Positions 1 to 64,000 of a stretch of 64,000 bases of DNA are shown here, one piece after another; position 1 is the stretch's first letter; each line of letters starts with the position of its first letter. Position numbers and translations under genes: made by a program. The stretch covers positions 18,232 through 82,231 of the forward strand of contig CAZJUB010000004.1 of NCBI GenBank assembly GCA_964549075.1. Direction: 5' to 3'. The notes under the pieces are model-generated. The model was given only the letters and a program-made list of their open reading frames with translations. It was not told the DNA's origin and did no database searches. This stretch comes from an uncultured archaeon (lineage in GTDB: Archaea; Asgardarchaeota; Heimdallarchaeia; Heimdallarchaeales; Heimdallarchaeaceae).

Positions 1-2
1 AA

Positions 3-62
3 GCATTTTTTGACATTAAAGCTCTTCTCTTTGAGGATCCATCAGAACAGTCAAGTGATTAA
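3..62 (+). CDS. 3' end of an upstream gene cut by the window edge (…AFFDIKALLFEDPSEQSSD*), possibly a DUF134-type DNA-binding protein
   Basis: Open frame from base 3 to TAA at 60-62, 2 nt before the next ATG. The DUF134 guess rests only on the usual context upstream of NifX/COG1149 operons. Confidence 0.3.
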   Translation, partial: AFFDIKALLFEDPSEQSSD

Positions 63-64
63 CT

Positions 65-394
65 ATGAAAGTAGCTATACCTAGTTCTTCTAATCAAGAA
101 GATTCTATAATGTATGAGAGATTTGGCAGATGTAATTATTTCTGTATATACGATTCTGAATATGATACACTGGATTTTATTACCAATCCAGCTGTATATG
201 CTAGTGGAGGAGCTGGATTTCAAGCTGTAGAATTCCTCCTTAACAATGATATTGGAGCAGTCATTGTTCCTCGGTTAGGACCTAATGCGGAAGGAGTTTT
301 AAAGCGAGGTAAAGTTGATATCTTCCAAGGAGAGAATATTCCAGTCAAAGATTTGATAGAAAAATGGAAAACCAATTCTCTAACTAAAATTTAG
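65..394 (+). CDS. NifB/NifX-family (FeMo-cofactor-binding-like) protein
   Basis: MKVAIP start, RFGRCNYF, GGAG, LGPNA motifs; 109 aa. Confidence 0.85.
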   Translation: MKVAIPSSSNQEDSIMYERFGRCNYFCIYDSEYDTLDFITNPAVYASGGAGFQAVEFLLNNDIGAVIVPRLGPNAEGVLKRGKVDIFQGENIPVKDLIEKWKTNSLTKI

Positions 395-402
395 GTGATA
401 AA

Positions 403-750
403 ATGAAATATGCAATTCCAATTGATACAAATAATGATTTAGATTCTATTGTCGGTCAACACTTCGGTCATGTTCCCTTCTATGCTATCTGGGATCAAGA
501 TTCTGATGAGCTTAACATAGTTGAGAACCAAAGCAACCATAAAGGTGGTTCAGGATTACCAATGGAATTCTTAGCCTCACTTTGTGATGGAGATTTACTC
601 AAAGGAGCTGGATCCAAAGCTGTAATGTTAGGAAAGCAATTAGGCTTAGATGTTTATATGGGTGCTGAAGGTACTGTGAAAGACACTATTCAGAAATTCA
701 TCAATGGTGAGCTTTATGCAGCAACCAAAGATGATGGATGTAATCATTGA
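403..750 (+). CDS. NifB/NifX-family protein
   Basis: MKYAIP, HFGHVPFY, GAGSKA, GTVKD, C-terminal CNH; AGGTGA RBS upstream. Confidence 0.85.
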   Translation: MKYAIPIDTNNDLDSIVGQHFGHVPFYAIWDQDSDELNIVENQSNHKGGSGLPMEFLASLCDGDLLKGAGSKAVMLGKQLGLDVYMGAEGTVKDTIQKFINGELYAATKDDGCNH

Positions 751-764
751 TTGAAGGCAAATTT

Positions 765-1601
765 ATGCAAATAGCCATAGTATCAGGCAAAGGTGGTACT
801 GGAAAGACTACTGTTGCTGTAAGTCTAGCTTTATCTATAAAGGATACTCATCTTCTAGATGCCGATGTTGATGAACCTAATTGTGCGTTGTTTTTAGGAT
901 TAGAGACAAAAAAAGTTGGTTCAAGTGAGATTCTGATTCCTGTAATTGACAAACAAAAATGCACTCTTTGTGGAAAATGTAACGAGAGTTGTCAATATAA
1001 TGCACTGATTAAACTACCAGAAGAAATTTTACTCTTTGAAAAAATGTGTCACGGATGTGGTGTTTGTTCATTTGTGTGTCCTGAAGATGCAATCTCTGAA
1101 ACTCCACGAGAAATAGGGAAAATATACGAGGGGAAGAACGACAACATTCTATTCCATTTTGGAGAGTTAATTGTAGGTGAGGAACTTACTACTCCTGTGA
1201 TTAGCAGATTAAAAGAGGAAATTAGAGATGGAAGTAAGTTTGTTGTAATTGATTCACCACCTGGTTCTGCTTGCTCTATGGTGGAAACAGTTTCTGATTC
1301 TGACTATATTATTCTAGTAGCTGAACCTACTCCTTTTGGACTCTCTGATATGAAGATCGTTGTTGACACTCTTCGAGTCTTAAAAAAGCCATTTGGTGTA
1401 GTGATTAACAAACACGGTATTGGTGATGACAAATTAGAACAATTCTGTAGAGATGAACAAATTCCAGTTTTGATGAAGATCCCTTTTGATCTTGAAATCG
1501 CACATAACTATTCATCTGGTAAACCTTTAGTTGAAGCTTTTCCGAAATACAAAAACGAATTTCAAGTTCTTCAAACTAAGATTAAGGAGTTGATAAAATG
1601 A
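765..1601 (+). CDS. MinD-superfamily P-loop ATPase with inserted 2x[4Fe-4S] ferredoxin domain (COG1149-like)
   Basis: SGKGGTGKT, DADVDEPN, CxxCxxCxxxC twice, DSPPG, EPTPFG. ATG at 765 preferred over TTG at 747. Confidence 0.9.
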   Translation: MQIAIVSGKGGTGKTTVAVSLALSIKDTHLLDADVDEPNCALFLGLETKKVGSSEILIPVIDKQKCTLCGKCNESCQYNALIKLPEEILLFEKMCHGCGVCSFVCPEDAISETPREIGKIYEGKNDNILFHFGELIVGEELTTPVISRLKEEIRDGSKFVVIDSPPGSACSMVETVSDSDYIILVAEPTPFGLSDMKIVVDTLRVLKKPFGVVINKHGIGDDKLEQFCRDEQIPVLMKIPFDLEIAHNYSSGKPLVEAFPKYKNEFQVLQTKIKELIK

Positions 1602-2497
1602 AAGAAGAAGATGTCAGACAAGTTACCATCATTTCTGGTAAAGGAGGAACCGGCAAAAGTTCATTGATTGCAGCTCTTGCTAGTTATCTTCAAGATCACA
1701 TAATTCTTGCAGATGCAGATGTAGATGCAGCTGATCTTTATCTGATATTTACACCTTCAAAAACTGTAAGTTTTGATTATTATGGCTTACAGAAGGCTTT
1801 CATTGATGAAGAGAAATGCATAAAATGTGGAGATTGTAAAGCTTATTGCCGTTTTGATGCTATTACAGACAATTTGACTGTCAATCCAACTAAATGTGAA
1901 GGATGTTCGCTTTGTTATCATGTTTGTTCTTTTGCTGCAATAACCATGAACGATGTTGTATCAGGTCAGTACTTTATCTCTAGTACAAGAATTGGTGAGA
2001 TGGTTCACGCTAAATTAAATCCAGGGGAAGAAAGTTCTGGTTTACTAGTCGCAGAAGTACGTAAGACTGCAAAAACTGTTGCTGCTAAAAATAACAAACA
2101 GCTAGTGCTTATTGATGGCTCTCCTGGTATTGGTTGTCCTGTTATAAGCTCACTTACAGGAACTAACTTTGCAATTGTTGTAACTGAACCAACTCTCTCT
2201 GGTTATCACGATTTAGATAGAATACTTCAACTTCTTAAGCAATTTAAAATCCCAGGTTTTATTGTTATTAACAGATCAGATATTAACGAAGAGATAGCAC
2301 GAAGTATCCAAGATGAGTTTCATGATACTTATCCTATTATAGGTAAAATCCCTTATAATTCAATTTTCGTGAAAGCTATGCTAGAGAAGAAATCGATAAT
2401 GGAAATAAAATCAGAAGAAAAAGAAGATAAAGATATTCAATCTACAATAGAAAGATTTGGTGATCTTATTCTCGAAAAATTATCGATAAAAGATTAA
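1598..2497 (+). CDS. MinD-superfamily P-loop ATPase with inserted ferredoxin domain (second paralog)
   Basis: SGKGGTGKS, DADVDAADL, two CxxCxxCxxxC motifs, DGSPGIGCP, EPTLSG; overlaps the previous stop. Confidence 0.9.
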   Translation: MKEEDVRQVTIISGKGGTGKSSLIAALASYLQDHIILADADVDAADLYLIFTPSKTVSFDYYGLQKAFIDEEKCIKCGDCKAYCRFDAITDNLTVNPTKCEGCSLCYHVCSFAAITMNDVVSGQYFISSTRIGEMVHAKLNPGEESSGLLVAEVRKTAKTVAAKNNKQLVLIDGSPGIGCPVISSLTGTNFAIVVTEPTLSGYHDLDRILQLLKQFKIPGFIVINRSDINEEIARSIQDEFHDTYPIIGKIPYNSIFVKAMLEKKSIMEIKSEEKEDKDIQSTIERFGDLILEKLSIKD

Positions 2498-2527
2498 CTT
2501 TATAGGTTAGCTTTCTTCTGCTAGCTC

Positions 2528-3358
2528 ATGAACCACACTGAAGCATATTTTACAGGTGCTAAGAACTACCAGATATTTTATCAGAGTTGGGTACCTGATA
2601 AACCAAAAGCTGTTGTTCAGATTATTCATGGTGCCTTTGAACATATAGGTAGATATCAACATTTAACAGACTATTTAGTTTCTCGCAATATTGCAGTTTA
2701 TGGCAATGATCATAGAGGACATGGTAAAAGTGAAGGGAGAAGAAATCATTGTGATAGTTTAGATGATTTAGTTGATGATTGTTACATATTAACTCAAATT
2801 ATTCAAAAAGAGCAGAAAGGTGTGCCTATTTTTGTAGTAGGACACTCTATGGGATCATTTGTTGGACAACGATTTGCTATCAAACATCAAGAGGATTTGA
2901 AAGGATTGGTTCTTTCTGGAACAGGTACTAAAATACCTCCATTACCACCTTTACTAATGATTATTGCACGTATATTGGTGAAAATTTGGCCAACATTCAA
3001 AGGACCATCAGGACTTATTCCAGAGGAAATTTCTTCAGATCCAGAATCAGTAGAAAATTATGTCAATGATCCATTAATTAACTATAAAGAAGCTTCAATT
3101 AAATATGGTTTGAATATGGTTTATAATTATAAAGACATAAAAAATAAGATGTCAACTATCAAAATACCTGTCTTAATCCAAAAAGGCGACCAAGACAAAA
3201 TGGTTATACATCTAGATGAACTAATTGAAGATCTAAAACAAACTGATTTGACAGTGAAAATCTATAAAGATTCAAAACATGAAGTATACACTGAAGTGAA
3301 AGCAAAAAGAGAGGAAGCTTTTTCCGATCTCTTTGAATGGATTAACTCTCATCTTTGA
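2528..3358 (+). CDS. Alpha/beta hydrolase, lysophospholipase/monoglyceride lipase type
   Basis: HGAFEH, DHRGHG, GHSMG nucleophile elbow, GDQD, KHE. Confidence 0.9.
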   Translation: MNHTEAYFTGAKNYQIFYQSWVPDKPKAVVQIIHGAFEHIGRYQHLTDYLVSRNIAVYGNDHRGHGKSEGRRNHCDSLDDLVDDCYILTQIIQKEQKGVPIFVVGHSMGSFVGQRFAIKHQEDLKGLVLSGTGTKIPPLPPLLMIIARILVKIWPTFKGPSGLIPEEISSDPESVENYVNDPLINYKEASIKYGLNMVYNYKDIKNKMSTIKIPVLIQKGDQDKMVIHLDELIEDLKQTDLTVKIYKDSKHEVYTEVKAKREEAFSDLFEWINSHL

Positions 3359-4532
3359 TTGTTTCATCTTCAGGACTTGAGTATTCCTTTATAAGAAGAC
3401 CATCACCAGCATTGATTTTTGCTTCATCTTTTGGAAAGAAGAAGTATTGTCCTTTCTTTCTAACTGCTAAAATTTGGAAGAAATCATCAGTATATTCAGC
3501 TTCTTTGACAGACAATCCGACGTAAGGAGAGTCTTTAGTAACTAGGATATAGTTTACAGCTTCTGAAGAATCATCAACTACATCTTCCAGTAATTCATAA
3601 GGTTTATGTCTTTTAGTAACTCCAAAAGCGATTTTATTTGCTGCATCAGCTATTTCTTCAAATGAATCAGCCATTCTGAGATAACCCATTAGAGTACTAT
3701 CTCCGATTTTATTTTGTTTATAGAGCTTTAATACTTCTTGAATTATCTCATATTGTAGTTTATCGACTCTATCTTCAGTCTGCATAATTAGATTTTTCAC
3801 GTTTGGTAAATCTTCTAATGCAAAAAGATATGCTAAATCAACAATTAGCTCAGAAGATTCTTTCATTGTAACAAGTAAATCTTGATGATACTTCAGTTTC
3901 TCTACTTCTATCTTTCTAGTATCATCGATAATATTTTCTCGGGCTTTATCTACTGAATCAACTCTACCGTTAGCTAATTCTATAAATTGGTTAACATTTT
4001 CTAAAGGTCCTCTAAAAATCAGTAAATCACCACACTTCATGATTTCTTTATAATCCAGTAAAAGACCTTCATTAGGTCGAATTATAGCAGCTACATCTAC
4101 TCCTAACTTATCGTGAATATCAGCTGTAAGCTCCGAAGTACCACAAAGAGGAGATTGTGCTTTTAATTCAACTAAATCTACTAATTGATCTAAATGCTGT
4201 TGAACTATTTTTATTTCATCTTCGATATGTATGTCCATTAGAACCAAAGAAGCTATGTCAGCTGCACTATCTGAGATAAGATTATTTGCTTCTCCTATAA
4301 TATAATAGATTCGCAACTCTTCTGCTTGATTCAAACTTTTAATCGAGACGGATAGTCTATCGAGAAGGTTTTTGTATAGACTATCGATTTTTTCTTCTAA
4401 AACAAGCACTTGTTTTGCTAATAATTTATCTGAATATAGAAGTGATGCAAAAGCTAAATCAACGCAAATTTCTGAGAGCGTTTTCATTTCAATTAAAATA
4501 TCTTTTACACTTATAGGTTCATTGTCGCTCAT
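3342..4532 (-). CDS. PhoU-like plus TrkA-C (RCK_C) tandem-domain protein
   Basis: Two repeats of MKxxSExxVDLAY/F helical bundle, each followed by an RCK_C-like segment (SPLCG/SPYVG…AIIR/AVRK…GD). Confidence 0.75.
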   Translation of the reverse strand: MSDNEPISVKDILIEMKTLSEICVDLAFASLLYSDKLLAKQVLVLEEKIDSLYKNLLDRLSVSIKSLNQAEELRIYYIIGEANNLISDSAADIASLVLMDIHIEDEIKIVQQHLDQLVDLVELKAQSPLCGTSELTADIHDKLGVDVAAIIRPNEGLLLDYKEIMKCGDLLIFRGPLENVNQFIELANGRVDSVDKARENIIDDTRKIEVEKLKYHQDLLVTMKESSELIVDLAYLFALEDLPNVKNLIMQTEDRVDKLQYEIIQEVLKLYKQNKIGDSTLMGYLRMADSFEEIADAANKIAFGVTKRHKPYELLEDVVDDSSEAVNYILVTKDSPYVGLSVKEAEYTDDFFQILAVRKKGQYFFFPKDEAKINAGDGLLIKEYSSPEDETIKDES

Positions 4533-4639
4533 TTCTGATCGAACACTCTTTCATAGATTTATTTCCTCAATCAAATATCAAGTTTTCGCTTTTAGAGGAA
4601 GAAGATAAAGACTTAAAACGAGAAATAAATAGTGTTGTT

Positions 4640-5056
4640 ATGTATAATCAAGAAGAAGAGAAAAGGGGGATTTACTTCGAGAAAAATGAAGTACTTTCTC
4701 TTATTGGTATTTTCTTTCTTGGTTTTTCTACTGCAATGTTTCACCTTATGCGCCAATTTGGCTAGCAAGAATCTTTGAAGTCGATTCTTATTAATATTAG
4801 GTTTTGCAGCTATAATTCCTAATTTTATAATCATAATAGGTACAACTGTATAGGGAATTGCAGTTGATAGATTTGGTAACAAACCCTTTGTGCTAACTGG
4901 GTTATTAGGTTCAGCTATTATGTACTTTACTCTTTTATTTATCAATAAAGCTGTTGTTAGGTTATGCCAATATTTGCAATGATAACCTCGATTTTTCCAT
5001 TATTATTTTCAGGAGTGTTATTCATTTATCTGACAAAGAAAAAAGTATTGTTCTGA
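4640..5056 (+). pseudogene. Degraded MFS transporter remnant
   Basis: MYNQEEEKRG…LIGIFFLGFSTAMF, frameshifts, …IIGTTV*(TAG 4851-4853)GIAVDRFGNKPF (MFS motif A-like), then a short hydrophobic tail ending TGA at 5054-5056; far too short for a 12-TM MFS protein. Confidence 0.65.
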
Positions 5057-5081
5057 AAAAATTTAAGAGGTATAAAAATTA

Positions 5082-5120
5082 CTGGTCATTAGTGACCAGC
5101 AGTTTAAAATCAAGTGACCA
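5082..5120. promoter_or_regulatory. Candidate operator CTGGTCA-TTAG-TGACCAG plus an extra AGTGACCA half-site
   Basis: Perfect 7-bp inverted repeat at 5082-5099 and half-site at 5113-5120, flanking a TTTAAA box upstream of the 5162-6319 gene trio. Confidence 0.6.
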
Positions 5121-5161
5121 ATCATAATTATAAATAGAAAACACAAAGAGGTTTAAAAAAA

Positions 5162-5503
5162 ATGAATATTGATGAACTCGGAGAAAAACTTGGTGAAGAA
5201 ATCGAGAAAAAAATTAAGAAGGAAAAGAAAGATAAAGAAGATCCTGAAGAGATAAGAGAAATTCTCTCGGTTGTAGGTTCTGAAGTTCCTGCATTAATCA
5301 AGAACATTTTCACTGCATTGTATGATCCTGAAATTGCTTCAAATTATGGAAAAGGTATAGTAGCCTTATATGAACAATTGAAAGATAAAGGTATACCAGA
5401 GGATATGCTTAAAGAAATTGTTATGAATTTCTCTAAATCATTTGATGTTGTCGGTAAAGCAATGAAAAATATCAATGTCGATAGAAAAGATGAAGACGAT
5501 TAG
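5162..5503 (+). CDS. Hypothetical helical protein, first gene of a three-gene operon
   Basis: 113-aa charged helical ORF with ATG start. Confidence 0.75.
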   Translation: MNIDELGEKLGEEIEKKIKKEKKDKEDPEEIREILSVVGSEVPALIKNIFTALYDPEIASNYGKGIVALYEQLKDKGIPEDMLKEIVMNFSKSFDVVGKAMKNINVDRKDEDD

Positions 5504-5524
5504 AAATAGCAGTAAGGTGTAATA

Positions 5525-5839
5525 ATGTCAAGTAAATTTTGGAATGTTCTTGTGATTACCTATTACATCTCTTATCTATTTCTAATTATACCTCCTTTAG
5601 CTTTATATTATCTTTTTGCAAATGGGTACAGAAGAAGAAGAAATAAGAGAACTGTAAGTAAAATTCTTAAAAAAGGAGGATTACCTAAAGAGCTCCAAAA
5701 AGGGATTAGACAATCATATAGGGATCAGCTTAAAACTTTTAAAATAATTAACTTGGTCAAAAATAGCAAGGGGATAAAAGGCTCTAAAGATGAGGATAAA
5801 ACTAATTTCGCTGGTTTTTTTAAATTCACAACGTCATAA
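5525..5839 (+). CDS. Hypothetical single-pass membrane protein with basic cytoplasmic tail
   Basis: N-terminal hydrophobic helix followed by RRRRNKR; AAGGTG RBS. Confidence 0.7.
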   Translation: MSSKFWNVLVITYYISYLFLIIPPLALYYLFANGYRRRRNKRTVSKILKKGGLPKELQKGIRQSYRDQLKTFKIINLVKNSKGIKGSKDEDKTNFAGFFKFTTS

Positions 5840-5848
5840 GTGATTTCT

Positions 5849-6319
5849 ATGTCTGAGGATGAACAAAATTTGGAGGAAAGAATTGCAGATTTAGAGGAAA
5901 AGATAAACTATGTTATCCTTCAGATTAACAATCTTCAACATAAAGTTTCAGATAGTAATCCTGAATTAAAACAGATGATGAATCTATTACAAATATTAAC
6001 TTCAACACTTCAGATTTCTAAAGCTCCTTTCACCATACTTAATCAAACTTTTTCTTTAAATGAGCGGATACACCAAAGATTCCCGGAACTCAAATATGAC
6101 AATATTTCCAAAGTTATTGTAGATATTCTAGGTAAAAAAGGTAATTTGAACATTTCACAGCTAACTGAACAAGTTCGAAAAGAAAGAGGTTCTGCTTCTA
6201 GAAGGATAGTAAGAGAGAGAGTGGACATACTTATAGATTCAGGAATTATCCGTGAAGTTGATCATGGTTATGGAAGACAGATTGAACTTATAGAACCTGA
6301 GGAAGAAGGAGAAGAATAG
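5849..6319 (+). CDS. Coiled-coil plus winged-helix DNA-binding protein (putative regulator)
   Basis: N-terminal heptads; C-terminal NISQLT…SASRRIVRERVDILIDSGII wHTH. The GTGAT at 5840 is read as RBS with ATG at 5849. Confidence 0.7.
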   Translation: MSEDEQNLEERIADLEEKINYVILQINNLQHKVSDSNPELKQMMNLLQILTSTLQISKAPFTILNQTFSLNERIHQRFPELKYDNISKVIVDILGKKGNLNISQLTEQVRKERGSASRRIVRERVDILIDSGIIREVDHGYGRQIELIEPEEEGEE

Positions 6320-6322
6320 AGA

Positions 6323-7273
6323 TTATTTCCAAACATTCTTCATAACTCGCAGAAAATTTTTATGTGTGATTTTTTCAAGATCTTGTTTACTATATCCATT
6401 ATTCTCTAAGTGGTCTAATAGAACTGGAAAATAACTAACATCTTTGACTACTTCTGGTACTGTTGCACCATCATAATCTGAACCAAAGCTCATGTGATTT
6501 ATCCCTACTAAATCGACTATATGATCAATATGCTTTCTCATATCTTCAAGTTCAATTTCTTCAGGTTTTTTTTCTGAATGCAAAAACGATACACAGAAGT
6601 TCAATCCTATAGTACCATCTTTTTCAGCAATTGCTTGGATTTGGTCATCCTTCAAATTACGAAAATGTGAACAAATTGCAAAAGTATTACTATGCGAAGC
6701 TATAATAGGTTTCTTTGTTGTTTCAATTACATCCCAGAAAGATTTTTCGTTTAAATGACTCACATCAATTATGATTCCTAATCTATTCATTTCCTCAACT
6801 AAATCTCTTCCTTCATCAGTTAAACCTCGTTCTAAATTAAATCCTTCACCTGTTCTAGGATTGAAAGTGACACCTGTAGCAAAACGATTCACATTAGACC
6901 AACTCAAACCTATACTTCTTAAACCAACTCTATAATAATTACGTAAAGCCATTAAACTAGAATCTAATCCTCCTGAACCTTCAAAATGAAGAATAGCACC
7001 AACTTTATTTTCTTCTATACTTTTTTTAAAGTCTTCAACTTTCTTGATATGCATAAGTTGGTTATCTGGATTTTCTATAAGTTTAAACCATTGATCAATA
7101 CCTCTTAAAATATCAAAATCACTCCAACTTGGAAAAATTGCAAAAAACGCTGCTTCAACTCCACCTTTTTTCATACGTGGTAGATCAACATGTCCTCTAT
7201 CAGATTCATTCGCAAATGTACGCATTTCTCTCATTAATGCCCATAATACGTCTGTGTGTCCATCGATAATCAT
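6323..7273 (-). CDS. Membrane dipeptidase (peptidase M19)
   Basis: IDGHTD, IIDVSH, ASHSN, RNL, GSDYDG motifs. Confidence 0.92.
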   Translation of the reverse strand: MIIDGHTDVLWALMREMRTFANESDRGHVDLPRMKKGGVEAAFFAIFPSWSDFDILRGIDQWFKLIENPDNQLMHIKKVEDFKKSIEENKVGAILHFEGSGGLDSSLMALRNYYRVGLRSIGLSWSNVNRFATGVTFNPRTGEGFNLERGLTDEGRDLVEEMNRLGIIIDVSHLNEKSFWDVIETTKKPIIASHSNTFAICSHFRNLKDDQIQAIAEKDGTIGLNFCVSFLHSEKKPEEIELEDMRKHIDHIVDLVGINHMSFGSDYDGATVPEVVKDVSYFPVLLDHLENNGYSKQDLEKITHKNFLRVMKNVWK

Positions 7274-7317
7274 TCAAAAATAGGTTAAACAATTTAATTA
7301 AAAACTTTCTTGATAAC

Positions 7318-8148
7318 TTAGAACAATCCTAGCCTTTTTAGTACGTATAGGACTGATAAAGTAGTAGCTACATCAAATTCTTCTCCATCTTCAGAATCCC
7401 ATCTTCCATCACTTAACTGTCTTTGCGCGAGGACATCTATAAGTTTAGAAACCCACTCATGATTAAGAAGATTTGCGTTGATAAAACTTTCAATCATCCA
7501 AACTATTGAAGAAGACGGGTAATTTTCTAGTTGGAAAGTATGAAGCATTTCCAGCCCTCTTCGGGAAATACTGTCCTCTTTTCCCTTGATTTTAATAAAG
7601 GAAGGAATCGCATTCCACAAAGCATGTGAGTAACTTTTAAATCCAGTATCATCCCTCCAGTTTCGTGATAAATAAACGATACAATTTTCAATAATTCCAG
7701 CATATTTTTTATCTTTCAAACCAATTAAGAAATTCAAAACAATAGATGTACAATAAATCTGATTTGGTTTGGTTCCAGGTGTTTCCCAAGGTTCATAATC
7801 GAAATTTTTTATACTAATAGGTTCTTCAAAAAATCCTTCTTCATTCTGATTCTGGAGGAGGAAATGAACAGCCTTATCAAGAAATTCTTTAACTATCTCT
7901 GTTTTTTCAAGTATCAGAAAATCCTTGAAAAAAGTTATCGTTGGACCTATAGTACTAATACTATCTTTTCTCATCTTAAAAGGGATTCCACCATCAGAAT
8001 TTTGTAATGTTAGATATTCAGCAAGTTTATTCATCGTATTGGAATTTTCATTCAATAAAAGAGATAGTTTGAGTTTATCTATGTCTTTCCCCTTTTCTCT
8101 GATAAAATAGATTGCTTTATCAATATCGAAAGAAACCTCTTGCATCAA
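7318..8148 (-). CDS. Prenyltransferase/squalene-cyclase repeat (alpha/alpha toroid) protein
   Basis: QW-like repeats QNSDGG, QNEEGFF, QLSDGRW. Confidence 0.7.
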   Translation of the reverse strand: MMQEVSFDIDKAIYFIREKGKDIDKLKLSLLLNENSNTMNKLAEYLTLQNSDGGIPFKMRKDSISTIGPTITFFKDFLILEKTEIVKEFLDKAVHFLLQNQNEEGFFEEPISIKNFDYEPWETPGTKPNQIYCTSIVLNFLIGLKDKKYAGIIENCIVYLSRNWRDDTGFKSYSHALWNAIPSFIKIKGKEDSISRRGLEMLHTFQLENYPSSSIVWMIESFINANLLNHEWVSKLIDVLAQRQLSDGRWDSEDGEEFDVATTLSVLYVLKRLGLF

Positions 8149-8192
8149 TAAATATAAACAACAATAGTTCTTAAACCTAATGTGAATTTACA

Positions 8193-8921
8193 TCAGTTGA
8201 GTTTCAATTTCTTTAACATTTTTTCTGCTGCTTCTTTTTTTGCAGCTTTTCGATTTTGTCCTTTCCCAATAGTACTGATGGTTTTATCTTCAATTATGAC
8301 TTTACATTCCATATGGAAAACTGGTTCATGATCACTTCCTCCTTTTTTGATCAAACTATATTCGGGAAGATCAAGATCTTCTTTTTGAAAAAATTCTTGT
8401 AATATATTTATGGGATTTTTTTCGCAAATAGTGAGTTTCAGAATCTTTTCTCTTCCTTCTTCGTTTTTCAAATCTTCTTTAAACTGATGAAGATTTTTCT
8501 GAAAGATTCTTCTGAAAAACTCTCTAGCTACATCAAGTCCTTCAGAAAGATAGAAAGCGCCAAAAATTGCTTCTACTACATCCTCTAAATCTGTTTCTGC
8601 TACTTGATACTTTGATTCTGTTCTAAGATATTTTGCTATTTTCAAATCTTTTCCTACTTCTGCAAGAGCATTTGTTCTTACTAATAATGATCGAAGTTGA
8701 GACATCAAACCCACTTCCTCATCAGTTTCTTTAAATAGCCATTCTGCTGATAATAAATCTAATACAGCATCACCTAAAAATTCAAGTCTTTCAAAATCTT
8801 TAGCATCTGGATGTTCTGCTTTTAGATTTGGATGAGTAAATGCTTCTAGCAGTAGATCTTTATTTATTTTCCAGTCCAAAATTATTCCATTTTTAAAATC
8901 TATTTTATTGGTTTTAGACAT
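8193..8921 (-). CDS. rnc: Ribonuclease III with C-terminal dsRNA-binding domain
   Basis: ERLEFLGDAVL signature, EDVVEAIFGA, dsRBD NPINILQE…HEPVF…AAKKEAA. Confidence 0.93.
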   Translation of the reverse strand: MSKTNKIDFKNGIILDWKINKDLLLEAFTHPNLKAEHPDAKDFERLEFLGDAVLDLLSAEWLFKETDEEVGLMSQLRSLLVRTNALAEVGKDLKIAKYLRTESKYQVAETDLEDVVEAIFGAFYLSEGLDVAREFFRRIFQKNLHQFKEDLKNEEGREKILKLTICEKNPINILQEFFQKEDLDLPEYSLIKKGGSDHEPVFHMECKVIIEDKTISTIGKGQNRKAAKKEAAEKMLKKLKLN

Positions 8922-8975
8922 GTTGAGAAATTATCTATAATAGAGTTTTTAAATTCATTCATAAGTAGTAGTAAA

Positions 8976-9428
8976 ATGGAGTATTATAATCCAATAACTG
9001 AATTAGAATGGGCATATGGCACTTGGGGAGGTAAAATACTTGTTGAAGATAAAGAACAAGAATCTCATTTAATAATCAGTTCCATAGGTTCAGGAATTAT
9101 TGAATTTAATCTAACAACGAGTAAAAATGATATTAAGTATCAACTTGAAAAAAATATATTTTTCTATGATAAAACAAATGAAATAGCCAAACTCTTTTCT
9201 TTTAATTCAGAAGGTTATATCGAATTCTCTGACATTTCAATTAAAAGTAAAAATAAGCAAACAGAGATTCTAAGTAATTTTTATTCAGGATATAACTTAC
9301 CTCCAAACATCAAAATAACAAAAAAATGGCGTTTCTTTAAAAATCCTAAACAATTATTCTGTGAAGTTAAAATGGGAAAAGAAGAAAAAACAGTTGTATC
9401 AGCAGAATTACGTTTTTTAGGAAGATAA
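8976..9428 (+). CDS. Hypothetical beta-barrel protein, possibly THAP4/nitrobindin-like
   Basis: PxxxLEWAYGTWGG N-terminal motif followed by alternating beta strands. Confidence 0.45.
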   Translation: MEYYNPITELEWAYGTWGGKILVEDKEQESHLIISSIGSGIIEFNLTTSKNDIKYQLEKNIFFYDKTNEIAKLFSFNSEGYIEFSDISIKSKNKQTEILSNFYSGYNLPPNIKITKKWRFFKNPKQLFCEVKMGKEEKTVVSAELRFLGR

Positions 9429-9520
9429 ATCTATTTAAATTTCTTAATGAATAGGTAAGTTTGCATTGAAATAATCATAAAGATTATTAGAGTTGAATAC
9501 ATATTAAAACTTGATAACGA

Positions 9521-10012
9521 TTGCCTAGAGATTTCAAATTATTTTATGGAGAAAAAGTGCCTGATGAGATATCAGACCATGTTGAAAGGCACTTAAACGA
9601 CACTTTTGGAATTCATTTTAGGTCAGTCGGACTTCGATTACCCAGTCAAATTTCTTGGGTTGCTACGGCTAATGCTTATGATGCAAAAAGCTTAATTGCT
9701 AATATTAATGCAGATAGAATCAACTTCTGTATGTGGCTGATTGCTTATCCTATTGTAGTGAATGGAAAATCTGTCTTCGGATATGCTGAACCTCTTAATG
9801 GTGCTGTTATCTCTACCACAAAAATGGCTACAAGAACTTTAATTGCTAAAGAAGTTGCTCATTTTGTTGGTATTGTCTTAGGGTTAACCAATTGTAAGAA
9901 TAATTGTTTAATGACAGAAACTGAAAGTTTTGAAAGGTTGGTTCAAAAGCCTTCTTATTTATGTGATTCATGTAAAATTAGATTTCAGAAACTTAAAATT
10001 AGGTATATGTAA
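9521..10012 (+). CDS. Archaemetzincin (M54)-like protein with degenerate catalytic site
   Basis: VFGYA…AVIST…KEVAHFVGIVLGLTNC-x3-CLM-x17-CDSC; TTG start. Confidence 0.75.
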   Translation: MPRDFKLFYGEKVPDEISDHVERHLNDTFGIHFRSVGLRLPSQISWVATANAYDAKSLIANINADRINFCMWLIAYPIVVNGKSVFGYAEPLNGAVISTTKMATRTLIAKEVAHFVGIVLGLTNCKNNCLMTETESFERLVQKPSYLCDSCKIRFQKLKIRYM

Positions 10013-10086
10013 TCTGCCATACTTGATGTACCAAAGTTTTTGAATAATATCTTTATCTTAAAATTAAAGCTATTCAGGAGAAAGTA

Positions 10087-12045
10087 ATGAGTATTCTAGC
10101 TTACCTTGAGAAAATTCTACATAAAATCGACAAAGTGTTGTTGAACCAAGGTTATACGGAAGATGAATTACATCAAGAAGGATTTCGAATTCTTGGAGAA
10201 TTATATTTACTCAGTAGTTTGGAAAGAAATGGTTTGTTAAATGCAAATGATAGTTTTCAAAATAAGCAGAAAGAAGTCGTAAATTCTTTTCCAACGATCT
10301 TATCAGGAAAAATAGATACTTTATGCAGTAGTGCTTATGATGATTTACTTAAGCTTAGAGAAAATTATCAAAAAGATTCTCAACTAGATATTCTTGGATC
10401 TTTATATCAGAATGTTCTTACAAGATGGTATATCCAAGATCAAGGGATTGTTTTTACACCTGTACCAATTGTAGAGTATATACTATCTCAAATAGACTTT
10501 CAATTAAATTCATTTCAAAAAGATGAGAATATAATTGATTTATCATGTGGTTCAGGAATTTTTCTTCGTAAAGCTGCAGAGAACGCAATTAAAAGTGCTA
10601 TCTTTAAGAATGAAGAATATAATTTTATCCAAGAATACGTAAATAAAAACATTATAGGTTTTGATATTGATCCTGATGCGATTTTTATTTCTCACATCAG
10701 TTTAACAGATCTTTTAATAGAAAAACTAAAACAAAATTACTCATTAGATATTAAATTTAATCCTAAAATTTTCCAAACAAATTCTTTAGTTGAGAATGAT
10801 AAAAATGATATCTTAGAAGTACAGAATCTCAAACATTCAAAGTTTAATTATGTAGTTGGTAATCCGCCTTATATAGAATCCAAAATTATGGATGAAGAAA
10901 CTAAACAAATATGTATTCAGCATTTTCCTGAAGCAGCTAGGGGTCATTTTGATGTTTATTCATGTTTTCTATCTTTAGGAACAAGAGTATTAACGAAGGG
11001 TGGAAAATTAGGTTATATTATTCCAAATAAATTTCTCAGCTCTAACTATGCTAGAAAACTAAGAGAAAAATATCTCTCTTCAAACTGTATTTCTCAGATA
11101 GTTGATTTATCACATAATGGTGTATTTCAACCTGCAGTATACCCTATAATTTTGATAATAGATAATCAAAATACTTTAAAAAATAGCATCAAAATTTCTC
11201 GAGCAAAAAGCCTTAACGACTTATCTCTTGATACTTTTTCTCATAACACAAAGATCGTAAAAACGAGTAATTTTCTTAAAACTTATAATAAAACAATTTT
11301 CATCCTTGAAAATCCAATATTAGATATGGTAAACAGGATTTTCTCAGCGAGTTCTTTGACTTTAGGTGAGTTAGTTAGATTTCGGTGGGCAATTTCGTTT
11401 CATAGAAAAGGATTGCGGGAATTGTTTGTATCAAAAGTCCCTCGAGGACACTCTCCTGTTAAATTTCTTGGGGGTAAAGCTTTTGGAGGAAATAGAGAAA
11501 TCAATCGTTATAACTTAAATTGGAAAGGTTATTGGATTGATTACGACCATAAAAAAGCAAAAAGTGTTAGGAATAATTTTCCTGATTATGAGTATTTTAA
11601 AAAAGAGAAAATTATAATTTGTCAGCATGCATTAAGAATAAGAGCAACAGTAGATTATGAAGGATATGCATGTAAAGATATTTTTATTATTGGGCATCTT
11701 ACAAAGAAATCAAGAGAATTAAGGATTAGTCTAGAATACATCCTAGCGTTACTAAATTCAGAACTATATAGTCATCTCTATTCAAATATGTATTCTAGTA
11801 CAGAAATTATGGGTAAATATCTTCACTACTTACCAATGTATCTACATGATCTTCCCGTAATAAAACCTACAGAAAGCGACATTGTATATCTAGAAAGTTT
11901 GGTGAAAAAAAGATTACAACAAGCAAGTGATGAGTTCTCCTCAATTGATGAAGAAATTGATCAGAAAGTCTATGAAATTTACAATTGTAGCAAAGAAGAG
12001 ATAGAACTAGCAAAAAAACATATAAAAGAATATCTAGTGAAATAA
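10087..12045 (+). CDS. Amino (N6-adenine/N4-cytosine) DNA methyltransferase, Eco57I/TaqI-like, with C-terminal target recognition domain
   Basis: GIVFTP, DLSCGSGIF (motif I), GFDID, VGNPPY (motif IV), LLNS…YL..LP, EIDQKVYEIY. Confidence 0.9.
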   Translation: MSILAYLEKILHKIDKVLLNQGYTEDELHQEGFRILGELYLLSSLERNGLLNANDSFQNKQKEVVNSFPTILSGKIDTLCSSAYDDLLKLRENYQKDSQLDILGSLYQNVLTRWYIQDQGIVFTPVPIVEYILSQIDFQLNSFQKDENIIDLSCGSGIFLRKAAENAIKSAIFKNEEYNFIQEYVNKNIIGFDIDPDAIFISHISLTDLLIEKLKQNYSLDIKFNPKIFQTNSLVENDKNDILEVQNLKHSKFNYVVGNPPYIESKIMDEETKQICIQHFPEAARGHFDVYSCFLSLGTRVLTKGGKLGYIIPNKFLSSNYARKLREKYLSSNCISQIVDLSHNGVFQPAVYPIILIIDNQNTLKNSIKISRAKSLNDLSLDTFSHNTKIVKTSNFLKTYNKTIFILENPILDMVNRIFSASSLTLGELVRFRWAISFHRKGLRELFVSKVPRGHSPVKFLGGKAFGGNREINRYNLNWKGYWIDYDHKKAKSVRNNFPDYEYFKKEKIIICQHALRIRATVDYEGYACKDIFIIGHLTKKSRELRISLEYILALLNSELYSHLYSNMYSSTEIMGKYLHYLPMYLHDLPVIKPTESDIVYLESLVKKRLQQASDEFSSIDEEIDQKVYEIYNCSKEEIELAKKHIKEYLVK

Positions 12046-12070
12046 GTGAGAGAAATAAAAACATCTGAAC

Positions 12071-14110
12071 TTGGTTGAGTTTATGTCAAAAGAGAGTACC
12101 GATGAGGTGATAAGTTCTTTTCAGGAGTTCATAAATAATCACCCAAAGCTACAAAAATCCTATGAAATCACCCGTTCTTTCCTTCATCGAAAAAGTACGG
12201 AAGGTAGCGAAGCTTTTAGAGAAAGTATGAGTAAAACTTGGTTTTTTACCCGAGAGAATATTATTCCTTATTTTGCTCCTCTTGCTTTCATCTTTCTATT
12301 GTTTTATTTCATATTTTTATACCCATTTATCAAACTATTTACTTGGTTATATCGAATTCTTTTACCTCCTAAGTTTCGTAATAATTTAAAGAAAGTTTCA
12401 TTTATCATTATTGCAGGTTTATTTACTTTTGTGTCAGTTGTAGGAAAGATACTTTTAGTTATTTATGATATCTTAGTTCCAACAGGATTACGAGAACTTG
12501 TACCTCTTCTTCAATTGTACAGAAAATATGTGTTAGTTATTTCAAATATCTTATCTGGAGAGAAATCTCAAGAGATTATGGAAGTATCAGAAGAGCTAGA
12601 TGAATTGATGCTAAAAGAACAAAAAATGATAAAGAATTATCCTATTAGAAGAGGAGTAGGTGAGGTCATCAATTTAGCTGTTACTCCTTTGGTATTTATA
12701 GCAATACCTACTCTTATTGTACGTATTTTTCGAATAGGTTATGCAACACTATTCTTTACTATAGATAAACTTTCAACTCTTGGTCCTCTAGGTCCTCATA
12801 ATTATCTAAGGTACTTTGATTTACTCAGATTGATTCAGGATTTAACAGGTTTAGGACCTATCTATTCTGTAGCTTTATTTGGTACTGGCTTACTTCTTGC
12901 AAGTTGGATCGCAACCATATTTGGACCAATTTATGCAGTATTTCACAGCTGTAGTGTTACCTTGATGAGGTTTGGATCATATCGTTGGGCTAATATTTAC
13001 CAAAGTCTAGAAAATTTCTTTTCTCTTCCTTATTATGCTGCAAAATCATCTTTCAGTTTCTTTGATGCTCCTCCGATATCAATCGAAACGTACAAGGATT
13101 TTAAATTGGTAATTGAGGATGAAGTAGATACGATAAAAGAGAAAGTTCAATCACTTATTGTTTTAGATAGTGTTAAAGTCCCTGAACGTTCCAAAGAGAT
13201 GTTAGAAGATCTTTTAGGGAAAGCTGAATTGACTTTAAATGAGCTTGATATTTCACGAATAGAACAAGAAACAGCTCGAACATTTGCACTTCTTATTTGG
13301 AGTAAAGAAGCATCAATTTTTCCTTGGATATCAAATGAAGCTAAAAGCACATTCGCTAAACAAAATGATATGTCTGTTGAAGAAGTAGGAAAAGCTTTTA
13401 GTTTGATTCTAAAGAAAATTGATGAAGGGTATCTCACAGATGATCTTTTTTCGTCTGTTTTAATAACCGGAGCTTTGAAAGGTATTAACGATCAACAAAA
13501 GAAATACAAACAGCTATTAGATGATATCGAATATAACAAACTAGCTATTTCCTTAGCTCTAGGAGCAAGACAATATCTAAAGGATCAATTTGCAAAAAAA
13601 CCTTGGTATAAGAAAATTGGAAAGAAGATTTTAATTTCATTAATTGCTCCTTTTATGCCTTTAGCTGTTATAATTCTAGCATTTTATAACTATTTCAAAC
13701 ACATAATTTTGTCAACATTAAAAGCAATCATTGCTTTAGGAACAACCCGTGTAGGTCGTTTTATTTCTAGAAGATTTCTAGAAATTCGTGATACCATCAT
13801 AACTACTTTTGACACAGTATCTTCGATGGGAAAAGAATTTAGCTTCAAAGAAGATTTGAATATAGATTTTAACAAGGCTCTCAAAATAACTGGAAAGATA
13901 ATATTTAGACTAATCTTTTTTGTACCAGTACTTCTTTATTCTCTTTACAAAACAATAAGAAGATTATTTTACAGGATCTTTAAAAGGAGAAGTGAGGAGG
14001 AAGGGATGAGAAGAAGGTTTGAAAGAGAATTAGCAAAAGCATCTCTTGTGGCAATGTATCAAGAGATTTATGATAAAATGTTAATCTCAGACTTATTAAT
14101 TACAGATTAA
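12071..14110 (+). CDS. Uncharacterised multi-pass membrane protein, paralog A
   Basis: Several hydrophobic/amphipathic segments; strong blocks shared with 14121-15911; alternative ATG at 12083. Confidence 0.8.
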   Translation: MVEFMSKESTDEVISSFQEFINNHPKLQKSYEITRSFLHRKSTEGSEAFRESMSKTWFFTRENIIPYFAPLAFIFLLFYFIFLYPFIKLFTWLYRILLPPKFRNNLKKVSFIIIAGLFTFVSVVGKILLVIYDILVPTGLRELVPLLQLYRKYVLVISNILSGEKSQEIMEVSEELDELMLKEQKMIKNYPIRRGVGEVINLAVTPLVFIAIPTLIVRIFRIGYATLFFTIDKLSTLGPLGPHNYLRYFDLLRLIQDLTGLGPIYSVALFGTGLLLASWIATIFGPIYAVFHSCSVTLMRFGSYRWANIYQSLENFFSLPYYAAKSSFSFFDAPPISIETYKDFKLVIEDEVDTIKEKVQSLIVLDSVKVPERSKEMLEDLLGKAELTLNELDISRIEQETARTFALLIWSKEASIFPWISNEAKSTFAKQNDMSVEEVGKAFSLILKKIDEGYLTDDLFSSVLITGALKGINDQQKKYKQLLDDIEYNKLAISLALGARQYLKDQFAKKPWYKKIGKKILISLIAPFMPLAVIILAFYNYFKHIILSTLKAIIALGTTRVGRFISRRFLEIRDTIITTFDTVSSMGKEFSFKEDLNIDFNKALKITGKIIFRLIFFVPVLLYSLYKTIRRLFYRIFKRRSEEEGMRRRFERELAKASLVAMYQEIYDKMLISDLLITD

Positions 14111-14120
14111 ATAGTGATAC

Positions 14121-15911
14121 TTGCGGAACATTAAAATTCTTTTAAGAAAATGTTTTTCAATGTCTTCTAGTGCTAATGTCAATCAAGCAGATGAAGAAAT
14201 AACTGAAAAAGAAGAAGAGATAAACAAAGAAGTATCTGAGGGAACTGGAGAAGAGGAGGAAAAATTTCAAAGTAAAAAGAAAGGCAAATTTACCTTTACA
14301 ATTCTTTCTGTAATAATATCAATTGTTTCTATTAGCACAAAATTCATGATAATTATTTATGATATTTTCATCCCAAAAGCACTTCGTGAATATGTTCCTT
14401 TTCTAAATATGGTTCGTAAAATTGCTTTACCCATTTCAGAGATACTTGCAGGAAAGAAATCAAAAGAAATAACTGAGGTAACAAATGAACTTGATGAATT
14501 GGATATTCAAAAAGAGAAGGTAATGAAAGCTTATCCTCTTCGAAGAACTATTGGGCAAGCGATAAGTATGGGTGTTTCTCCTCTTATTCTAATTGTAATT
14601 CCAACTATTATTTGGGGTGACACTTTGATCGACAAAATCCAACTAGCTCTTAATATACCAGAAGATTATCAATGGGTAATTTTTCTGCTATTGGGAACTA
14701 TTATGTTGATTTTATCATGGATTGTAACCGTTTTCGGACCGTTTTATGTTATTTTTCATAATTCGAGTAAATATATGCTAAAATTAGGAGCTTACAGGTG
14801 GGCAGCCATATTTCAAGATTTAGAAAATCTATTTGCTATCCCTTATTTTACTGCTAAATCTTCGTTTAGTTTTTTTGATGCACCTCCAATCTCAAGTGAG
14901 ACTCTAGAGGAATTTAAACTAGACATTAAAGACGAAGTAGAAACAGTTAAAGAGAAAGTGGAAGGATTGCTTGCACTCGACACGAAGAATGTTCCTGATC
15001 GATCAAAAGAACAGCTTGAGAAACTCCTCAAGAAAATAGAGATCCCATTGGAAAAATTAGATTTATCCAAAGTTAAAGATAGTACTGCTAGAACATTTGC
15101 ATTATTAATCTGGTCTAAAGAATCATCTATTCTTCCCTGGAGAAGACAAGATGCGTTAGAGAAATTTGCTGAAAGAAATAATCTAACTAATCAAGAAGTC
15201 AAGGAAGCTTTCATTCTCTTAAACAAAAAGAGAAAGGAAGAAGGTATATCTGAGGAAACTGTCAAGTCAATTCTTGTTACAGGAGCACTAAAAGGAATTG
15301 AGAAACAAGAAGAGAAATATGAACAAATAATGACAGATATTGAAGCTAACAAACTAGCCATTTCTTTAGCATTAGGTACAGAACAATATTTAGAAGACCT
15401 TTACTCAACACTTCCATTATTCTTAAAGATTCTAAAGGAAATTAGTTTTTCAATTTTAGCCTTTTTAATGCCATTTCTGCTTATAATTATAGCAATTTTA
15501 CTTTACATCAAACATGTCATCTTTACTCTGTTCAAGACATTATTTTCAAAAGATACCTTAAGGATTCATAGATATATTAAGAAAAGATATAAAGAAATCA
15601 AAAACACACTAGAAGAAACTTATCAATCTGTAAAAGAAAAAGGTAAGAAATTCAATTTCAAAGAAGATGTCGATATCGATTTCAAAGGCTTTTTCAAGAA
15701 AATTGGAAAAGGTTTCTTGAAACTTATTCTCGCTCTTATTAAATTAGCAATTCTATGGCCTTTATGGAAATCACTCTATATTCGTATAGCTAAACTTGTT
15801 GCAAATCGAAAACCAGAAGCAAAGATGAGAAAGATGTTTGAGAAAGAGCTCACAACAGAATCGTTGATTTTCATGTATCAAGAAGTATATGATAGATTAA
15901 TTATTCAATAG
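14121..15911 (+). CDS. Uncharacterised multi-pass membrane protein, paralog B
   Basis: Shares GxYRWA, AKSSFSFFDAPPIS, TARTFALLIWSKE, TGALKGI, NKLAISLALG, MYQExYD with paralog A; alternative ATG at 14160. Confidence 0.8.
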   Translation: MRNIKILLRKCFSMSSSANVNQADEEITEKEEEINKEVSEGTGEEEEKFQSKKKGKFTFTILSVIISIVSISTKFMIIIYDIFIPKALREYVPFLNMVRKIALPISEILAGKKSKEITEVTNELDELDIQKEKVMKAYPLRRTIGQAISMGVSPLILIVIPTIIWGDTLIDKIQLALNIPEDYQWVIFLLLGTIMLILSWIVTVFGPFYVIFHNSSKYMLKLGAYRWAAIFQDLENLFAIPYFTAKSSFSFFDAPPISSETLEEFKLDIKDEVETVKEKVEGLLALDTKNVPDRSKEQLEKLLKKIEIPLEKLDLSKVKDSTARTFALLIWSKESSILPWRRQDALEKFAERNNLTNQEVKEAFILLNKKRKEEGISEETVKSILVTGALKGIEKQEEKYEQIMTDIEANKLAISLALGTEQYLEDLYSTLPLFLKILKEISFSILAFLMPFLLIIIAILLYIKHVIFTLFKTLFSKDTLRIHRYIKKRYKEIKNTLEETYQSVKEKGKKFNFKEDVDIDFKGFFKKIGKGFLKLILALIKLAILWPLWKSLYIRIAKLVANRKPEAKMRKMFEKELTTESLIFMYQEVYDRLIIQ

Positions 15912-16003
15912 ATTTTTCTTCTGTTACTCAATTTTAGAAAACAAAACTTAAAAATGGATTACCTATCCGTTGGTTCACTAATATTATTACATAGGGTGAA
16001 GAA

Positions 16004-17107
16004 TTGACTATACAAGATCCACTTAAAGGGCAGAAATTTGGTCCTGCTATTGTATCTCTAGCTAATGCAGCTCGAGCTTTTGATGCTCCTGTACGTTATC
16101 CAATTTTATTTAACTCACCAAACGCTTTTACTTCCCCATGGGGAATGCCTAGAGCTTCTTCTTTTATAACGTTGATTGAACATTTCTTTGGAATACTCAT
16201 CTTATTACCCATTATAGGATTCTCAAGAGGTTTCAAGAAGTTGTTTTTAGCAATCAAATCATTCACTGTAAGAGATTGGATATCTCTGTTATACGTTTCA
16301 TTTGGTGGATCAGCATTGGGTTTATTCTTTTTTCTTATAGCAATGGGTTTAGGAAATCCAACTATTGCGATATTAGTCCAAAAAATACAACCACTTGTTA
16401 CCTTAGTTTTTGCTGTTATAATATTAAAAGAAAAATTATCACTTAGGTTCTATATTGCTCTTGGATTCTCACTTATAGGGATTGTATTAATGGCTATGCC
16501 TGATATTATAAAATTAGTAGAAGAAGGTGATTACACTGGTCTAATTGCAATACTATTCTCCCTAATTGCAGCAATCCTTTGGGGAGGTAGCACTGTTTTC
16601 GGTAGAATTCTTACTGAAAAAGTAGATTTTTGGGATCTAACTTTACTTCGATATGTTGGAGGATTTATATTCTTAATTTTCTTGAATATACCTCTAATGA
16701 CTTACAATTCTACTTATTTTGGATTTCTTCTCCAGAAACAGCATGTATTTGCTTATGAAAATCCAGCAGGTTCAGGTATTTTTGTTCCTGTTAATTGGCA
16801 ATGGATTATTATCTTAGCAATACTCTATTTTGCTTCTTTAACAGGTGGTGTTTTACCACTAATGTTATATTATTTTGGTCTTAAACGTTCAAAAGCAGCA
16901 ATAGCAGGATTATCAGAATTAGCTTTCCCTGTTTTAGCAATTATTGTCAATTACTACTTCTTAGGTTATGGACTAGATTGGTTTCAAGGTTCAGGAGCGC
17001 TTTTATTAGTTGTTACGATGTCTTTACTTTCATATATTAATGCAAAAGAAATGGAAAAGACAAAAAAACACGCTAGCAGTACAAATACGAAGGTTGAGAA
17101 AGAATAA
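16004..17107 (+). CDS. EamA/DMT-family transporter
   Basis: About 10 TM; QKIQPL…AVIILKE, AAILWGGSTVFGR, YYFGLKR…ELAFP. Confidence 0.85.
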   Translation: MTIQDPLKGQKFGPAIVSLANAARAFDAPVRYPILFNSPNAFTSPWGMPRASSFITLIEHFFGILILLPIIGFSRGFKKLFLAIKSFTVRDWISLLYVSFGGSALGLFFFLIAMGLGNPTIAILVQKIQPLVTLVFAVIILKEKLSLRFYIALGFSLIGIVLMAMPDIIKLVEEGDYTGLIAILFSLIAAILWGGSTVFGRILTEKVDFWDLTLLRYVGGFIFLIFLNIPLMTYNSTYFGFLLQKQHVFAYENPAGSGIFVPVNWQWIIILAILYFASLTGGVLPLMLYYFGLKRSKAAIAGLSELAFPVLAIIVNYYFLGYGLDWFQGSGALLLVVTMSLLSYINAKEMEKTKKHASSTNTKVEKE

Positions 17108-17120
17108 AATTGTATTTTTT

Positions 17121-17684
17121 TCACCAATCTATTCCAAAAATTATTTCTAGTTCGAAAGGACTTATTATTTTTCCTTGATTGAAGTTCAAAAGTGTAATCC
17201 TATTGTTCAGATAAGATTTCAAATCTTTTATAATAACCTCATATCCCTCTTTATCAACTTCTTTATCAAGATGTAGCGTAACAGTAAAAATCTTCATGGC
17301 ACTATCATATTCAGTTTCAACATCAGCAACTAAATGAGCGAAGAATCTTGAGTTAAACATTTCATCTATTTCATTATATCGTTCTGTTAAAAACCACGCA
17401 GGAACTAATTCTTCCTCTTCTTCTGCAACTTCCTTATATGATTTTTTCTTCTTATCATGATATACACTAAGTAATTTAAAAATAAGCTCATCTACTCTGA
17501 GCTTAAGATATTCATTCAAGGTTTCACTTTTCAACAGCTTTGCTTTGACATGTTCAAAGTAATCTGAGAACATGTCGTCACTATAATGAATCATCTTTGA
17601 ATCAAACCAATTTCCTACTGTTTCCAGAATCGAATTCAGGTCCAATTCAAAAATCAATGTTTCAACCTTTTCTTCATCACTCAT
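17121..17684 (-). CDS. Hypothetical acidic cytoplasmic protein
   Basis: Long ORF with GTGAT RBS then ATG; no motif recognised. Confidence 0.65.
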   Translation of the reverse strand: MSDEEKVETLIFELDLNSILETVGNWFDSKMIHYSDDMFSDYFEHVKAKLLKSETLNEYLKLRVDELIFKLLSVYHDKKKKSYKEVAEEEEELVPAWFLTERYNEIDEMFNSRFFAHLVADVETEYDSAMKIFTVTLHLDKEVDKEGYEVIIKDLKSYLNNRITLLNFNQGKIISPFELEIIFGIDW

Positions 17685-17858
17685 TGATATCACTTTTATG
17701 AAGTGAGATTAGTATACTTAATCCAAACTTGTTTAAATAGTATTCTGTGATATCAAGAAAATTTATTTAGAAAAAGGATAGTAATTGAATATATTAAATT
17801 GTATTACCCTTACATTAAGCTTTATTAGTTACAAAAATCAGAAAATAATAGGGGTTCT

Positions 17859-20800
17859 ATGAAATTAAATTTTTCAACTGCTATTATCATCAGTATTGTA
17901 TTTACATCCTTTCTTCTTAATCCACAATTGATCTCATTAATAAATAAATCTAATAATCAATCAACAGAATCAAGTCCAGAAACGCAAACAAATAATATTC
18001 CTAATTATGATGACGATGTTTCTACCATTAAAAAAATTGAAACACCAGGTCATTATGCATTAAAAGCATTTTTTTCACAAAATAACATCATAAATATAGG
18101 TCCTGAAGGCGATGCTTTAGAATGGGTTAGCTATGATGACATACGATATTCAGGATGGTCAAGTAGTTATTCAACCATGGATTTCAGAATTGATAGTAGT
18201 TACACATATAATCCTGATTGTTGGCCAAATCAAGTTGATACATATACCTACATGAGAGATAATGGATATCCCTATCCTGTTTCAGTAATGTATAGCCCTG
18301 TTTTTGAAGAAGAAACATATATTCAAGGTAAAGTTCATTTTTTGACATATCTTCGAACAAATTTCGATTATGCTTATTCATTAACTATAACTTTTCGAAT
18401 TAGACTCATGCTTTTCAATACTACAGATTCAACATCATCAGAGATTATATCGATAGAAGATGATTTAGGTTATGATGATTACACACAAGCAATTACTTAT
18501 GATTACACCTTAGGTTCGCCAGTAACAATACCAGCTGGATTTCGGCTTAAAGTAGCTTATGATGCAAAATTATCTACTCTAAGTTATTCTGGAAATATGT
18601 TTCTATATGCAGGAGACAGAGGATATAACACTTTACATTGGAATATTTATGATGGAGATTATTCTGCGTATTATTCAATATCAAGTACTGATGAGATTTT
18701 AGGAGTTCAATTCGATATGTATGATACCATTTATCCTAATATCATAACTTCAGGATTTAGTAATAACACTATTTATCAAGAAAATAAAACAATTTCAATT
18801 GATGTATCAGGAGCAGAAGATAGTTCCTATACTTGGGATTATGGAACACCTGTTAGTTTTGGTACTTATACAACCACAGATTTACCTTTTACCATGGGCT
18901 GGCACACTTTAGCAGTACAAGCTCTAGATGAGTATGAGAACAACAAGACAATGATTTATGAAATAGGTTATGATGGTTCAATAATTAATATTGCTCTTCA
19001 GAGTCCAAGTAACAATTCAGTTGTTGGTAAAGGAGAAATTCTTGATTTTGAGATATTTAGTATAGATTATGCAACGTATGAATGGGATAATAGTGGAACG
19101 CAAAATAATTTAACATCACCAGAATATGACATTATTGCGCCAGCATTTGATGGAATTCACAATTTAACAATTACAACACATGATGTTTTTGAAACTAAAT
19201 CTTTCTATTATGAATTTAATTTTGATGGTATAGCACCAGCTATAAATCTCGTAGATGCTAGTGTGTCTAACAATTCTATACAACCAGCTGGGAAACTCAT
19301 TGACATCAATGTAACAGATCCTGTAGGAGTAGCTGAAGTGTATTATAAATGGGATTCAAGAGATAATTTTACTTGGTATGCTTTTGATGGATCTATCTAT
19401 AGAACATATTTACCAGAATCGGCTGGAGTTCATACCCTTTATGTCTCAGCTAAAGATAATTATGACAATGCAATTAGTTTAGTTTTCCGTTTTACAGCTC
19501 AATTAAATCAAATATTAGTGGAATTAAGAAATGTTAATGACAACTCATACTTTCAAGGTAACAATGTTATAGAAGTAACTATGCTTGGAATTAATAATAC
19601 GATAAAATATAAATGGGACTCAGGAAGCGAATTAGATGGTTTATTAGATGCGTTTTATGTTAATTCAACGTTGATTCTAAATGGAACTAATGTTCTTCCT
19701 TATTCACCCTTAGGAGAACATTATTTGACTATTAGAACCTTTGATACATCTGATATGCAGCATATTTATATTTTTAAATTTACTTTGGATAGAGAAGCTC
19801 CTGTAATTCTCACAGACAAACTGGAATATGATGGGAAAAGATTTCTTGATACTGATACTTTACAATTTTCTTTTAGTGACAATTTTGCTTCAGTGTCTCA
19901 GTTAGATGTAATCCTTTCTGTTGATGGAATTACAAACCATTCTCTTATATACCCTTACAATTTTAATCTTCTCTCACTATCTGATGGAACATATAATTTA
20001 ACTATATATGTTTATGATATTGCAGATAATTTCGCGATAAGATCCTATCTAATAACTATAGATAATACTGCTCCTGAGATAGAAATCATTAATATGGAAG
20101 ATATAGTTTATCTGCAAGGTCAGTATTATATTCCAGGTGATTTTAATGTATCTGTCTTAATAACAGATGATGATAGTCAGATTAACAGTACATATTCATG
20201 GGGAGGAACAGAATATAATGATTTCAGTAATTCTTTCATCTTAAGTTTTATAGATGGAACTTCAGTCTTGTATATAAATGCAAGTGATTCTTTAGGAAAT
20301 CATGAAGAAATTTCTATAACATTAACAATAGATAGTACAGCTCCTATATCCACCTTAGTCTTTCCTTTTATTAATTCTAAAATCAATAGTAATACAACTT
20401 TAGATTTTGTTATTGAAGATATATCAAGAGCTACAATTGAAACTATATATTATACGTGGGATTATATTCCAGCAGCTATATTTTTTCCATTAACATTTAA
20501 TAGTCTAGGCGAAGCAACATTCGATGGATATCCAGAATCTTTCTATCCAGCAAATGGCACAACAGCTGTTTTGTCAGTTTATGTAGAAGATATAGTTGGG
20601 AATAACCATACATATACATATAGTTTTGTTGTTGATAATGAAGGACCAAATTATAATCTGCAACTATACAACGAGGATACTGAACAATGGGAAATTCTAA
20701 AAATTACAGAGACTTATCTTATAACTAATGATTCATTGATTAGAATAGTTGCAGAAAATACTGAAGATACTTTTAATTATTTCTGGAATAATGAAACAGA

Positions 20801-22217
20801 TAGACCAATAAACAAATCGACTTGGTTAATTTCCGATGTTCCAGATTATGGTTTAGTCAATTTAACAATTGTTGCTAATGATGACTCTGGAGAAAGATTA
20901 TTTCCAAATGAAAAAATTATTACATTTCACTTTACTAATAAAAAAGAAGGTGCTCTTATAATTCTAAACTCCAATGATCAAGTAATATATGGAGATAATC
21001 TTAGAGTTCGAGTAGTTTTACAAGATGACCTATCAAATAATCAATCTATTATCAAAATTTCTGTGAACGGAACTTCTTTATCTTTCTCTTTAGAAACTGC
21101 AAGTATTTATTATTTTGACTATACTATACGAAAGTCTAAGGGTAATTATAACTTACAAATAATAGCTGAATCAGATCTTTATTTTGGTAAAACAAATAAT
21201 TCCTTAATCTATAATTTTGTCGTTCTTCCGCTTCCTCTCAATTTAACTATTGCTTCTTCAAGCTTAGAAGTAATAGCTGGTTCAGCAGTAGAATTAACAG
21301 GAACATTGACTTTCCTAAATGGAACCCCAGTTGAAGATATGGATTTAATTTTCAATTTTTACATTTATTATAAGGATAATAGTTTTTTCACTATTACAGC
21401 AGCATTTACTGATTATGATAATATTACAACTCGTACTGGGCAAACAAATTCTTATGGTATTGCAACAGTAACTTTTACCCCAACAGAAGATTTGGACCAT
21501 ATTTCAGTAGATGTTTCCTTTGAAGGAAGTGATATATTAGGTAATATCTCTTTAGATTTTTCACAGTCAATTGTGGTTATTAAAGCAGGTTTACAATCTT
21601 GGCTTTTATATACAATTATAGGTGGAAGTTTAGTTATTATAGCTATAGTATCTCTAATAATATACAGAGCAACTAGATCAACTCCTTTTGAAGATCTTCT
21701 AAGTAAAGTTACAGAAGAGGATGTGATGATAAAACTCCAAGAATTTTGTCCGGGTGTGATTCTTACTATTTTTGATCAAAGGCAAGGTGCTATACCTATT
21801 CTAACTGATCATTCATTCGGATTTGACCATAGTGGAAGAATTGCTTTAGAGTCAGATAATTTCATACTGAAAGTATCTGACCAAGCCTTTTCAGCTCTGG
21901 GATTTGAAGAAACACTTCAAGGAAGAAGATTGGGTTCGTTAACACTTCCAAATGAATCTATGCTAGGTTTTCTCCAAGGTATTCAAATACAGAATAAAGA
22001 AGCTAGAGGAGGACTTGAAAATCTTGTTCTCGTAGTTTTAACTGATTTAGAATATGGTACAACATTATTAACCTACCAAGAGTATTTACATCCATTAATA
22101 GATGATTTACAAGCAATGCTTCAAGAGAAAAAACCTTTGAAGGAAATTGAAAGTCAGATGAGAGTAATTAGACTTCAAGCTGTAAAAGTAATTTTAGCTG
22201 GATACGAATTAGAATGA
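17859..22217 (+). CDS. Large type I membrane protein: signal peptide, beta-rich Ig-like repeats, one TM helix, cytoplasmic uDENN/longin-like domain
   Basis: Repeated YxWD…G(x)HxLxVxAxDxxxN…DxxAP units with many NxS/T sequons; TM at about aa 1248-1269; cytoplasmic TIFDQRQGAIP…EARGG. Confidence 0.85.
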   Translation: MKLNFSTAIIISIVFTSFLLNPQLISLINKSNNQSTESSPETQTNNIPNYDDDVSTIKKIETPGHYALKAFFSQNNIINIGPEGDALEWVSYDDIRYSGWSSSYSTMDFRIDSSYTYNPDCWPNQVDTYTYMRDNGYPYPVSVMYSPVFEEETYIQGKVHFLTYLRTNFDYAYSLTITFRIRLMLFNTTDSTSSEIISIEDDLGYDDYTQAITYDYTLGSPVTIPAGFRLKVAYDAKLSTLSYSGNMFLYAGDRGYNTLHWNIYDGDYSAYYSISSTDEILGVQFDMYDTIYPNIITSGFSNNTIYQENKTISIDVSGAEDSSYTWDYGTPVSFGTYTTTDLPFTMGWHTLAVQALDEYENNKTMIYEIGYDGSIINIALQSPSNNSVVGKGEILDFEIFSIDYATYEWDNSGTQNNLTSPEYDIIAPAFDGIHNLTITTHDVFETKSFYYEFNFDGIAPAINLVDASVSNNSIQPAGKLIDINVTDPVGVAEVYYKWDSRDNFTWYAFDGSIYRTYLPESAGVHTLYVSAKDNYDNAISLVFRFTAQLNQILVELRNVNDNSYFQGNNVIEVTMLGINNTIKYKWDSGSELDGLLDAFYVNSTLILNGTNVLPYSPLGEHYLTIRTFDTSDMQHIYIFKFTLDREAPVILTDKLEYDGKRFLDTDTLQFSFSDNFASVSQLDVILSVDGITNHSLIYPYNFNLLSLSDGTYNLTIYVYDIADNFAIRSYLITIDNTAPEIEIINMEDIVYLQGQYYIPGDFNVSVLITDDDSQINSTYSWGGTEYNDFSNSFILSFIDGTSVLYINASDSLGNHEEISITLTIDSTAPISTLVFPFINSKINSNTTLDFVIEDISRATIETIYYTWDYIPAAIFFPLTFNSLGEATFDGYPESFYPANGTTAVLSVYVEDIVGNNHTYTYSFVVDNEGPNYNLQLYNEDTEQWEILKITETYLITNDSLIRIVAENTEDTFNYFWNNETDRPINKSTWLISDVPDYGLVNLTIVANDDSGERLFPNEKIITFHFTNKKEGALIILNSNDQVIYGDNLRVRVVLQDDLSNNQSIIKISVNGTSLSFSLETASIYYFDYTIRKSKGNYNLQIIAESDLYFGKTNNSLIYNFVVLPLPLNLTIASSSLEVIAGSAVELTGTLTFLNGTPVEDMDLIFNFYIYYKDNSFFTITAAFTDYDNITTRTGQTNSYGIATVTFTPTEDLDHISVDVSFEGSDILGNISLDFSQSIVVIKAGLQSWLLYTIIGGSLVIIAIVSLIIYRATRSTPFEDLLSKVTEEDVMIKLQEFCPGVILTIFDQRQGAIPILTDHSFGFDHSGRIALESDNFILKVSDQAFSALGFEETLQGRRLGSLTLPNESMLGFLQGIQIQNKEARGGLENLVLVVLTDLEYGTTLLTYQEYLHPLIDDLQAMLQEKKPLKEIESQMRVIRLQAVKVILAGYELE

Positions 22218-23441
22218 TTATATACTGTAGTCAAAAATTACCTTTATTGCTTTATTCTTTTTCTTATTAAATGCGGTTTTAAGTGCAGTTTTATAATCTT
22301 TTAAATCAAATCTGTGCGTTATTATCTCGGAGATTTTAGGATTAATTTTTTTCTCAAGTATAAATTCACTCACTAATTGAAAAGTTGTTTTCTTTTTACC
22401 ATTCCACTCTTCAGTACCATGAATACATGAACCAAGGAGGTCAACCTCTTGATACCAAATAGGAGAGTAATCAAATTTTCCTTGTTTTAAATTAACACCT
22501 AAGACCATAACCTTACCTTTACCTTTAGTCCACCGTAATGAATTCTGAATAGTTCTAGCTTTACCTACACAATCATATATCAGATTAAATCCACCAGCGA
22601 ATGTTTTGTTACCAAAATAGCCTTTGTAGAGAACAGCATCGAGTTTTTGACCAAGATAATTATCCATTTCTTTATTTGAGATAACATGTGTTGCACCAAA
22701 TTTCTTTGCCATATCAACTTGAAAATCATATTTAGCTAAAACTGTAACATCAGCATCAGGTAGTATTGCTTTAACACAGACTAAGGTACACAATCCTATA
22801 GTTCCAGCTCCAATTATTAAAATTTTATCATCTTCTTTTGGAGAAGCTCTGAGAACACCTCTTAAGGCACATGAAAGTGGTTCGATTAATAGTGCTTCAT
22901 CTGAAGTGATTTTTTCTGGTACGAAGAACAGCTGGTCTTTATGATATTTGAAACCAGTACTCCATCCTCCTGCAGCATCATATTCAGTGAACTCTGCAAA
23001 TTTACCAGCTTGTTCACATAACCAGAAATCTCCTTCTTCGCATCTAGGACACATTTTATCTGCTTGATGAAGATAACAAGATGGACCTTTTTGTACTATC
23101 ACTCTATCACCAATTGTTAAATTAGAAACATCTGAACCAACTTCTGTAATTTCAGCTACACATTCATGTCCCATCTGTCTAGGATCTGGAGAAGGAACAA
23201 TAGTAGGAGATACATCTAAAGCAAAATCTAACGCTACTAAATGTAAATCTGAACCGCAAACTCCACCACGTAAAGTTTTAGTCAATACTTCATCAGGTTT
23301 TTCTATTTCAAAATTGTAGTTTTTCTTAAATACTACAGACCCTAATCCGGAAAATACTACACTCTTCCAAACAGGTTGCAAAATTTGTGATATTAGAACT
23401 TTAGGTACAGATGGATCAAAATACACAATTTCAGTTTCCAT
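22218..23441 (-). CDS. Zinc-dependent alcohol dehydrogenase (MDR, threonine-dehydrogenase-like)
   Basis: GVCGSDLH, GHE, structural Cys cluster, EPLSC, GAGTIG, ITHRF. Confidence 0.9.
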   Translation of the reverse strand: METEIVYFDPSVPKVLISQILQPVWKSVVFSGLGSVVFKKNYNFEIEKPDEVLTKTLRGGVCGSDLHLVALDFALDVSPTIVPSPDPRQMGHECVAEITEVGSDVSNLTIGDRVIVQKGPSCYLHQADKMCPRCEEGDFWLCEQAGKFAEFTEYDAAGGWSTGFKYHKDQLFFVPEKITSDEALLIEPLSCALRGVLRASPKEDDKILIIGAGTIGLCTLVCVKAILPDADVTVLAKYDFQVDMAKKFGATHVISNKEMDNYLGQKLDAVLYKGYFGNKTFAGGFNLIYDCVGKARTIQNSLRWTKGKGKVMVLGVNLKQGKFDYSPIWYQEVDLLGSCIHGTEEWNGKKKTTFQLVSEFILEKKINPKISEIITHRFDLKDYKTALKTAFNKKKNKAIKVIFDYSI

Positions 23442-23481
23442 ACTCTTTTAAAATTGAACTAGTTTTTAATTTTAACCTATT

Positions 23482-24294
23482 TTAATCAATACTGTAGAAA
23501 ATTTCTTTGTTCTTTTTTAAATAACCGAATCTCCAGAGCTTCTCAAGGACATCAACTAGATTATTGTAAAATTCTCTAATTTCTTCTGGTACTTTTAATG
23601 ATATTTTTAGATTGTGTGTTGTTGCATAGTAATTAAAGTATTGATAATCAAAGAATTCTAACTCAGGTCTGAAGAATTCCCAATCAATTAATTTGATTTG
23701 TTTATTAATAATGAAGTTAGGTGGGACTAAATCGCCATGAACAAATGTTAAATTCTCTTTATACTGATCAAGAATTTCCTCTTGTTTTTCCACCGATAAT
23801 ACTAGTTCATTGATTAGATCTTTAGGATAAACAAGACTAGAACTTCTATAAATTGAAATAAGATTTCTATAATATTCTATAACTTGTTCTCTCGATGGTC
23901 CTAGATAAAGTCTAGCTTCATCATGTAATGCAGTTAAAGTTTTAGAAATCTTTTTTGTAAGAGGTTTAGTAATTTCGATATTAATAAGTTCTATACCATC
24001 AACATATTCGTAAACTATCAAATCAGGTTTTTTCATCCATATTAGATGTGAAGAATATGAACCTCCAAAAAGCTTTAACGCTTTAATTTCTCTTTCCATC
24101 CTATCTTCAGATTTAAAAATACTATCGTCTGGAAAGTATTTACATACAGCTAGAGGTTCAGAATTGTTTCCTTTTATTACTTGATTATTATTAAAATAAC
24201 CTTTATCGAGATTTACCCATTGAAATTCTGAATGAGATTCAAAGTACTGTAACAGCGCTTCTTCAATTTCATTCTTTACTTGTTCTGAAATCAA
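23482..24294 (-). CDS. APH/choline-kinase-family phosphotransferase, candidate thiamine kinase
   Basis: HGDLVPPN and LIDWE motifs; 4-nt overlap with the thiamine ABC ATPase gene. Confidence 0.75.
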   Translation of the reverse strand: MISEQVKNEIEEALLQYFESHSEFQWVNLDKGYFNNNQVIKGNNSEPLAVCKYFPDDSIFKSEDRMEREIKALKLFGGSYSSHLIWMKKPDLIVYEYVDGIELINIEITKPLTKKISKTLTALHDEARLYLGPSREQVIEYYRNLISIYRSSSLVYPKDLINELVLSVEKQEEILDQYKENLTFVHGDLVPPNFIINKQIKLIDWEFFRPELEFFDYQYFNYYATTHNLKISLKVPEEIREFYNNLVDVLEKLWRFGYLKKNKEIFYSID

Positions 24295-25364
24295 ATTAGA
24301 ACTACATCCTTAGGTGTTATAGCTAGTGTGATACTAGTATCGACATTTAATTCTTTATTGATTTGATCTCTTAAACAATCTACTTTAATATATTCTGAAA
24401 GTGTGTCTTTGATATCAACAATTAACCTAAATGTTTCATCATCTAACTCTACAACAGACTTAACTGTTCCTTGAAAAATAATTAAATCATCTTTATTCTT
24501 AGTTTTATCAGAATAAATTGAAAATGAAGATGGATTTATTTTAATCCCTGAGATTTTTGATTGAATTTTTCTATCCAGTTGAATTTTTCCTATTGGAACT
24601 GAAAGAATACTACCTTTTTTATCTTTTGTAATAAACTCTACAGGCCAAACATTATCTATACCCATGATTTTTGCTACAAGATAATTCAATGGTTTTTGGT
24701 CGATTTCCAATAATTTTCCTATCTGTTGAATTTTTCCATCATACATCACTGCTACTCTATCACTGATTAGACGAGCTTCATCACTACTGTGTGTAACATA
24801 GATAGTGGTTGTCTGTGTTTGTTTTTGAATACGTCTAATTGAAAGAGCTAAAGATTCTCTTCCAGAAGCATCGATGCTTGACAAAGGTTCATCTAGAAGG
24901 AGCACTTCAGGTTCAATCGCCATCGCTCTAGCCAGAGCAACTCTCTGTTTTTGTCCGCCACTAATTTCTCGAGAAAATCTTGAAAATAATTCTCTTATTT
25001 GAGTAAGATTAGCAATCCACTCCAATTTTGATTCTACTTGTTCTTTACTAAGTTTTCTTGCTTCAAGACCAAATTTTATATTATCTTCGACCGTCATATG
25101 CGGGAAGAGAACCTGGGCTTGAGGAACATAACCGATTTTCCTTTTTTGAGGAGGGAGATTTGTTATCTCTTCCTTATTAAAGTAAATATGTCCTGTTTCA
25201 GGTTCTATAATCCCTGCTATAATCTTTAATAATGTAGATTTTCCACAGCCAGATTCCCCCAAAATAACCAACAGTTCTCCGTTGTGAATATTAAGGTTTA
25301 GACCATCTAAAATATATTTCTTCTCATATTTCATGGACACTTCATTAATACTCACATTTACCAT
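24291..25364 (-). CDS. thiQ: Thiamine ABC transporter ATP-binding subunit
   Basis: GESGCGKST, ISGGQ, LLLDEP, YVTH, TOBE-like tail; position in operon. Confidence 0.85.
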   Translation of the reverse strand: MVNVSINEVSMKYEKKYILDGLNLNIHNGELLVILGESGCGKSTLLKIIAGIIEPETGHIYFNKEEITNLPPQKRKIGYVPQAQVLFPHMTVEDNIKFGLEARKLSKEQVESKLEWIANLTQIRELFSRFSREISGGQKQRVALARAMAIEPEVLLLDEPLSSIDASGRESLALSIRRIQKQTQTTTIYVTHSSDEARLISDRVAVMYDGKIQQIGKLLEIDQKPLNYLVAKIMGIDNVWPVEFITKDKKGSILSVPIGKIQLDRKIQSKISGIKINPSSFSIYSDKTKNKDDLIIFQGTVKSVVELDDETFRLIVDIKDTLSEYIKVDCLRDQINKELNVDTSITLAITPKDVVLI

Positions 25365-25367
25365 TTT

Positions 25368-27116
25368 TTACACCTTAAGTTCAATTTCTCCTAATTTATG
25401 AATTCCGTAGAAGCAAAGTAAAGTCACAACTATTAAAAGACTAGCCATTGCTAAAGGAATTTGCAATGTTTGCGTTGAGATTGAATCATATATTCCAATG
25501 GAGAGAGTCTTAAATTTGTCTCTTGCAAGAAAATATGTTGCTCCAAATTCCCCAAGGCTAATTGCAAAAGAAAACAAACCTCCAACAATTATTCCTCTAT
25601 AAATCATCGGAAAGATTATTTTTCTGAAATTTCTAAATTTAGACGCTCCTAATGTGGAAGCTACATTTAGTAATTCGACATCTATTCTGTTGTATGCTGA
25701 TAAAATAGTTCTAGTTGCAAAAGGAATACTAATTATTACATGAGATACTATTACAAAAAACCAAACAGCTGTATTAAAAAGATTGGAATTTCCATATTGC
25801 AGAAAAACTCCCGTTGCAAGGGTTATTGAAGAAGTAGCCATTGGTAGTATAATTAGATATGAAATCAAATTATCGACTCTTGAAGATCTATATTTCTGAA
25901 GACTTTGGAATCTATTTCTAAGTATAAAAACAATAATCATAGAGAGAATCAATGTTACTAGCGTAGAAATTGAAGCTAAAAAGAGAGTATTTCTTAAGAG
26001 AACAAGAGGATTAGCATGCAATACGCTAATTACTTTGTTAGAAAAAAATTCTTTGTATCCGAATAGGATAGTATTTCCAGTTTTATCTGGAATAAAGGAT
26101 CTTATTATCACCGCTAAAATAGGTAAAAACGTGAATAAGCCTATCAAGGTAATAAATAAAATTACCATTATATTTCTTAATATAATTCTCCAATTCTGAT
26201 TTCTGAATTTGAACTTGATTGTTTTAAAACTTGATTCCTTTCCCTCAGCTGAATGCCTAGATTTTCTATCAAACATTATATATAAAATTATAACTAGACT
26301 GTTCAGAATCAGCTGTAGGAGAGCCAAGAAACTTGCTCCCGTGTAATTATTTGCTCCTTTAAATTCTTTGTAAATCTGAACTTCAATTGTATTGTATATC
26401 GGACTTGCTAATTTTAACACTATTGCAAAGCTGTTGAAAGTATACACAAATACTAACAGAGTAGCAGCAACAATTGAATTCATTATCTGAGGTGCAATTA
26501 TTTTTCGTAGAATTCGGAATTTGCTTGCTCCTAAAGTACTAGAGACTTCTACTTGATCATAATCCACATTCTGCCAAGCAGGTATTGTCAATCTTATTAT
26601 TACTGATAAATTATAAAATACATGAGCTAAGATTATGCCTTCTACGGTTCCAAAAATCGAAATAATTGGATTTGTACTATTTGTAATTGATTCCCATATA
26701 GTGTTTACCCATCCTGAGTTTCCATATGTTACAAGAAAACCAGCTAAGACAACAATAGGAGGAAGAACGAACGGAATAGTTAATAAATTAACCAGTATTT
26801 CCTTACCTTTAAAATTATATTTAGCTAGAAAATATCCAGCTGGTAGTCCTATAAGTAAACATAATATTGAAGATATGAAAGCTTGTAAAAAAGTGAAACC
26901 TATAGCATACAGATTGACTTTATTGGTAATAGTTTCCTTTAAAATTAAGCCAAGTGGTTCTGTTCCAGAAGTGAAACTGTATTCAAAAATCCTGATGAGA
27001 GGAATATAAAAAAAAGCTAATAAAAAAGAGAGAAGAAGAATTACAGCTAAAGCCATTATCAATTTGCTATATAGCTCATTCTTAGATTCTGCAATTCCTC
27101 TTAAATTTGCGAACAT
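25368..27116 (-). CDS. thiP: Thiamine ABC transporter permease (duplicated BPD module)
   Basis: PFVLPP, LAHVFYN, two EAA-like loops (STLGASKF), SLGEFGAT. Confidence 0.85.
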   Translation of the reverse strand: MFANLRGIAESKNELYSKLIMALAVILLLSFLLAFFYIPLIRIFEYSFTSGTEPLGLILKETITNKVNLYAIGFTFLQAFISSILCLLIGLPAGYFLAKYNFKGKEILVNLLTIPFVLPPIVVLAGFLVTYGNSGWVNTIWESITNSTNPIISIFGTVEGIILAHVFYNLSVIIRLTIPAWQNVDYDQVEVSSTLGASKFRILRKIIAPQIMNSIVAATLLVFVYTFNSFAIVLKLASPIYNTIEVQIYKEFKGANNYTGASFLALLQLILNSLVIILYIMFDRKSRHSAEGKESSFKTIKFKFRNQNWRIILRNIMVILFITLIGLFTFLPILAVIIRSFIPDKTGNTILFGYKEFFSNKVISVLHANPLVLLRNTLFLASISTLVTLILSMIIVFILRNRFQSLQKYRSSRVDNLISYLIILPMATSSITLATGVFLQYGNSNLFNTAVWFFVIVSHVIISIPFATRTILSAYNRIDVELLNVASTLGASKFRNFRKIIFPMIYRGIIVGGLFSFAISLGEFGATYFLARDKFKTLSIGIYDSISTQTLQIPLAMASLLIVVTLLCFYGIHKLGEIELKV

Positions 27117-27128
27117 TTTCAGTCTCTT

Positions 27129-28379
27129 CTACAGCTTTTTTCTCTTTTTAATCATTACATAAACCATTGTACTTGTAAGTAAGGTAAACAGTAAGAGTAC
27201 TGGAGAACCAAATGATGCAACTTCTGCTTCCCAATCATCTAACCAGTTATCTAAGTTATCTCGTATCATCTCAGGAGTAAGGATGTCATTCAAAATCACA
27301 TCAATGGAATCTGGATTAATAGAATTATTAGCAAAACAAGATGGGATTTCAGCTTGTATGTTTGCAGGGTACATCCAATTATTTAATGGTATATTGTCTT
27401 GTAATTCTTTATCTAAGAACCAGTCTATGAATTTCTTTGCTTCTGCAGTATGAGGTGCATCTTTAACTAGGCCTATTCCTTCTATTTGAAGCCAGGCGTT
27501 TGACATTATAACTGTCAATTGTGTTGGATTCTCATGTGATACAACAGCTGCAGAAGGAGGAGGATTTCCTTCTCCAACGCCATATTCTGGGTGACAAACA
27601 TCATAAGCAGGACTGGTGCCATATGAAATCATTATTGGACGATTTTCTTCTGGAGTGTAATAGATACTAAAAGCATCACTCCAACTTGAAGTTATTCGCA
27701 AATCTTTCTTTGCATCACCCCACCAATCTCTCCAATCTTGTCCTAAGACTCCTTCAAAATTAATTTTTGGGTCACCATATATTGCTATGGTCCAAAGCAA
27801 AAATCCTAAGCCAGGAGAACTTAAAGTTGGATCTTCAACAACTAATTTTTTATCAAGATTATACTTGAGTATATCACCTAATTTAAGATATTCTAATTCT
27901 GGATTAGTAGTAAAATTGATACGATTTAAATCAAACCAGAGAGCTATTATACCATAATCATATGGTAAAAGATATTTCTCTGGATCGAGGTTGGTAATTA
28001 GATTTGAGGAAATGTTAACTAAGGATGGTGAGTTGTAAATCTCAAGTATCCCTTCATCTTTTGCTTTATGTATCAATACATTATCTAAACCAATCAACAC
28101 ATCAGCTGTAGGAGAATCTTTTTCTAAAATCGCTTTAGAAAGTATTGTATTTGCATCTTCCATATACACTACTTTTATTGAATCAGCTGATATACCACTA
28201 TAAGTAGCATAAGCGGAGACAAAGTCATATCCAGGGTCTGCTAAAAGAGATTCATATGTATAGATTACAAGAGAGTAGTCTTCTGCATTAACCACTGTAG
28301 TTCCTTTAGTCTGGTGGACCGGAAGTAATAAAGAAGTGAATAATATAAGAATTATGAAAACTCTTTTCATGATTATCAT
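27129..28379 (-). CDS. thiB: Thiamine ABC transporter substrate-binding protein with C-terminal membrane anchor
   Basis: YTYES, ADVLIGLDN, PYDYG, DPTLSSPGLGFL, SYGTSPAY, QIEG, NNWMYP; signal peptide and C-terminal TM+KKRKK. Confidence 0.9.
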   Translation of the reverse strand: MIIMKRVFIILILFTSLLLPVHQTKGTTVVNAEDYSLVIYTYESLLADPGYDFVSAYATYSGISADSIKVVYMEDANTILSKAILEKDSPTADVLIGLDNVLIHKAKDEGILEIYNSPSLVNISSNLITNLDPEKYLLPYDYGIIALWFDLNRINFTTNPELEYLKLGDILKYNLDKKLVVEDPTLSSPGLGFLLWTIAIYGDPKINFEGVLGQDWRDWWGDAKKDLRITSSWSDAFSIYYTPEENRPIMISYGTSPAYDVCHPEYGVGEGNPPPSAAVVSHENPTQLTVIMSNAWLQIEGIGLVKDAPHTAEAKKFIDWFLDKELQDNIPLNNWMYPANIQAEIPSCFANNSINPDSIDVILNDILTPEMIRDNLDNWLDDWEAEVASFGSPVLLLFTLLTSTMVYVMIKKRKKL

Positions 28380-28417
28380 GTTTATCTAGAGATCAGAGAT
28401 TTTAAATCTTAGCTTCA

Positions 28418-28436
28418 CTATATAGGTGACCTATAT
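28418..28436. promoter_or_regulatory. Candidate ThiR operator, ATATAGGT-G-ACCTATAT
   Basis: Perfect 8-bp inverted repeat (28420-28436) just upstream of the TTTAAA box of thiB. Confidence 0.6.
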
Positions 28437-28440
28437 TTTT

Positions 28441-29349
28441 TTATTTTAAAAGCATAACCAATCTCAATAGATCTTTTTGATCTATAGCAAATAGATATGC
28501 GATTGATTCAAATCCAGAACTTGCTTCATCTATTATAGCATTCACATTAACTAATTTATTTCCTTTCTCGAGTTCTTTTAAGACCTTATCAGTTGCTAAA
28601 TCAAGATGCTTAGTTTCTATGAATTTGATGTTTTTTTCTTCAAACAATTTTTTGAGTTTATCTTTTGTTTTAATGCTTAAAATCCAATTAATATCTGGAC
28701 GATTATTCTTAAACCAAAGAAGTAATGAAGATGAGGTTTTTGAAGAGCCAAACTCAGGGGGATGAACATTCATGATTTGATCCTTTACCTTGATAATTCT
28801 GCCAGGAAAACTTGCCACATCATCTAATGCACTAGCTTCTGAATCACAACAAGCTAACTGTGATCCTATCTCTGGAATCCATTGATGAAAGTTTTGATTT
28901 CTCTTTATTTCTTCAAATACTTCTTCTAAGGCACTCAAAATAGAAGTTCTTTTTTCTGAAGATGGAAGATATTCTGTCCCATGGCAAATAGTACAAATTT
29001 TGATATGTGCAATTTCTTGCAGAATCTCTTTATGGATAGAGCAGATAGGGCCACTTACTCTCAAAGATTTGCATTTTAAACATATTGTCTTCATCACTTC
29101 ATCTATACTCACTTTAGACACAATCATATCAGAGACAGAATTAGCTAGAGAATCTAGATGAAAATTTATTCTTTCATCTCCTGTGTCTTCAATATTCTTT
29201 TGAAGATACGAAACAATAACCGGTTGTTTTACACCTAATATCTTAGCTATTTCATTTTGTGAAAAACCTTGATTTCTAAGATTATGAGTGACTCTTACTC
29301 TTAATCCAGGTAAGAATGACGAAGAAACAAATTCACAAGGAAACCTCAT
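28441..29349 (-). CDS. thiR: ThiR regulator (HTH plus thiamine-phosphate-synthase ThiN-like domain)
   Basis: MRFPCE…SQNEIAKILGVKQPVIVSY HTH, CxxC…CxxH…CxxC, IPEIGSQ, DVASFPGRI, PEFGSS. Confidence 0.85.
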   Translation of the reverse strand: MRFPCEFVSSSFLPGLRVRVTHNLRNQGFSQNEIAKILGVKQPVIVSYLQKNIEDTGDERINFHLDSLANSVSDMIVSKVSIDEVMKTICLKCKSLRVSGPICSIHKEILQEIAHIKICTICHGTEYLPSSEKRTSILSALEEVFEEIKRNQNFHQWIPEIGSQLACCDSEASALDDVASFPGRIIKVKDQIMNVHPPEFGSSKTSSSLLLWFKNNRPDINWILSIKTKDKLKKLFEEKNIKFIETKHLDLATDKVLKELEKGNKLVNVNAIIDEASSGFESIAYLFAIDQKDLLRLVMLLK

Positions 29350-29368
29350 AAAACCATCAATATAAGCT

Positions 29369-29387
29369 CTATATAGGGGGACTATTT
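29369..29387. promoter_or_regulatory. Second, degenerate candidate ThiR site upstream of thiR
   Basis: CTATATAGGGGGACTATTT matches CTATATAGGTGACCTATAT (28418-28436) at 15 of 19 positions. Confidence 0.45.
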
Positions 29388-29462
29388 ATTCTTTTTAAGA
29401 TTTGCTGAATCATGTTAAAAAGAGGAAAGCATATAAAGAACTTCTGCACTCTTAGAGATAGA

Positions 29463-29606
29463 ATGACAGTTTTAAGTGCTATTCTTGGATCAATTACTTT
29501 CTTACTAATTACTGTAGCTTTTACATTTATTACTTGGTGGTTATTTCGATATGCTCTAAGAGAAAAACCTGAAGAAGAAAATAATAATGTAAAAAATGTT
29601 ACTTAA
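29463..29606 (+). CDS. 47-aa single-pass membrane micropeptide
   Basis: MTVLSAILGSITFLLITVAFTFITWWLFRYALREKPEEE…; TATA-like CATATAAA about 26 nt upstream of ATG 29463. Confidence 0.6.
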   Translation: MTVLSAILGSITFLLITVAFTFITWWLFRYALREKPEEENNNVKNVT

Positions 29607-29743
29607 GAACGGCTTATTTTCTTTCTATTACTCGTTTAATTTGATTTAATACTATTTAAGGAAATTTAATAAAGGTGTCAGTAAAAATTAAATAGATTAA
29701 ATAAGTTATAATAATGTAAACTAATTAAACTGGTTAGAGCAAA

Positions 29744-30640
29744 ATGAATTCTGCGAATGATATAGACTTTAGCGGAAAAATAGTATATTTAGAACAGATA
29801 TTCAAAATTGCTCAAGATAGGCGATATAGTACAGCAATTGATGTATGGGCTATAGTTTTAGATGCAGAATTTTCTAATAGAAGATATCATAGTTTAGATG
29901 GTAGAGAGATCTATGGAATTACTGCTGCAGATATTGCTTCAAGTCTAAATATGCATCTAAGTTCAGTATATCATAATCTAAAAATCTTACAATCAGAAGA
30001 TTTAGACCTCCTTAATACAGAGGATTTGATAATTTATAATGAAAAAGGAAGGAGAGTACAACAAAAGGTCTACCAGATACCGAGGATATATTATGACGAA
30101 TTCCAACTTGTCCTCAAAGAACTACAGGACGAAGGTTTTCAATATCCTCATCGATTATTTACTTTTTTTAATATTTTAAAAATCAGAGGGATTCTTGCTC
30201 ATTATGCTGCTCTTCTTCACAAAGATCGAGTATTAGTAATAAATGAAATTGAAGAAGTTGAAGATTGGTATCATACTTGGTTAGATCCTATTAAAATTAA
30301 AAATAATGTTGTCGCTCCTGGAGTGATTTACAAATTTACAATAGATGATATGAGAAAAATTTTACCTCAGATCATAGAATTGCTTGATAAGAATGTAAAT
30401 AGTTATACTGATGAACATGAAGCAAAAGGGATTATGCCAATTTCCTTTAGTTATTTATTGTTTGTACCTTATAACGAGATTATGAGAGAAGGCGAATGGT
30501 TAAATAGAGATGAGTTTGAGGAAAGAGTAGCTGAAAATATGATAAAAATAGCAAATGGCGAAATAAAAGAATGCGAAAAAGATCATCAAATATTTTTTAA
30601 GTATGGTCTAGCTTGCCCTGTGTGCGGAGAAAAACCTTAA
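29744..30640 (+). CDS. HTH (ArsR-like) transcriptional regulator with C-terminal Zn ribbon
   Basis: TAADIASSLNMHLSSVYHNLKIL helix-turn-helix; CEKDH…CPVC. Confidence 0.65.
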   Translation: MNSANDIDFSGKIVYLEQIFKIAQDRRYSTAIDVWAIVLDAEFSNRRYHSLDGREIYGITAADIASSLNMHLSSVYHNLKILQSEDLDLLNTEDLIIYNEKGRRVQQKVYQIPRIYYDEFQLVLKELQDEGFQYPHRLFTFFNILKIRGILAHYAALLHKDRVLVINEIEEVEDWYHTWLDPIKIKNNVVAPGVIYKFTIDDMRKILPQIIELLDKNVNSYTDEHEAKGIMPISFSYLLFVPYNEIMREGEWLNRDEFEERVAENMIKIANGEIKECEKDHQIFFKYGLACPVCGEKP

Positions 30641-30642
30641 TT

Positions 30643-31413
30643 TTATCCTAATATTTGTCCAGAATCGACTCTTATTATTTGTCCTTGAATATGTTTTGTT
30701 TCTAGAAGGAGTTTGATCAAAGGATATATGTCTTCAGGATACAATGTTTGATTCAAAGGATTTTTTTGAAGTATTCCTTGTTGTATTTCTTCCAATGCTT
30801 TTCCTGTTTCTTCAGACTTTTTCTCGATTTCTTGGATATGTCTTTCAGTCATTACATAACCAGGCGAGATAGTATTTGTAATAATTTTATATTCTGATCC
30901 TTCTTGAGCAAAGAACCAAGTCATAGCATGGATGCCAGCTTTTGCGATACCATAAGGTAATTTTTTGTTGGAAGGTTTAAATCCTGTAGTTGAACCGAAG
31001 AGAATAATGTTTCCTCCACCTGTTGTTTGCATCCATTTCAGCGTTTCTTTCCCAATCAAAAATGCTGAATCAAGATTTATTGAAATAACCTTTCTATATT
31101 CTTCATAATTTAATTCAGTTGTTTTTTTACTATACAAACTTCCTCCTACCAGATGTATCATACCATCTAACTTTGCATATGACTCTTTCATTTTTTTAAA
31201 TGCTTCTGCAACTTCATTTTCAACAGTACAGTCACAAATAAAAAAAGATACATCAAATCCTTGAGACTTAAGTTCATCAAAATATTCTTTACTGTGTTCA
31301 GTTCCTATTCCTAGTAAGGAATACCCATCTTGGATTAGAAGTTTGGAGATTATTTTACCAATACCACTCCCTGGAGCAGCTAGTAAAATCGTTTTGCTAT
31401 TTTCATTTGGCAT
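30643..31413 (-). CDS. Short-chain dehydrogenase/reductase (SDR)
   Basis: GSGIG, YGIAK (YxxxK), ISPGYV, GQIIRVDSG. Confidence 0.88.
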   Translation of the reverse strand: MPNENSKTILLAAPGSGIGKIISKLLIQDGYSLLGIGTEHSKEYFDELKSQGFDVSFFICDCTVENEVAEAFKKMKESYAKLDGMIHLVGGSLYSKKTTELNYEEYRKVISINLDSAFLIGKETLKWMQTTGGGNIILFGSTTGFKPSNKKLPYGIAKAGIHAMTWFFAQEGSEYKIITNTISPGYVMTERHIQEIEKKSEETGKALEEIQQGILQKNPLNQTLYPEDIYPLIKLLLETKHIQGQIIRVDSGQILG

Positions 31414-31519
31414 AATTCTCTATATACCTCTCATTTTTCTTAAAATAAGTATTATCTTCAAACCAAATTTCAAGAGAGCATAAGATTTAAGGCAGTTTAT
31501 TACTATTATTATAACAGAG

Positions 31520-32179
31520 TTGATGAAAATGGAAACAGAGATAATTACACTAAATGAATACCAACTCAATCTTAACAAACTTCGTGACGCTGCAAATTAT
31601 GTATTAGATGGACAGGTAATTGCTTTTCCAACAGATACAATATATGGAATAGGATGTGATGTATTTAATACTGAAGCAGTAGAAAAGATCTATACATTAA
31701 AACAAAGGCCAAAAAATAAACCTATCAATGTTTTAATCTCTGAAGTAAATCAAGTCTATGATGTAGCACGGGATATTAAACCACTATTTTTTGAACTTGC
31801 AACACGTTTCTGGCCAGGAGGATTAACCATAATTGTAGAAAAAAACAGAAGTGTCCCTGAAGTAGTTACTTCAAAACTTAATTTTGTTGGTGTAAGAATG
31901 CCAAGAAATAATATCGTTCAACAACTAATTAAACTAGCTTATACTCCTCTAGCTGCTACAAGTGCTAACATTTCCGAACAACCTGATTCTAAAACAGCAG
32001 AAAACGTTCTAGAGTATTTTGAAGGAAAGATTCCTTGTTTAATCGATGGAGGTCCTACAGAATTAGGCAAACCTTCAACAATTCTTGATATTTCAGGTAA
32101 AACTCCAAAGATTGTCAGATCAGGTGTAATTTCTGGAGATATGTTAAGAGAAATCATTCCAAAACTTAAGGGAAAGTGA
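31520..32179 (+). CDS. tsaC: L-threonylcarbamoyladenylate synthase (short TsaC/YrdC-type Sua5)
   Basis: FPTDTIYG, KQRPKNKP, FWPGGLT, GVRMP, TSANIS, PSTILD. Confidence 0.93.
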   Translation: MMKMETEIITLNEYQLNLNKLRDAANYVLDGQVIAFPTDTIYGIGCDVFNTEAVEKIYTLKQRPKNKPINVLISEVNQVYDVARDIKPLFFELATRFWPGGLTIIVEKNRSVPEVVTSKLNFVGVRMPRNNIVQQLIKLAYTPLAATSANISEQPDSKTAENVLEYFEGKIPCLIDGGPTELGKPSTILDISGKTPKIVRSGVISGDMLREIIPKLKGK

Positions 32180-32245
32180 AAAAAGTAAAAAATGTTTAAA
32201 TAAAATGTTTTTAAGTATCTTATATCATATTACTAGGTGATAAGA

Positions 32246-32893
32246 ATGAGAACTGAAGTTATTTTTTGGGATGTTGATACACAAAGAGATTTTATGGATC
32301 CAGATGGCAAATTGTATGTAAAAGGAGCGGAGAATCTTAAAGAAAACTTGGAGAAATTAACTCAGTTTGCGAATATTAATAGAATTCGTATCTTAGGTAC
32401 TGTAGATTATCATTCTGAAGTAGATCCCGAGATAGAAAAGGACAATCCTGATTTTAATGAAACTTTCCCTCCCCATTGTATGCAGAATGATTCAGGACAA
32501 GAGAAGATTTTGGAGACAAGATCAGAGTTAACTAACTGGATAGATCCAATCACATACCCTGAGGAGAAAATCGATCAAATTTTAGAATCTAAAGGACCTA
32601 TTATTTTTAGAAAAACAACCTTTGATGGCTTCTCAAATCCTAATGTTATAACATTTATTAGTAAAATAAAACCACAAAAAGTAGTAGTTTATGGAGTAGC
32701 TATTGATTATTGTGTAAAAACTGCTATAGAAGGTCTATTGAATTTTGGAGATTTAGAGATCTATTTAGTAATCGATGCAATAGAAGGGATTAATGAAGAA
32801 AATTCTCTTAAATTAATTGAAGACTGGATACAGAAAGGCATAAAAACTGTCACAACTGAAGCAGTTCTAAAAGGGTATGTCCATGGTTCTTAG
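32246..32893 (+). CDS. pncA: Nicotinamidase/isochorismatase-family cysteine hydrolase
   Basis: DVDTQRDF, DYH, FPPHC, GVAIDYCV; AGGTGA RBS before ATG 32246. Confidence 0.85.
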   Translation: MRTEVIFWDVDTQRDFMDPDGKLYVKGAENLKENLEKLTQFANINRIRILGTVDYHSEVDPEIEKDNPDFNETFPPHCMQNDSGQEKILETRSELTNWIDPITYPEEKIDQILESKGPIIFRKTTFDGFSNPNVITFISKIKPQKVVVYGVAIDYCVKTAIEGLLNFGDLEIYLVIDAIEGINEENSLKLIEDWIQKGIKTVTTEAVLKGYVHGS

Positions 32894-33225
32894 AATGTTA
32901 GTTGATGCCACCCCTCTTTTAACATATCAGAAACAAAAGAACCAACATATCTAACATCAATACCTATTTCTTCTAACTGCTTACTAACTTCAAAATGATC
33001 ACTACAAGATTTACACGCATAGACTTCAATTCCCTCATCCAATAACATTCGAATTTCCTCTTGGAATTCTAAATCTTCTAAAATTAATTTCTCTGTAGGT
33101 CCCCAAAGAATAACTCTGACTTGATCCATCCAACCTTTGGTTTTGGAGTTGAAAGAATATGGGAAGCTTAGTTCTCTATGAACAACAGAATCTGCACTAC
33201 TTAAAATCAAAAAAACTTTATTCAT
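32890..33225 (-). CDS. DsrE-family protein
   Basis: ILWGP, ACKSC, final LTF; 111 aa. Confidence 0.8.
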   Translation of the reverse strand: MNKVFLILSSADSVVHRELSFPYSFNSKTKGWMDQVRVILWGPTEKLILEDLEFQEEIRMLLDEGIEVYACKSCSDHFEVSKQLEEIGIDVRYVGSFVSDMLKEGWHQLTF

Positions 33226-33393
33226 AATATCTCTAAAGCTAAGCAGATTTAAATCTGTTAGGATTTATCAGTTTTTTACATAAACAAACTTTGATGTTAA
33301 TTAGACTGATTCAAACATAAATAAATAAAAACTAGTTAAAAATTTACTAATTTCGTTTCAATAAAAATTTATATGTAACGAATCTTTTTTCTC

Positions 33394-34845
33394 TTGAAAT
33401 ACATGGATGACTTAATAGCTAAAGCTATAGATAAAGCTGAAAAGGGAGGCGCATCTTTTGCAGAAGTTAGAGTATTTGGTTATAAATATGAAACTGTTTC
33501 AACAAGAGATGGACAAATTGAATCTTGTGGGAATTACAATGATAGAGGATATGGTATTAGAGTAATTAAAAATGGTGCCTGGGGATTCGCATCCACTTCT
33601 ATCATTGATGAAAGCACAGTTGATGAAATTGCACAACTTGCACTTAAAGAAGCAGAAGCTACTAGTAAAGTTCAAAAGAGTAAGATTGAACTAACAGAAG
33701 AACCAATAATCAAAGATAAGTATAAAACTCCTTACAAAGTCAATCCTTTCGATATACCAATCGAAGATAAGATTGAGATTCTAAAATTATCTGACCAAAT
33801 AATTATGGAGAAAGGAAATATAATTAAATCTAGAAGCAACGGGATGAGTTTTTACAACGTTTATTTAGATTATGGAAATTCAGAAGGAACTCGCATAACT
33901 CAAGAGGAACTTTTTACAGGAGCTGATGTCTCAGTTATTGCAATTGCAAATGATAACCAATCACGGAGTGAAGGATTATTTGAAATGAGAGGTTATGAAT
34001 ACATCGATAAATTCGATTTTGAAAAAACTTCTGATTATGTCGCTAAAGAAGCAGTATTACTGGCAACAGAAGCTAAGGCTCCAAAAGTACAAAAAACTAA
34101 CTTCATTTTAGAACCATTTCAACTTGGACTAACTATTCATGAAAGCTGTGGACACCCAACTGAATTAGATAGAGTGTTAGGATGGGAAGCAGATTTTGCT
34201 GGAACTAGCTTCTTAACTTTAGATAAACTTGGAACCAATTACAAATATGGTTCAGAGAAAGTTAATCTTATTTGTGATCCTACAATGCCATATGTTTTAG
34301 GACATGAAAAGTATGATCATGAAGGAGTAGCTACTAAGAAATTTGATGTTGTTAGAGAAGGAATATTCAAAGGTTACCAATCTGATCGACAAACAGCTAA
34401 AATCGTTGGATTAGAACATAGTAACGGAAATGCGAGGATAGCACGATACAACAGAGTTCCTCTTGTTCGTATGAGTAATCTCTATCTTGAATCTGATCCT
34501 GAAGGACCAAAAGATTTAGATGAACTGATTTCTGAGACCAATGAAGGAATTTACGGTATTGGATGGAAATCTCATTCTATTGATGATAAAAGAATCAATT
34601 TCCAATTTGCTGTACAGATAGCATATGAAATCAAAAATGGCGAACTTGGACAGCCTCTAAAAAATACTATCTATCAAGCTGCAACTCCAGAATTTTGGGG
34701 TGGATTAGATATGATGACACAAGAATGGTCAATAGAAGGTCTAGGTCCTTCTTGTGGAAAAGGAGCTCCACACATGCAAGCTATGTGGGTATCTCATGGT
34801 GGCCCTTATTCCAGATTTAAGGATGTGAATATCTTTACAGGGTGA
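33394..34845 (+). CDS. tldD: TldD metalloprotease subunit
   Basis: GIRV…GAWGFAS, HESCGH, DHEGV, RMSN, CGK. Confidence 0.92.
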   Translation: MKYMDDLIAKAIDKAEKGGASFAEVRVFGYKYETVSTRDGQIESCGNYNDRGYGIRVIKNGAWGFASTSIIDESTVDEIAQLALKEAEATSKVQKSKIELTEEPIIKDKYKTPYKVNPFDIPIEDKIEILKLSDQIIMEKGNIIKSRSNGMSFYNVYLDYGNSEGTRITQEELFTGADVSVIAIANDNQSRSEGLFEMRGYEYIDKFDFEKTSDYVAKEAVLLATEAKAPKVQKTNFILEPFQLGLTIHESCGHPTELDRVLGWEADFAGTSFLTLDKLGTNYKYGSEKVNLICDPTMPYVLGHEKYDHEGVATKKFDVVREGIFKGYQSDRQTAKIVGLEHSNGNARIARYNRVPLVRMSNLYLESDPEGPKDLDELISETNEGIYGIGWKSHSIDDKRINFQFAVQIAYEIKNGELGQPLKNTIYQAATPEFWGGLDMMTQEWSIEGLGPSCGKGAPHMQAMWVSHGGPYSRFKDVNIFTG

Positions 34846-34850
34846 TATCT

Positions 34851-36230
34851 ATGAGTTTAGAACAACAAAAAGAACTATTGAGTGAATTAATTCAACTTGC
34901 ACTTAAAAGAGTAAAGGAACTTGGTGCAGAAGGGTATGTTAATGCTAATATTTCTAAACAACATGCAACTAGATTTTCAAATTCAGAAATATTACAGAAT
35001 TATGTCGATCTTCAAAGAAGCTTCGAATTGACTGTTGTATATAAGAACAAACAAAAATCAACGTCCTACACAAATGATTTCTCAAACGATAGCATACTGA
35101 GCTTAGCAGATTATGTAACCAAAGTAGCTAAATTAGTACCACCCGATCCTATGTATCCAGGAATGTTAACAGAAGAACAGAAATTTTCGAAACTTCAATT
35201 AAATGATCCAAAAGTTAGAAATATCCAACCAGATAATATTGCTGATAAAATCGAAGGAGCTATAATTGCAGGAGAAGGTATGGATCAAAAGGTTACTGGA
35301 GTTTCTGGGAACTTACTTATAGTTGATGGATATAATGTATTCTCGTCATCTGCTGATATAGAACTAGTTTTTCCAGAAACAGGGATAGTAGCAACTCTCA
35401 ACACACAAGCAATACAAGGGGAAGAAGAAAGTAGATCAAATAGCGATTTTGGAGCTAGATATTTCGATAAACTTGATATGGAGAAAGAATCCAAAGAAGT
35501 AGCTGAAAGAGCAGTAAATGGACTAGGTTCAACATCTATAGAACCCGGAGAATACGAAGTTATATTTGATCATCAAGCTGCTTCAACAATTGCTAGAATG
35601 ACAGGAATGGCTACATCTTCAATGCAACTTATAAGTAGAAGGAGTTTCTTGAATGATCGAATTGGACAACAAGTATTTGATGAAAATATATCTGTAATTC
35701 ATGAACCTCATAATCAAGATTTGTTAAGTGCTAGACCAATAGATGATGAAGGAATGGCAACTCACGGATTTCCTGTTATTGAAAATGGCGTATTGAAAAA
35801 TTACTCTTTTTCTAGATTAGATGCATCGAAATTAGGAGCTATACCGAAAGGATGTGGATTTAGTTTCTTTGGACGAACCATTGGATTCCCGTTTGCTATG
35901 GTCATGCAACCTGGCGATAAATCAAGAGAACAATTAATTTCAGAGATTGATGATGGTTTACTAATTACAAATTTCCATTATACTAATTTCGTAAACCCAC
36001 CAATTGGATCAATCACTGGTATGTCAAAAGATGGACTTTTCATAATCAAAAACGGAGAAATTATTGGTTCTGCAAAGAATATGCGATTTACAGATGAAAT
36101 ACCTAGATTTTTGAAAGAGGTTGACGTTGGAAAAGAACTGCGACAACCTGTAGGTATGATGGGTATAGGAAGTATGGTTGCTCCTATAAGATCCAAAAGT
36201 TTCAGATTTACAAGTAAAACAGGACACTAA
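34851..36230 (+). CDS. pmbA: TldE/PmbA subunit
   Basis: TRFSNSEI, PGEYEV, DDEG, IENGVL, TGMSKDG, NMRF; no HExxxH; GGTGAT RBS. Confidence 0.9.
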   Translation: MSLEQQKELLSELIQLALKRVKELGAEGYVNANISKQHATRFSNSEILQNYVDLQRSFELTVVYKNKQKSTSYTNDFSNDSILSLADYVTKVAKLVPPDPMYPGMLTEEQKFSKLQLNDPKVRNIQPDNIADKIEGAIIAGEGMDQKVTGVSGNLLIVDGYNVFSSSADIELVFPETGIVATLNTQAIQGEEESRSNSDFGARYFDKLDMEKESKEVAERAVNGLGSTSIEPGEYEVIFDHQAASTIARMTGMATSSMQLISRRSFLNDRIGQQVFDENISVIHEPHNQDLLSARPIDDEGMATHGFPVIENGVLKNYSFSRLDASKLGAIPKGCGFSFFGRTIGFPFAMVMQPGDKSREQLISEIDDGLLITNFHYTNFVNPPIGSITGMSKDGLFIIKNGEIIGSAKNMRFTDEIPRFLKEVDVGKELRQPVGMMGIGSMVAPIRSKSFRFTSKTGH

Positions 36231-36409
36231 TTCTCTTCTTTTCTTTTTTTTATTTCGAACGTATATTTTTCTTCATCAAGCCACGGACATTTTGCACAAG
36301 AATCACACGATTCATTGCAATTTCCTCTAGATATGAAAAATCTCACAAATCGCCTTTTTATCTTAGTCCAGAAAGATAGTTCATCAGCTGGTTCTTCACA
36401 TGAGTTCAT
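36227..36409 (-). CDS. Small Cys-rich protein downstream of feoB (FeoC/FeoB-associated-like)
   Basis: CxxxCxxCxxCP; GAGGT RBS at the feoB stop, ATG at 36409. Confidence 0.6.
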   Translation of the reverse strand: MNSCEEPADELSFWTKIKRRFVRFFISRGNCNESCDSCAKCPWLDEEKYTFEIKKRKEEN

Positions 36410-36419
36410 TTTTCTAACC

Positions 36420-38660
36420 TCAAACAAATTGTGCTAATACATGATAAACAATTACCGTTAGTATAATGGTTATTGCTAGTGGATAAAATATACCTACTAT
36501 TGTTAGTTTCCAGCTCTTAGTCTCAGATTTAATTGTTGCAATCGTAGCAAAACATGGAGCATAAGTTAATTGAAAAAGCAAGAAGGATATAACTTGTGAT
36601 ACTTTCCAAGTCGTAGCTGTTATTCCACCTGGATAAAGTATTGTCAAAGCTGAGATTATAGTTTCTTTTGCCGGTATTCCAAAGATTAACGGAACAGTCA
36701 TTCTCCAATCAAAGCCAAACAAAGGCATTGTAACTACTTGTAATCCTCTGCCGATATATTCAGCTATTGATAATTTGGTCACTAAAATTGGGCTCATTTG
36801 AACATAAAGGAGAACTTCACTTTCAGTAGGTTTGACAAAAGGTACATTACTGAGAAACCATATAAAGAGGGAAGCTATAAAAATAAAAGTTCCAGCTTTC
36901 TTAAGGAAGATACCACCTCGTTCCCAAGTTAGATTCATGACATTCTTGAATCTTGGTCTTCTGTAATCTGGTAGTTCTAAGATCAAGGGAATTGGATCTT
37001 CATGCTCATAAAAGATTCTAAAGAGAAAAGCTGTTAACAAAACTAGTAATAAGCTAACTCCATAAAGAAGTAACATGATTATTGCTGCTAACCAAGGTTG
37101 AAAGAATATACTAGTTAGAAACGCTATAACACCTAATCTCGCAGCACAAGGAATAAAAGAGTTAGCAATAATCATCGTTGTTCTGTCTTTTTTATTTCTG
37201 ATTGTTCTTGTTGCCATTATACCTGCAACATTACATCCAAATCCCATAATAAGACTTAGAAAAGCTGAACCTTGCATCCCGAATTTACCCATCACTTTAT
37301 CCATTAAATATGCGGACCTTGCTAAATAACCTGAATCTTCTAGAACTGCAATTAGTGTATAGAAAATCAAGATGATAGGTACAAATAAAAGAACAGCAGT
37401 AATTCCTGCTATGATTCCATTAACTAATAGACTATTCAAGAATGGAGGACTATTGATACTAACAAGCGAATTCATTGTCCAATCTGAGAATTGAGTAAAA
37501 ATCCATTCTAAACCACGTATTATAGGAGATGTAGCATAAAATGTTATTAGGAAAAATACTGCAAATACTGCTATGAGAACAGGATACCCATAGATTTTGT
37601 GAATTAGAACTTTATCAATTTTATCACTTACTGTTACTTCAAATGCTTCTCCTCCTTCAGTAACTTCATTTACTATATTATGTAAAGCACCATATTTTCT
37701 TTTAGAAATTTCAACAGATGGATCAAATTGTTCTATCCTTGCCAAATTTTCTATTTTTTCTTCAAGATTAGATAAATCAAATTCCTGAGATATTTCTTCC
37801 TTTACTAAAGAATCTCCTTCTAGTATTTTGAAAGCTAACCATCTAGTTGGATAACTCAACATGGTTTCTCTTGCTTCAATTTGTTTTGAAATATTATTAA
37901 TCATAAATTCAATTTTTGGAGGATAGACTACATTCGCAGGATTAAAGTGGTATTTATCTGTATGTAAGGAATCATAGATAAATTTCTTTATTCTCAGAAT
38001 ATCCAAAATATCATATGCACAAACATAAAGAATCGGAACTCCTAGTTTCTCTTGCAGAAGTTGAGTATCAATATCAAGACATTCTTTTTCTGCGATATCT
38101 TTCATATTTATAATGATAGCAACGTTTGAGGTCAATTCCATCACTTGAAGTGCTACAAATAAGGTTCTTTCTAATCTTGTAGCATCTGCAATTACACATA
38201 CTAAATCAGGTTTTTCTTGAACAATATATTGACGAGTAACCAATTCTTCTTCAGATCTAGCAGCAAGAGAGTAAGCACCTGGTAAGTCGATTAATGAGAA
38301 ATATTCGTCAGAAAGAATAAAATGACCTTCCTTTCTCTCTACTGTTTTTCCAGGCCAATTACCAATATGCTGGTGCGAACCTGTAAGAAGATTGAACAAC
38401 GAGGATTTACCAACGTTAGGATTACCAAGAAAAGCTATCTTATGTTCAATCGAATGATCGTTATAAATATGTCTTCGCATATGAGTACGAAAATGCATTC
38501 TAAATTCTTTTCTAAATCCAGTAAATTGTTTATTCCACTGAGTGCGAAAATGATGACTTATTCTTTGTTTAAATTTGTTAAATTGTTTACGTCTAAAACC
38601 TTTTTTTCTCTTTCTTGAAGGTCTTCCTCTTCTATGGTGATGACCACGTTTGTTAGGCAT
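36420..38660 (-). CDS. feoB: Ferrous iron transporter B with Arg/His-rich N-terminal extension
   Basis: GNPNVGKS, GNWPGKTVE, DLPG, LEDSGYLAR, GFGCNV, PCAARL, ELPDYR, YAPC. Confidence 0.95.
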   Translation of the reverse strand: MPNKRGHHHRRGRPSRKRKKGFRRKQFNKFKQRISHHFRTQWNKQFTGFRKEFRMHFRTHMRRHIYNDHSIEHKIAFLGNPNVGKSSLFNLLTGSHQHIGNWPGKTVERKEGHFILSDEYFSLIDLPGAYSLAARSEEELVTRQYIVQEKPDLVCVIADATRLERTLFVALQVMELTSNVAIIINMKDIAEKECLDIDTQLLQEKLGVPILYVCAYDILDILRIKKFIYDSLHTDKYHFNPANVVYPPKIEFMINNISKQIEARETMLSYPTRWLAFKILEGDSLVKEEISQEFDLSNLEEKIENLARIEQFDPSVEISKRKYGALHNIVNEVTEGGEAFEVTVSDKIDKVLIHKIYGYPVLIAVFAVFFLITFYATSPIIRGLEWIFTQFSDWTMNSLVSINSPPFLNSLLVNGIIAGITAVLLFVPIILIFYTLIAVLEDSGYLARSAYLMDKVMGKFGMQGSAFLSLIMGFGCNVAGIMATRTIRNKKDRTTMIIANSFIPCAARLGVIAFLTSIFFQPWLAAIIMLLLYGVSLLLVLLTAFLFRIFYEHEDPIPLILELPDYRRPRFKNVMNLTWERGGIFLKKAGTFIFIASLFIWFLSNVPFVKPTESEVLLYVQMSPILVTKLSIAEYIGRGLQVVTMPLFGFDWRMTVPLIFGIPAKETIISALTILYPGGITATTWKVSQVISFLLFQLTYAPCFATIATIKSETKSWKLTIVGIFYPLAITIILTVIVYHVLAQFV

Positions 38661-38671
38661 AAAAACAAATC

Positions 38672-38896
38672 CTAATTCACTTCAATTTTCGCTGCTAATC
38701 CCCGCCCTAAAGCTACACGTGTTCCTTTTACTTCTATTATCACTGGACCTGAATCATTCTTAATTACTTTAATTTTTTCCCCATCATGTATCCCCATATC
38801 AGCTAGAAACCTGTGAGCTTTACTACCTGCATAGATATGAATGATGGTAAGAACTCCATTCTCATGCATATCAATCAAGTATTTCTTATCAGACAT
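38672..38896 (-). CDS. feoA: Ferrous iron transport protein A
   Basis: LADMGI…GPVII…RVALGRGLAAKI. Confidence 0.92.
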   Translation of the reverse strand: MSDKKYLIDMHENGVLTIIHIYAGSKAHRFLADMGIHDGEKIKVIKNDSGPVIIEVKGTRVALGRGLAAKIEVN

Positions 38897-38923
38897 TAAT
38901 ACCCACTTCTAGCCAGCCAGAGA

Positions 38924-38945
38924 AAATTTGGACGCATCCAAATTT
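38924..38945. promoter_or_regulatory. Candidate iron-responsive (DtxR/MntR-type) operator AAATTTGGA-CGCA-TCCAAATTT
   Basis: Perfect 9-bp inverted repeat 28 nt upstream of feoA. Confidence 0.6.
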
Positions 38946-39050
38946 ATATGTTGATTGTATTGAGTTCGAGTATCTTATAAGATTATCGTTAGAACCTCTG
39001 AAATTTTGGAAAATAAGCAGCTTATCCAAATTATCTGAACAGTTCTAAAT

Positions 39051-39495
39051 TTAGACACAAAAAATGCAACTTGTTTTTAAAACCGAATCAATTTTCCGCA
39101 GTATTCGATTGTTTAAGCATCTGATCTTTTTTCAAAAGATTTTCTACTTCTAATCGAAAGAAAGATAATACTTAGAAGAGCAAAAAGAAGAAAAAATTGA
39201 TTAATACCACCTAAAACTACACTTGCAACACTCCAAATAGCTTGAACTGACCACCCTTCCATACTTATCCATCCAATAAGATGTATTATCGAAAGAATTC
39301 CACCTGTACACAGAACAACAATAAAAATAACTTACTGATCTTTAAAAATTAGAGTTACTTTAGGACTATCAAAGAAATCGTTAAAGGTATAACTGGATTT
39401 AGAACTTCGCTCTAGTTTTCTTAAAACTTTCTTTCGTAAATTTTTGGGTTTATGTTTTTGTTTGTTAGAAGGCTAGCGTCTGTGCGAAGATTCAT
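39051..39495 (-). pseudogene. Possible decayed membrane-protein gene
   Basis: One frame reads KNLRKKVLRKLE…KDQ*VIFIVVLCTGGILSIIHLIGW…AIWSVASVVLGGINQFFLLFALLSY, i.e. two TM-like helices broken by stops. Confidence 0.35.
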
Positions 39496-39574
39496 ATCTT
39501 TAAGAATTAAATAGAGCTATTAAATTTATTGCCTTATTTGCAAAAGACAAGAATTTATTGCCTTACACATGTAA

Positions 39575-39636
39575 ATTCCTACCTTCTTGTAAACCCTCTT
39601 ATTAAATGGGGTTCTTATTAAGAAGGGAGTAGGGAT
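39575..39636 (+). other. Imperfect ~62-nt stem-loop, candidate structured RNA
   Basis: ATTCCTAC/GTAGGGAT, CTTCTT/AAGAAG, AACCCT/GGGGTT arms; mismatches read as G-U pairs on the + strand. Confidence 0.45.
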
Positions 39637-39667
39637 GTTTCCAATGGAGAAAATTACAACTATACAG

Positions 39668-40567
39668 TTAATTTTCTTTCTGACATATAGGGCAGAAATA
39701 AATTGAACCACCAAGATATGCTTTTTTTTCTATCAACGTATCACAATTTGGACATGGAGTTCCAGCTGTTTTACTATAGAGCTTACTTTGATAACCACCA
39801 TTATTATCAAACAGATCTTTCTCTGTACTTCTTCCTCCCTTAATAGCCATTTCATTGAGTTCCTTTCGAGTAGTATCATAGAGAAGTTTCCTTTCTTCTT
39901 TACTTAACGATTTCATTTCTCTAGCAGGATGGATCTTAGCTAAAAAGAAGATATCTTGAATGACTCCATTTCCTATCCCTCGTAAACCTGGTTTAGTTAT
40001 GAAGAAATACTTTGCACCACATTTTCTTTTTTCTGGAAGAGTATCAATTAACTCATTAAATTTCTCAAAAGCAAATTCCTCAGAAAGAGGATCTAGTTTA
40101 TCATAGCCAACATGAGGATGTTGATTTATATACTTGGATTCGAATAATCTTACTTCCCCCCATCCTGAAATTGTAACTGTAAAATAAGTACCATCTTCAA
40201 ATTCGATGAATAGTTGATGTTTTTTTGGTAAGTTCTTATCATTCTCGTGATAGATAATTTTTTGTCCTCCACAGCCTAATGTGAGAATATAATCATCATC
40301 CATCTGGATAAAGATTATGTTCCCATTTCCCCAGCTTCTCTGGATTATTTTACCTTTTAATTTGTTAGTAAAAACCTCTCCTTTGTTTTCTTCACCTAAT
40401 TGGACAGAAGAAGATCCTTGATACTGATGCTCAGGCAGATTATGTTTATCCATTGGAAACAGAAATTTATGTGGTGTGAAACCTCTTATAGCATTTTTTA
40501 TTTTCTTACCCACAAGTACGTCATTAATCTGTTTTGCTAAAGCTAGTGCTTCTGGAAGTTCAATCAT
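39668..40567 (-). CDS. Fpg/Nei-family DNA glycosylase (MIELPE variant)
   Basis: IELPE N-terminus, H2TH GIGNG…DIFF, C-terminal CPNC…CPIC zinc finger. Confidence 0.88.
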   Translation of the reverse strand: MIELPEALALAKQINDVLVGKKIKNAIRGFTPHKFLFPMDKHNLPEHQYQGSSSVQLGEENKGEVFTNKLKGKIIQRSWGNGNIIFIQMDDDYILTLGCGGQKIIYHENDKNLPKKHQLFIEFEDGTYFTVTISGWGEVRLFESKYINQHPHVGYDKLDPLSEEFAFEKFNELIDTLPEKRKCGAKYFFITKPGLRGIGNGVIQDIFFLAKIHPAREMKSLSKEERKLLYDTTRKELNEMAIKGGRSTEKDLFDNNGGYQSKLYSKTAGTPCPNCDTLIEKKAYLGGSIYFCPICQKEN

Positions 40568-40615
40568 GTGCAAATATTCATGATATTAATATAAAAACCT
40601 AACTTGTGGTATTGC

Positions 40616-41659
40616 TTATTCAAGTTCAAAAATTGGTGCTGATATAGTAATTCTAGTTCCAACGATTGTTCCTAATCTTTTTACAGACTCGATTTGCAGT
40701 TGCATTTCATATCTTTCTAACATACTTTGTGTCACCGCTACATCAAGTTTTTTTCTATCCAAAGCTGCTATTTCAAGAATCTCAGTTTTTGCATCTGAAG
40801 AGAGTATAATTCCTTCAAACTGCAATTTTATATTTACTTTGTCTCTTCGAGGTTTGGTTACATAAATTTCTACATGTACTTTTTCATCAGTATACTCTAA
40901 CATTCTTACTATTAAGTTGACAAAAATCCTGTAAAGGTATTCATCTCCCAAAATGATTATGTCCTCCATATGAGTAACTTCTGCTAAGATTTGATTTGCA
41001 AAGAAATTCTTAAGATACCCGATACTATAATTGATTACATCTTTGACCTTTTGTTTCGATAAAGGTCTTTCTTCTTGAAGTAACAAATTAATGTTAGCAT
41101 TTTGAATAAGATAAATAGACCTAACCATTAATTCCCTCATTTTTTCTAATAGTTGTTCAGCTGTCTCTCCTTTCCATTGTTTATCATTCTTGAGTCTTTT
41201 GAAAAAATCAAGATAACCAATTTCTGCATGAAGATTATTTAATATGTCGTGTTGGAAAAGTTCGAAGAAAAATCTTCTTTGAGTAGCTACATCAATTAGA
41301 TCTTGAATATCTCTGCACAAAAGAACAGAATAACTGAAAGATTCTGTTTTTATCAAAGTAGCAGACACATGAAAAGGAATTTCAGTATTATTCTTTGTAA
41401 TAAATGTAAATTGACCATTTTTAGATCCTTGTTCTAGTGTTTCTTCAAGGAAGGTTTTAAATCTCTTAGATTCTTTCACAAATTTTCTTAATTCTTGTTT
41501 TTGAATATTAATTAAAGTCATACCTAAGTATCTAAGAGCTTGAATATTGGAATCCAGAATAACACCATCATTATCTACAACAAAGATCATATCCATGCTT
41601 TCTTGGAATATGATATCAAATGTTTCTTGAAATAGTATCGCTTCATCTTCCGGATTCAT
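40616..41659 (-). CDS. PAS-domain histidine-kinase-like protein with degenerate ATPase domain
   Basis: PAS (DMIFVVDNDG…CRDI), H-box FQHDILN, degenerate N/G boxes. Confidence 0.75.
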   Translation of the reverse strand: MNPEDEAILFQETFDIIFQESMDMIFVVDNDGVILDSNIQALRYLGMTLINIQKQELRKFVKESKRFKTFLEETLEQGSKNGQFTFITKNNTEIPFHVSATLIKTESFSYSVLLCRDIQDLIDVATQRRFFFELFQHDILNNLHAEIGYLDFFKRLKNDKQWKGETAEQLLEKMRELMVRSIYLIQNANINLLLQEERPLSKQKVKDVINYSIGYLKNFFANQILAEVTHMEDIIILGDEYLYRIFVNLIVRMLEYTDEKVHVEIYVTKPRRDKVNIKLQFEGIILSSDAKTEILEIAALDRKKLDVAVTQSMLERYEMQLQIESVKRLGTIVGTRITISAPIFELE

Positions 41660-41740
41660 GAAACAAAACTTCCAACAATATTTTTAGTTCAGATGCGAAT
41701 AAATATGTTGTGATTTTTCAAATATAAAAAAGTTGGTACG

Positions 41741-42340
41741 TTAGTACCAAACATCCTTTATTTTCAACCAGTAAGCAGCTATATTTACAACGAAATGTAG
41801 CAGAGGTGTGACAATTATCAAAACTATAAAGTAGAACCAGACATGAACTGCCCCCCATGTAAAAGGCAAAGCTAGAAGCACTCCAGTGACCATCCAAGAT
41901 CCTTGATCATATAAAGGTAAAGCTCCACCAGATTTAATATTCATTCTACGTTTAATAAAAGAACCTGCTAAATCTGCAGCATGGTCCCCTATACTCATAA
42001 AGAAACCTACATACCAGGGATAAACAGGATAACCTGTTGGTGTTTCTACATTCCAAGATTCATAGATTACATTGATTTGGAACATATGATATTTAAAGTA
42101 ACATAAATACCAAACTAAAACGCCTGTAACTGTTCCTGCAATAATTCCAGCAATTATCCCTCTCCAAGTTTTATGATCTCCAAAAACTCTCCTTCCATCT
42201 TTCCAATCTTTACCAAAATCAACTGGTGTTCCTAAAAGTGGAATGAATTTGCTAAGATTTGCAAATGCATTACACATTAGAACTGGTAAGCCAAAAAGTA
42301 GAGCGTAATAAACTAGGAGAAAAAACTGTTGAGCATCCAT
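41741..42340 (-). CDS. carS: CDP-archaeol synthase
   Basis: PVDFG…DGRRVFGDHKTWRG, DLAGSFIKRR, PLYDQ, TPLLH…KDVW. Confidence 0.93.
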   Translation of the reverse strand: MDAQQFFLLVYYALLFGLPVLMCNAFANLSKFIPLLGTPVDFGKDWKDGRRVFGDHKTWRGIIAGIIAGTVTGVLVWYLCYFKYHMFQINVIYESWNVETPTGYPVYPWYVGFFMSIGDHAADLAGSFIKRRMNIKSGGALPLYDQGSWMVTGVLLALPFTWGAVHVWFYFIVLIIVTPLLHFVVNIAAYWLKIKDVWY

Positions 42341-42389
42341 GGAATTTGCAATAACTAAGGAAATTTAAGTATTTTGCATCGTATATTTA

Positions 42390-43376
42390 GTGGTTTGTTA
42401 TAATAGAAAGAAAACATTAATATTTACCAAACAATTTCACAGTATCATAACACCTTTGAGGTCTCATTCATTGAGTAATAAATCTGGCAGACGAAAAATC
42501 GACTATGAATGCAATATTTGCCGAAAAACAAGGATTTTGTTTGTTTTACCTTCACTACACCATAGTGTCGATGAAAGAGGTTACATTGAATACGTAGATA
42601 TCCATCCTTGTGCAGATGAAAAATTGAATGCGAATATTCTCTATGTGGACAGAAATATGGTTGTGAGGTCTCAAGTTCCTGTCAAGGTTGGGGATGATGT
42701 TTCTAAACAAGACATTTCCTCTATGCAAATACCTGTTCCTAAAAGAGTAGATTTTAAAACAGTAAAGCTATCTCTAGAAAAAGATTTCAAAGGTAAAAAT
42801 ATAAAGGAATTTACTATAATTGACAGATTAAGACAAACACGTTTTCAAACTTCAGAAAAAGAAGAGGATTATACTTTAGAAATTTCTTCTGATCTTCAAT
42901 TTATAGATATAAAAGTTAAGTTAAACAGAAATATTGATCTTGAAATAGCGGAAGATTGGTTAAAACAGATAGCTTCAATTCTCGAGTCTGTAGTGATTCT
43001 TGACGAAGAGATGCTTTCATACATGTTATCTTACTTAGATCCAAAAATTCCTACAGGAACGACTGGAGAAACCATTATGGAGCTAGATATGATACTCCAT
43101 GCTAAAAGTTCATTCCCCTTAGCATCTTTGAAATCGTATGCTTCTTTCAGGAGACAATGGCCATCTATAAAAGATGATCTCTCAGGAAAAGATTTCTTTA
43201 CTTATGAGAAATTACTAACATATTGTATAGGTAATCAATACAAAACTCTTCTTGACATCTATTTTAAGGCTGAAGAATCAATGAATTTTCTAACATTTAT
43301 TGATCGAGTAGAAGATCTCTCCATGCTTGGTTTGATAAATATCAAGAAAACTGAGTTCTACACTATTGATGATTAA
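42390..43376 (+). CDS. Hypothetical protein with N-terminal CxxC…HxC metal-binding module and C-terminal winged-helix-like end
   Basis: ECNIC…YVDIHPC…ILYVDRNMVVRSQ; the true start may be TTG at 42471. Confidence 0.7.
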   Translation: MVCYNRKKTLIFTKQFHSIITPLRSHSLSNKSGRRKIDYECNICRKTRILFVLPSLHHSVDERGYIEYVDIHPCADEKLNANILYVDRNMVVRSQVPVKVGDDVSKQDISSMQIPVPKRVDFKTVKLSLEKDFKGKNIKEFTIIDRLRQTRFQTSEKEEDYTLEISSDLQFIDIKVKLNRNIDLEIAEDWLKQIASILESVVILDEEMLSYMLSYLDPKIPTGTTGETIMELDMILHAKSSFPLASLKSYASFRRQWPSIKDDLSGKDFFTYEKLLTYCIGNQYKTLLDIYFKAEESMNFLTFIDRVEDLSMLGLINIKKTEFYTIDD

Positions 43377-43525
43377 ATTTATTATATTTATAAATCTAAT
43401 AGCTCTTAATGTTTATAAGATGAAATACACAATGCGGTTTCTCATTCTAATTCATACATACCTTGAAAAACAGAGATAAGTAACTGCAAAAAATTTAAAA
43501 AATTCAAAAAAGCTCTCTATTTTAG

Positions 43526-44890
43526 ATGGCTGATAATCCTGCACCTAAAAAAATGTCGCTAGTTGAAGCTATTTCAATGGCAGTTGGAACAATGATTGGT
43601 GCAAGCATTTTTTCGATTTTTGGACTCGGAACAGAAATTGCTGGTAAGAATCTTCCGTTCGCTTTTCTTTTATCTGCTTTTTATGCAATGATTGTTGCAT
43701 ATTCCTATGCAAGGATGGGATCCGCAATTAGATCAAATGCTGGACCTATTGCATTTATTTTAAAAGGTATTGGAGATAATATAGTCACTGGTGCCCTTAG
43801 TATATTGATATGGATGATAAATGTAGTTTCAATCGCCTTATTCCTAAAAGGTTTTGCAGGATATTTACTGCCACTATTGAATTTTAACTCTACTACATTA
43901 AATTTCGCTATTGTTGAAGGGATTTTGATCATTATCTTCACAGCATTAAATTTCTTTGGGAGTAAAGCAGTCGGAAAAGTAGAATTCTTTATTGTTTTAA
44001 TTAAACTTAGCATTCTGGTAGTTTTTATAATTGCAGGGCTAATAACTTTAAACGTCGGGAATATAATTCCTAGTACAGATAGCTCCCATATATCCGGGAC
44101 CTTACATGCCTCAGTGATTTTCTTTCTTTCATATATGGGATTTGGTCTCATAACAAACGCTTCAGAAAATATCAAAAATTCCAAGAAAAACGTTCCTAGA
44201 GCAATTTATTTGAGCATAATAATTGTGTCTATTGTATATATTTTGGTGGCAATCACTGCTGTGGGTAATCTGTCAATCCAAGATTTAATCGCTGCTCAAG
44301 AAAACGCTCTAGCTGAAGCAGCAAAACCATTATTGGGGAATTTTGGTTATTTATTGATATCTATCGGAGCACTCTTCTCCATATCATCGGCATTGAATGC
44401 GACAATTTATGGTGGGGCAAATATTGCTTATTCTTTAGCCAAGGATGGAGAATTACCTGAATTTTTTGAAAGAAAAGTATGGTTTAAATCAACAGAAGGA
44501 TTATATATTACAGCAGGTTTAGCTCTTGTTTTTGCAATAGTTTTTAATGTGGGAGAAATCGCTTCTATCACTAGTTCCATCTTTATCATCATCTATCTCT
44601 TCGTTTTAATTTCTCATTTTCGACGTGCGAAGGAGTATAGGGGAAACCGTGTCATCCTTGGAATTAACATCTCAATTCTATCGGTAATTTTCATTGCATC
44701 CATGTATTATCAGTTTACTACCCAACAAGTAGCTTTCTATGGAACTATCATCACACTTTTTGTAGCATTAATTGTAGAATACATCTTACGACGCTTCACA
44801 GTCAGAGAATTCAAGGTTATTGAAAAAACGATAGAAGAGGATGCCAAAACAATAGAACAGGACGTTAAAAAAATTGTTGAAAAATTATAG
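43526..44890 (+). CDS. apcT: APC-family amino acid transporter, close ApcT-type homolog
   Basis: MIGASIFSIFG, SNAGPIAF, FFLSYMGFG, GELPEFFERKVWFKSTEGLYIT recalled from M. jannaschii ApcT. Confidence 0.88.
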   Translation: MADNPAPKKMSLVEAISMAVGTMIGASIFSIFGLGTEIAGKNLPFAFLLSAFYAMIVAYSYARMGSAIRSNAGPIAFILKGIGDNIVTGALSILIWMINVVSIALFLKGFAGYLLPLLNFNSTTLNFAIVEGILIIIFTALNFFGSKAVGKVEFFIVLIKLSILVVFIIAGLITLNVGNIIPSTDSSHISGTLHASVIFFLSYMGFGLITNASENIKNSKKNVPRAIYLSIIIVSIVYILVAITAVGNLSIQDLIAAQENALAEAAKPLLGNFGYLLISIGALFSISSALNATIYGGANIAYSLAKDGELPEFFERKVWFKSTEGLYITAGLALVFAIVFNVGEIASITSSIFIIIYLFVLISHFRRAKEYRGNRVILGINISILSVIFIASMYYQFTTQQVAFYGTIITLFVALIVEYILRRFTVREFKVIEKTIEEDAKTIEQDVKKIVEKL

Positions 44891-45003
44891 ATAACTCAGT
44901 TACTCAGTAAGGGGAAAAGTATAAAACTTTGACACCTTTTTGACATCCTCGGAGTATTGAGATAGGTAAAGTAGTTTATTTATAGTAGTTTATTAATTAA
45001 AAT

Positions 45004-46176
45004 TTGATGAAATATTTAGCTAATAGGATCAATTTATTTCAAGAGTCTGTAATTCGTGAAATGACAAGAAAAGCAATAGAACATGATGCAATAAATCTCT
45101 CTCAAGGAATGCCAGACTATTCTCCGCCTTCAATTTTATTAGAAGGTCTAGATGAAGCTTTGAAGGACAATGAACACCAATATTCTGTCACCTATGGGAG
45201 AAAAGATTTGAGAGAAAAAATCTCAGAAAAACTTGAAAATTATAATAACATCCTATATGACTCAGAGGATGAAATTACAATAACTTGCGGTGCTAGTGAG
45301 GCGATAGCAAGTAGTATCCTAGCTATACTCAATCCTTCAGATGAAATTCTTATCTTTGAACCTTGGTATGAAAATTATGTACCTTTAACGTACCTTAGTG
45401 GAGCCAAACCTGTATTCGTACAACTGGGAAATACTAATTTCAACATCGATGAAGAAAAGTTAAAACAAAGTATAACTGATAAAACTAAAGCTATTTTTAT
45501 TAATACACCTCACAATCCTAGTGGAAAGGTTTTTTCAAAAGAAGAACTTCTTGTTTTATCTGATATTTGTAATGACAATGACTTGATAGCAGTTACTGAC
45601 GAAATATATGAATATATCATATATGATAATTTAAAACACATAAGTCCTGCAAGTATTGGAGATATGTTTAACAAAACAATAACTATTTCTGGTTTTAGTA
45701 AGACTTTTTCTATTACTGGATGGAGGATAGGATATGTTGCAGCTGAGAGGGAACTTATGAGTGGAGTAAGAAAAGTACATGACTACTTAACCATATGCTC
45801 ACCATCACTCCTTCAGCATGCAGTCTTGAAATCCTTTGAACTAGAAGATGAATATTATATGAATTTAAAGGAGAGATATCAAACCAATAGAGATTATTTA
45901 GTAGAAAATTTGAGAAAATTAGGTTTGAATCCAATAGAGCCTAAAGGTGCATATTATCTTTTAGCTGATATTTCAGAATTCGGTAAAAGTGATGCGGAGT
46001 TTGCTGATTTTTTGGTAAAGAATCAAGGTGTTGCTACTGTTCCAGGCTCAAGTTTTTTTCAAAAAGGAGATAATAATCAAGATGCTCAAAAATATGTTAG
46101 GTTCTCGTTTTCACACAAATTAGAAACTCTTCAAGAAGCTATTGCTCGAATAGAAAATCGATTAAAAGAAAAATGA
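45004..46176 (+). CDS. PLP-dependent aminotransferase, class I/II
   Basis: INLSQG, NTPHNPSG, DEIY, SKTFSITGWRIG. Confidence 0.92.
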   Translation: MMKYLANRINLFQESVIREMTRKAIEHDAINLSQGMPDYSPPSILLEGLDEALKDNEHQYSVTYGRKDLREKISEKLENYNNILYDSEDEITITCGASEAIASSILAILNPSDEILIFEPWYENYVPLTYLSGAKPVFVQLGNTNFNIDEEKLKQSITDKTKAIFINTPHNPSGKVFSKEELLVLSDICNDNDLIAVTDEIYEYIIYDNLKHISPASIGDMFNKTITISGFSKTFSITGWRIGYVAAERELMSGVRKVHDYLTICSPSLLQHAVLKSFELEDEYYMNLKERYQTNRDYLVENLRKLGLNPIEPKGAYYLLADISEFGKSDAEFADFLVKNQGVATVPGSSFFQKGDNNQDAQKYVRFSFSHKLETLQEAIARIENRLKEK

Positions 46177-46187
46177 AAAAAAAGAGA

Positions 46188-47546
46188 TTATCTTTTTCTT
46201 CTTCTAATTATAGGTAAAACAGCAATTATAGAGAATAACAGATAATACCAATTATAACCTGATAAAGTCCATGTTCCATTTTCGTCGCTTGGTGTGTTAA
46301 TCTCTCCATTAATTAATAATGAAGAATTCTCTGGAGCAAATTCCATTTCGAAATGAACAAAATCAACCAAATCAATTGCTAGATTTTGAACGATTCCAGA
46401 ATTCACATTAATTTCTAGTTCTACTGACCATAACATTGAATCATCAAGGATATTGAAACTTAGTGTCATATAACTACCCGAAATTGAGGTCAATGTATTC
46501 TCGATGCCAGGATCATTAAGATCTCGAATATGAGATATATCTTCCATTGATATAATTGTACCATTATAAAGAGTGCAACTCAAAGGATTAGTTAATGTTA
46601 CCCACAGCACTAATTGACCACGAGTCACATGTGTCCATTCCATCGGATTTCCTTCAAAAAATACGTCGAAGAAGCTAACACTTGGATCAGAGTAATCTCC
46701 GCCATAATACTCGAGTGGATTGGTTGGAAACAGGTTATATTCAAAACTAAATACATGACCCACTTCTAATGTGACATTGTTAACTTCCATTCTGTCAATA
46801 ACACCTGGTTCATAAGTAATTTCAGTATATTTCCAAGAAAGTATAGTTCCTGCACCTAAATTTGGATGAAAGTTAAGAGTATTATCTATAACTACACCTG
46901 CATCGTCAATACCAGACTCCCAAATATCAAGTTGACCAAACATTTCTCCAAAATCATCTTCAATAAAGAAGTTAGAACAGATTCCGGTATTATTATTGTA
47001 TGTAACTTGGAACGAATCTAAATAATCATTGTAAATAGTAACAGTTACATAGTTTCCACCAGATATGTAGTAATCTATTGAAGTAATATTAGGATTAGTA
47101 ATTGCTCTATATTCTAAGAATTGGGTTATGTTCTCATCTAGTCCAGAAGCAGCATTATGGAATACATAAGGGATAACTAGAAATTGTAAAGCAAAAGAAG
47201 GTTCTGTGTTATCATTTATATCATAGAAAGATACTTCATTATAATTTACGAATAATTTCAAAAATTGAGGTGGGTGAGAAGCCTCATAGACTTCATGGTA
47301 AAGTTTTGGTAAAGTATCATTGATTTCAAAAGCTAAAACACTACCTTCAAACAAATCTTCTCCAGCTAAAGTTGGTGGATCTGCTGTATTAAACAGAAAT
47401 TGATCGTATATTCTCCAAGCAATCGTCTCATCATCAAGGCTAGAATGCCAAATTAAACTATGATCAATAGCTTTTGTATTCAGAGGTACTATTGCTCCTA
47501 ATAAAATTGCTGTAACTACTAAGGAGTAAATTGTTTTTTTTATCAT
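46188..47546 (-). CDS. Secreted surface protein with two internal repeats and a C-terminal sorting-signal-like anchor
   Basis: Signal peptide, repeat pair (HSLIWHSSL/NTLNFHPNL; YNNNTGIC/INVNSGIV), C-terminal SGY+TM+RRRKR. Confidence 0.75.
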   Translation of the reverse strand: MIKKTIYSLVVTAILLGAIVPLNTKAIDHSLIWHSSLDDETIAWRIYDQFLFNTADPPTLAGEDLFEGSVLAFEINDTLPKLYHEVYEASHPPQFLKLFVNYNEVSFYDINDNTEPSFALQFLVIPYVFHNAASGLDENITQFLEYRAITNPNITSIDYYISGGNYVTVTIYNDYLDSFQVTYNNNTGICSNFFIEDDFGEMFGQLDIWESGIDDAGVVIDNTLNFHPNLGAGTILSWKYTEITYEPGVIDRMEVNNVTLEVGHVFSFEYNLFPTNPLEYYGGDYSDPSVSFFDVFFEGNPMEWTHVTRGQLVLWVTLTNPLSCTLYNGTIISMEDISHIRDLNDPGIENTLTSISGSYMTLSFNILDDSMLWSVELEINVNSGIVQNLAIDLVDFVHFEMEFAPENSSLLINGEINTPSDENGTWTLSGYNWYYLLFSIIAVLPIIRRRKR

Positions 47547-47674
47547 AATATTTGAACCCCCATAGTTCAAGAGAAAATTAAGGCAATTTATCTAATAAAA
47601 CTATTGTTAACAGCAAGGATGTTGCGATAAATAACAATTTATAAATGTTTAAATTCCAAACGTCTTGAAAATAG

Positions 47675-48604
47675 ATGTCTTCAGATGTAATCTTACAAGT
47701 ATCTAATTTAACGAAAATCTATGGTAAAGAAATAGATTTGAGAATTAAAACTTTAGGTAGAGAAGTCACTGGTGCTGAGAATGTTTCTTTTAGTGTCAAT
47801 AAAGGCGAAATTTTTGGATTTTTAGGACCTAATGGTGCAGGAAAAACCACTACTATGCGAGCTATTTTAGATTATTTAAATATTCAAGAAGGAAAGATAA
47901 CTGTTTTTGGTCTAGACCATCATAAAGATTCTCTTGCTATTAGAAAGAGGATAGGTTATGTCCCCGGTGATATGGCTCTTTATGACAATTTCACAGGTAA
48001 TGAACTCATAAAATATTATGGTTTTTTTAGACCTGTAGATGAGAAGTTTCTTAAAAAATTGAAAAAAAATTTTAGAGTTGACCTTAGTCTGAAAATTAGA
48101 ACCTTATCTTCAGGAAACAGACAGCAAGTAGGGGTTATTGCAGCTTTAGCTTCGAAACCTGAACTGCTAATACTTGATGAACCTACATCTGGATTAGATC
48201 CTCTCATGACTTCAAAATTCCATCAGATTCTGAAGGAATTACGGAAAGAAGGTACAACTATTTTCTTAAGTTCTCATGATCTTTCTGAAGTGCAAGCAAT
48301 TTGTGATAGAGTAGCGATTATTAAAGAAGGACAAATTGTCTTAGTTGAAAACATCAAAGATTTAAGAACCAAATTCCTTCAGAATATTCACATTCAATTT
48401 TCAAAAGAAAGAATTCCAGAAATATCTTTCTTTGAAGATTTACCATACATTATGAATGTTGAAAAATTAAATGATACTGTATTCAAACTACAATTAAAAG
48501 AAAATATCAATGAATTATTAAAAACATTGTCAAAATATAAGATTGAAAGGTTGACAATTGAAGATGCTAATCTTGAGGAGATTTTTCTTCACTACTACCA
48601 ATAG
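47675..48604 (+). CDS. ABC-2-type exporter ATP-binding subunit
   Basis: GPNGAGKTT, LSSGN, LILDEPT, SSH. Confidence 0.92.
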   Translation: MSSDVILQVSNLTKIYGKEIDLRIKTLGREVTGAENVSFSVNKGEIFGFLGPNGAGKTTTMRAILDYLNIQEGKITVFGLDHHKDSLAIRKRIGYVPGDMALYDNFTGNELIKYYGFFRPVDEKFLKKLKKNFRVDLSLKIRTLSSGNRQQVGVIAALASKPELLILDEPTSGLDPLMTSKFHQILKELRKEGTTIFLSSHDLSEVQAICDRVAIIKEGQIVLVENIKDLRTKFLQNIHIQFSKERIPEISFFEDLPYIMNVEKLNDTVFKLQLKENINELLKTLSKYKIERLTIEDANLEEIFLHYYQ

Positions 48605-48612
48605 GTGTCATT

Positions 48613-49431
48613 ATGTTTAGAGTTTATCTAAAAAATCTAAGAAAGAATTGGAAAAGTGGAATCATCCCTCCTTTAATTATGGGATTAATCATACCTCTAA
48701 TTGCAGGTATTTGGCCTCAATTAAAATCTGCTTCAGAGGTTTTTAAAACCATTTTAGAAAATCCTGCTTACCAAGCTGTTCTAGGTAGTTTAGGTTTGGT
48801 AGATATAAGTAAATGGGAGGGGATGTTTTATATGTACATTTTCATCTGGCTTGAGATGATTTTATTATTTATAGTTATTTTCTTTCCTTCTCGAATGATA
48901 ACAACAGAAGTAGATAAGAAGACTTTAGATATGTCACTAAGCCTTCCAATCCCCAGGTGGAAGTATCTTCTTGAGAAATTCCTTGTTTATTTGACCTATA
49001 ATCTTCTGTATCCAGTTATTATACTTTTATTAGCATATATATCCACAGTATCACTAGCAGCAACAGGGTATGATGTTACGATTAATTACGTGACATTGAC
49101 TTATTCAGTAATTGGAGTATGGATGTGGTTTTTTGCTTTAGGTGCTATATCTTTGCTCTGTGGTTCAATTTTCTTGGAATCAAGAAAAGCTCTTTCAGCT
49201 TCTGCTGCTATTGTCTTAGGTATGTTCATCATTGTGAGAATAGGTGGTATGGTGGAGAGTGTATCATGGTTACAATATTTGTCAGTATTTCATTATATGG
49301 CTGCTGGAAGTATCTATCAACTAGATCCGCTAGTATTTCCTGTTGGAGATTTCTTCATATTATTTGGGATTGGCTTAGTTGCTTTAACTGGAGCATTATT
49401 CATATTTCAGAAAAGAGAATTAACCTATTAA
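48613..49431 (+). CDS. ABC-2-type permease
   Basis: Six TM, EVDKKTLD…LPIPRW…EK, FQKREL end. Confidence 0.85.
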   Translation: MFRVYLKNLRKNWKSGIIPPLIMGLIIPLIAGIWPQLKSASEVFKTILENPAYQAVLGSLGLVDISKWEGMFYMYIFIWLEMILLFIVIFFPSRMITTEVDKKTLDMSLSLPIPRWKYLLEKFLVYLTYNLLYPVIILLLAYISTVSLAATGYDVTINYVTLTYSVIGVWMWFFALGAISLLCGSIFLESRKALSASAAIVLGMFIIVRIGGMVESVSWLQYLSVFHYMAAGSIYQLDPLVFPVGDFFILFGIGLVALTGALFIFQKRELTY

Positions 49432-50243
49432 TCCGTTTTTTCTTCATTGATGTATTTTTTTTCTAGCTTGTTCATTAAAACTATAGTTTCTGAGGAAAAA
49501 GAAGGTATATCTTCCCTGTCTTTTAATACAGCTTTATTATACAATTTAAAAAATGAAAAAGGATTTCCGATGTCTCTCAGCATTTCTTCAACAAATGAAT
49601 TCTTAATAATCAAATTCGTCATATAATACCCTATAGGATTTCCATAGGGAGGGGTAAATTCTCTCAATTCTTCTCCTAGTCTTTCACTTTGGGACATATT
49701 TTGAGTAAATTTACGTAAAATTGAATCTAACTTCACGAATGTTTTTGATATATTATCTAATGTTGCTTTAAATTGGGTTTTATATCCCTCATTTAGGAAT
49801 TTATGACTTGTTTCTTCTATAAAATATTCAATGTCGATATGGTCACCTATTCCTTCTATTTGGATAGTCTCCAATGTTCTGACAATACCTTTATCTTCTT
49901 CATTTATTGCATCAACGTCATACTTGCTTAAGTTGTGGCATAGAAGACCATGTACCTCATGTGAAACTTTTGAAACAAACGCTTCAGTTTCTGTTGTATA
50001 GATAGGATCTACTGTAATTGTGTTTTCAGACTGTTCTTCTATATCAGGATCAACAATTGAAACAGTTATTTCTTCTGTAAATTCTTTAAAAGGTAATAGT
50101 GAAGAAACTCTTGTAATAATAGCGTCTTCAATTCTACTCCAATCTTTTCTGAGAGCTGTTACATCTTCTTCATATTTCCTTATTTCAAATCTATTTTCCT
50201 TCTTTAAGTTATCAAAATCTGTGAGATTAAGTATTATTTTCAT
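49428..50243 (-). CDS. DUF5700-like putative Zn protease-fold protein
   Basis: SHEVHG, QIEGIGD, IGYYM, PFSFFKLYN; the zinc motif looks incomplete. Confidence 0.55.
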   Translation of the reverse strand: MKIILNLTDFDNLKKENRFEIRKYEEDVTALRKDWSRIEDAIITRVSSLLPFKEFTEEITVSIVDPDIEEQSENTITVDPIYTTETEAFVSKVSHEVHGLLCHNLSKYDVDAINEEDKGIVRTLETIQIEGIGDHIDIEYFIEETSHKFLNEGYKTQFKATLDNISKTFVKLDSILRKFTQNMSQSERLGEELREFTPPYGNPIGYYMTNLIIKNSFVEEMLRDIGNPFSFFKLYNKAVLKDREDIPSFSSETIVLMNKLEKKYINEEKTD

Positions 50244-50270
50244 GATATAATATTCACCTTTTATTTACCC

Positions 50271-52340
50271 TTATAATCCTAGTTGGCTTTTCAACAAATC
50301 AGTATCTGTAGTAGGTCTCTGACAAGAAAATTGTTCGCAAACATAAGCTGTTGTCTTGTTCTTTTGAGTTTTAAATTCTTTCAGATGATTCAGAACATTT
50401 TCTATCTTTTCAGTTTCTTCTGTATTTTTATAGATAACCACTTTATTGGGGATGAATTCTGTATTCAAAACATTTAGTATTTCTTTATGATTATCATCAG
50501 TCAATTTTCCGACTAGAACCACTTCATATGCTGGACCTATTGCATAATCCAAGCTTGAAATAAGGAAAGCAAATGCAGAAGGAGCTTTAGAGACTTGTTT
50601 TGCAAAGACAGCCATCAAGGCAGCTGCTTTTTCTTCCAAGTCAGGTAGAGAGAATATACGACTTAATTTCAAAAGATTCAACATCATTACAGAATTTCCA
50701 GAAGGTATAGCTCCATCATAGGTCAATTTTTCTCTAACTAGAAGTTTTTCACCATCATCAGGAGTAAAATAAAATCCTCCATTTTGTTCATCCCAAAAAT
50801 GTTTAATAACAGTTCTGTTCAAGTTAAGAGCTTTTTCAAGATAATCTACAGTAAAACTAGTTTCATATAATTCAAGTAGTCCCCAAATTAAGAGAGCATA
50901 ATCATCAAGATTTGCAGGAATTGCAGCTTCTTCTCTGAATCTGTGAATCAATCTTCCTTGGGAATTCATGAGCTTAGAAAAAATAAACTCAACTGCTTTT
51001 TTAGCTGCTTCTTCATATTGAGGTAAATCAAATACTCGTGCTGCTTTAGCTAAAGCTGTAATCATCAAGCCATTCCAATCTGTTAAAATTTTATCATCTT
51101 TTAGAGGATGAATTCTCTTTTCTCTTGTTTCAAATAATTTTCTCCTAATATCCTCCAATTTGCTTTTCTCATCGGAAGATGGAAATCCTTTGAGATGGAG
51201 AATATTATTTCCTGTTTTTTCTTTTGTAGCTTCTTCTAGATAATTACCTTCTTCTTCTAAATAGAAGTATTTTGTAAAGAGTTTGAATTCATCTTCTGAT
51301 AAAAGATCCTTGATTTCTTGTTTTTTCCAAACATAGAATTTACCTTCTACTCCTTCGCTATCTGCATCTTCAGCAGAATAAAAAGCACCAGTTAGAGAGG
51401 TCATATCTCTAAGTACATACTTTAAAATTGCTTGAGCAGTTTGTTTATATGTTGATTTTTTTGTTGCTTGATAGGCTTCTATGTAAGCAATAGTTAACAT
51501 TGCCTGATCATATAACATCTTTTCAAAATGTGGAACTAACCATTCCCTATCAGTAGAATAACGATGGAAACCAAATCCTATGTGGTCAAAAACACCTCCT
51601 AGATACATTTTTTGTAAAGTCGTTTCAATCATTGAAAGAGCTAATTTGTCACCAAACCTTTTCCAATACCTTAGCAAAAAAATCAGATTATGTGGACTTG
51701 GAAATTTTGGAGCAGTTGCAAAACCGCCTAGCTTCTCATCAAATCTATTCTCTAACTCATCAAATGCTCGAATAATCAGTTCATCTCCATTGTATTCAGT
51801 TTGATAAGGACTAGCTGCTTTTTGTAGAACATCTATTATTTTTTCAGCTGTTTCAATAATTTCAGTCCTTTTTTCTTTCCATACAGAAGAAATCTGATCT
51901 AAGATCTCTAGCAAACCAGTCATACCAAAACGACTTGTTTTTGGGAAATATGTTCCTGCAAAGAAAGGTTGTTTTTCTGATGTCATAAAAATTGTTAATG
52001 GCCAACCTCCTCTACCACTAGTAATTTGTGCTACATTCATGTAAATACTGTCGATGTCAGGTCTTTCTTCACGATCGACTTTTATTGCTATAAAATTATC
52101 ATTTAATTTCTTCGCTACTTCCTCGTCCTCAAAAGATTCTTTTTCCATAACATGACACCAATGACATGTTGAATATCCTATAGACAAAAAAATAGGTTTA
52201 TTTTCATTTTTTGCTTTTTGAAAAGCTTCTTCCCCCCAAGGAAACCAATTCACGGGATTATAAGCATGTTGGAGGAGATAAGGACTTTTCTCCTTAACTA
52301 AATTATTAGCTTTTTTTGAAGATTGATTTGATTCGCTCAT
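50271..52340 (-). CDS. yyaL: Thioredoxin-domain protein, YyaL/SPATA20 (DUF255) family
   Basis: [47 protein letters not shown]. Confidence 0.93.
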
Positions 52341-52609
52341 TGTTGAAAAAACAAAGATAACGATACTTTTTAAATTCTAGCTATTACTCACTTTACAATT
52401 TTAAACCAAGTTTTTATCTAACAATAAATATTAAAGGCTGTTTCCATAGTTTAAGTAAATGAATCTATTTTGTAGTTTCACTAGAAAGAGGTTCCAAGTT
52501 AATAGAAACTGTGTTCATTCCAATTTTGGCAGTTTTGATAATAGTAATATTAAAAACAAAATTCTGTTAAACTTTAGAAGACCAAATAATAAAAATCTTA
52601 TACTCATTA

Positions 52610-54205
52610 TTGTCTAAAGGTTCTATGAATTACCTTCCAACCCAGAGAACTTTAACTTATATATTTTTTACCTTACTTCTCATTTCTACCTGTGTTGTTC
52701 AAGGTATTTATCAAATTAATAACACAAAACACGAGTATTTTCTTGAATTAGTCAAGATAGATCAAACAGACTCAATTGGAAGTTTTGGAGGTTTTAATTT
52801 GTTTGTAATTGAACGCCATGATGCGGTTACTTGGAATATAATTAACAGGACTCTAGTCATATCTGACTTGAAAGGTAATCTCTATTTCTCTAAGGAGATA
52901 GAAACAGGAGGACCATTAGCTAATTATGCAGCAGAATTCATCAATTCCACAACCATCTTGTATGGAGATACAGAAGGAGCATGTCTATTTAATATTGAAA
53001 CTAACACTACTCAACATTTAAATTTCAATGGACATCACGATTATGAGAAAAATTATGCGAATAATACCTATTTTGCTTTATCTGGAGAAAATATTGAAAT
53101 AAACAATGATGTATATCTATTTGATAGAATTATTGAATTTTCTGAAAATGGAACAGAACTCTGGAATGTAAATAGTACAAGTTTTGTTAATTATACACAG
53201 TGGTGCCCTTATGAGGATATGGAAGGTTCTTATAGAGACGTGACCCATTCAAACACAGTTTTCTACGACGAAGATGAAGATTGTATTTATTTAAACTCCA
53301 GAAATCTTAATACATTTTATAAAATTGATCATAAAACTGGTGAACTTCTTTGGAGTCTTGGAGAATATAGTAATTTTACACTATTTGATCTGAATGGAAA
53401 TGAAAAAGATATTCTTTTTTACCATGCTCATGCTTTGGAGAAAATAGCTGACAACAAATTCATGCTTTTCGATAATGATGAACATAATCAAACAAATGTT
53501 TTGAATCATCATTCCAGATTGTTGGAAATAACAATTGATATAGATAAAAAATATGCTAACGTTTCATGGGAATGGATTAGTCCTGTGGAGTATTTCAGGG
53601 GGTGGTGGGGAGATAGTGACCTTTTACCTAATAATAATCGGATGGGAGTTTTCAAATCAGCTTGTTTAGTGGAAGTAAATGAGACTGGAGATATAGTCTG
53701 GGAATATGATTTCAAAGCAACTGGTTCTAACACTTACTCAATTTACAAGGCAGAAAGATTTTGTTCATCACCTATAGTATCAGAACCAATTTTTGTAGAT
53801 GAAGGAGAAGGTAGTTATTTAGAATGGAATATATGGTATAACTATAGATCGAAAACAGACTTTACAGGAAAATATCACATAATGGTTGATGATGAAGAAG
53901 TAGGAATAGGGTCAGTTGTTTTCCCTAAATATTGGCAATCTGTACAAGTAAGATATAATATAACTGAAGCTTATTTAGAAGCACACGAAATTTCTTTAAT
54001 CGTTGAGGATGAAGGGGGACATCTTTCTAATATAACAGATCGTTTTGCCCCAATCGGATCTCTATCATATGAGTCAATTAACAGATCTGGACTAATTTTA
54101 GGTCTCTCCTTAGGTTTAGGGATTCCCTTTTTAGCAGCTATTATTACAATCATTTGGATGAAGCTAATCAAAAAGAAACCTTTATTGAAAAAGAAAATTA
54201 AATGA
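52610..54205 (+). CDS. Arylsulfotransferase (ASST)-like secreted, membrane-anchored protein 1
   Basis: GHHDYE, THSNT, NSRN, YHAHAL, FDN, LPNNN; signal peptide and C-terminal TM. Confidence 0.8.
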   Translation: MSKGSMNYLPTQRTLTYIFFTLLLISTCVVQGIYQINNTKHEYFLELVKIDQTDSIGSFGGFNLFVIERHDAVTWNIINRTLVISDLKGNLYFSKEIETGGPLANYAAEFINSTTILYGDTEGACLFNIETNTTQHLNFNGHHDYEKNYANNTYFALSGENIEINNDVYLFDRIIEFSENGTELWNVNSTSFVNYTQWCPYEDMEGSYRDVTHSNTVFYDEDEDCIYLNSRNLNTFYKIDHKTGELLWSLGEYSNFTLFDLNGNEKDILFYHAHALEKIADNKFMLFDNDEHNQTNVLNHHSRLLEITIDIDKKYANVSWEWISPVEYFRGWWGDSDLLPNNNRMGVFKSACLVEVNETGDIVWEYDFKATGSNTYSIYKAERFCSSPIVSEPIFVDEGEGSYLEWNIWYNYRSKTDFTGKYHIMVDDEEVGIGSVVFPKYWQSVQVRYNITEAYLEAHEISLIVEDEGGHLSNITDRFAPIGSLSYESINRSGLILGLSLGLGIPFLAAIITIIWMKLIKKKPLLKKKIK

Positions 54206-54256
54206 ATTTCAATACTAGCCAAAAGAATAAAAAATAGTAGAAATGTCTGATAGATA

Positions 54257-55873
54257 ATGGATTTATTACTAAGTTTTAAGCTTATTAGAAAGCAAAGGAT
54301 TTTCTCAATTCTTGCTTGTCTTCTTATTCTAACTAGTATAAGTCCAAAAATAACTATGGAAGCTAAAAATAGTTCTTCTCACAATGCTGATATACATTCT
54401 ACAATATCTAATGAAGCATTTGAAGGATATAATTTATTTGTTTTAGAAAGATGCAGTTCTCAAGGTCTTATACCAAAAAACCGTACTTTATTGATAACAG
54501 ATTTGGAAGGTAAGATATATTTAAGTAAAGAATTTGGCAGTGAAGCAAATTTAGATTTTTTTGGTGACGAGTTTATTAATTCAACTACGCTTCTTTATGG
54601 AGATGAAACTGGAGCAAAATTATGGAATATCGAAACCAACTATACCCAAGAACTTTCTATGTATGGCCATCATGATTATGAGAGAAATTATGCTAATAAT
54701 TCTTATTTTGCAATTAGTAAATATGTTATAAATATAGAAGGAACGGATCATCTTTTTGATGTTATAAGAGAATATACAGAAGATGGATCTGTTATATGGC
54801 AGTTGGATACAAGAGATTTCGTTTCTCAAGAACAATGGTGCCCTTATCACGATATGGTAGAGACTGCTAGAGATGTTACGCATACAAATACTGTATTCTA
54901 TGATGAAGATGAGGATGTAATCTATATTTGTTGTAGAACTCTTAATACCATATACAAAATTGATCATAAAACAAAAAATATCATTTGGTCGTTAGGTGAG
55001 TATGGTGATTTTAGATTATTTGATAAGTATGATAAAGAGATAGATGTAATGTTTTATCATGCACATGCTCTAGAAAAAATTAGCCCAGACACTTTTGTAA
55101 TTTTTGATAATGATGAACACAATCAAACCGATAATATTCATAAACATTCTAGACTACTTGAATTCAAAATTGATACTGATAGGATGTTCGCTAATGTTAC
55201 ATGGGATTGGATAGGTTCAGAAGATTACTTTACAGGTTGGTATGGAGATTGTGATTTATTACCCAATAATAATAGATTAGGAGTTTTTGGCACTCCTTGG
55301 CATCCTGGTACAAGTATAGGGGCTCGTTTAGTTGAAGTAAATCATGCTGGAGATATAGTATGGGAAATGGATTTTGATAAAGAAGGATTAGATTGTTTTG
55401 CTGTGTATAAAATTGAACGATTTCATTTTGCACCAATCGTCTCTGAACCTATGATAACAGATTTAGGAACTGATGGGAGCTTAGTAGAGTGGGATGTTTG
55501 GTATAATTTTAGATCTACAACCACATTCCAAGGCAGATATTATATTTCTGTGAATGATGAATTAGTAGAGACAGGTAATATTGATTTTCCAAAATATTGG
55601 CAACCTAAACATATCAGTTACTATCTCAATGAGACTGATTCAGACTTAGAAGAAATTAGTTTGGTGGTTGAAGACGAAGGTGGACATCTTTCTAATGAAT
55701 CAGATAGATACAGCTCAACTGGGAAATTAGTATTTAATTTCGATTCAAAACTTGGTCTCATATTAGGACTAACTATTGGATTAGGAGCACCTGTTATCAT
55801 AGGAATCATCGTGATTGCATGGTTAAAAACAGGTTTAAATAAGTTGATTTTACAGAAGAATAAGTCTACATAA
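54257..55873 (+). CDS. Arylsulfotransferase-like protein 2
   Basis: GHHDYE, THTNT, CCRT, YHAHAL, FDN; C-terminal TM. Confidence 0.8.
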   Translation: MDLLLSFKLIRKQRIFSILACLLILTSISPKITMEAKNSSSHNADIHSTISNEAFEGYNLFVLERCSSQGLIPKNRTLLITDLEGKIYLSKEFGSEANLDFFGDEFINSTTLLYGDETGAKLWNIETNYTQELSMYGHHDYERNYANNSYFAISKYVINIEGTDHLFDVIREYTEDGSVIWQLDTRDFVSQEQWCPYHDMVETARDVTHTNTVFYDEDEDVIYICCRTLNTIYKIDHKTKNIIWSLGEYGDFRLFDKYDKEIDVMFYHAHALEKISPDTFVIFDNDEHNQTDNIHKHSRLLEFKIDTDRMFANVTWDWIGSEDYFTGWYGDCDLLPNNNRLGVFGTPWHPGTSIGARLVEVNHAGDIVWEMDFDKEGLDCFAVYKIERFHFAPIVSEPMITDLGTDGSLVEWDVWYNFRSTTTFQGRYYISVNDELVETGNIDFPKYWQPKHISYYLNETDSDLEEISLVVEDEGGHLSNESDRYSSTGKLVFNFDSKLGLILGLTIGLGAPVIIGIIVIAWLKTGLNKLILQKNKST

Positions 55874-55905
55874 AAATTAAAAATATGCTTTCTTTTTAAG
55901 AAGTA

Positions 55906-57504
55906 ATGATAAGCATAACCATCAAATTTTCTCGTAAACTAAAGAAGATGATTATGCTCTTTCTCATAATCTTTAATTTATTTATTTTAGCAGTAAATAA
56001 TCCAGCAACAGCTATTACAAAGCATATTACACTCGAAGCTATTCTTGAGTATAATGATGTTAATCGGAGATTTGATGGATATAACCTATTTATAGTAGAG
56101 GAACGAAACTCATTTGATTGGTCAAACAGAAATAGAACGTTATTAGTTACAGATATGGATGGTAATATCTTTTTTGAAAGACAATTAGGTACTACAAGTG
56201 TTTTTGTTGATTATGTTGCAGAATTCATTGATTCTAGAACAATTATGTATGGTGAAGACAATGGTATACATCTATGGAATCTTGAAACAGATAAGACTAC
56301 TCATTTAGATATCGAGGGTCACCATGATTATGAGAAGAATAACATAAGAGACACATATTTCTCTGTATTTGGATTTCTAGAAGTAATAAATAATGTAAGT
56401 TATATTTTCGATTTTATTAAGGAGATAGATGTATCTGGAACTACAAGATGGAACATTAGAACAGATAATATCCTAACTACAGATCAATGGTGTCCTTATG
56501 AGGATATGTTAAATGAAGCTAGAGATATTTCTCATGTCAACACTCTTTTTTATGATGAAAGCGATGATTCGCTCTATATTAATATTAGAAATGTTAACAC
56601 TTTTTACAAGATAGATATTGAGACTAATACCATAGTTTGGGGATTAGGAAAATATGGTAACTTCACTTTATATGATATAAATGGGCAACAGAGAGATTCA
56701 TTATTTTATCATGCACACGCACTTGAAAAAATCAACAACAACACTTTCATATTATTTGATAACGATTTTCATAATGAAACAAAAGCAACCAATCACCAAT
56801 CCCGACTATTAGAAATAACAATCGATGAGGATAAGATGCAAGCAAATGTCACTTGGGATTGGAAAGCAACTGAGCAGTATTACAGCGAGATTTGGGGGGA
56901 TTGCAATGTACTACCTAATAATAACAGACTAGGTGTTTTTGGAACGCATGAACATCTTAATACAGATTTAGGAGCAAGGTTAGTAGAAGTAGATTATAAT
57001 GGCAATATCGTATGGGAGATGTCTTTTCCTCGACAAAATGAATCAACTATTGGAGTTTATGAAATTCAAAGATTACATTTTAAACCAATTGTATCAAAAC
57101 CAATTTTTGTTGATGAAGGAGAAGGTAATGGCTATTTGGAATGGGAAGTAAGATATAATTTTAATTTAAACACAGAATTTGAAGGCAAATATTATATTAA
57201 CATTGATGGTGTAGATGTCGTATCAGATCAGATAATTTTCCCTAGATATTGGCAGAGTAAGAAAATAGCTTATTCTACTGATCTTGCCAGTTTAGAAAAT
57301 CATAACATACAACTAGTTGTTGAAGATGAAGCAGGTCACATGTCAAACTCCACAAGCTATTTCTCTCCAATTAACAAGATTTCATTAAATGCAAATACAG
57401 ATAATCTATCACTTTCATTTGGTTTTTCTTTTGTAGGTATTACACTTATTGCTATTACTTCTTATACCTTTGTGCATATCTTAAAAATAAGTAAAAAGAG
57501 ATGA
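55906..57504 (+). CDS. Arylsulfotransferase-like protein 3
   Basis: GHHDYE, SHVNT, NIRN, YHAHAL, FDN; C-terminal TM. Confidence 0.8.
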   Translation: MISITIKFSRKLKKMIMLFLIIFNLFILAVNNPATAITKHITLEAILEYNDVNRRFDGYNLFIVEERNSFDWSNRNRTLLVTDMDGNIFFERQLGTTSVFVDYVAEFIDSRTIMYGEDNGIHLWNLETDKTTHLDIEGHHDYEKNNIRDTYFSVFGFLEVINNVSYIFDFIKEIDVSGTTRWNIRTDNILTTDQWCPYEDMLNEARDISHVNTLFYDESDDSLYINIRNVNTFYKIDIETNTIVWGLGKYGNFTLYDINGQQRDSLFYHAHALEKINNNTFILFDNDFHNETKATNHQSRLLEITIDEDKMQANVTWDWKATEQYYSEIWGDCNVLPNNNRLGVFGTHEHLNTDLGARLVEVDYNGNIVWEMSFPRQNESTIGVYEIQRLHFKPIVSKPIFVDEGEGNGYLEWEVRYNFNLNTEFEGKYYINIDGVDVVSDQIIFPRYWQSKKIAYSTDLASLENHNIQLVVEDEAGHMSNSTSYFSPINKISLNANTDNLSLSFGFSFVGITLIAITSYTFVHILKISKKR

Positions 57505-57513
57505 GAAATTTCT

Positions 57514-58362
57514 CTAATTATCTTCAACAGTAGGGATATTATCTTCTCTAACCTCAGGTTTAGGAGGACCTAAAGATGGTCTTGGTGCTGGACCTGTAGG
57601 AGCTTCTACAGTTGGAGGAGGAGGAGCTTTTCTAGCAATTGGTGCTATATATTGTATCTGGTTTTTGAATCTTTTCAGTCCTAGAAACAGGAACATATAT
57701 CCAACTAATGAAATCAATAAATAGCTTATATCAAGAAATACTAAACATACAGCTATTATGTTTATGACTGAGCTTACAATAATCAAAAAAGAGGTATCTT
57801 TTATTATTTCTATCCTAAGACCATATTTTTTCAAAATTTTATGAAATGAGATAAATGCTAAACTCAGGAAAATATTTGCTATAATTGTTGAAAGTATCCA
57901 ACCAAAGCTTGGTATAATATAACTTATGGAAACAAAAAATATATAGAGATATAAATATGTATAAACTTTTTTCGCATCAATCAGTACAGCATCTATTTTT
58001 GCTAAAGACCAGAAATTCTTGCTTATTTCATAGATTTTATACAAGAATAGAACCATAGTTGCGATAAATACTATAGAAAATATAACAGTGAAAGCAGCCA
58101 ATAAACCTGCAGCAATAGAAATCCATGTTAATTGCTGTCCTAGCAAAGAGACAAGTGTATAAATATCAGGTGCTAGGTAAATTATGTTGTTTATTTCAAT
58201 AGGATAAAATAATTGACTCAATAAAGTGAATATAACCATCAATACAGCTGAACTGAAAGCTAGTGCTGGAATAATTGAGATTAGATTATTAGAGCATCTT
58301 TCTAGATTTAATTTAATTTCATCTAAAGCTAGTTTAGTATCAGTTGTTTCCATTTCCTTCAA
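57514..58362 (-). CDS. Multi-pass membrane protein with proline-rich C-terminal tail
   Basis: About 6 hydrophobic helices; tail APPPPTVEAPTGPAPRPSLGPPKP. Confidence 0.75.
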   Translation of the reverse strand: MKEMETTDTKLALDEIKLNLERCSNNLISIIPALAFSSAVLMVIFTLLSQLFYPIEINNIIYLAPDIYTLVSLLGQQLTWISIAAGLLAAFTVIFSIVFIATMVLFLYKIYEISKNFWSLAKIDAVLIDAKKVYTYLYLYIFFVSISYIIPSFGWILSTIIANIFLSLAFISFHKILKKYGLRIEIIKDTSFLIIVSSVINIIAVCLVFLDISYLLISLVGYMFLFLGLKRFKNQIQYIAPIARKAPPPPTVEAPTGPAPRPSLGPPKPEVREDNIPTVEDN

Positions 58363-58406
58363 GAAAATTAGTATAGGGAATATAAAAAATTATGCCTAGT
58401 ATAAGA

Positions 58407-58970
58407 TTAGCTTCCTGATTCTTTATACTCATCTATAAAAGCAAATTCCTCGAAACTCTTTCTTGAAGAACGTTTTGTTTCAGATTCTCGATGTTTCTCG
58501 CCTAAATGTGAAAAATCATCAGAGTGTTTTCCCACTGCTATTACTGTAATTAAACGCATTTTTTCTGGTATCTTAAGAATCTTTTTTGCTAAAGCTTCAT
58601 TAAAACCAGCCATTGCATGAGCTACAAGACCATGATCAACAATAGCAAGCATCAAGTGTGCGGTTGCCATTCCAGTTCCAAACAAATAATATTCTCTTTC
58701 CCCCACATTACATCCAAATTCCTTGTTGCTGAAAACCGCAATGATCATCGAAGCTTTTTTAGCCCAATAATTACCACCTGAAAGTGCTTCATGTAACTTT
58801 GTTAATGAAGAATTACTTCTTACAAAAACGAATCTCCAAGGTTGTTTGTTTGCACAAGAAGCAGCTCGAGATGCTTTATAAGCAATATCTTGAATAAATT
58901 CATCGGTTATTTCAACTGATTCAAGAGCACGATAAGCTTTTCTTTTTTCTATTACCTCACTAAGTTCCAT
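58407..58970 (-). CDS. Nitroreductase-family protein
   Basis: KRKAYR, ASCANKQPWRF, GLVAHAMAGF. Confidence 0.9.
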   Translation of the reverse strand: MELSEVIEKRKAYRALESVEITDEFIQDIAYKASRAASCANKQPWRFVFVRSNSSLTKLHEALSGGNYWAKKASMIIAVFSNKEFGCNVGEREYYLFGTGMATAHLMLAIVDHGLVAHAMAGFNEALAKKILKIPEKMRLITVIAVGKHSDDFSHLGEKHRESETKRSSRKSFEEFAFIDEYKESGS

Positions 58971-58979
58971 CTCATCTCC

Positions 58980-59444
58980 TCAAATTTGCAATTCCAGTAA
59001 GGAGTTTTTAACATCTTGACTATGTCCAAAAACATTGACTTTACTCCATGTCTTAGCTATTTTACCTTCCGGATTTATTAGATAAGTTACTCTTTTAACT
59101 GGTAAAATAAGTTTACCTAAGAAAGAATTATTTCTTGCTTGATAAGCTTCAATAACATCTAAATTTTCATCACTTAATAATAGAATAGAAAGGTCTTTTT
59201 TTTGTATGAATTTTAAATGGCTTTCAGGTGAATCTGCACTTATCCCAATAATCACTGAATTAAGATCACCAAAAGCTTTGTAGTTATCTGTAAAGTCGCA
59301 TGCTTCGTGAGTACATCCTGGACTCTGGTCTTTTGGATAGAAATAAAGAACAACCCATTTTCCTTTAAATTTACTTAGACAAATTTCCTGTTTCGCCTCA
59401 TTTGGTAAACAAAATTCTGGAGCTGTTTCTCCTATTTTTAACAT
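58980..59444 (-). CDS. bcp: BCP-type peroxiredoxin
   Basis: YFYPKDQSPGCTHEAC. Confidence 0.92.
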   Translation of the reverse strand: MLKIGETAPEFCLPNEAKQEICLSKFKGKWVVLYFYPKDQSPGCTHEACDFTDNYKAFGDLNSVIIGISADSPESHLKFIQKKDLSILLLSDENLDVIEAYQARNNSFLGKLILPVKRVTYLINPEGKIAKTWSKVNVFGHSQDVKNSLLELQI

Positions 59445-59452
59445 TGTTTCAC

Positions 59453-59923
59453 CTAGTTAATGTTTAGTTCAATCAATAGATCTTTTACTTCTTCTACATG
59501 TCCTTGAACTTTGACTTTATCCCATATATTCTCAATTTTTCCTTCTGGATTAATCAAGAATGTGCTTCTTTGAGTGCCCATATATTCTTTTCCATACATT
59601 TTCTTTGATACCCATACACCATATTTTTCGATTACTCTATGTTCTGGATCGCTTAATAGAGTAATCTTGAGATCATGTTTATCAATAAATTTACCTATTT
59701 TTGCTTCTGGATCATTACTAATACCTAAGACAGTTGCATTATTGGTTGTAAATTCATCAACACTAGCTGTAAAGTCACAAGCTTCAGTTGTACATCCTGG
59801 GGTATCAGCTTTAGGGTAAAAGTAAACAACAACCCATTGCCCTTTGAAATCTTTTAAACTAACTTTCTCACCATTCCTATCACTAAGAGTGAAATCTGGT
59901 GCTTTATCTCCTTCTTTCAACAT
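59453..59923 (-). CDS. bcp: BCP-type peroxiredoxin
   Basis: YFYPKADTPGCTTEAC, RSTFLI; GTGAT RBS then ATG. Confidence 0.93.
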   Translation of the reverse strand: MLKEGDKAPDFTLSDRNGEKVSLKDFKGQWVVVYFYPKADTPGCTTEACDFTASVDEFTTNNATVLGISNDPEAKIGKFIDKHDLKITLLSDPEHRVIEKYGVWVSKKMYGKEYMGTQRSTFLINPEGKIENIWDKVKVQGHVEEVKDLLIELNIN

Positions 59924-59932
59924 ATTAATCAC

Positions 59933-60415
59933 TTATAGTTCTCTACCTTTTTCTCTTTCTTTTCGTATAAATTCTGTCACTTCATCAAAGTTTGGTATAG
60001 TAGATATTTCATACACTTTCATGAATAAAACTTCTTTGTCTTTAGCTACTAAAACATTAGCTCGTTTCGAAACACCTTTCTCAGGGAGGAATAAATCTAA
60101 TGTTTTAGATACTTCACCGTGAGGCCAAAAATCAGAAATCAACCTTGTCTCAGAAACACCAATTGACTTAGCCCAAGCTTTTTTGGAAGGAACAGTATCT
60201 ACACTGACACCTACAGCTATAACACCTAGACTACTAAATTCGTCCTTATAATCCTCTAAGGATTGCATTTGTCTTGTACAAACGCCTGTCCAAGCAAGAG
60301 GGTGGAAAGACAGTAACACCATCTTATCTTTAATGTCATAGAGATTGAATTCTTCATTATTATGATCTTTTAGAGTAAAATTGGGTATTTTATCTCCTAC
60401 CTTCATTTTTAACAC
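59933..60415 (-). CDS. AhpE-like peroxiredoxin
   Basis: FHPLAWTGVC, SDFWPHG. Confidence 0.88.
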   Translation of the reverse strand: MLKMKVGDKIPNFTLKDHNNEEFNLYDIKDKMVLLSFHPLAWTGVCTRQMQSLEDYKDEFSSLGVIAVGVSVDTVPSKKAWAKSIGVSETRLISDFWPHGEVSKTLDLFLPEKGVSKRANVLVAKDKEVLFMKVYEISTIPNFDEVTEFIRKEREKGREL

Positions 60416-60560
60416 TATAATAAGTTTGTTTTTGTAGAATTTAAAGTCTAGTTTCTAACAAAAAAGTCTGGATAACATCTCAGTATTAAAGATTTGAAAA
60501 CATAAGCTGAAACACAATAAACTTTAAATGTATTTGTTACTAAATTTTATCGTATTAACG

Positions 60561-61121
60561 ATGCCAACACAACCTGGAAGAATATTCAAAGTCGTTCTGA
60601 TTGGAGACGGAGCAGTCGGAAAAACAAGCTTACGGCGAAACTATTTAGGAAAAGCATTTAGAGAAAATTATTTGATGACAATTGGAGCAGATTTTTCCGT
60701 TAAGCAAGTGCCGTATGAAGATTATATAGTCAGTTTACAAATTTGGGATCTTGCAGGACAACCAAGGTTTTCAGAAGTGAGAGGTGCTTACTATGCTAAT
60801 TCTTATGGTGCAATGGTTGTGTTCGACGTAACTCGTCCTAATACTTTTACAAATATAGACTATTGGATCAATGAAATGATCAAATATAATAACAATAAAT
60901 TAATTCCTCTCTTGATTGTAGGAAACAAAACTGATCTAAGAGGAACAACTCCAGATGAAGTACAAGTAGATAGAACTTCAGCTATGACTTATGCGCAAGT
61001 ACTGAGTGAATGGGGAGGAATAAAGGTAGAGTATATTGAAACATCAGCAAAATCAGGACAAAATGTCAACTCTTCTTTTGAGAGGTTAATTGATAAAATA
61101 TACTATCAGATGGGATTATAA
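60561..61121 (+). CDS. Rab-like small GTPase
   Basis: GDGAVGKT, TIGADF, QIWDLAGQ, NKTD, ETSAK; ATG 60561 preferred over 60528. Confidence 0.93.
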   Translation: MPTQPGRIFKVVLIGDGAVGKTSLRRNYLGKAFRENYLMTIGADFSVKQVPYEDYIVSLQIWDLAGQPRFSEVRGAYYANSYGAMVVFDVTRPNTFTNIDYWINEMIKYNNNKLIPLLIVGNKTDLRGTTPDEVQVDRTSAMTYAQVLSEWGGIKVEYIETSAKSGQNVNSSFERLIDKIYYQMGL

Positions 61122-61130
61122 GAAAGAGAA

Positions 61131-63197
61131 CTATTTTTTCTTCAATCTGATTACATTCTTTTTAACTAGAATATAAAATACAAGACCAACAACTCCAACA
61201 ACACCGATACTTATGCCAACCGATATGCGTATTATTTCTTCTTTATACATAGGATGATCAGTGATTAAGAGAGGATCGGTCCCAGCTCGAACCTCATGAC
61301 CGTCTGAAAAATCGTCTTCGTCAGTGTCCCACTTTGTAGGAATTGTACCATATTTATATTCATCCTTGTTAGTTAAGCCATCATTATCTGGATCATCGTT
61401 CTTATCAGAAGGATCTAAGGGGTTAAAATTGTATTTAGTTTCCCACCCATCAGGCATGGAATCTTCGTCAGTATCGGGATTGGTCGGGTCTGTGAAGTAA
61501 ACGTAAATCTCTTTACCATCCCACAATGTGTCCCCGTCAGTATCTTTTAAGGTTGGATCACAATGGTAAGTATGATACTCTACACCGTCCATAACACCGT
61601 CTGCGTCAGTATCATTATTCAATGGGCTGGTAAAACACACTTTAACTTCATCACCATCAGAAAGGAGGTCGTTATCTGAATCTGCATTAAGAGGTTTGGT
61701 AAACTCTTCAAATTCTTCAAAATTCAGCAATCCATCATCATCAGGATCTTCTTCCGCATCATCAACTAGAGGATTGAGCCCATTAAGTGCTTCCCAGCCA
61801 TCTGGCATGGTGTCCCCGTCTGAATCGCTCTTTTTTGGGTTTGTACCGTAAATATTGATTTCTGCACCATCACTTAAACCGTCTAAATCCGAATCTTTTG
61901 TATTAGGATTCGTATGATAGATTTGTATCTCTTCTGCATCTGTTAAACCGTCAAAATCCGAATCTACGCTCAATGGATTCGTGAAATAAACATAGACTTC
62001 TTCTCCATCTAATAAGGTGTCTCCATCAGTGTCGTTATCATAGACATTTGTATGATAAATATATTGTTCCTTTATATCATCTAAACCGTCTAAATCAGAA
62101 TCGGTAAACTGGATTGGATAAGGATCATAATATAATGAACCTCCTTGTTCTTCAGCAATAAAGTATACTCCTTCACCTGTATAATTTGAATAATAATTTC
62201 CAATATTTGTGTTTATATCATACCATGTGCTATTAATTCCTCTATCATAAGCTTGAGAGTAATAGTGTGTCCAATGGGTGTTGTACCAGGAGTTTTCTAT
62301 GAAATAATTATGATGAAAAGTGTTGTTTGCTGAAGGAAAGTCAAAATCAGACCAACTAGCACTTATACCATACGAACTACACCTCAACATGATATTTTCT
62401 GTTACTAGAGTTTCACTTACTACATACAAATAGATACCTCTTCCAGTTTCAATCATAGTGTTATACTTAATCAGTAAATCGCTACAATAGATAACAGATA
62501 ATCCAAAATCTTGGTAATAACTATTTGAACCAATTTTTGAGATAGTGTTATTAAAAATTAAAGTATGATGACTATTATACAAGTATATTCCATAATCGGA
62601 ACCGTAATCTACTGAATTATTAAAGATATATGAATTAGGACAAGAATAAATAGATATGGGTTCAGTATTAAAGCCACATTTATTACTACTTAGGTTCAAA
62701 TTTTCACAGCTTTGTATGTTTATTCCAGCAAAATTATTTTCACAAATATTAGTTGAAATAGTAATATTATTTGCATATACTGTAATAATTCCTGTCCCTC
62801 CTAAGATGTTGTTACAGATATTATTTTCAATTTTCGCTGTCCCAGGAGCTATTGTATGTATTAAGATTCCATACTCATAAGCATCAATTAAACAATTTCT
62901 GATAATAAAATGTACGGAAGTATAACAGATATAAATTCCAATATCAAAATCAGTAATTATCTTGAGATTTTCTATAATAAAAGGGCTCGATTCAGAACCA
63001 TTACCGGGAAAACCATACAAGTCAAAAGCAGAATTATTTGTTATAGAGATTGCGTTTGAAGTGACATAATTGATATGTAAATCTTCTTGTGTATTTATAG
63101 CTGCTGTAATATTTTTTTGTGTTATCAAAGAAGAATTAAATAATACTATGAAAATTGCTAAGATTAGTAGTTTGTTATGAAATATGTTTTTAACCAT
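61131..63197 (-). CDS. Surface protein: NosD-like right-handed beta-helix, Ca-binding DxDxDG (TSP3-like) repeats, C-terminal TM
   Basis: GNGSESSPFII start, GIxx/NN beta-helix repeats, more than 10 DxDxDG(L/M)xDxxE…T(N/D)P repeats, TM+KKK. Confidence 0.85.
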   Translation of the reverse strand: MVKNIFHNKLLILAIFIVLFNSSLITQKNITAAINTQEDLHINYVTSNAISITNNSAFDLYGFPGNGSESSPFIIENLKIITDFDIGIYICYTSVHFIIRNCLIDAYEYGILIHTIAPGTAKIENNICNNILGGTGIITVYANNITISTNICENNFAGINIQSCENLNLSSNKCGFNTEPISIYSCPNSYIFNNSVDYGSDYGIYLYNSHHTLIFNNTISKIGSNSYYQDFGLSVIYCSDLLIKYNTMIETGRGIYLYVVSETLVTENIMLRCSSYGISASWSDFDFPSANNTFHHNYFIENSWYNTHWTHYYSQAYDRGINSTWYDINTNIGNYYSNYTGEGVYFIAEEQGGSLYYDPYPIQFTDSDLDGLDDIKEQYIYHTNVYDNDTDGDTLLDGEEVYVYFTNPLSVDSDFDGLTDAEEIQIYHTNPNTKDSDLDGLSDGAEINIYGTNPKKSDSDGDTMPDGWEALNGLNPLVDDAEEDPDDDGLLNFEEFEEFTKPLNADSDNDLLSDGDEVKVCFTSPLNNDTDADGVMDGVEYHTYHCDPTLKDTDGDTLWDGKEIYVYFTDPTNPDTDEDSMPDGWETKYNFNPLDPSDKNDDPDNDGLTNKDEYKYGTIPTKWDTDEDDFSDGHEVRAGTDPLLITDHPMYKEEIIRISVGISIGVVGVVGLVFYILVKKNVIRLKKK

Positions 63198-63303
63198 TTA
63201 TTACCACCATATCTTATAGAACAACTTAGTTTACTATTTCTTATTTCCTATGTATCTTGAATCGTAAGCACTTTTAACTATTTTTGTTTCAACGCTTAAA
63301 AAA

Positions 63304-63447
63304 TTATTTAGCTGATTTTGAAACTTGATCTACATCAGGTTCTGAAGATCTTAATGTTCTTACAAATAAAACTAGAAGTCCCAATCCTGCAGCAGTAGCT
63401 AACGCTACCCACAGTACTGTGAAAAACGGTAGAGTAATTGCTGCCAT
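63304..63447 (-). CDS. 47-aa single-pass membrane micropeptide (absent from the ORF track)
   Basis: MAAITLPFFTVLWVALATAAGLGLLVLFVRTLRSSEPDVDQVSKSAK*; clean ATG to TAA filling an intergenic gap. Confidence 0.65.
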   Translation of the reverse strand: MAAITLPFFTVLWVALATAAGLGLLVLFVRTLRSSEPDVDQVSKSAK

Positions 63448-63625
63448 TTTACTTCAACAAACCTTTTATTCAAGAAATAAAATAAAATGGTCATTTAAAA
63501 AATTATTCCACATCAAAACATGAGTTTCTACGAAACCTTTAAAAATAGGAAAAGTTTAAAAAGTGTTCCTAAAGTGCCAAATATTGCGGTTAGAAGAGGA
63601 ATTAAGAAAAAAGAAAAGAAAAAAT

Positions 63626-64000
63626 TCAACAACTACTCACATCATACTCTGGAACTGCTTCTGGAGGATAAAGTTTTGATACTACATACTTCCTTAACTC
63701 TTCAGCAAAGAAAATAGGTAGAACTGTCGAAAGGATCATACCCCAATTAACAAGCGAAAGTGGAGTAGTTTTAATGAATTGATTCAAGAATGGGACATAA
63801 ACAGCTGCTAGTATAAGAACAAGTCCTACAAATATAGCTCCAAAAAGAGCTTTGTTCTTAAATATTTTCTTAGAAAAAGCAGAACTATCTAGACTAGTTG
63901 AGAGAGAATTAAAGAACTGATAGATAACCAACGAGATGAAAACCATAGTTTGAGCTCTTCTCAAAGCATCTTCTCTATTAGGATTAGATAAAGCTAAATC
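63626..64000 (-). CDS. C-terminal part of a cation-transporting P-type ATPase (type II, Ca2+-ATPase-like), cut by the window edge
   Basis: AQTMVF…QFFNSL…FKNK…YVPFLN…TTPL…W…EELRK; frame open to base 64000. Confidence 0.88.
   Translation of the reverse strand, partial: DLALSNPNREDALRRAQTMVFISLVIYQFFNSLSTSLDSSAFSKKIFKNKALFGAIFVGLVLILAAVYVPFLNQFIKTTPLSLVNWGMILSTVLPIFFAEELRKYVVSKLYPPEAVPEYDVSSC

Follow-up and report, generated by a model that had tools for sequence, protein, structure and literature searches.

A surface glycoprotein with a predicted cytoplasmic longin domain in a Heimdallarchaeaceae-like Asgard archaeon, and its many relatives encoded beside Rag-type GTPases

An open frame of 1452 codons in the 64,000-nucleotide stretch of archaeal DNA analyzed here (the window) raises the question of whether a protein on the archaeal cell surface could be coupled, through its cytoplasmic tail, to small GTPases inside the cell. 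The features of the gene are as follows, in coordinates of the window.

17859..22217, + strand: whole gene (ATG start), encoding a 1452-residue type I membrane protein with an ectodomain, a transmembrane (TM) helix and a predicted longin tail.
17859..17948, + strand: signal-peptide-like hydrophobic segment, residues 1–30, read from the translation (hydrophobic at residues ~5–25).
18006..18758, + strand: predicted all-β jelly-roll head domain, residues 50–300 (AF2 pLDDT 86.3, pTM 0.84, strands only).
18756..21008, + strand: stalk of tandem Ig-like repeats, residues ~300–1050 (Pfam and NCBIfam matches, recurring Y-x-W-[DNG], sequons).
21606..21662, + strand: single TM helix, residues 1250–1268 (Kyte-Doolittle window mean 2.56).
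21669..22214, + strand: predicted cytoplasmic longin domain, residues 1271–1452 (AF2 pLDDT 91.8, pTM 0.88; Foldseek matches).
21771..21797, + strand: F1305-D-Q-R-Q-G1310-A-I-P1313, covering the end of strand 1, the loop and the beginning of strand 2 (position of the 'GP motif'), from conservation and the complex model.
22002..22022, + strand: A1382-R1383-G-G-L-E-N1388, the loop that joins strands 4 and 5, with R1383 (22005–22007) as the candidate arginine finger.

The DNA around the open frame has a G+C content of 31%, and a homologue search finds the same tail in 61 other homologous representatives. A frame of 1452 codons in DNA of this composition, together with the 61 homologues, indicates that it is not a product of chance. 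The original prediction had placed the ORF at 17859–22217 (+). This is confirmed: the translation of 1452 residues contains both strings quoted there, and the positions given for F1305 (nt 21771) and R1383 (nt 22005–22007) are correct by arithmetic. The layout described there (signal-like start, β-rich and sequon-rich ectodomain, one TM helix and a tail of ~180 residues) is also observed, with a tail of 182 residues. For this Heimdallarchaeaceae-like Asgard archaeon, the product is best explained as a surface glycoprotein that spans the membrane once. The hydrophobic N-terminus, the large sequon-rich ectodomain, the one TM helix and the tail give it the predicted topology of a type I protein. 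An inside location of the tail also fits the partner genes of relatives, which encode GTPases, proteins of a cytoplasmic type.

A signal-like N-terminus is present in 18 of the 20 proteins of the window's clade (clade A) that are longer than 1400 residues and have a closed 5′ end. The exceptions are L022, without a signal-like segment at the called start, and L027, in which the segment is located further in. The model of the head domain was built on a 19-row alignment, and Foldseek finds only generic jelly-roll matches for it (TMq ≤0.44). Within the ectodomain, Big_3_3 at residues 698–783 (E 4e-8) is the sole match above the Pfam cut-off. Matches below the cut-off are to Big_13, Big_1, PKD and Big_7 in Pfam and to OmpL47-type barrel models in NCBIfam. 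The Y-x-W-[DNG] motif occurs seven times between residues 324 and 974; the spacing is 83–109 residues in five of the six intervals and 195 residues in the remaining one. The 1217 residues of the ectodomain contain 33 N-x-S/T sequons, compared to 18.6 ± 3.7 in shuffled sequences (0 of 2000 shuffles reached 33), and the tail contains one. The best explanation for the stalk is about nine or ten Ig-like domains beneath the jelly-roll head, outside the cell. The Kyte-Doolittle scan shows only one strong TM helix, which is followed by R1270 and R1273. The same membrane-proximal ectodomain is also found in short-tailed paralogues (P0122–P0125), which have no longin.

The tail of the protein has a predicted longin fold. 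In the AF2 model, two short N-terminal helices are followed by the β-β-α-β-β-β-α-α order of this fold, with strands (from DSSP) at tail residues 29–36, 40–48, 87–93, 98–108 and 116–126, and helices at 62–77, 127–152 and 157–181. A Foldseek search against the Protein Data Bank (PDB) gives a Lokiarchaeota longin as the best match (8yqg; E 7e-6, TMq 0.59, TMt 0.67, 14% identity), followed by 8dhb_J from the active FLCN GAP complex (2.9e-3). Further matches are to the Lst4 longin (4zy8), 6ulg_N, GATOR1 (9o5d_D, 9o5a_H and 9v0j_A), SEA (8adl_S) and 6v4u_A, and entries of FLCN-FNIP2 and SMCR8-C9orf72 are among the best structural matches. The eukaryotic chains match with modest scores (E 1e-3 to 1e-2, TMq 0.4–0.5, rmsd 4–9 Å), and these are matches to entries or chains, with the subunits not distinguished. 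The longins of DENND10 (8p0v_M), DENND1B-Rab35 (3tw8_C) and TRAPPII (7u06_D) are also found, below the FLCN, Lst4 and GATOR1 chains, and the roadblock proteins MglB (3t1r) and LAMTOR (6ehp) are ranked only 39–41. The longin fold expected for the tail is therefore supported by AF2 and Foldseek, with the FLCN/FNIP, NPRL2/NPRL3 and SMCR8/C9orf72 class as the nearest eukaryotic structural matches. As judged from the model, the tail is best explained as a single longin domain that belongs to the folliculin/NPRL2/SMCR8 class and directly follows the TM helix.

The window tail has no Pfam match at E values up to 1 (including uDENN, DENN, Folliculin and NPR2) and no NCBIfam match. When PDB sequences were searched with the tail, as one sequence or as a profile, no significant match to FLCN, NPRL2 or SMCR8 emerged. 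Folliculin (PF11704) is the sole Pfam family with repeated matches: 13 of 32 tails match it, none of them reaching the 23.3-bit cut-off (best E 6.7e-4), over a stretch that spans the Arg loop, and the next family is matched by just two tails. NPR2 (PF06218) comes up in a single look-alike cluster (score 0.81), of which it makes up 19%. The tail reaches the gathering score of neither PF11704 nor PF06218. The more specific assignment of the tail as a uDENN domain, made originally, is not supported: there is no uDENN or DENN match in Pfam, and the protein ends with the longin helices at residue 1452, with no DENN domain after them.

Two loops of the tail are strongly conserved. The Phe, Asp, Gln, Gly and Pro43 residues of FDQxxG(P/A)xP are each present in 74/74 tails; 73 of the 74 aligned rows had been collected by searching with this motif, which is also conserved in an independent phmmer set. 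Position 41, after the Gly, is Pro in 69/74 tails and Ala in 5/74 (the window and four relatives). The original reading of this segment as F-x4-G-P needs one correction. The window has G1310-A1311, and the proline that was read is P1313. The conservation of R1383 in Asgard relatives, another expectation of the original prediction, was confirmed (74/74 tails), and its neighbors are nearly as constant (G114 and E117 in 74/74, G115 in 72/74 and N118 in 70/74). Asp71 and Phe79 are also invariant (74/74). The Arg loop is located between the strands at 98–108 and 116–126, beside FDQxxG(P/A)xP, in a block with pLDDT of 89 in the AF2 model. Section 2.4 of Traffic 2025 (PMC12290439) describes a GP motif, in the loop ahead of strand 2 or where that strand begins, as specific to GAP-type longins, and the G-P motif together with an invariant Arg as absent from the longins of FNIP2, NPRL3, TRAPP and DENND. 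The Gly with which strand 2 begins in the tails (74/74) is at the position given for the GP motif in that section.

The family is seen only in Asgard metagenome-assembled genomes (MAGs), mostly labeled Heimdall or Hod. None of the database relatives is named, and all are annotated as 'hypothetical protein'. The longin domain is at the C-terminal end in 62/62 representatives, with a TM helix ahead of it in 54/62. A survey of Asgard genomes for ectodomain-TM-uDENN fusions had been suggested; in all 73/73 related genomic loci, a TM helix comes directly ahead of the longin domain.

The genes of relatives are adjacent to Rag-like GTPase genes. GTPases of the Gtr1/RagA type are the largest neighbor cluster (52 ORFs, in 30 of 74 loci), and 16 of the 18 members tested pass the cut-off of Pfam PF04670. 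Among the 24 clade A loci with at least 2 kb of downstream flank, 19 have a Gtr1/RagA-type gene within 300 nt downstream on the same strand, usually accompanied by a second, convergent Rag-type gene. In L001, the closest relative of the window copy, a Rag-like gene is located 87 nt upstream. No partner longin gene was found beside the gene. Mapped onto the tree of the tails, Rag adjacency switches state 10 times or more. The window locus itself has no Rag-like gene anywhere in its 64 kb. The GTPase proposed originally as the partner (60528–61121) is of the Ras/Rab type and is 38 kb away, with no evidence of linkage, while the GTPases linked to the family are of the Gtr1/RagA type.

The adjacency could be inherited synteny, with the protein being a structural surface protein or adhesin and its tail having a role unrelated to GTPases (for example in sorting, assembly or cytoskeleton attachment). 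The Ig-like repeats are of a kind common in cell-surface proteins, and the short-tailed paralogues share the membrane-proximal ectodomain and lack the longin. Besides the window copy, there is no adjoining Rag gene at L002, L004, L008 and L014, nor at the 11 loci of clade B1 (13 loci) with flanks long enough to judge. On the other hand, the adjacency in clade A is kept across 19 different species-level genomes, in which genes further out are common to at most six loci, and it recurs in clade B2 in different gene arrangements. The Rag-like share of neighboring ORFs falls with distance, from 29/85 within 300 nt to 20/104 at 301–2500 nt and 3/177 beyond. The strict conservation on the face modeled against the GTPase (see below) also argues against this explanation, which we consider improbable.

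Of the 17 clade A loci that are closed at the 5′ end and extend at least 1 kb further upstream, 14 encode a divergent Ras/Rab-like GTPase of 239 residues directly upstream. This gene, as well as the DENND10, DENND1B-Rab35 and TRAPPII longins among the Foldseek matches, would be consistent with an exchange factor-like protein or a sensor of nucleotide state, in which the tail binds a nucleotide-free or GDP-bound GTPase as do the longins of DENN, Mon1-Ccz1 and TRAPP. However, the DENN and TRAPP matches are outranked by the FLCN, Lst4 and GATOR1 chains, Folliculin is the only recurrent Pfam lead (below the cut-off), and the linked GTPases are mainly of the Rag type, whose known longin regulators are GAPs. 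This role is highly improbable.

A model of the complex was calculated on the assumption of two tail copies, with the tail taken from L003 (a paralogue sharing 56% tail identity with the window protein), together with the Rag-like G domain encoded downstream of it, GTP and Mg. The complex scores 0.73, compared to 0.31 for the best of three controls; only the protein parts are scored, and the setup differs from that used to calibrate the tool. The score mark is reached by 116/157 solved complexes and by 2/215 mismatched pairs. The runs show at least 86% contact agreement, with partner pLDDT of at least 86. The pass of this model may reflect a likeness to longin- and roadblock-GTPase complexes that have already been solved.

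The modeled GTPase touches both tail copies. The interface in one copy consists of residues 34–39, 70, 73–74, 77–81, 112–115 and 117; these make up the invariant motifs, with the Arg among them. The GTPase side is formed by residues 49–50 (P-loop), 71–82 (switch I) and 97–100 (switch II). The segment R112–115 and the FDQxxG stretch of one paralogue chain both contact the P-loop and switch regions in the model. The link to small GTPases that had been suggested for this protein is backed by the Rag gene neighborhood and by this paralogue model, which passes its controls.

Both the adjacency and the modeled interface fit binding without catalysis. The protein may be a membrane anchor or scaffold rather than an enzyme, with the tail recruiting Rag-like GTPases, as Ragulator/EGO does at the lysosome/vacuole, or marking the site of the protein, and with the Arg serving in binding or loop structure. 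Platform roles are common among longin and roadblock domains, according to the account in PMC10933270, and the protein itself supplies the membrane anchor that is missing from the soluble eukaryotic GAP complexes. Against this, section 2.4 of PMC12290439 reports the pairing of G-P with an invariant Arg as peculiar to longins of the GAP type, and the R, G and E of ARGGxEN are conserved in 74/74 tails, more strictly than docking surfaces usually need. A purely anchoring role is somewhat unlikely.

The reading that we prefer, with a probability of roughly 0.55, is a surface glycoprotein whose longin tail binds a Rag-type GTPase, with R1383 as the arginine finger, and ties such GTPases to the membrane. 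Two tails, from the same protein or a paralogue, would form a platform. Its conserved face (FDQxxG(P/A)xP, SDxxFSxxGF and ARGGxEN) would contact a Rag-type (Gtr1/RagA) GTPase on the side formed by the P-loop and switches I and II, and R1383 would speed up the hydrolysis of GTP. In this way, Rag-like GTPases would be held at the cell membrane and have their nucleotide state set by the protein, perhaps depending on binding or clustering of the ectodomain. The window copy, without a neighboring GTPase, would use a Rag-like GTPase encoded elsewhere. Both the GAP activity and the outside-in direction of signaling, driven by ligand, are inferred from the features described above.

The longin fold is shared with FLCN-FNIP (RagC/D), GATOR1 NPRL2-NPRL3 (RagA/B) and SMCR8-C9orf72 (Arf). 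The archaeal family also resembles the eukaryotic longin GAPs in its genetic link to Rag-family GTPases. The Gly-Pro/Ala motif where strand 2 begins and the invariant Arg, in a loop modeled on the same face, may be further similarities (as the motifs are described in PMC12290439). The GTPase is modeled on two longins, as is ARF1 on SMCR8-C9orf72 in the description given in PMC8213707. The eukaryotic proteins, however, are soluble and heterodimeric, and their longin is followed by DENN or NPRL2-specific domains, whereas the archaeal protein has a lone C-terminal longin behind a TM helix and a 1250-residue ectodomain, and no above-threshold sequence match.

Longins of Asgard archaea have been described before. 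A GP motif and arginine finger are reported for 15 of them, notably from Heimdallarchaeia (PMC12290439, section 2.6), and NPRL2-like longins are reported fused to two-component signaling domains (Liu et al. preprint 2020, 10.1101/2020.10.19.343400). The present family shares with these FLCN/SMCR8-type and NPRL2-like longins an Asgard, notably Heimdallarchaeia, origin. The passages describing them mention neither a form with a TM helix and ectodomain nor Rag adjacency, a distinction drawn from descriptions and not from sequences. The best structural match, the Lokiarchaeota Roadblock-Longin protein 8YQG, is soluble, and dimeric according to the entry title; a literature search found no paper on its function.

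Ragulator/EGO and the bacterial MglB-MglA system also use roadblock/longin-type dimers, to hold a small GTPase at the membrane or to act as a GAP. They differ in their roadblock topology (MglB and LAMTOR are weak fold matches), their lipid or peripheral anchoring and the lack of an ectodomain. Plexins have a single-pass arrangement of an Ig-like/IPT ectodomain and a cytoplasmic GAP domain for small GTPases, with a dimerization switch like that proposed here. Plexins are known only from eukaryotes, their GAP domain has a RasGAP-like fold, and they have no homology to the archaeal protein. Overall, the protein is judged to add a membrane-anchored form to the longin-GAP proteins already known. 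What is new here is the adjacency of genes for membrane-anchored longin proteins to Rag-type GTPase genes in the window's clade, together with the paralogue complex model.

A broader proposal, which is possible but on balance doubtful, is a receptor-to-Rag module of the Heimdall group. The giant ectodomain would sense ligand, contact or clustering, the folliculin-like longin would be an arginine-finger GAP on the adjacent pair of Rag-like GTPases, and the eukaryotic FLCN/GATOR1-Rag axis would descend from it. If this is true, FLCN/GATOR1-Rag nutrient sensing would derive from a receptor system of the plasma membrane that was later internalized to the lysosome. The folliculin-like tail and the Rag gene adjacency in many related genomes hint at an archaeal forerunner of receptor-to-GTPase signaling.

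The gene at 17859-22217 (+) is an open reading frame of 1452 codons, in a window of about 31% G+C that also carries archaeal housekeeping genes (for example, that of CDP-archaeol synthase). Its translation contains both strings quoted in the original prediction, with F1305 and R1383 located at the nucleotides assigned to them there, and the observation of the gene is confirmed. One strong transmembrane (TM) helix is found by a hydropathy scan at residues 1250-1268, with Arg residues after it. The 1217 residues between the hydrophobic N-terminus and this helix hold 33 N-x-S/T sequons, and the tail holds one. Shuffled ectodomains contain 18.6 ± 3.7 sequons, and 33 was reached in none of 2000 shuffles.

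Among the Pfam families, Big_3_3 matches the ectodomain above its cut-off and several Ig-like families match below theirs; OmpL47-type barrels of NCBIfam are also below cut-off. A Y-x-W-[DNG] motif occurs seven times, with five of the six gaps spanning 83-109 residues and the remaining one 195 residues. No internal repeats were detected in the protein by blastp at E 1e-2. The head domain (residues 50-300) is modelled as an all-β jelly-roll with pLDDT of 86.3. Its fold matches are generic jelly-rolls only (cocaine esterase C-domain, TNF/C1q-like; TMq at most 0.44, rmsd roughly 8-12 Å), and therefore no ligand can be named.

The tail of the window protein, taken alone, has no match in Pfam, NCBIfam or the PDB sequences. 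A phmmer search and two profile searches of the PDB sequences gave chance-level matches only, and family profiles found no FLCN-class chains. The AlphaFold2 model of the tail, calculated from a 22-row alignment, has pLDDT of 91.8 and pTM of 0.88, and contains two short helices followed by the elements β-β-α-β-β-β-α-α. Among the PDB entries, Foldseek ranks first a Lokiarchaeota longin, from a Roadblock-Longin protein (8yqg; E 7e-6, TMq 0.59); a literature search for this entry returned only unrelated papers. The next matches (E 3e-3 to 2e-2, TMq 0.4-0.5, with chains matched irrespective of subunit identity) are chains of the active FLCN GAP complex, the Lst4 longin and FLCN-FNIP2-Rag-Ragulator entries, together with several GATOR1 and SEA entries, DENND10 and SMCR8-C9orf72. 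Roadblock proteins rank far below the longins. PF11704 (Folliculin) is the only Pfam family matched repeatedly by family members, in 4 of 22 and 13 of 32, always below cut-off, and the matched stretch includes the Arg loop. Language-model look-alikes in a protein atlas are weak leads, all below 0.9: small proteins of Promethearchaeota, and one cluster with NPR2 in 19% of its members. The fold and the motifs, not above-threshold sequence similarity, thus support a predicted longin of the folliculin/NPRL2/SMCR8 kind. The tail had been proposed to be a uDENN domain, a label that we do not retain: there is no DENN domain after the longin, and the window tail has no Pfam match.

A phmmer search with the tail against 1.84 billion representatives finds 62 proteins at E ≤1e-3, including the window's own (36 at E ≤1e-10 and 25 at E ≤1e-30). 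The longin match is always C-terminal, and the longest protein has 2596 residues. A TM helix lies just N-terminal of the longin in 54 of the 62, the other eight being short fragments or having a weaker hydrophobic stretch. The named matches are all annotated as 'hypothetical protein'. One member (P0116) is labelled 'Planctomycetota bacterium' in NCBI, probably through a binning error, because every other named match is from an Asgard archaeon.

A scan of one genome per species gave 89 confirmed stretches, the best 80 of which represent 73 distinct loci in 41 genomes; the sets of 74 tails and 74 genes used below rest on these same 80 and the window's own copy.

Taxonomic labels in the record titles of the 73 loci (best 80 of 89 stretches)
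Heimdallarchaeota / Heimdallarchaeum: 36 loci
Hodarchaeota / Hodarchaeum: 15 loci
Promethearchaeota or -ati: 11 loci
Thorarchaeota: 5 loci
Hermodarchaeota: 4 loci
Uncultured archaeon: 2 loci

In all 73 loci from the best 80 of 89 stretches, the longin follows directly on the TM helix and forms the C-terminal end of the protein. Where the 5' end is closed, the proteins of this set have 632-3096 residues, and some with an open 5' end exceed 3500.

Conservation in the 74 tails (from the best 80 of 89 stretches; numbering of the window protein)
R1383: 74/74
Gly after R1383: 74/74
Second Gly of ARGGxEN: 72/74
Glu of ARGGxEN: 74/74
Asn of ARGGxEN: 70/74
D1341: 74/74
F1349: 74/74

The F-D-Q-x-x-G-x-x-P motif is also present in all 74 tails, but this invariance is by construction, because the search used this motif as its pattern; the phmmer set, which was found independently, conserves it equally well. 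The F-x4-G-P motif originally described for the tail is present in position, but the window copy reads G1310-A1311 rather than G-P. The motif Gly precedes a Pro in 69 tails and an Ala in five, including the window's (from the best 80 of 89 stretches). The tail tree has three well-supported clades (A, B1 and B2), with the window in clade A as sister to the locus L001 (76% identical).

A search for stand-alone soluble relatives found one fragment, and a second, word-indexed search of limited reach gave 110 short matches, of which those named in NCBI are mostly marked 'partial'. Among four short matches examined, three begin in or just before the TM helix. The fourth (P0200) is a Hodarchaeales protein of 311 residues, with the same longin behind a 130-residue N-terminal region that has no obvious TM helix, and with the motif variants FFEP..GP.P and VRGGMDN. 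Judged from its sequence, it is the only apparently soluble relative among those examined. There are also short-tailed paralogues (P0122-P0125, 164-312 residues) that share the membrane-proximal ectodomain module and the TM helix and stop about 18 residues past the membrane, with the longin absent.

All ORFs of at least 80 residues within 6 kb of the 74 genes (best 80 of 89 stretches) were clustered. The largest cluster, with 52 ORFs from 30 loci, consists of Gtr1/RagA-family GTPases; more distant neighbour genes are common to at most six loci. Of the 18 Rag-like neighbours tested, 16 score above the PF04670 cut-off (E 1e-23 to 5e-39); the other two, of 123 and 135 residues, are fragments.

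Rag-like ORFs by distance from the receptor gene (from the best 80 of 89 stretches)
Within 300 nt: 29/85
301-2500 nt: 20/104
Beyond 2500 nt: 3/177

In clade A, a Rag-like gene on the same strand is located 39-133 nt downstream in 19 of the 24 loci whose sequence continues for 2 kb or more past the receptor gene. It is followed in 18 of these 19 by a second, convergent Rag-like gene, with a product of 279-432 residues (406-432 in all but one, there cut by the contig end). In the downstream protein, a Rag-type G domain bearing the P-loop, DxxGQ and HKxD motifs is followed by a conserved middle region, which its sequence pattern suggests may be roadblock-like, a Pro/Glu-rich low-complexity stretch and a short conserved C-terminal motif. 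Directly upstream of the receptor gene, a divergent small GTPase of 239 residues is encoded in 14 of the 17 clade A loci in which the 5' end is closed and 1 kb or more of sequence precedes the gene; its motifs are GDGxxGKTH (P-loop), PGQKG and GTHxD. The resulting four-gene block is exemplified by the following locus and is also seen in L006, L010, L012, L017, L023 and L028-L031.

L003:5210-13302, conserved clade A block, in the order 239-aa GTPase, receptor-longin, Rag-like GTPase with the long Pro/Glu-rich region and conserved C-terminal motif, and convergent 406-432-aa Rag-like GTPase

In L003, the 239-aa GTPase is encoded at 5210-5929, the tail at 10001-10543, the downstream Rag-like protein at 10606-12078 and the convergent one at 12079-13302 on the minus strand. 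The two Rag-like genes of the block may encode a heterodimer like RagA/RagC. In clade B2, Rag adjacency takes several forms, with the Rag-like gene upstream, convergent, or downstream on the same strand, and the adjacency state changes at least 10 times on the tail tree. No Rag neighbour was found in the 11 of 13 clade B1 loci that could be judged. There, two very large genes, for proteins of about 1900 and 1000 residues, flank the receptor-longin gene and are separated from it, or overlap it, by roughly 4 nt, in what looks like an operon of surface proteins; neither large protein has a Pfam match. The layout is the same in L040, L041, L043, L050 and L063 as in the following example.

L034:151-5898 and L034:10535-13525, genes flanking the receptor-longin gene in clade B1

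The window itself has no Rag-like gene by tblastn with all 52 neighbour GTPases at E 1e-3, and none of its other ORFs matches a Rag, roadblock or longin family in a Pfam scan. The receptor locus is syntenic with that of L001, where two additional genes immediately precede the receptor gene; one of them encodes a Rag-like GTPase of 180 residues. The window holds one Ras-family GTPase gene, which the original prediction had offered as an example partner. Its product is of the Ras/Rab type (Ras E 2.9e-45 vs Gtr1_RagA 4.4e-5) and the gene is unlinked to the receptor gene, and it was set aside, as the family link is to the Rag type. The other features of the window are as follows.

10087-12045, Eco57I/TaqI-type DNA methyltransferase gene
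12071-14110 and 14121-15911, large ORFs after the methyltransferase gene, without Pfam match, clustering together and with L001:73-1824
17121-17693 (-), ORF of 190 aa upstream of the receptor gene, rejected as a GTPase (no family, no P-loop)
38661-39667, about 1 kb without an ORF of at least 100 aa
52610-57504 (+), three tandem arylsulfotransferase-like genes
58407-58970, nitroreductase gene alongside the peroxiredoxin genes
58980-60415 (-), three tandem AhpC/TSA peroxiredoxin genes
60528-61121 (+), the Ras/Rab-type GTPase gene, convergent with the next
61131-63197 (-), gene of a 688-aa β-helix/TSP3-repeat protein

The last two form a further case of a small GTPase gene adjoining a probable surface protein gene (60528-63197). 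No tRNA or Rfam family was found in the whole window.

At the family level, a GTPase link is newly supported, and it is toward Rag-type GTPases. The reading in which this is a surface protein and its tail has no connection with GTPases appears improbable to us.

The complex of a tail with a Rag-like G domain was modelled for the natural neighbours at L003, a locus of the complete Ca. Heimdallarchaeum aukensis genome. The tail was supplied in two copies (32-row alignment), together with GTP, Mg and the G-domain part (residues 21-225; 19 rows) of the Rag-like protein encoded downstream. The complex score is 0.73 (runs 0.75, 0.73 and 0.64), vs 0.31 for the best of three controls. Among solved complexes, 116 of 157 attain the score mark, against 2 of 215 mismatched pairs. 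These counts are only a rough guide here with our own alignments supplied and a small molecule included, and a pass may reflect likeness where the family has solved complexes. Contacts agree by at least 86% between runs, and the partner has a pLDDT of 86 or more. One tail copy meets the GTPase through residues 34-39, 70, 73-74, 77-81, 112-115 and 117 of the L003 tail, which map with a constant +1 offset to F1305-G1310, D1341, F1344-S1345, G1348-T1352, R1383-L1386 and N1388 in the window protein. This set coincides exactly with the invariant motifs. The GTPase contributes residues 49-50 (P-loop), 71-82 (switch I) and 97-100 (switch II) to the interface, and the other tail copy also contacts the GTPase. 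The model supports, without showing, binding of the GTPase by the tail. Its arrangement of a GTPase on two longins matches that described in the available text on C9orf72-SMCR8, where ARF1 sits on two longin domains with Arg147 in the active site (PMC8213707).

Our preferred reading, at a probability of roughly 0.55, is that the protein is a membrane-anchored longin that would bind Rag-type GTPases through its conserved face, probably as an Arg-finger GAP. Two other readings keep the GTPase and dispense with GAP catalysis: a non-catalytic membrane anchor, which we consider unlikely, and an exchange-factor-like platform, which we consider very improbable. For the membrane-anchored, GTPase-binding longin, outside-in signalling would be plausible by analogy. 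Plexins have a receptor logic that resembles the signalling proposed here.

At the lysosome, Rag and Arf GTPases are under the control of longin-domain GAPs (FLCN, GATOR1 and C9orf72-SMCR8). Asgard 'FLCN/SMCR8-type' longins with the GP motif and an arginine finger were described in 2025, and in the accessible text their clients, Arf-related or Rag GTPases, are posed as a question (PMC12290439, section 2.6). Fusions of NPRL2-like longins with two-component domains also appear in the available text on Asgards, as do longin-DENN proteins resembling FLCN (10.1101/2020.10.19.343400). According to the accessible text of Tran et al., GTPase genes of one Lokiarchaeon do not, as a rule, share operons with longin or roadblock genes, and hence partners are not guessable from genome layout (PMC10933270, Discussion). 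In the full-text literature outside subscription-only papers, we found no description of a transmembrane, ectodomain-bearing Asgard longin or of Rag adjacency, and both are absent from the accessible parts of PMC13734099, PMC12962969 and PMC10307638. The receptor-longins are set apart from the Asgard longins of PMC12290439 by description only, and the two may overlap in sequence.

For one lineage, the family answers both published points, the client GTPase and its pairing by genome layout, with a longin that is anchored in the membrane as part of a protein with a large ectodomain. The 19 species-level genomes with Rag-type GTPase genes after the receptor gene provide named, testable regulator-GTPase pairs, such as that of the complete Ca. 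Heimdallarchaeum aukensis genome. If the GAP activity is true, this would be the first receptor-type GAP outside eukaryotes, and would bear on the origin of Rag signalling and endomembrane identity.
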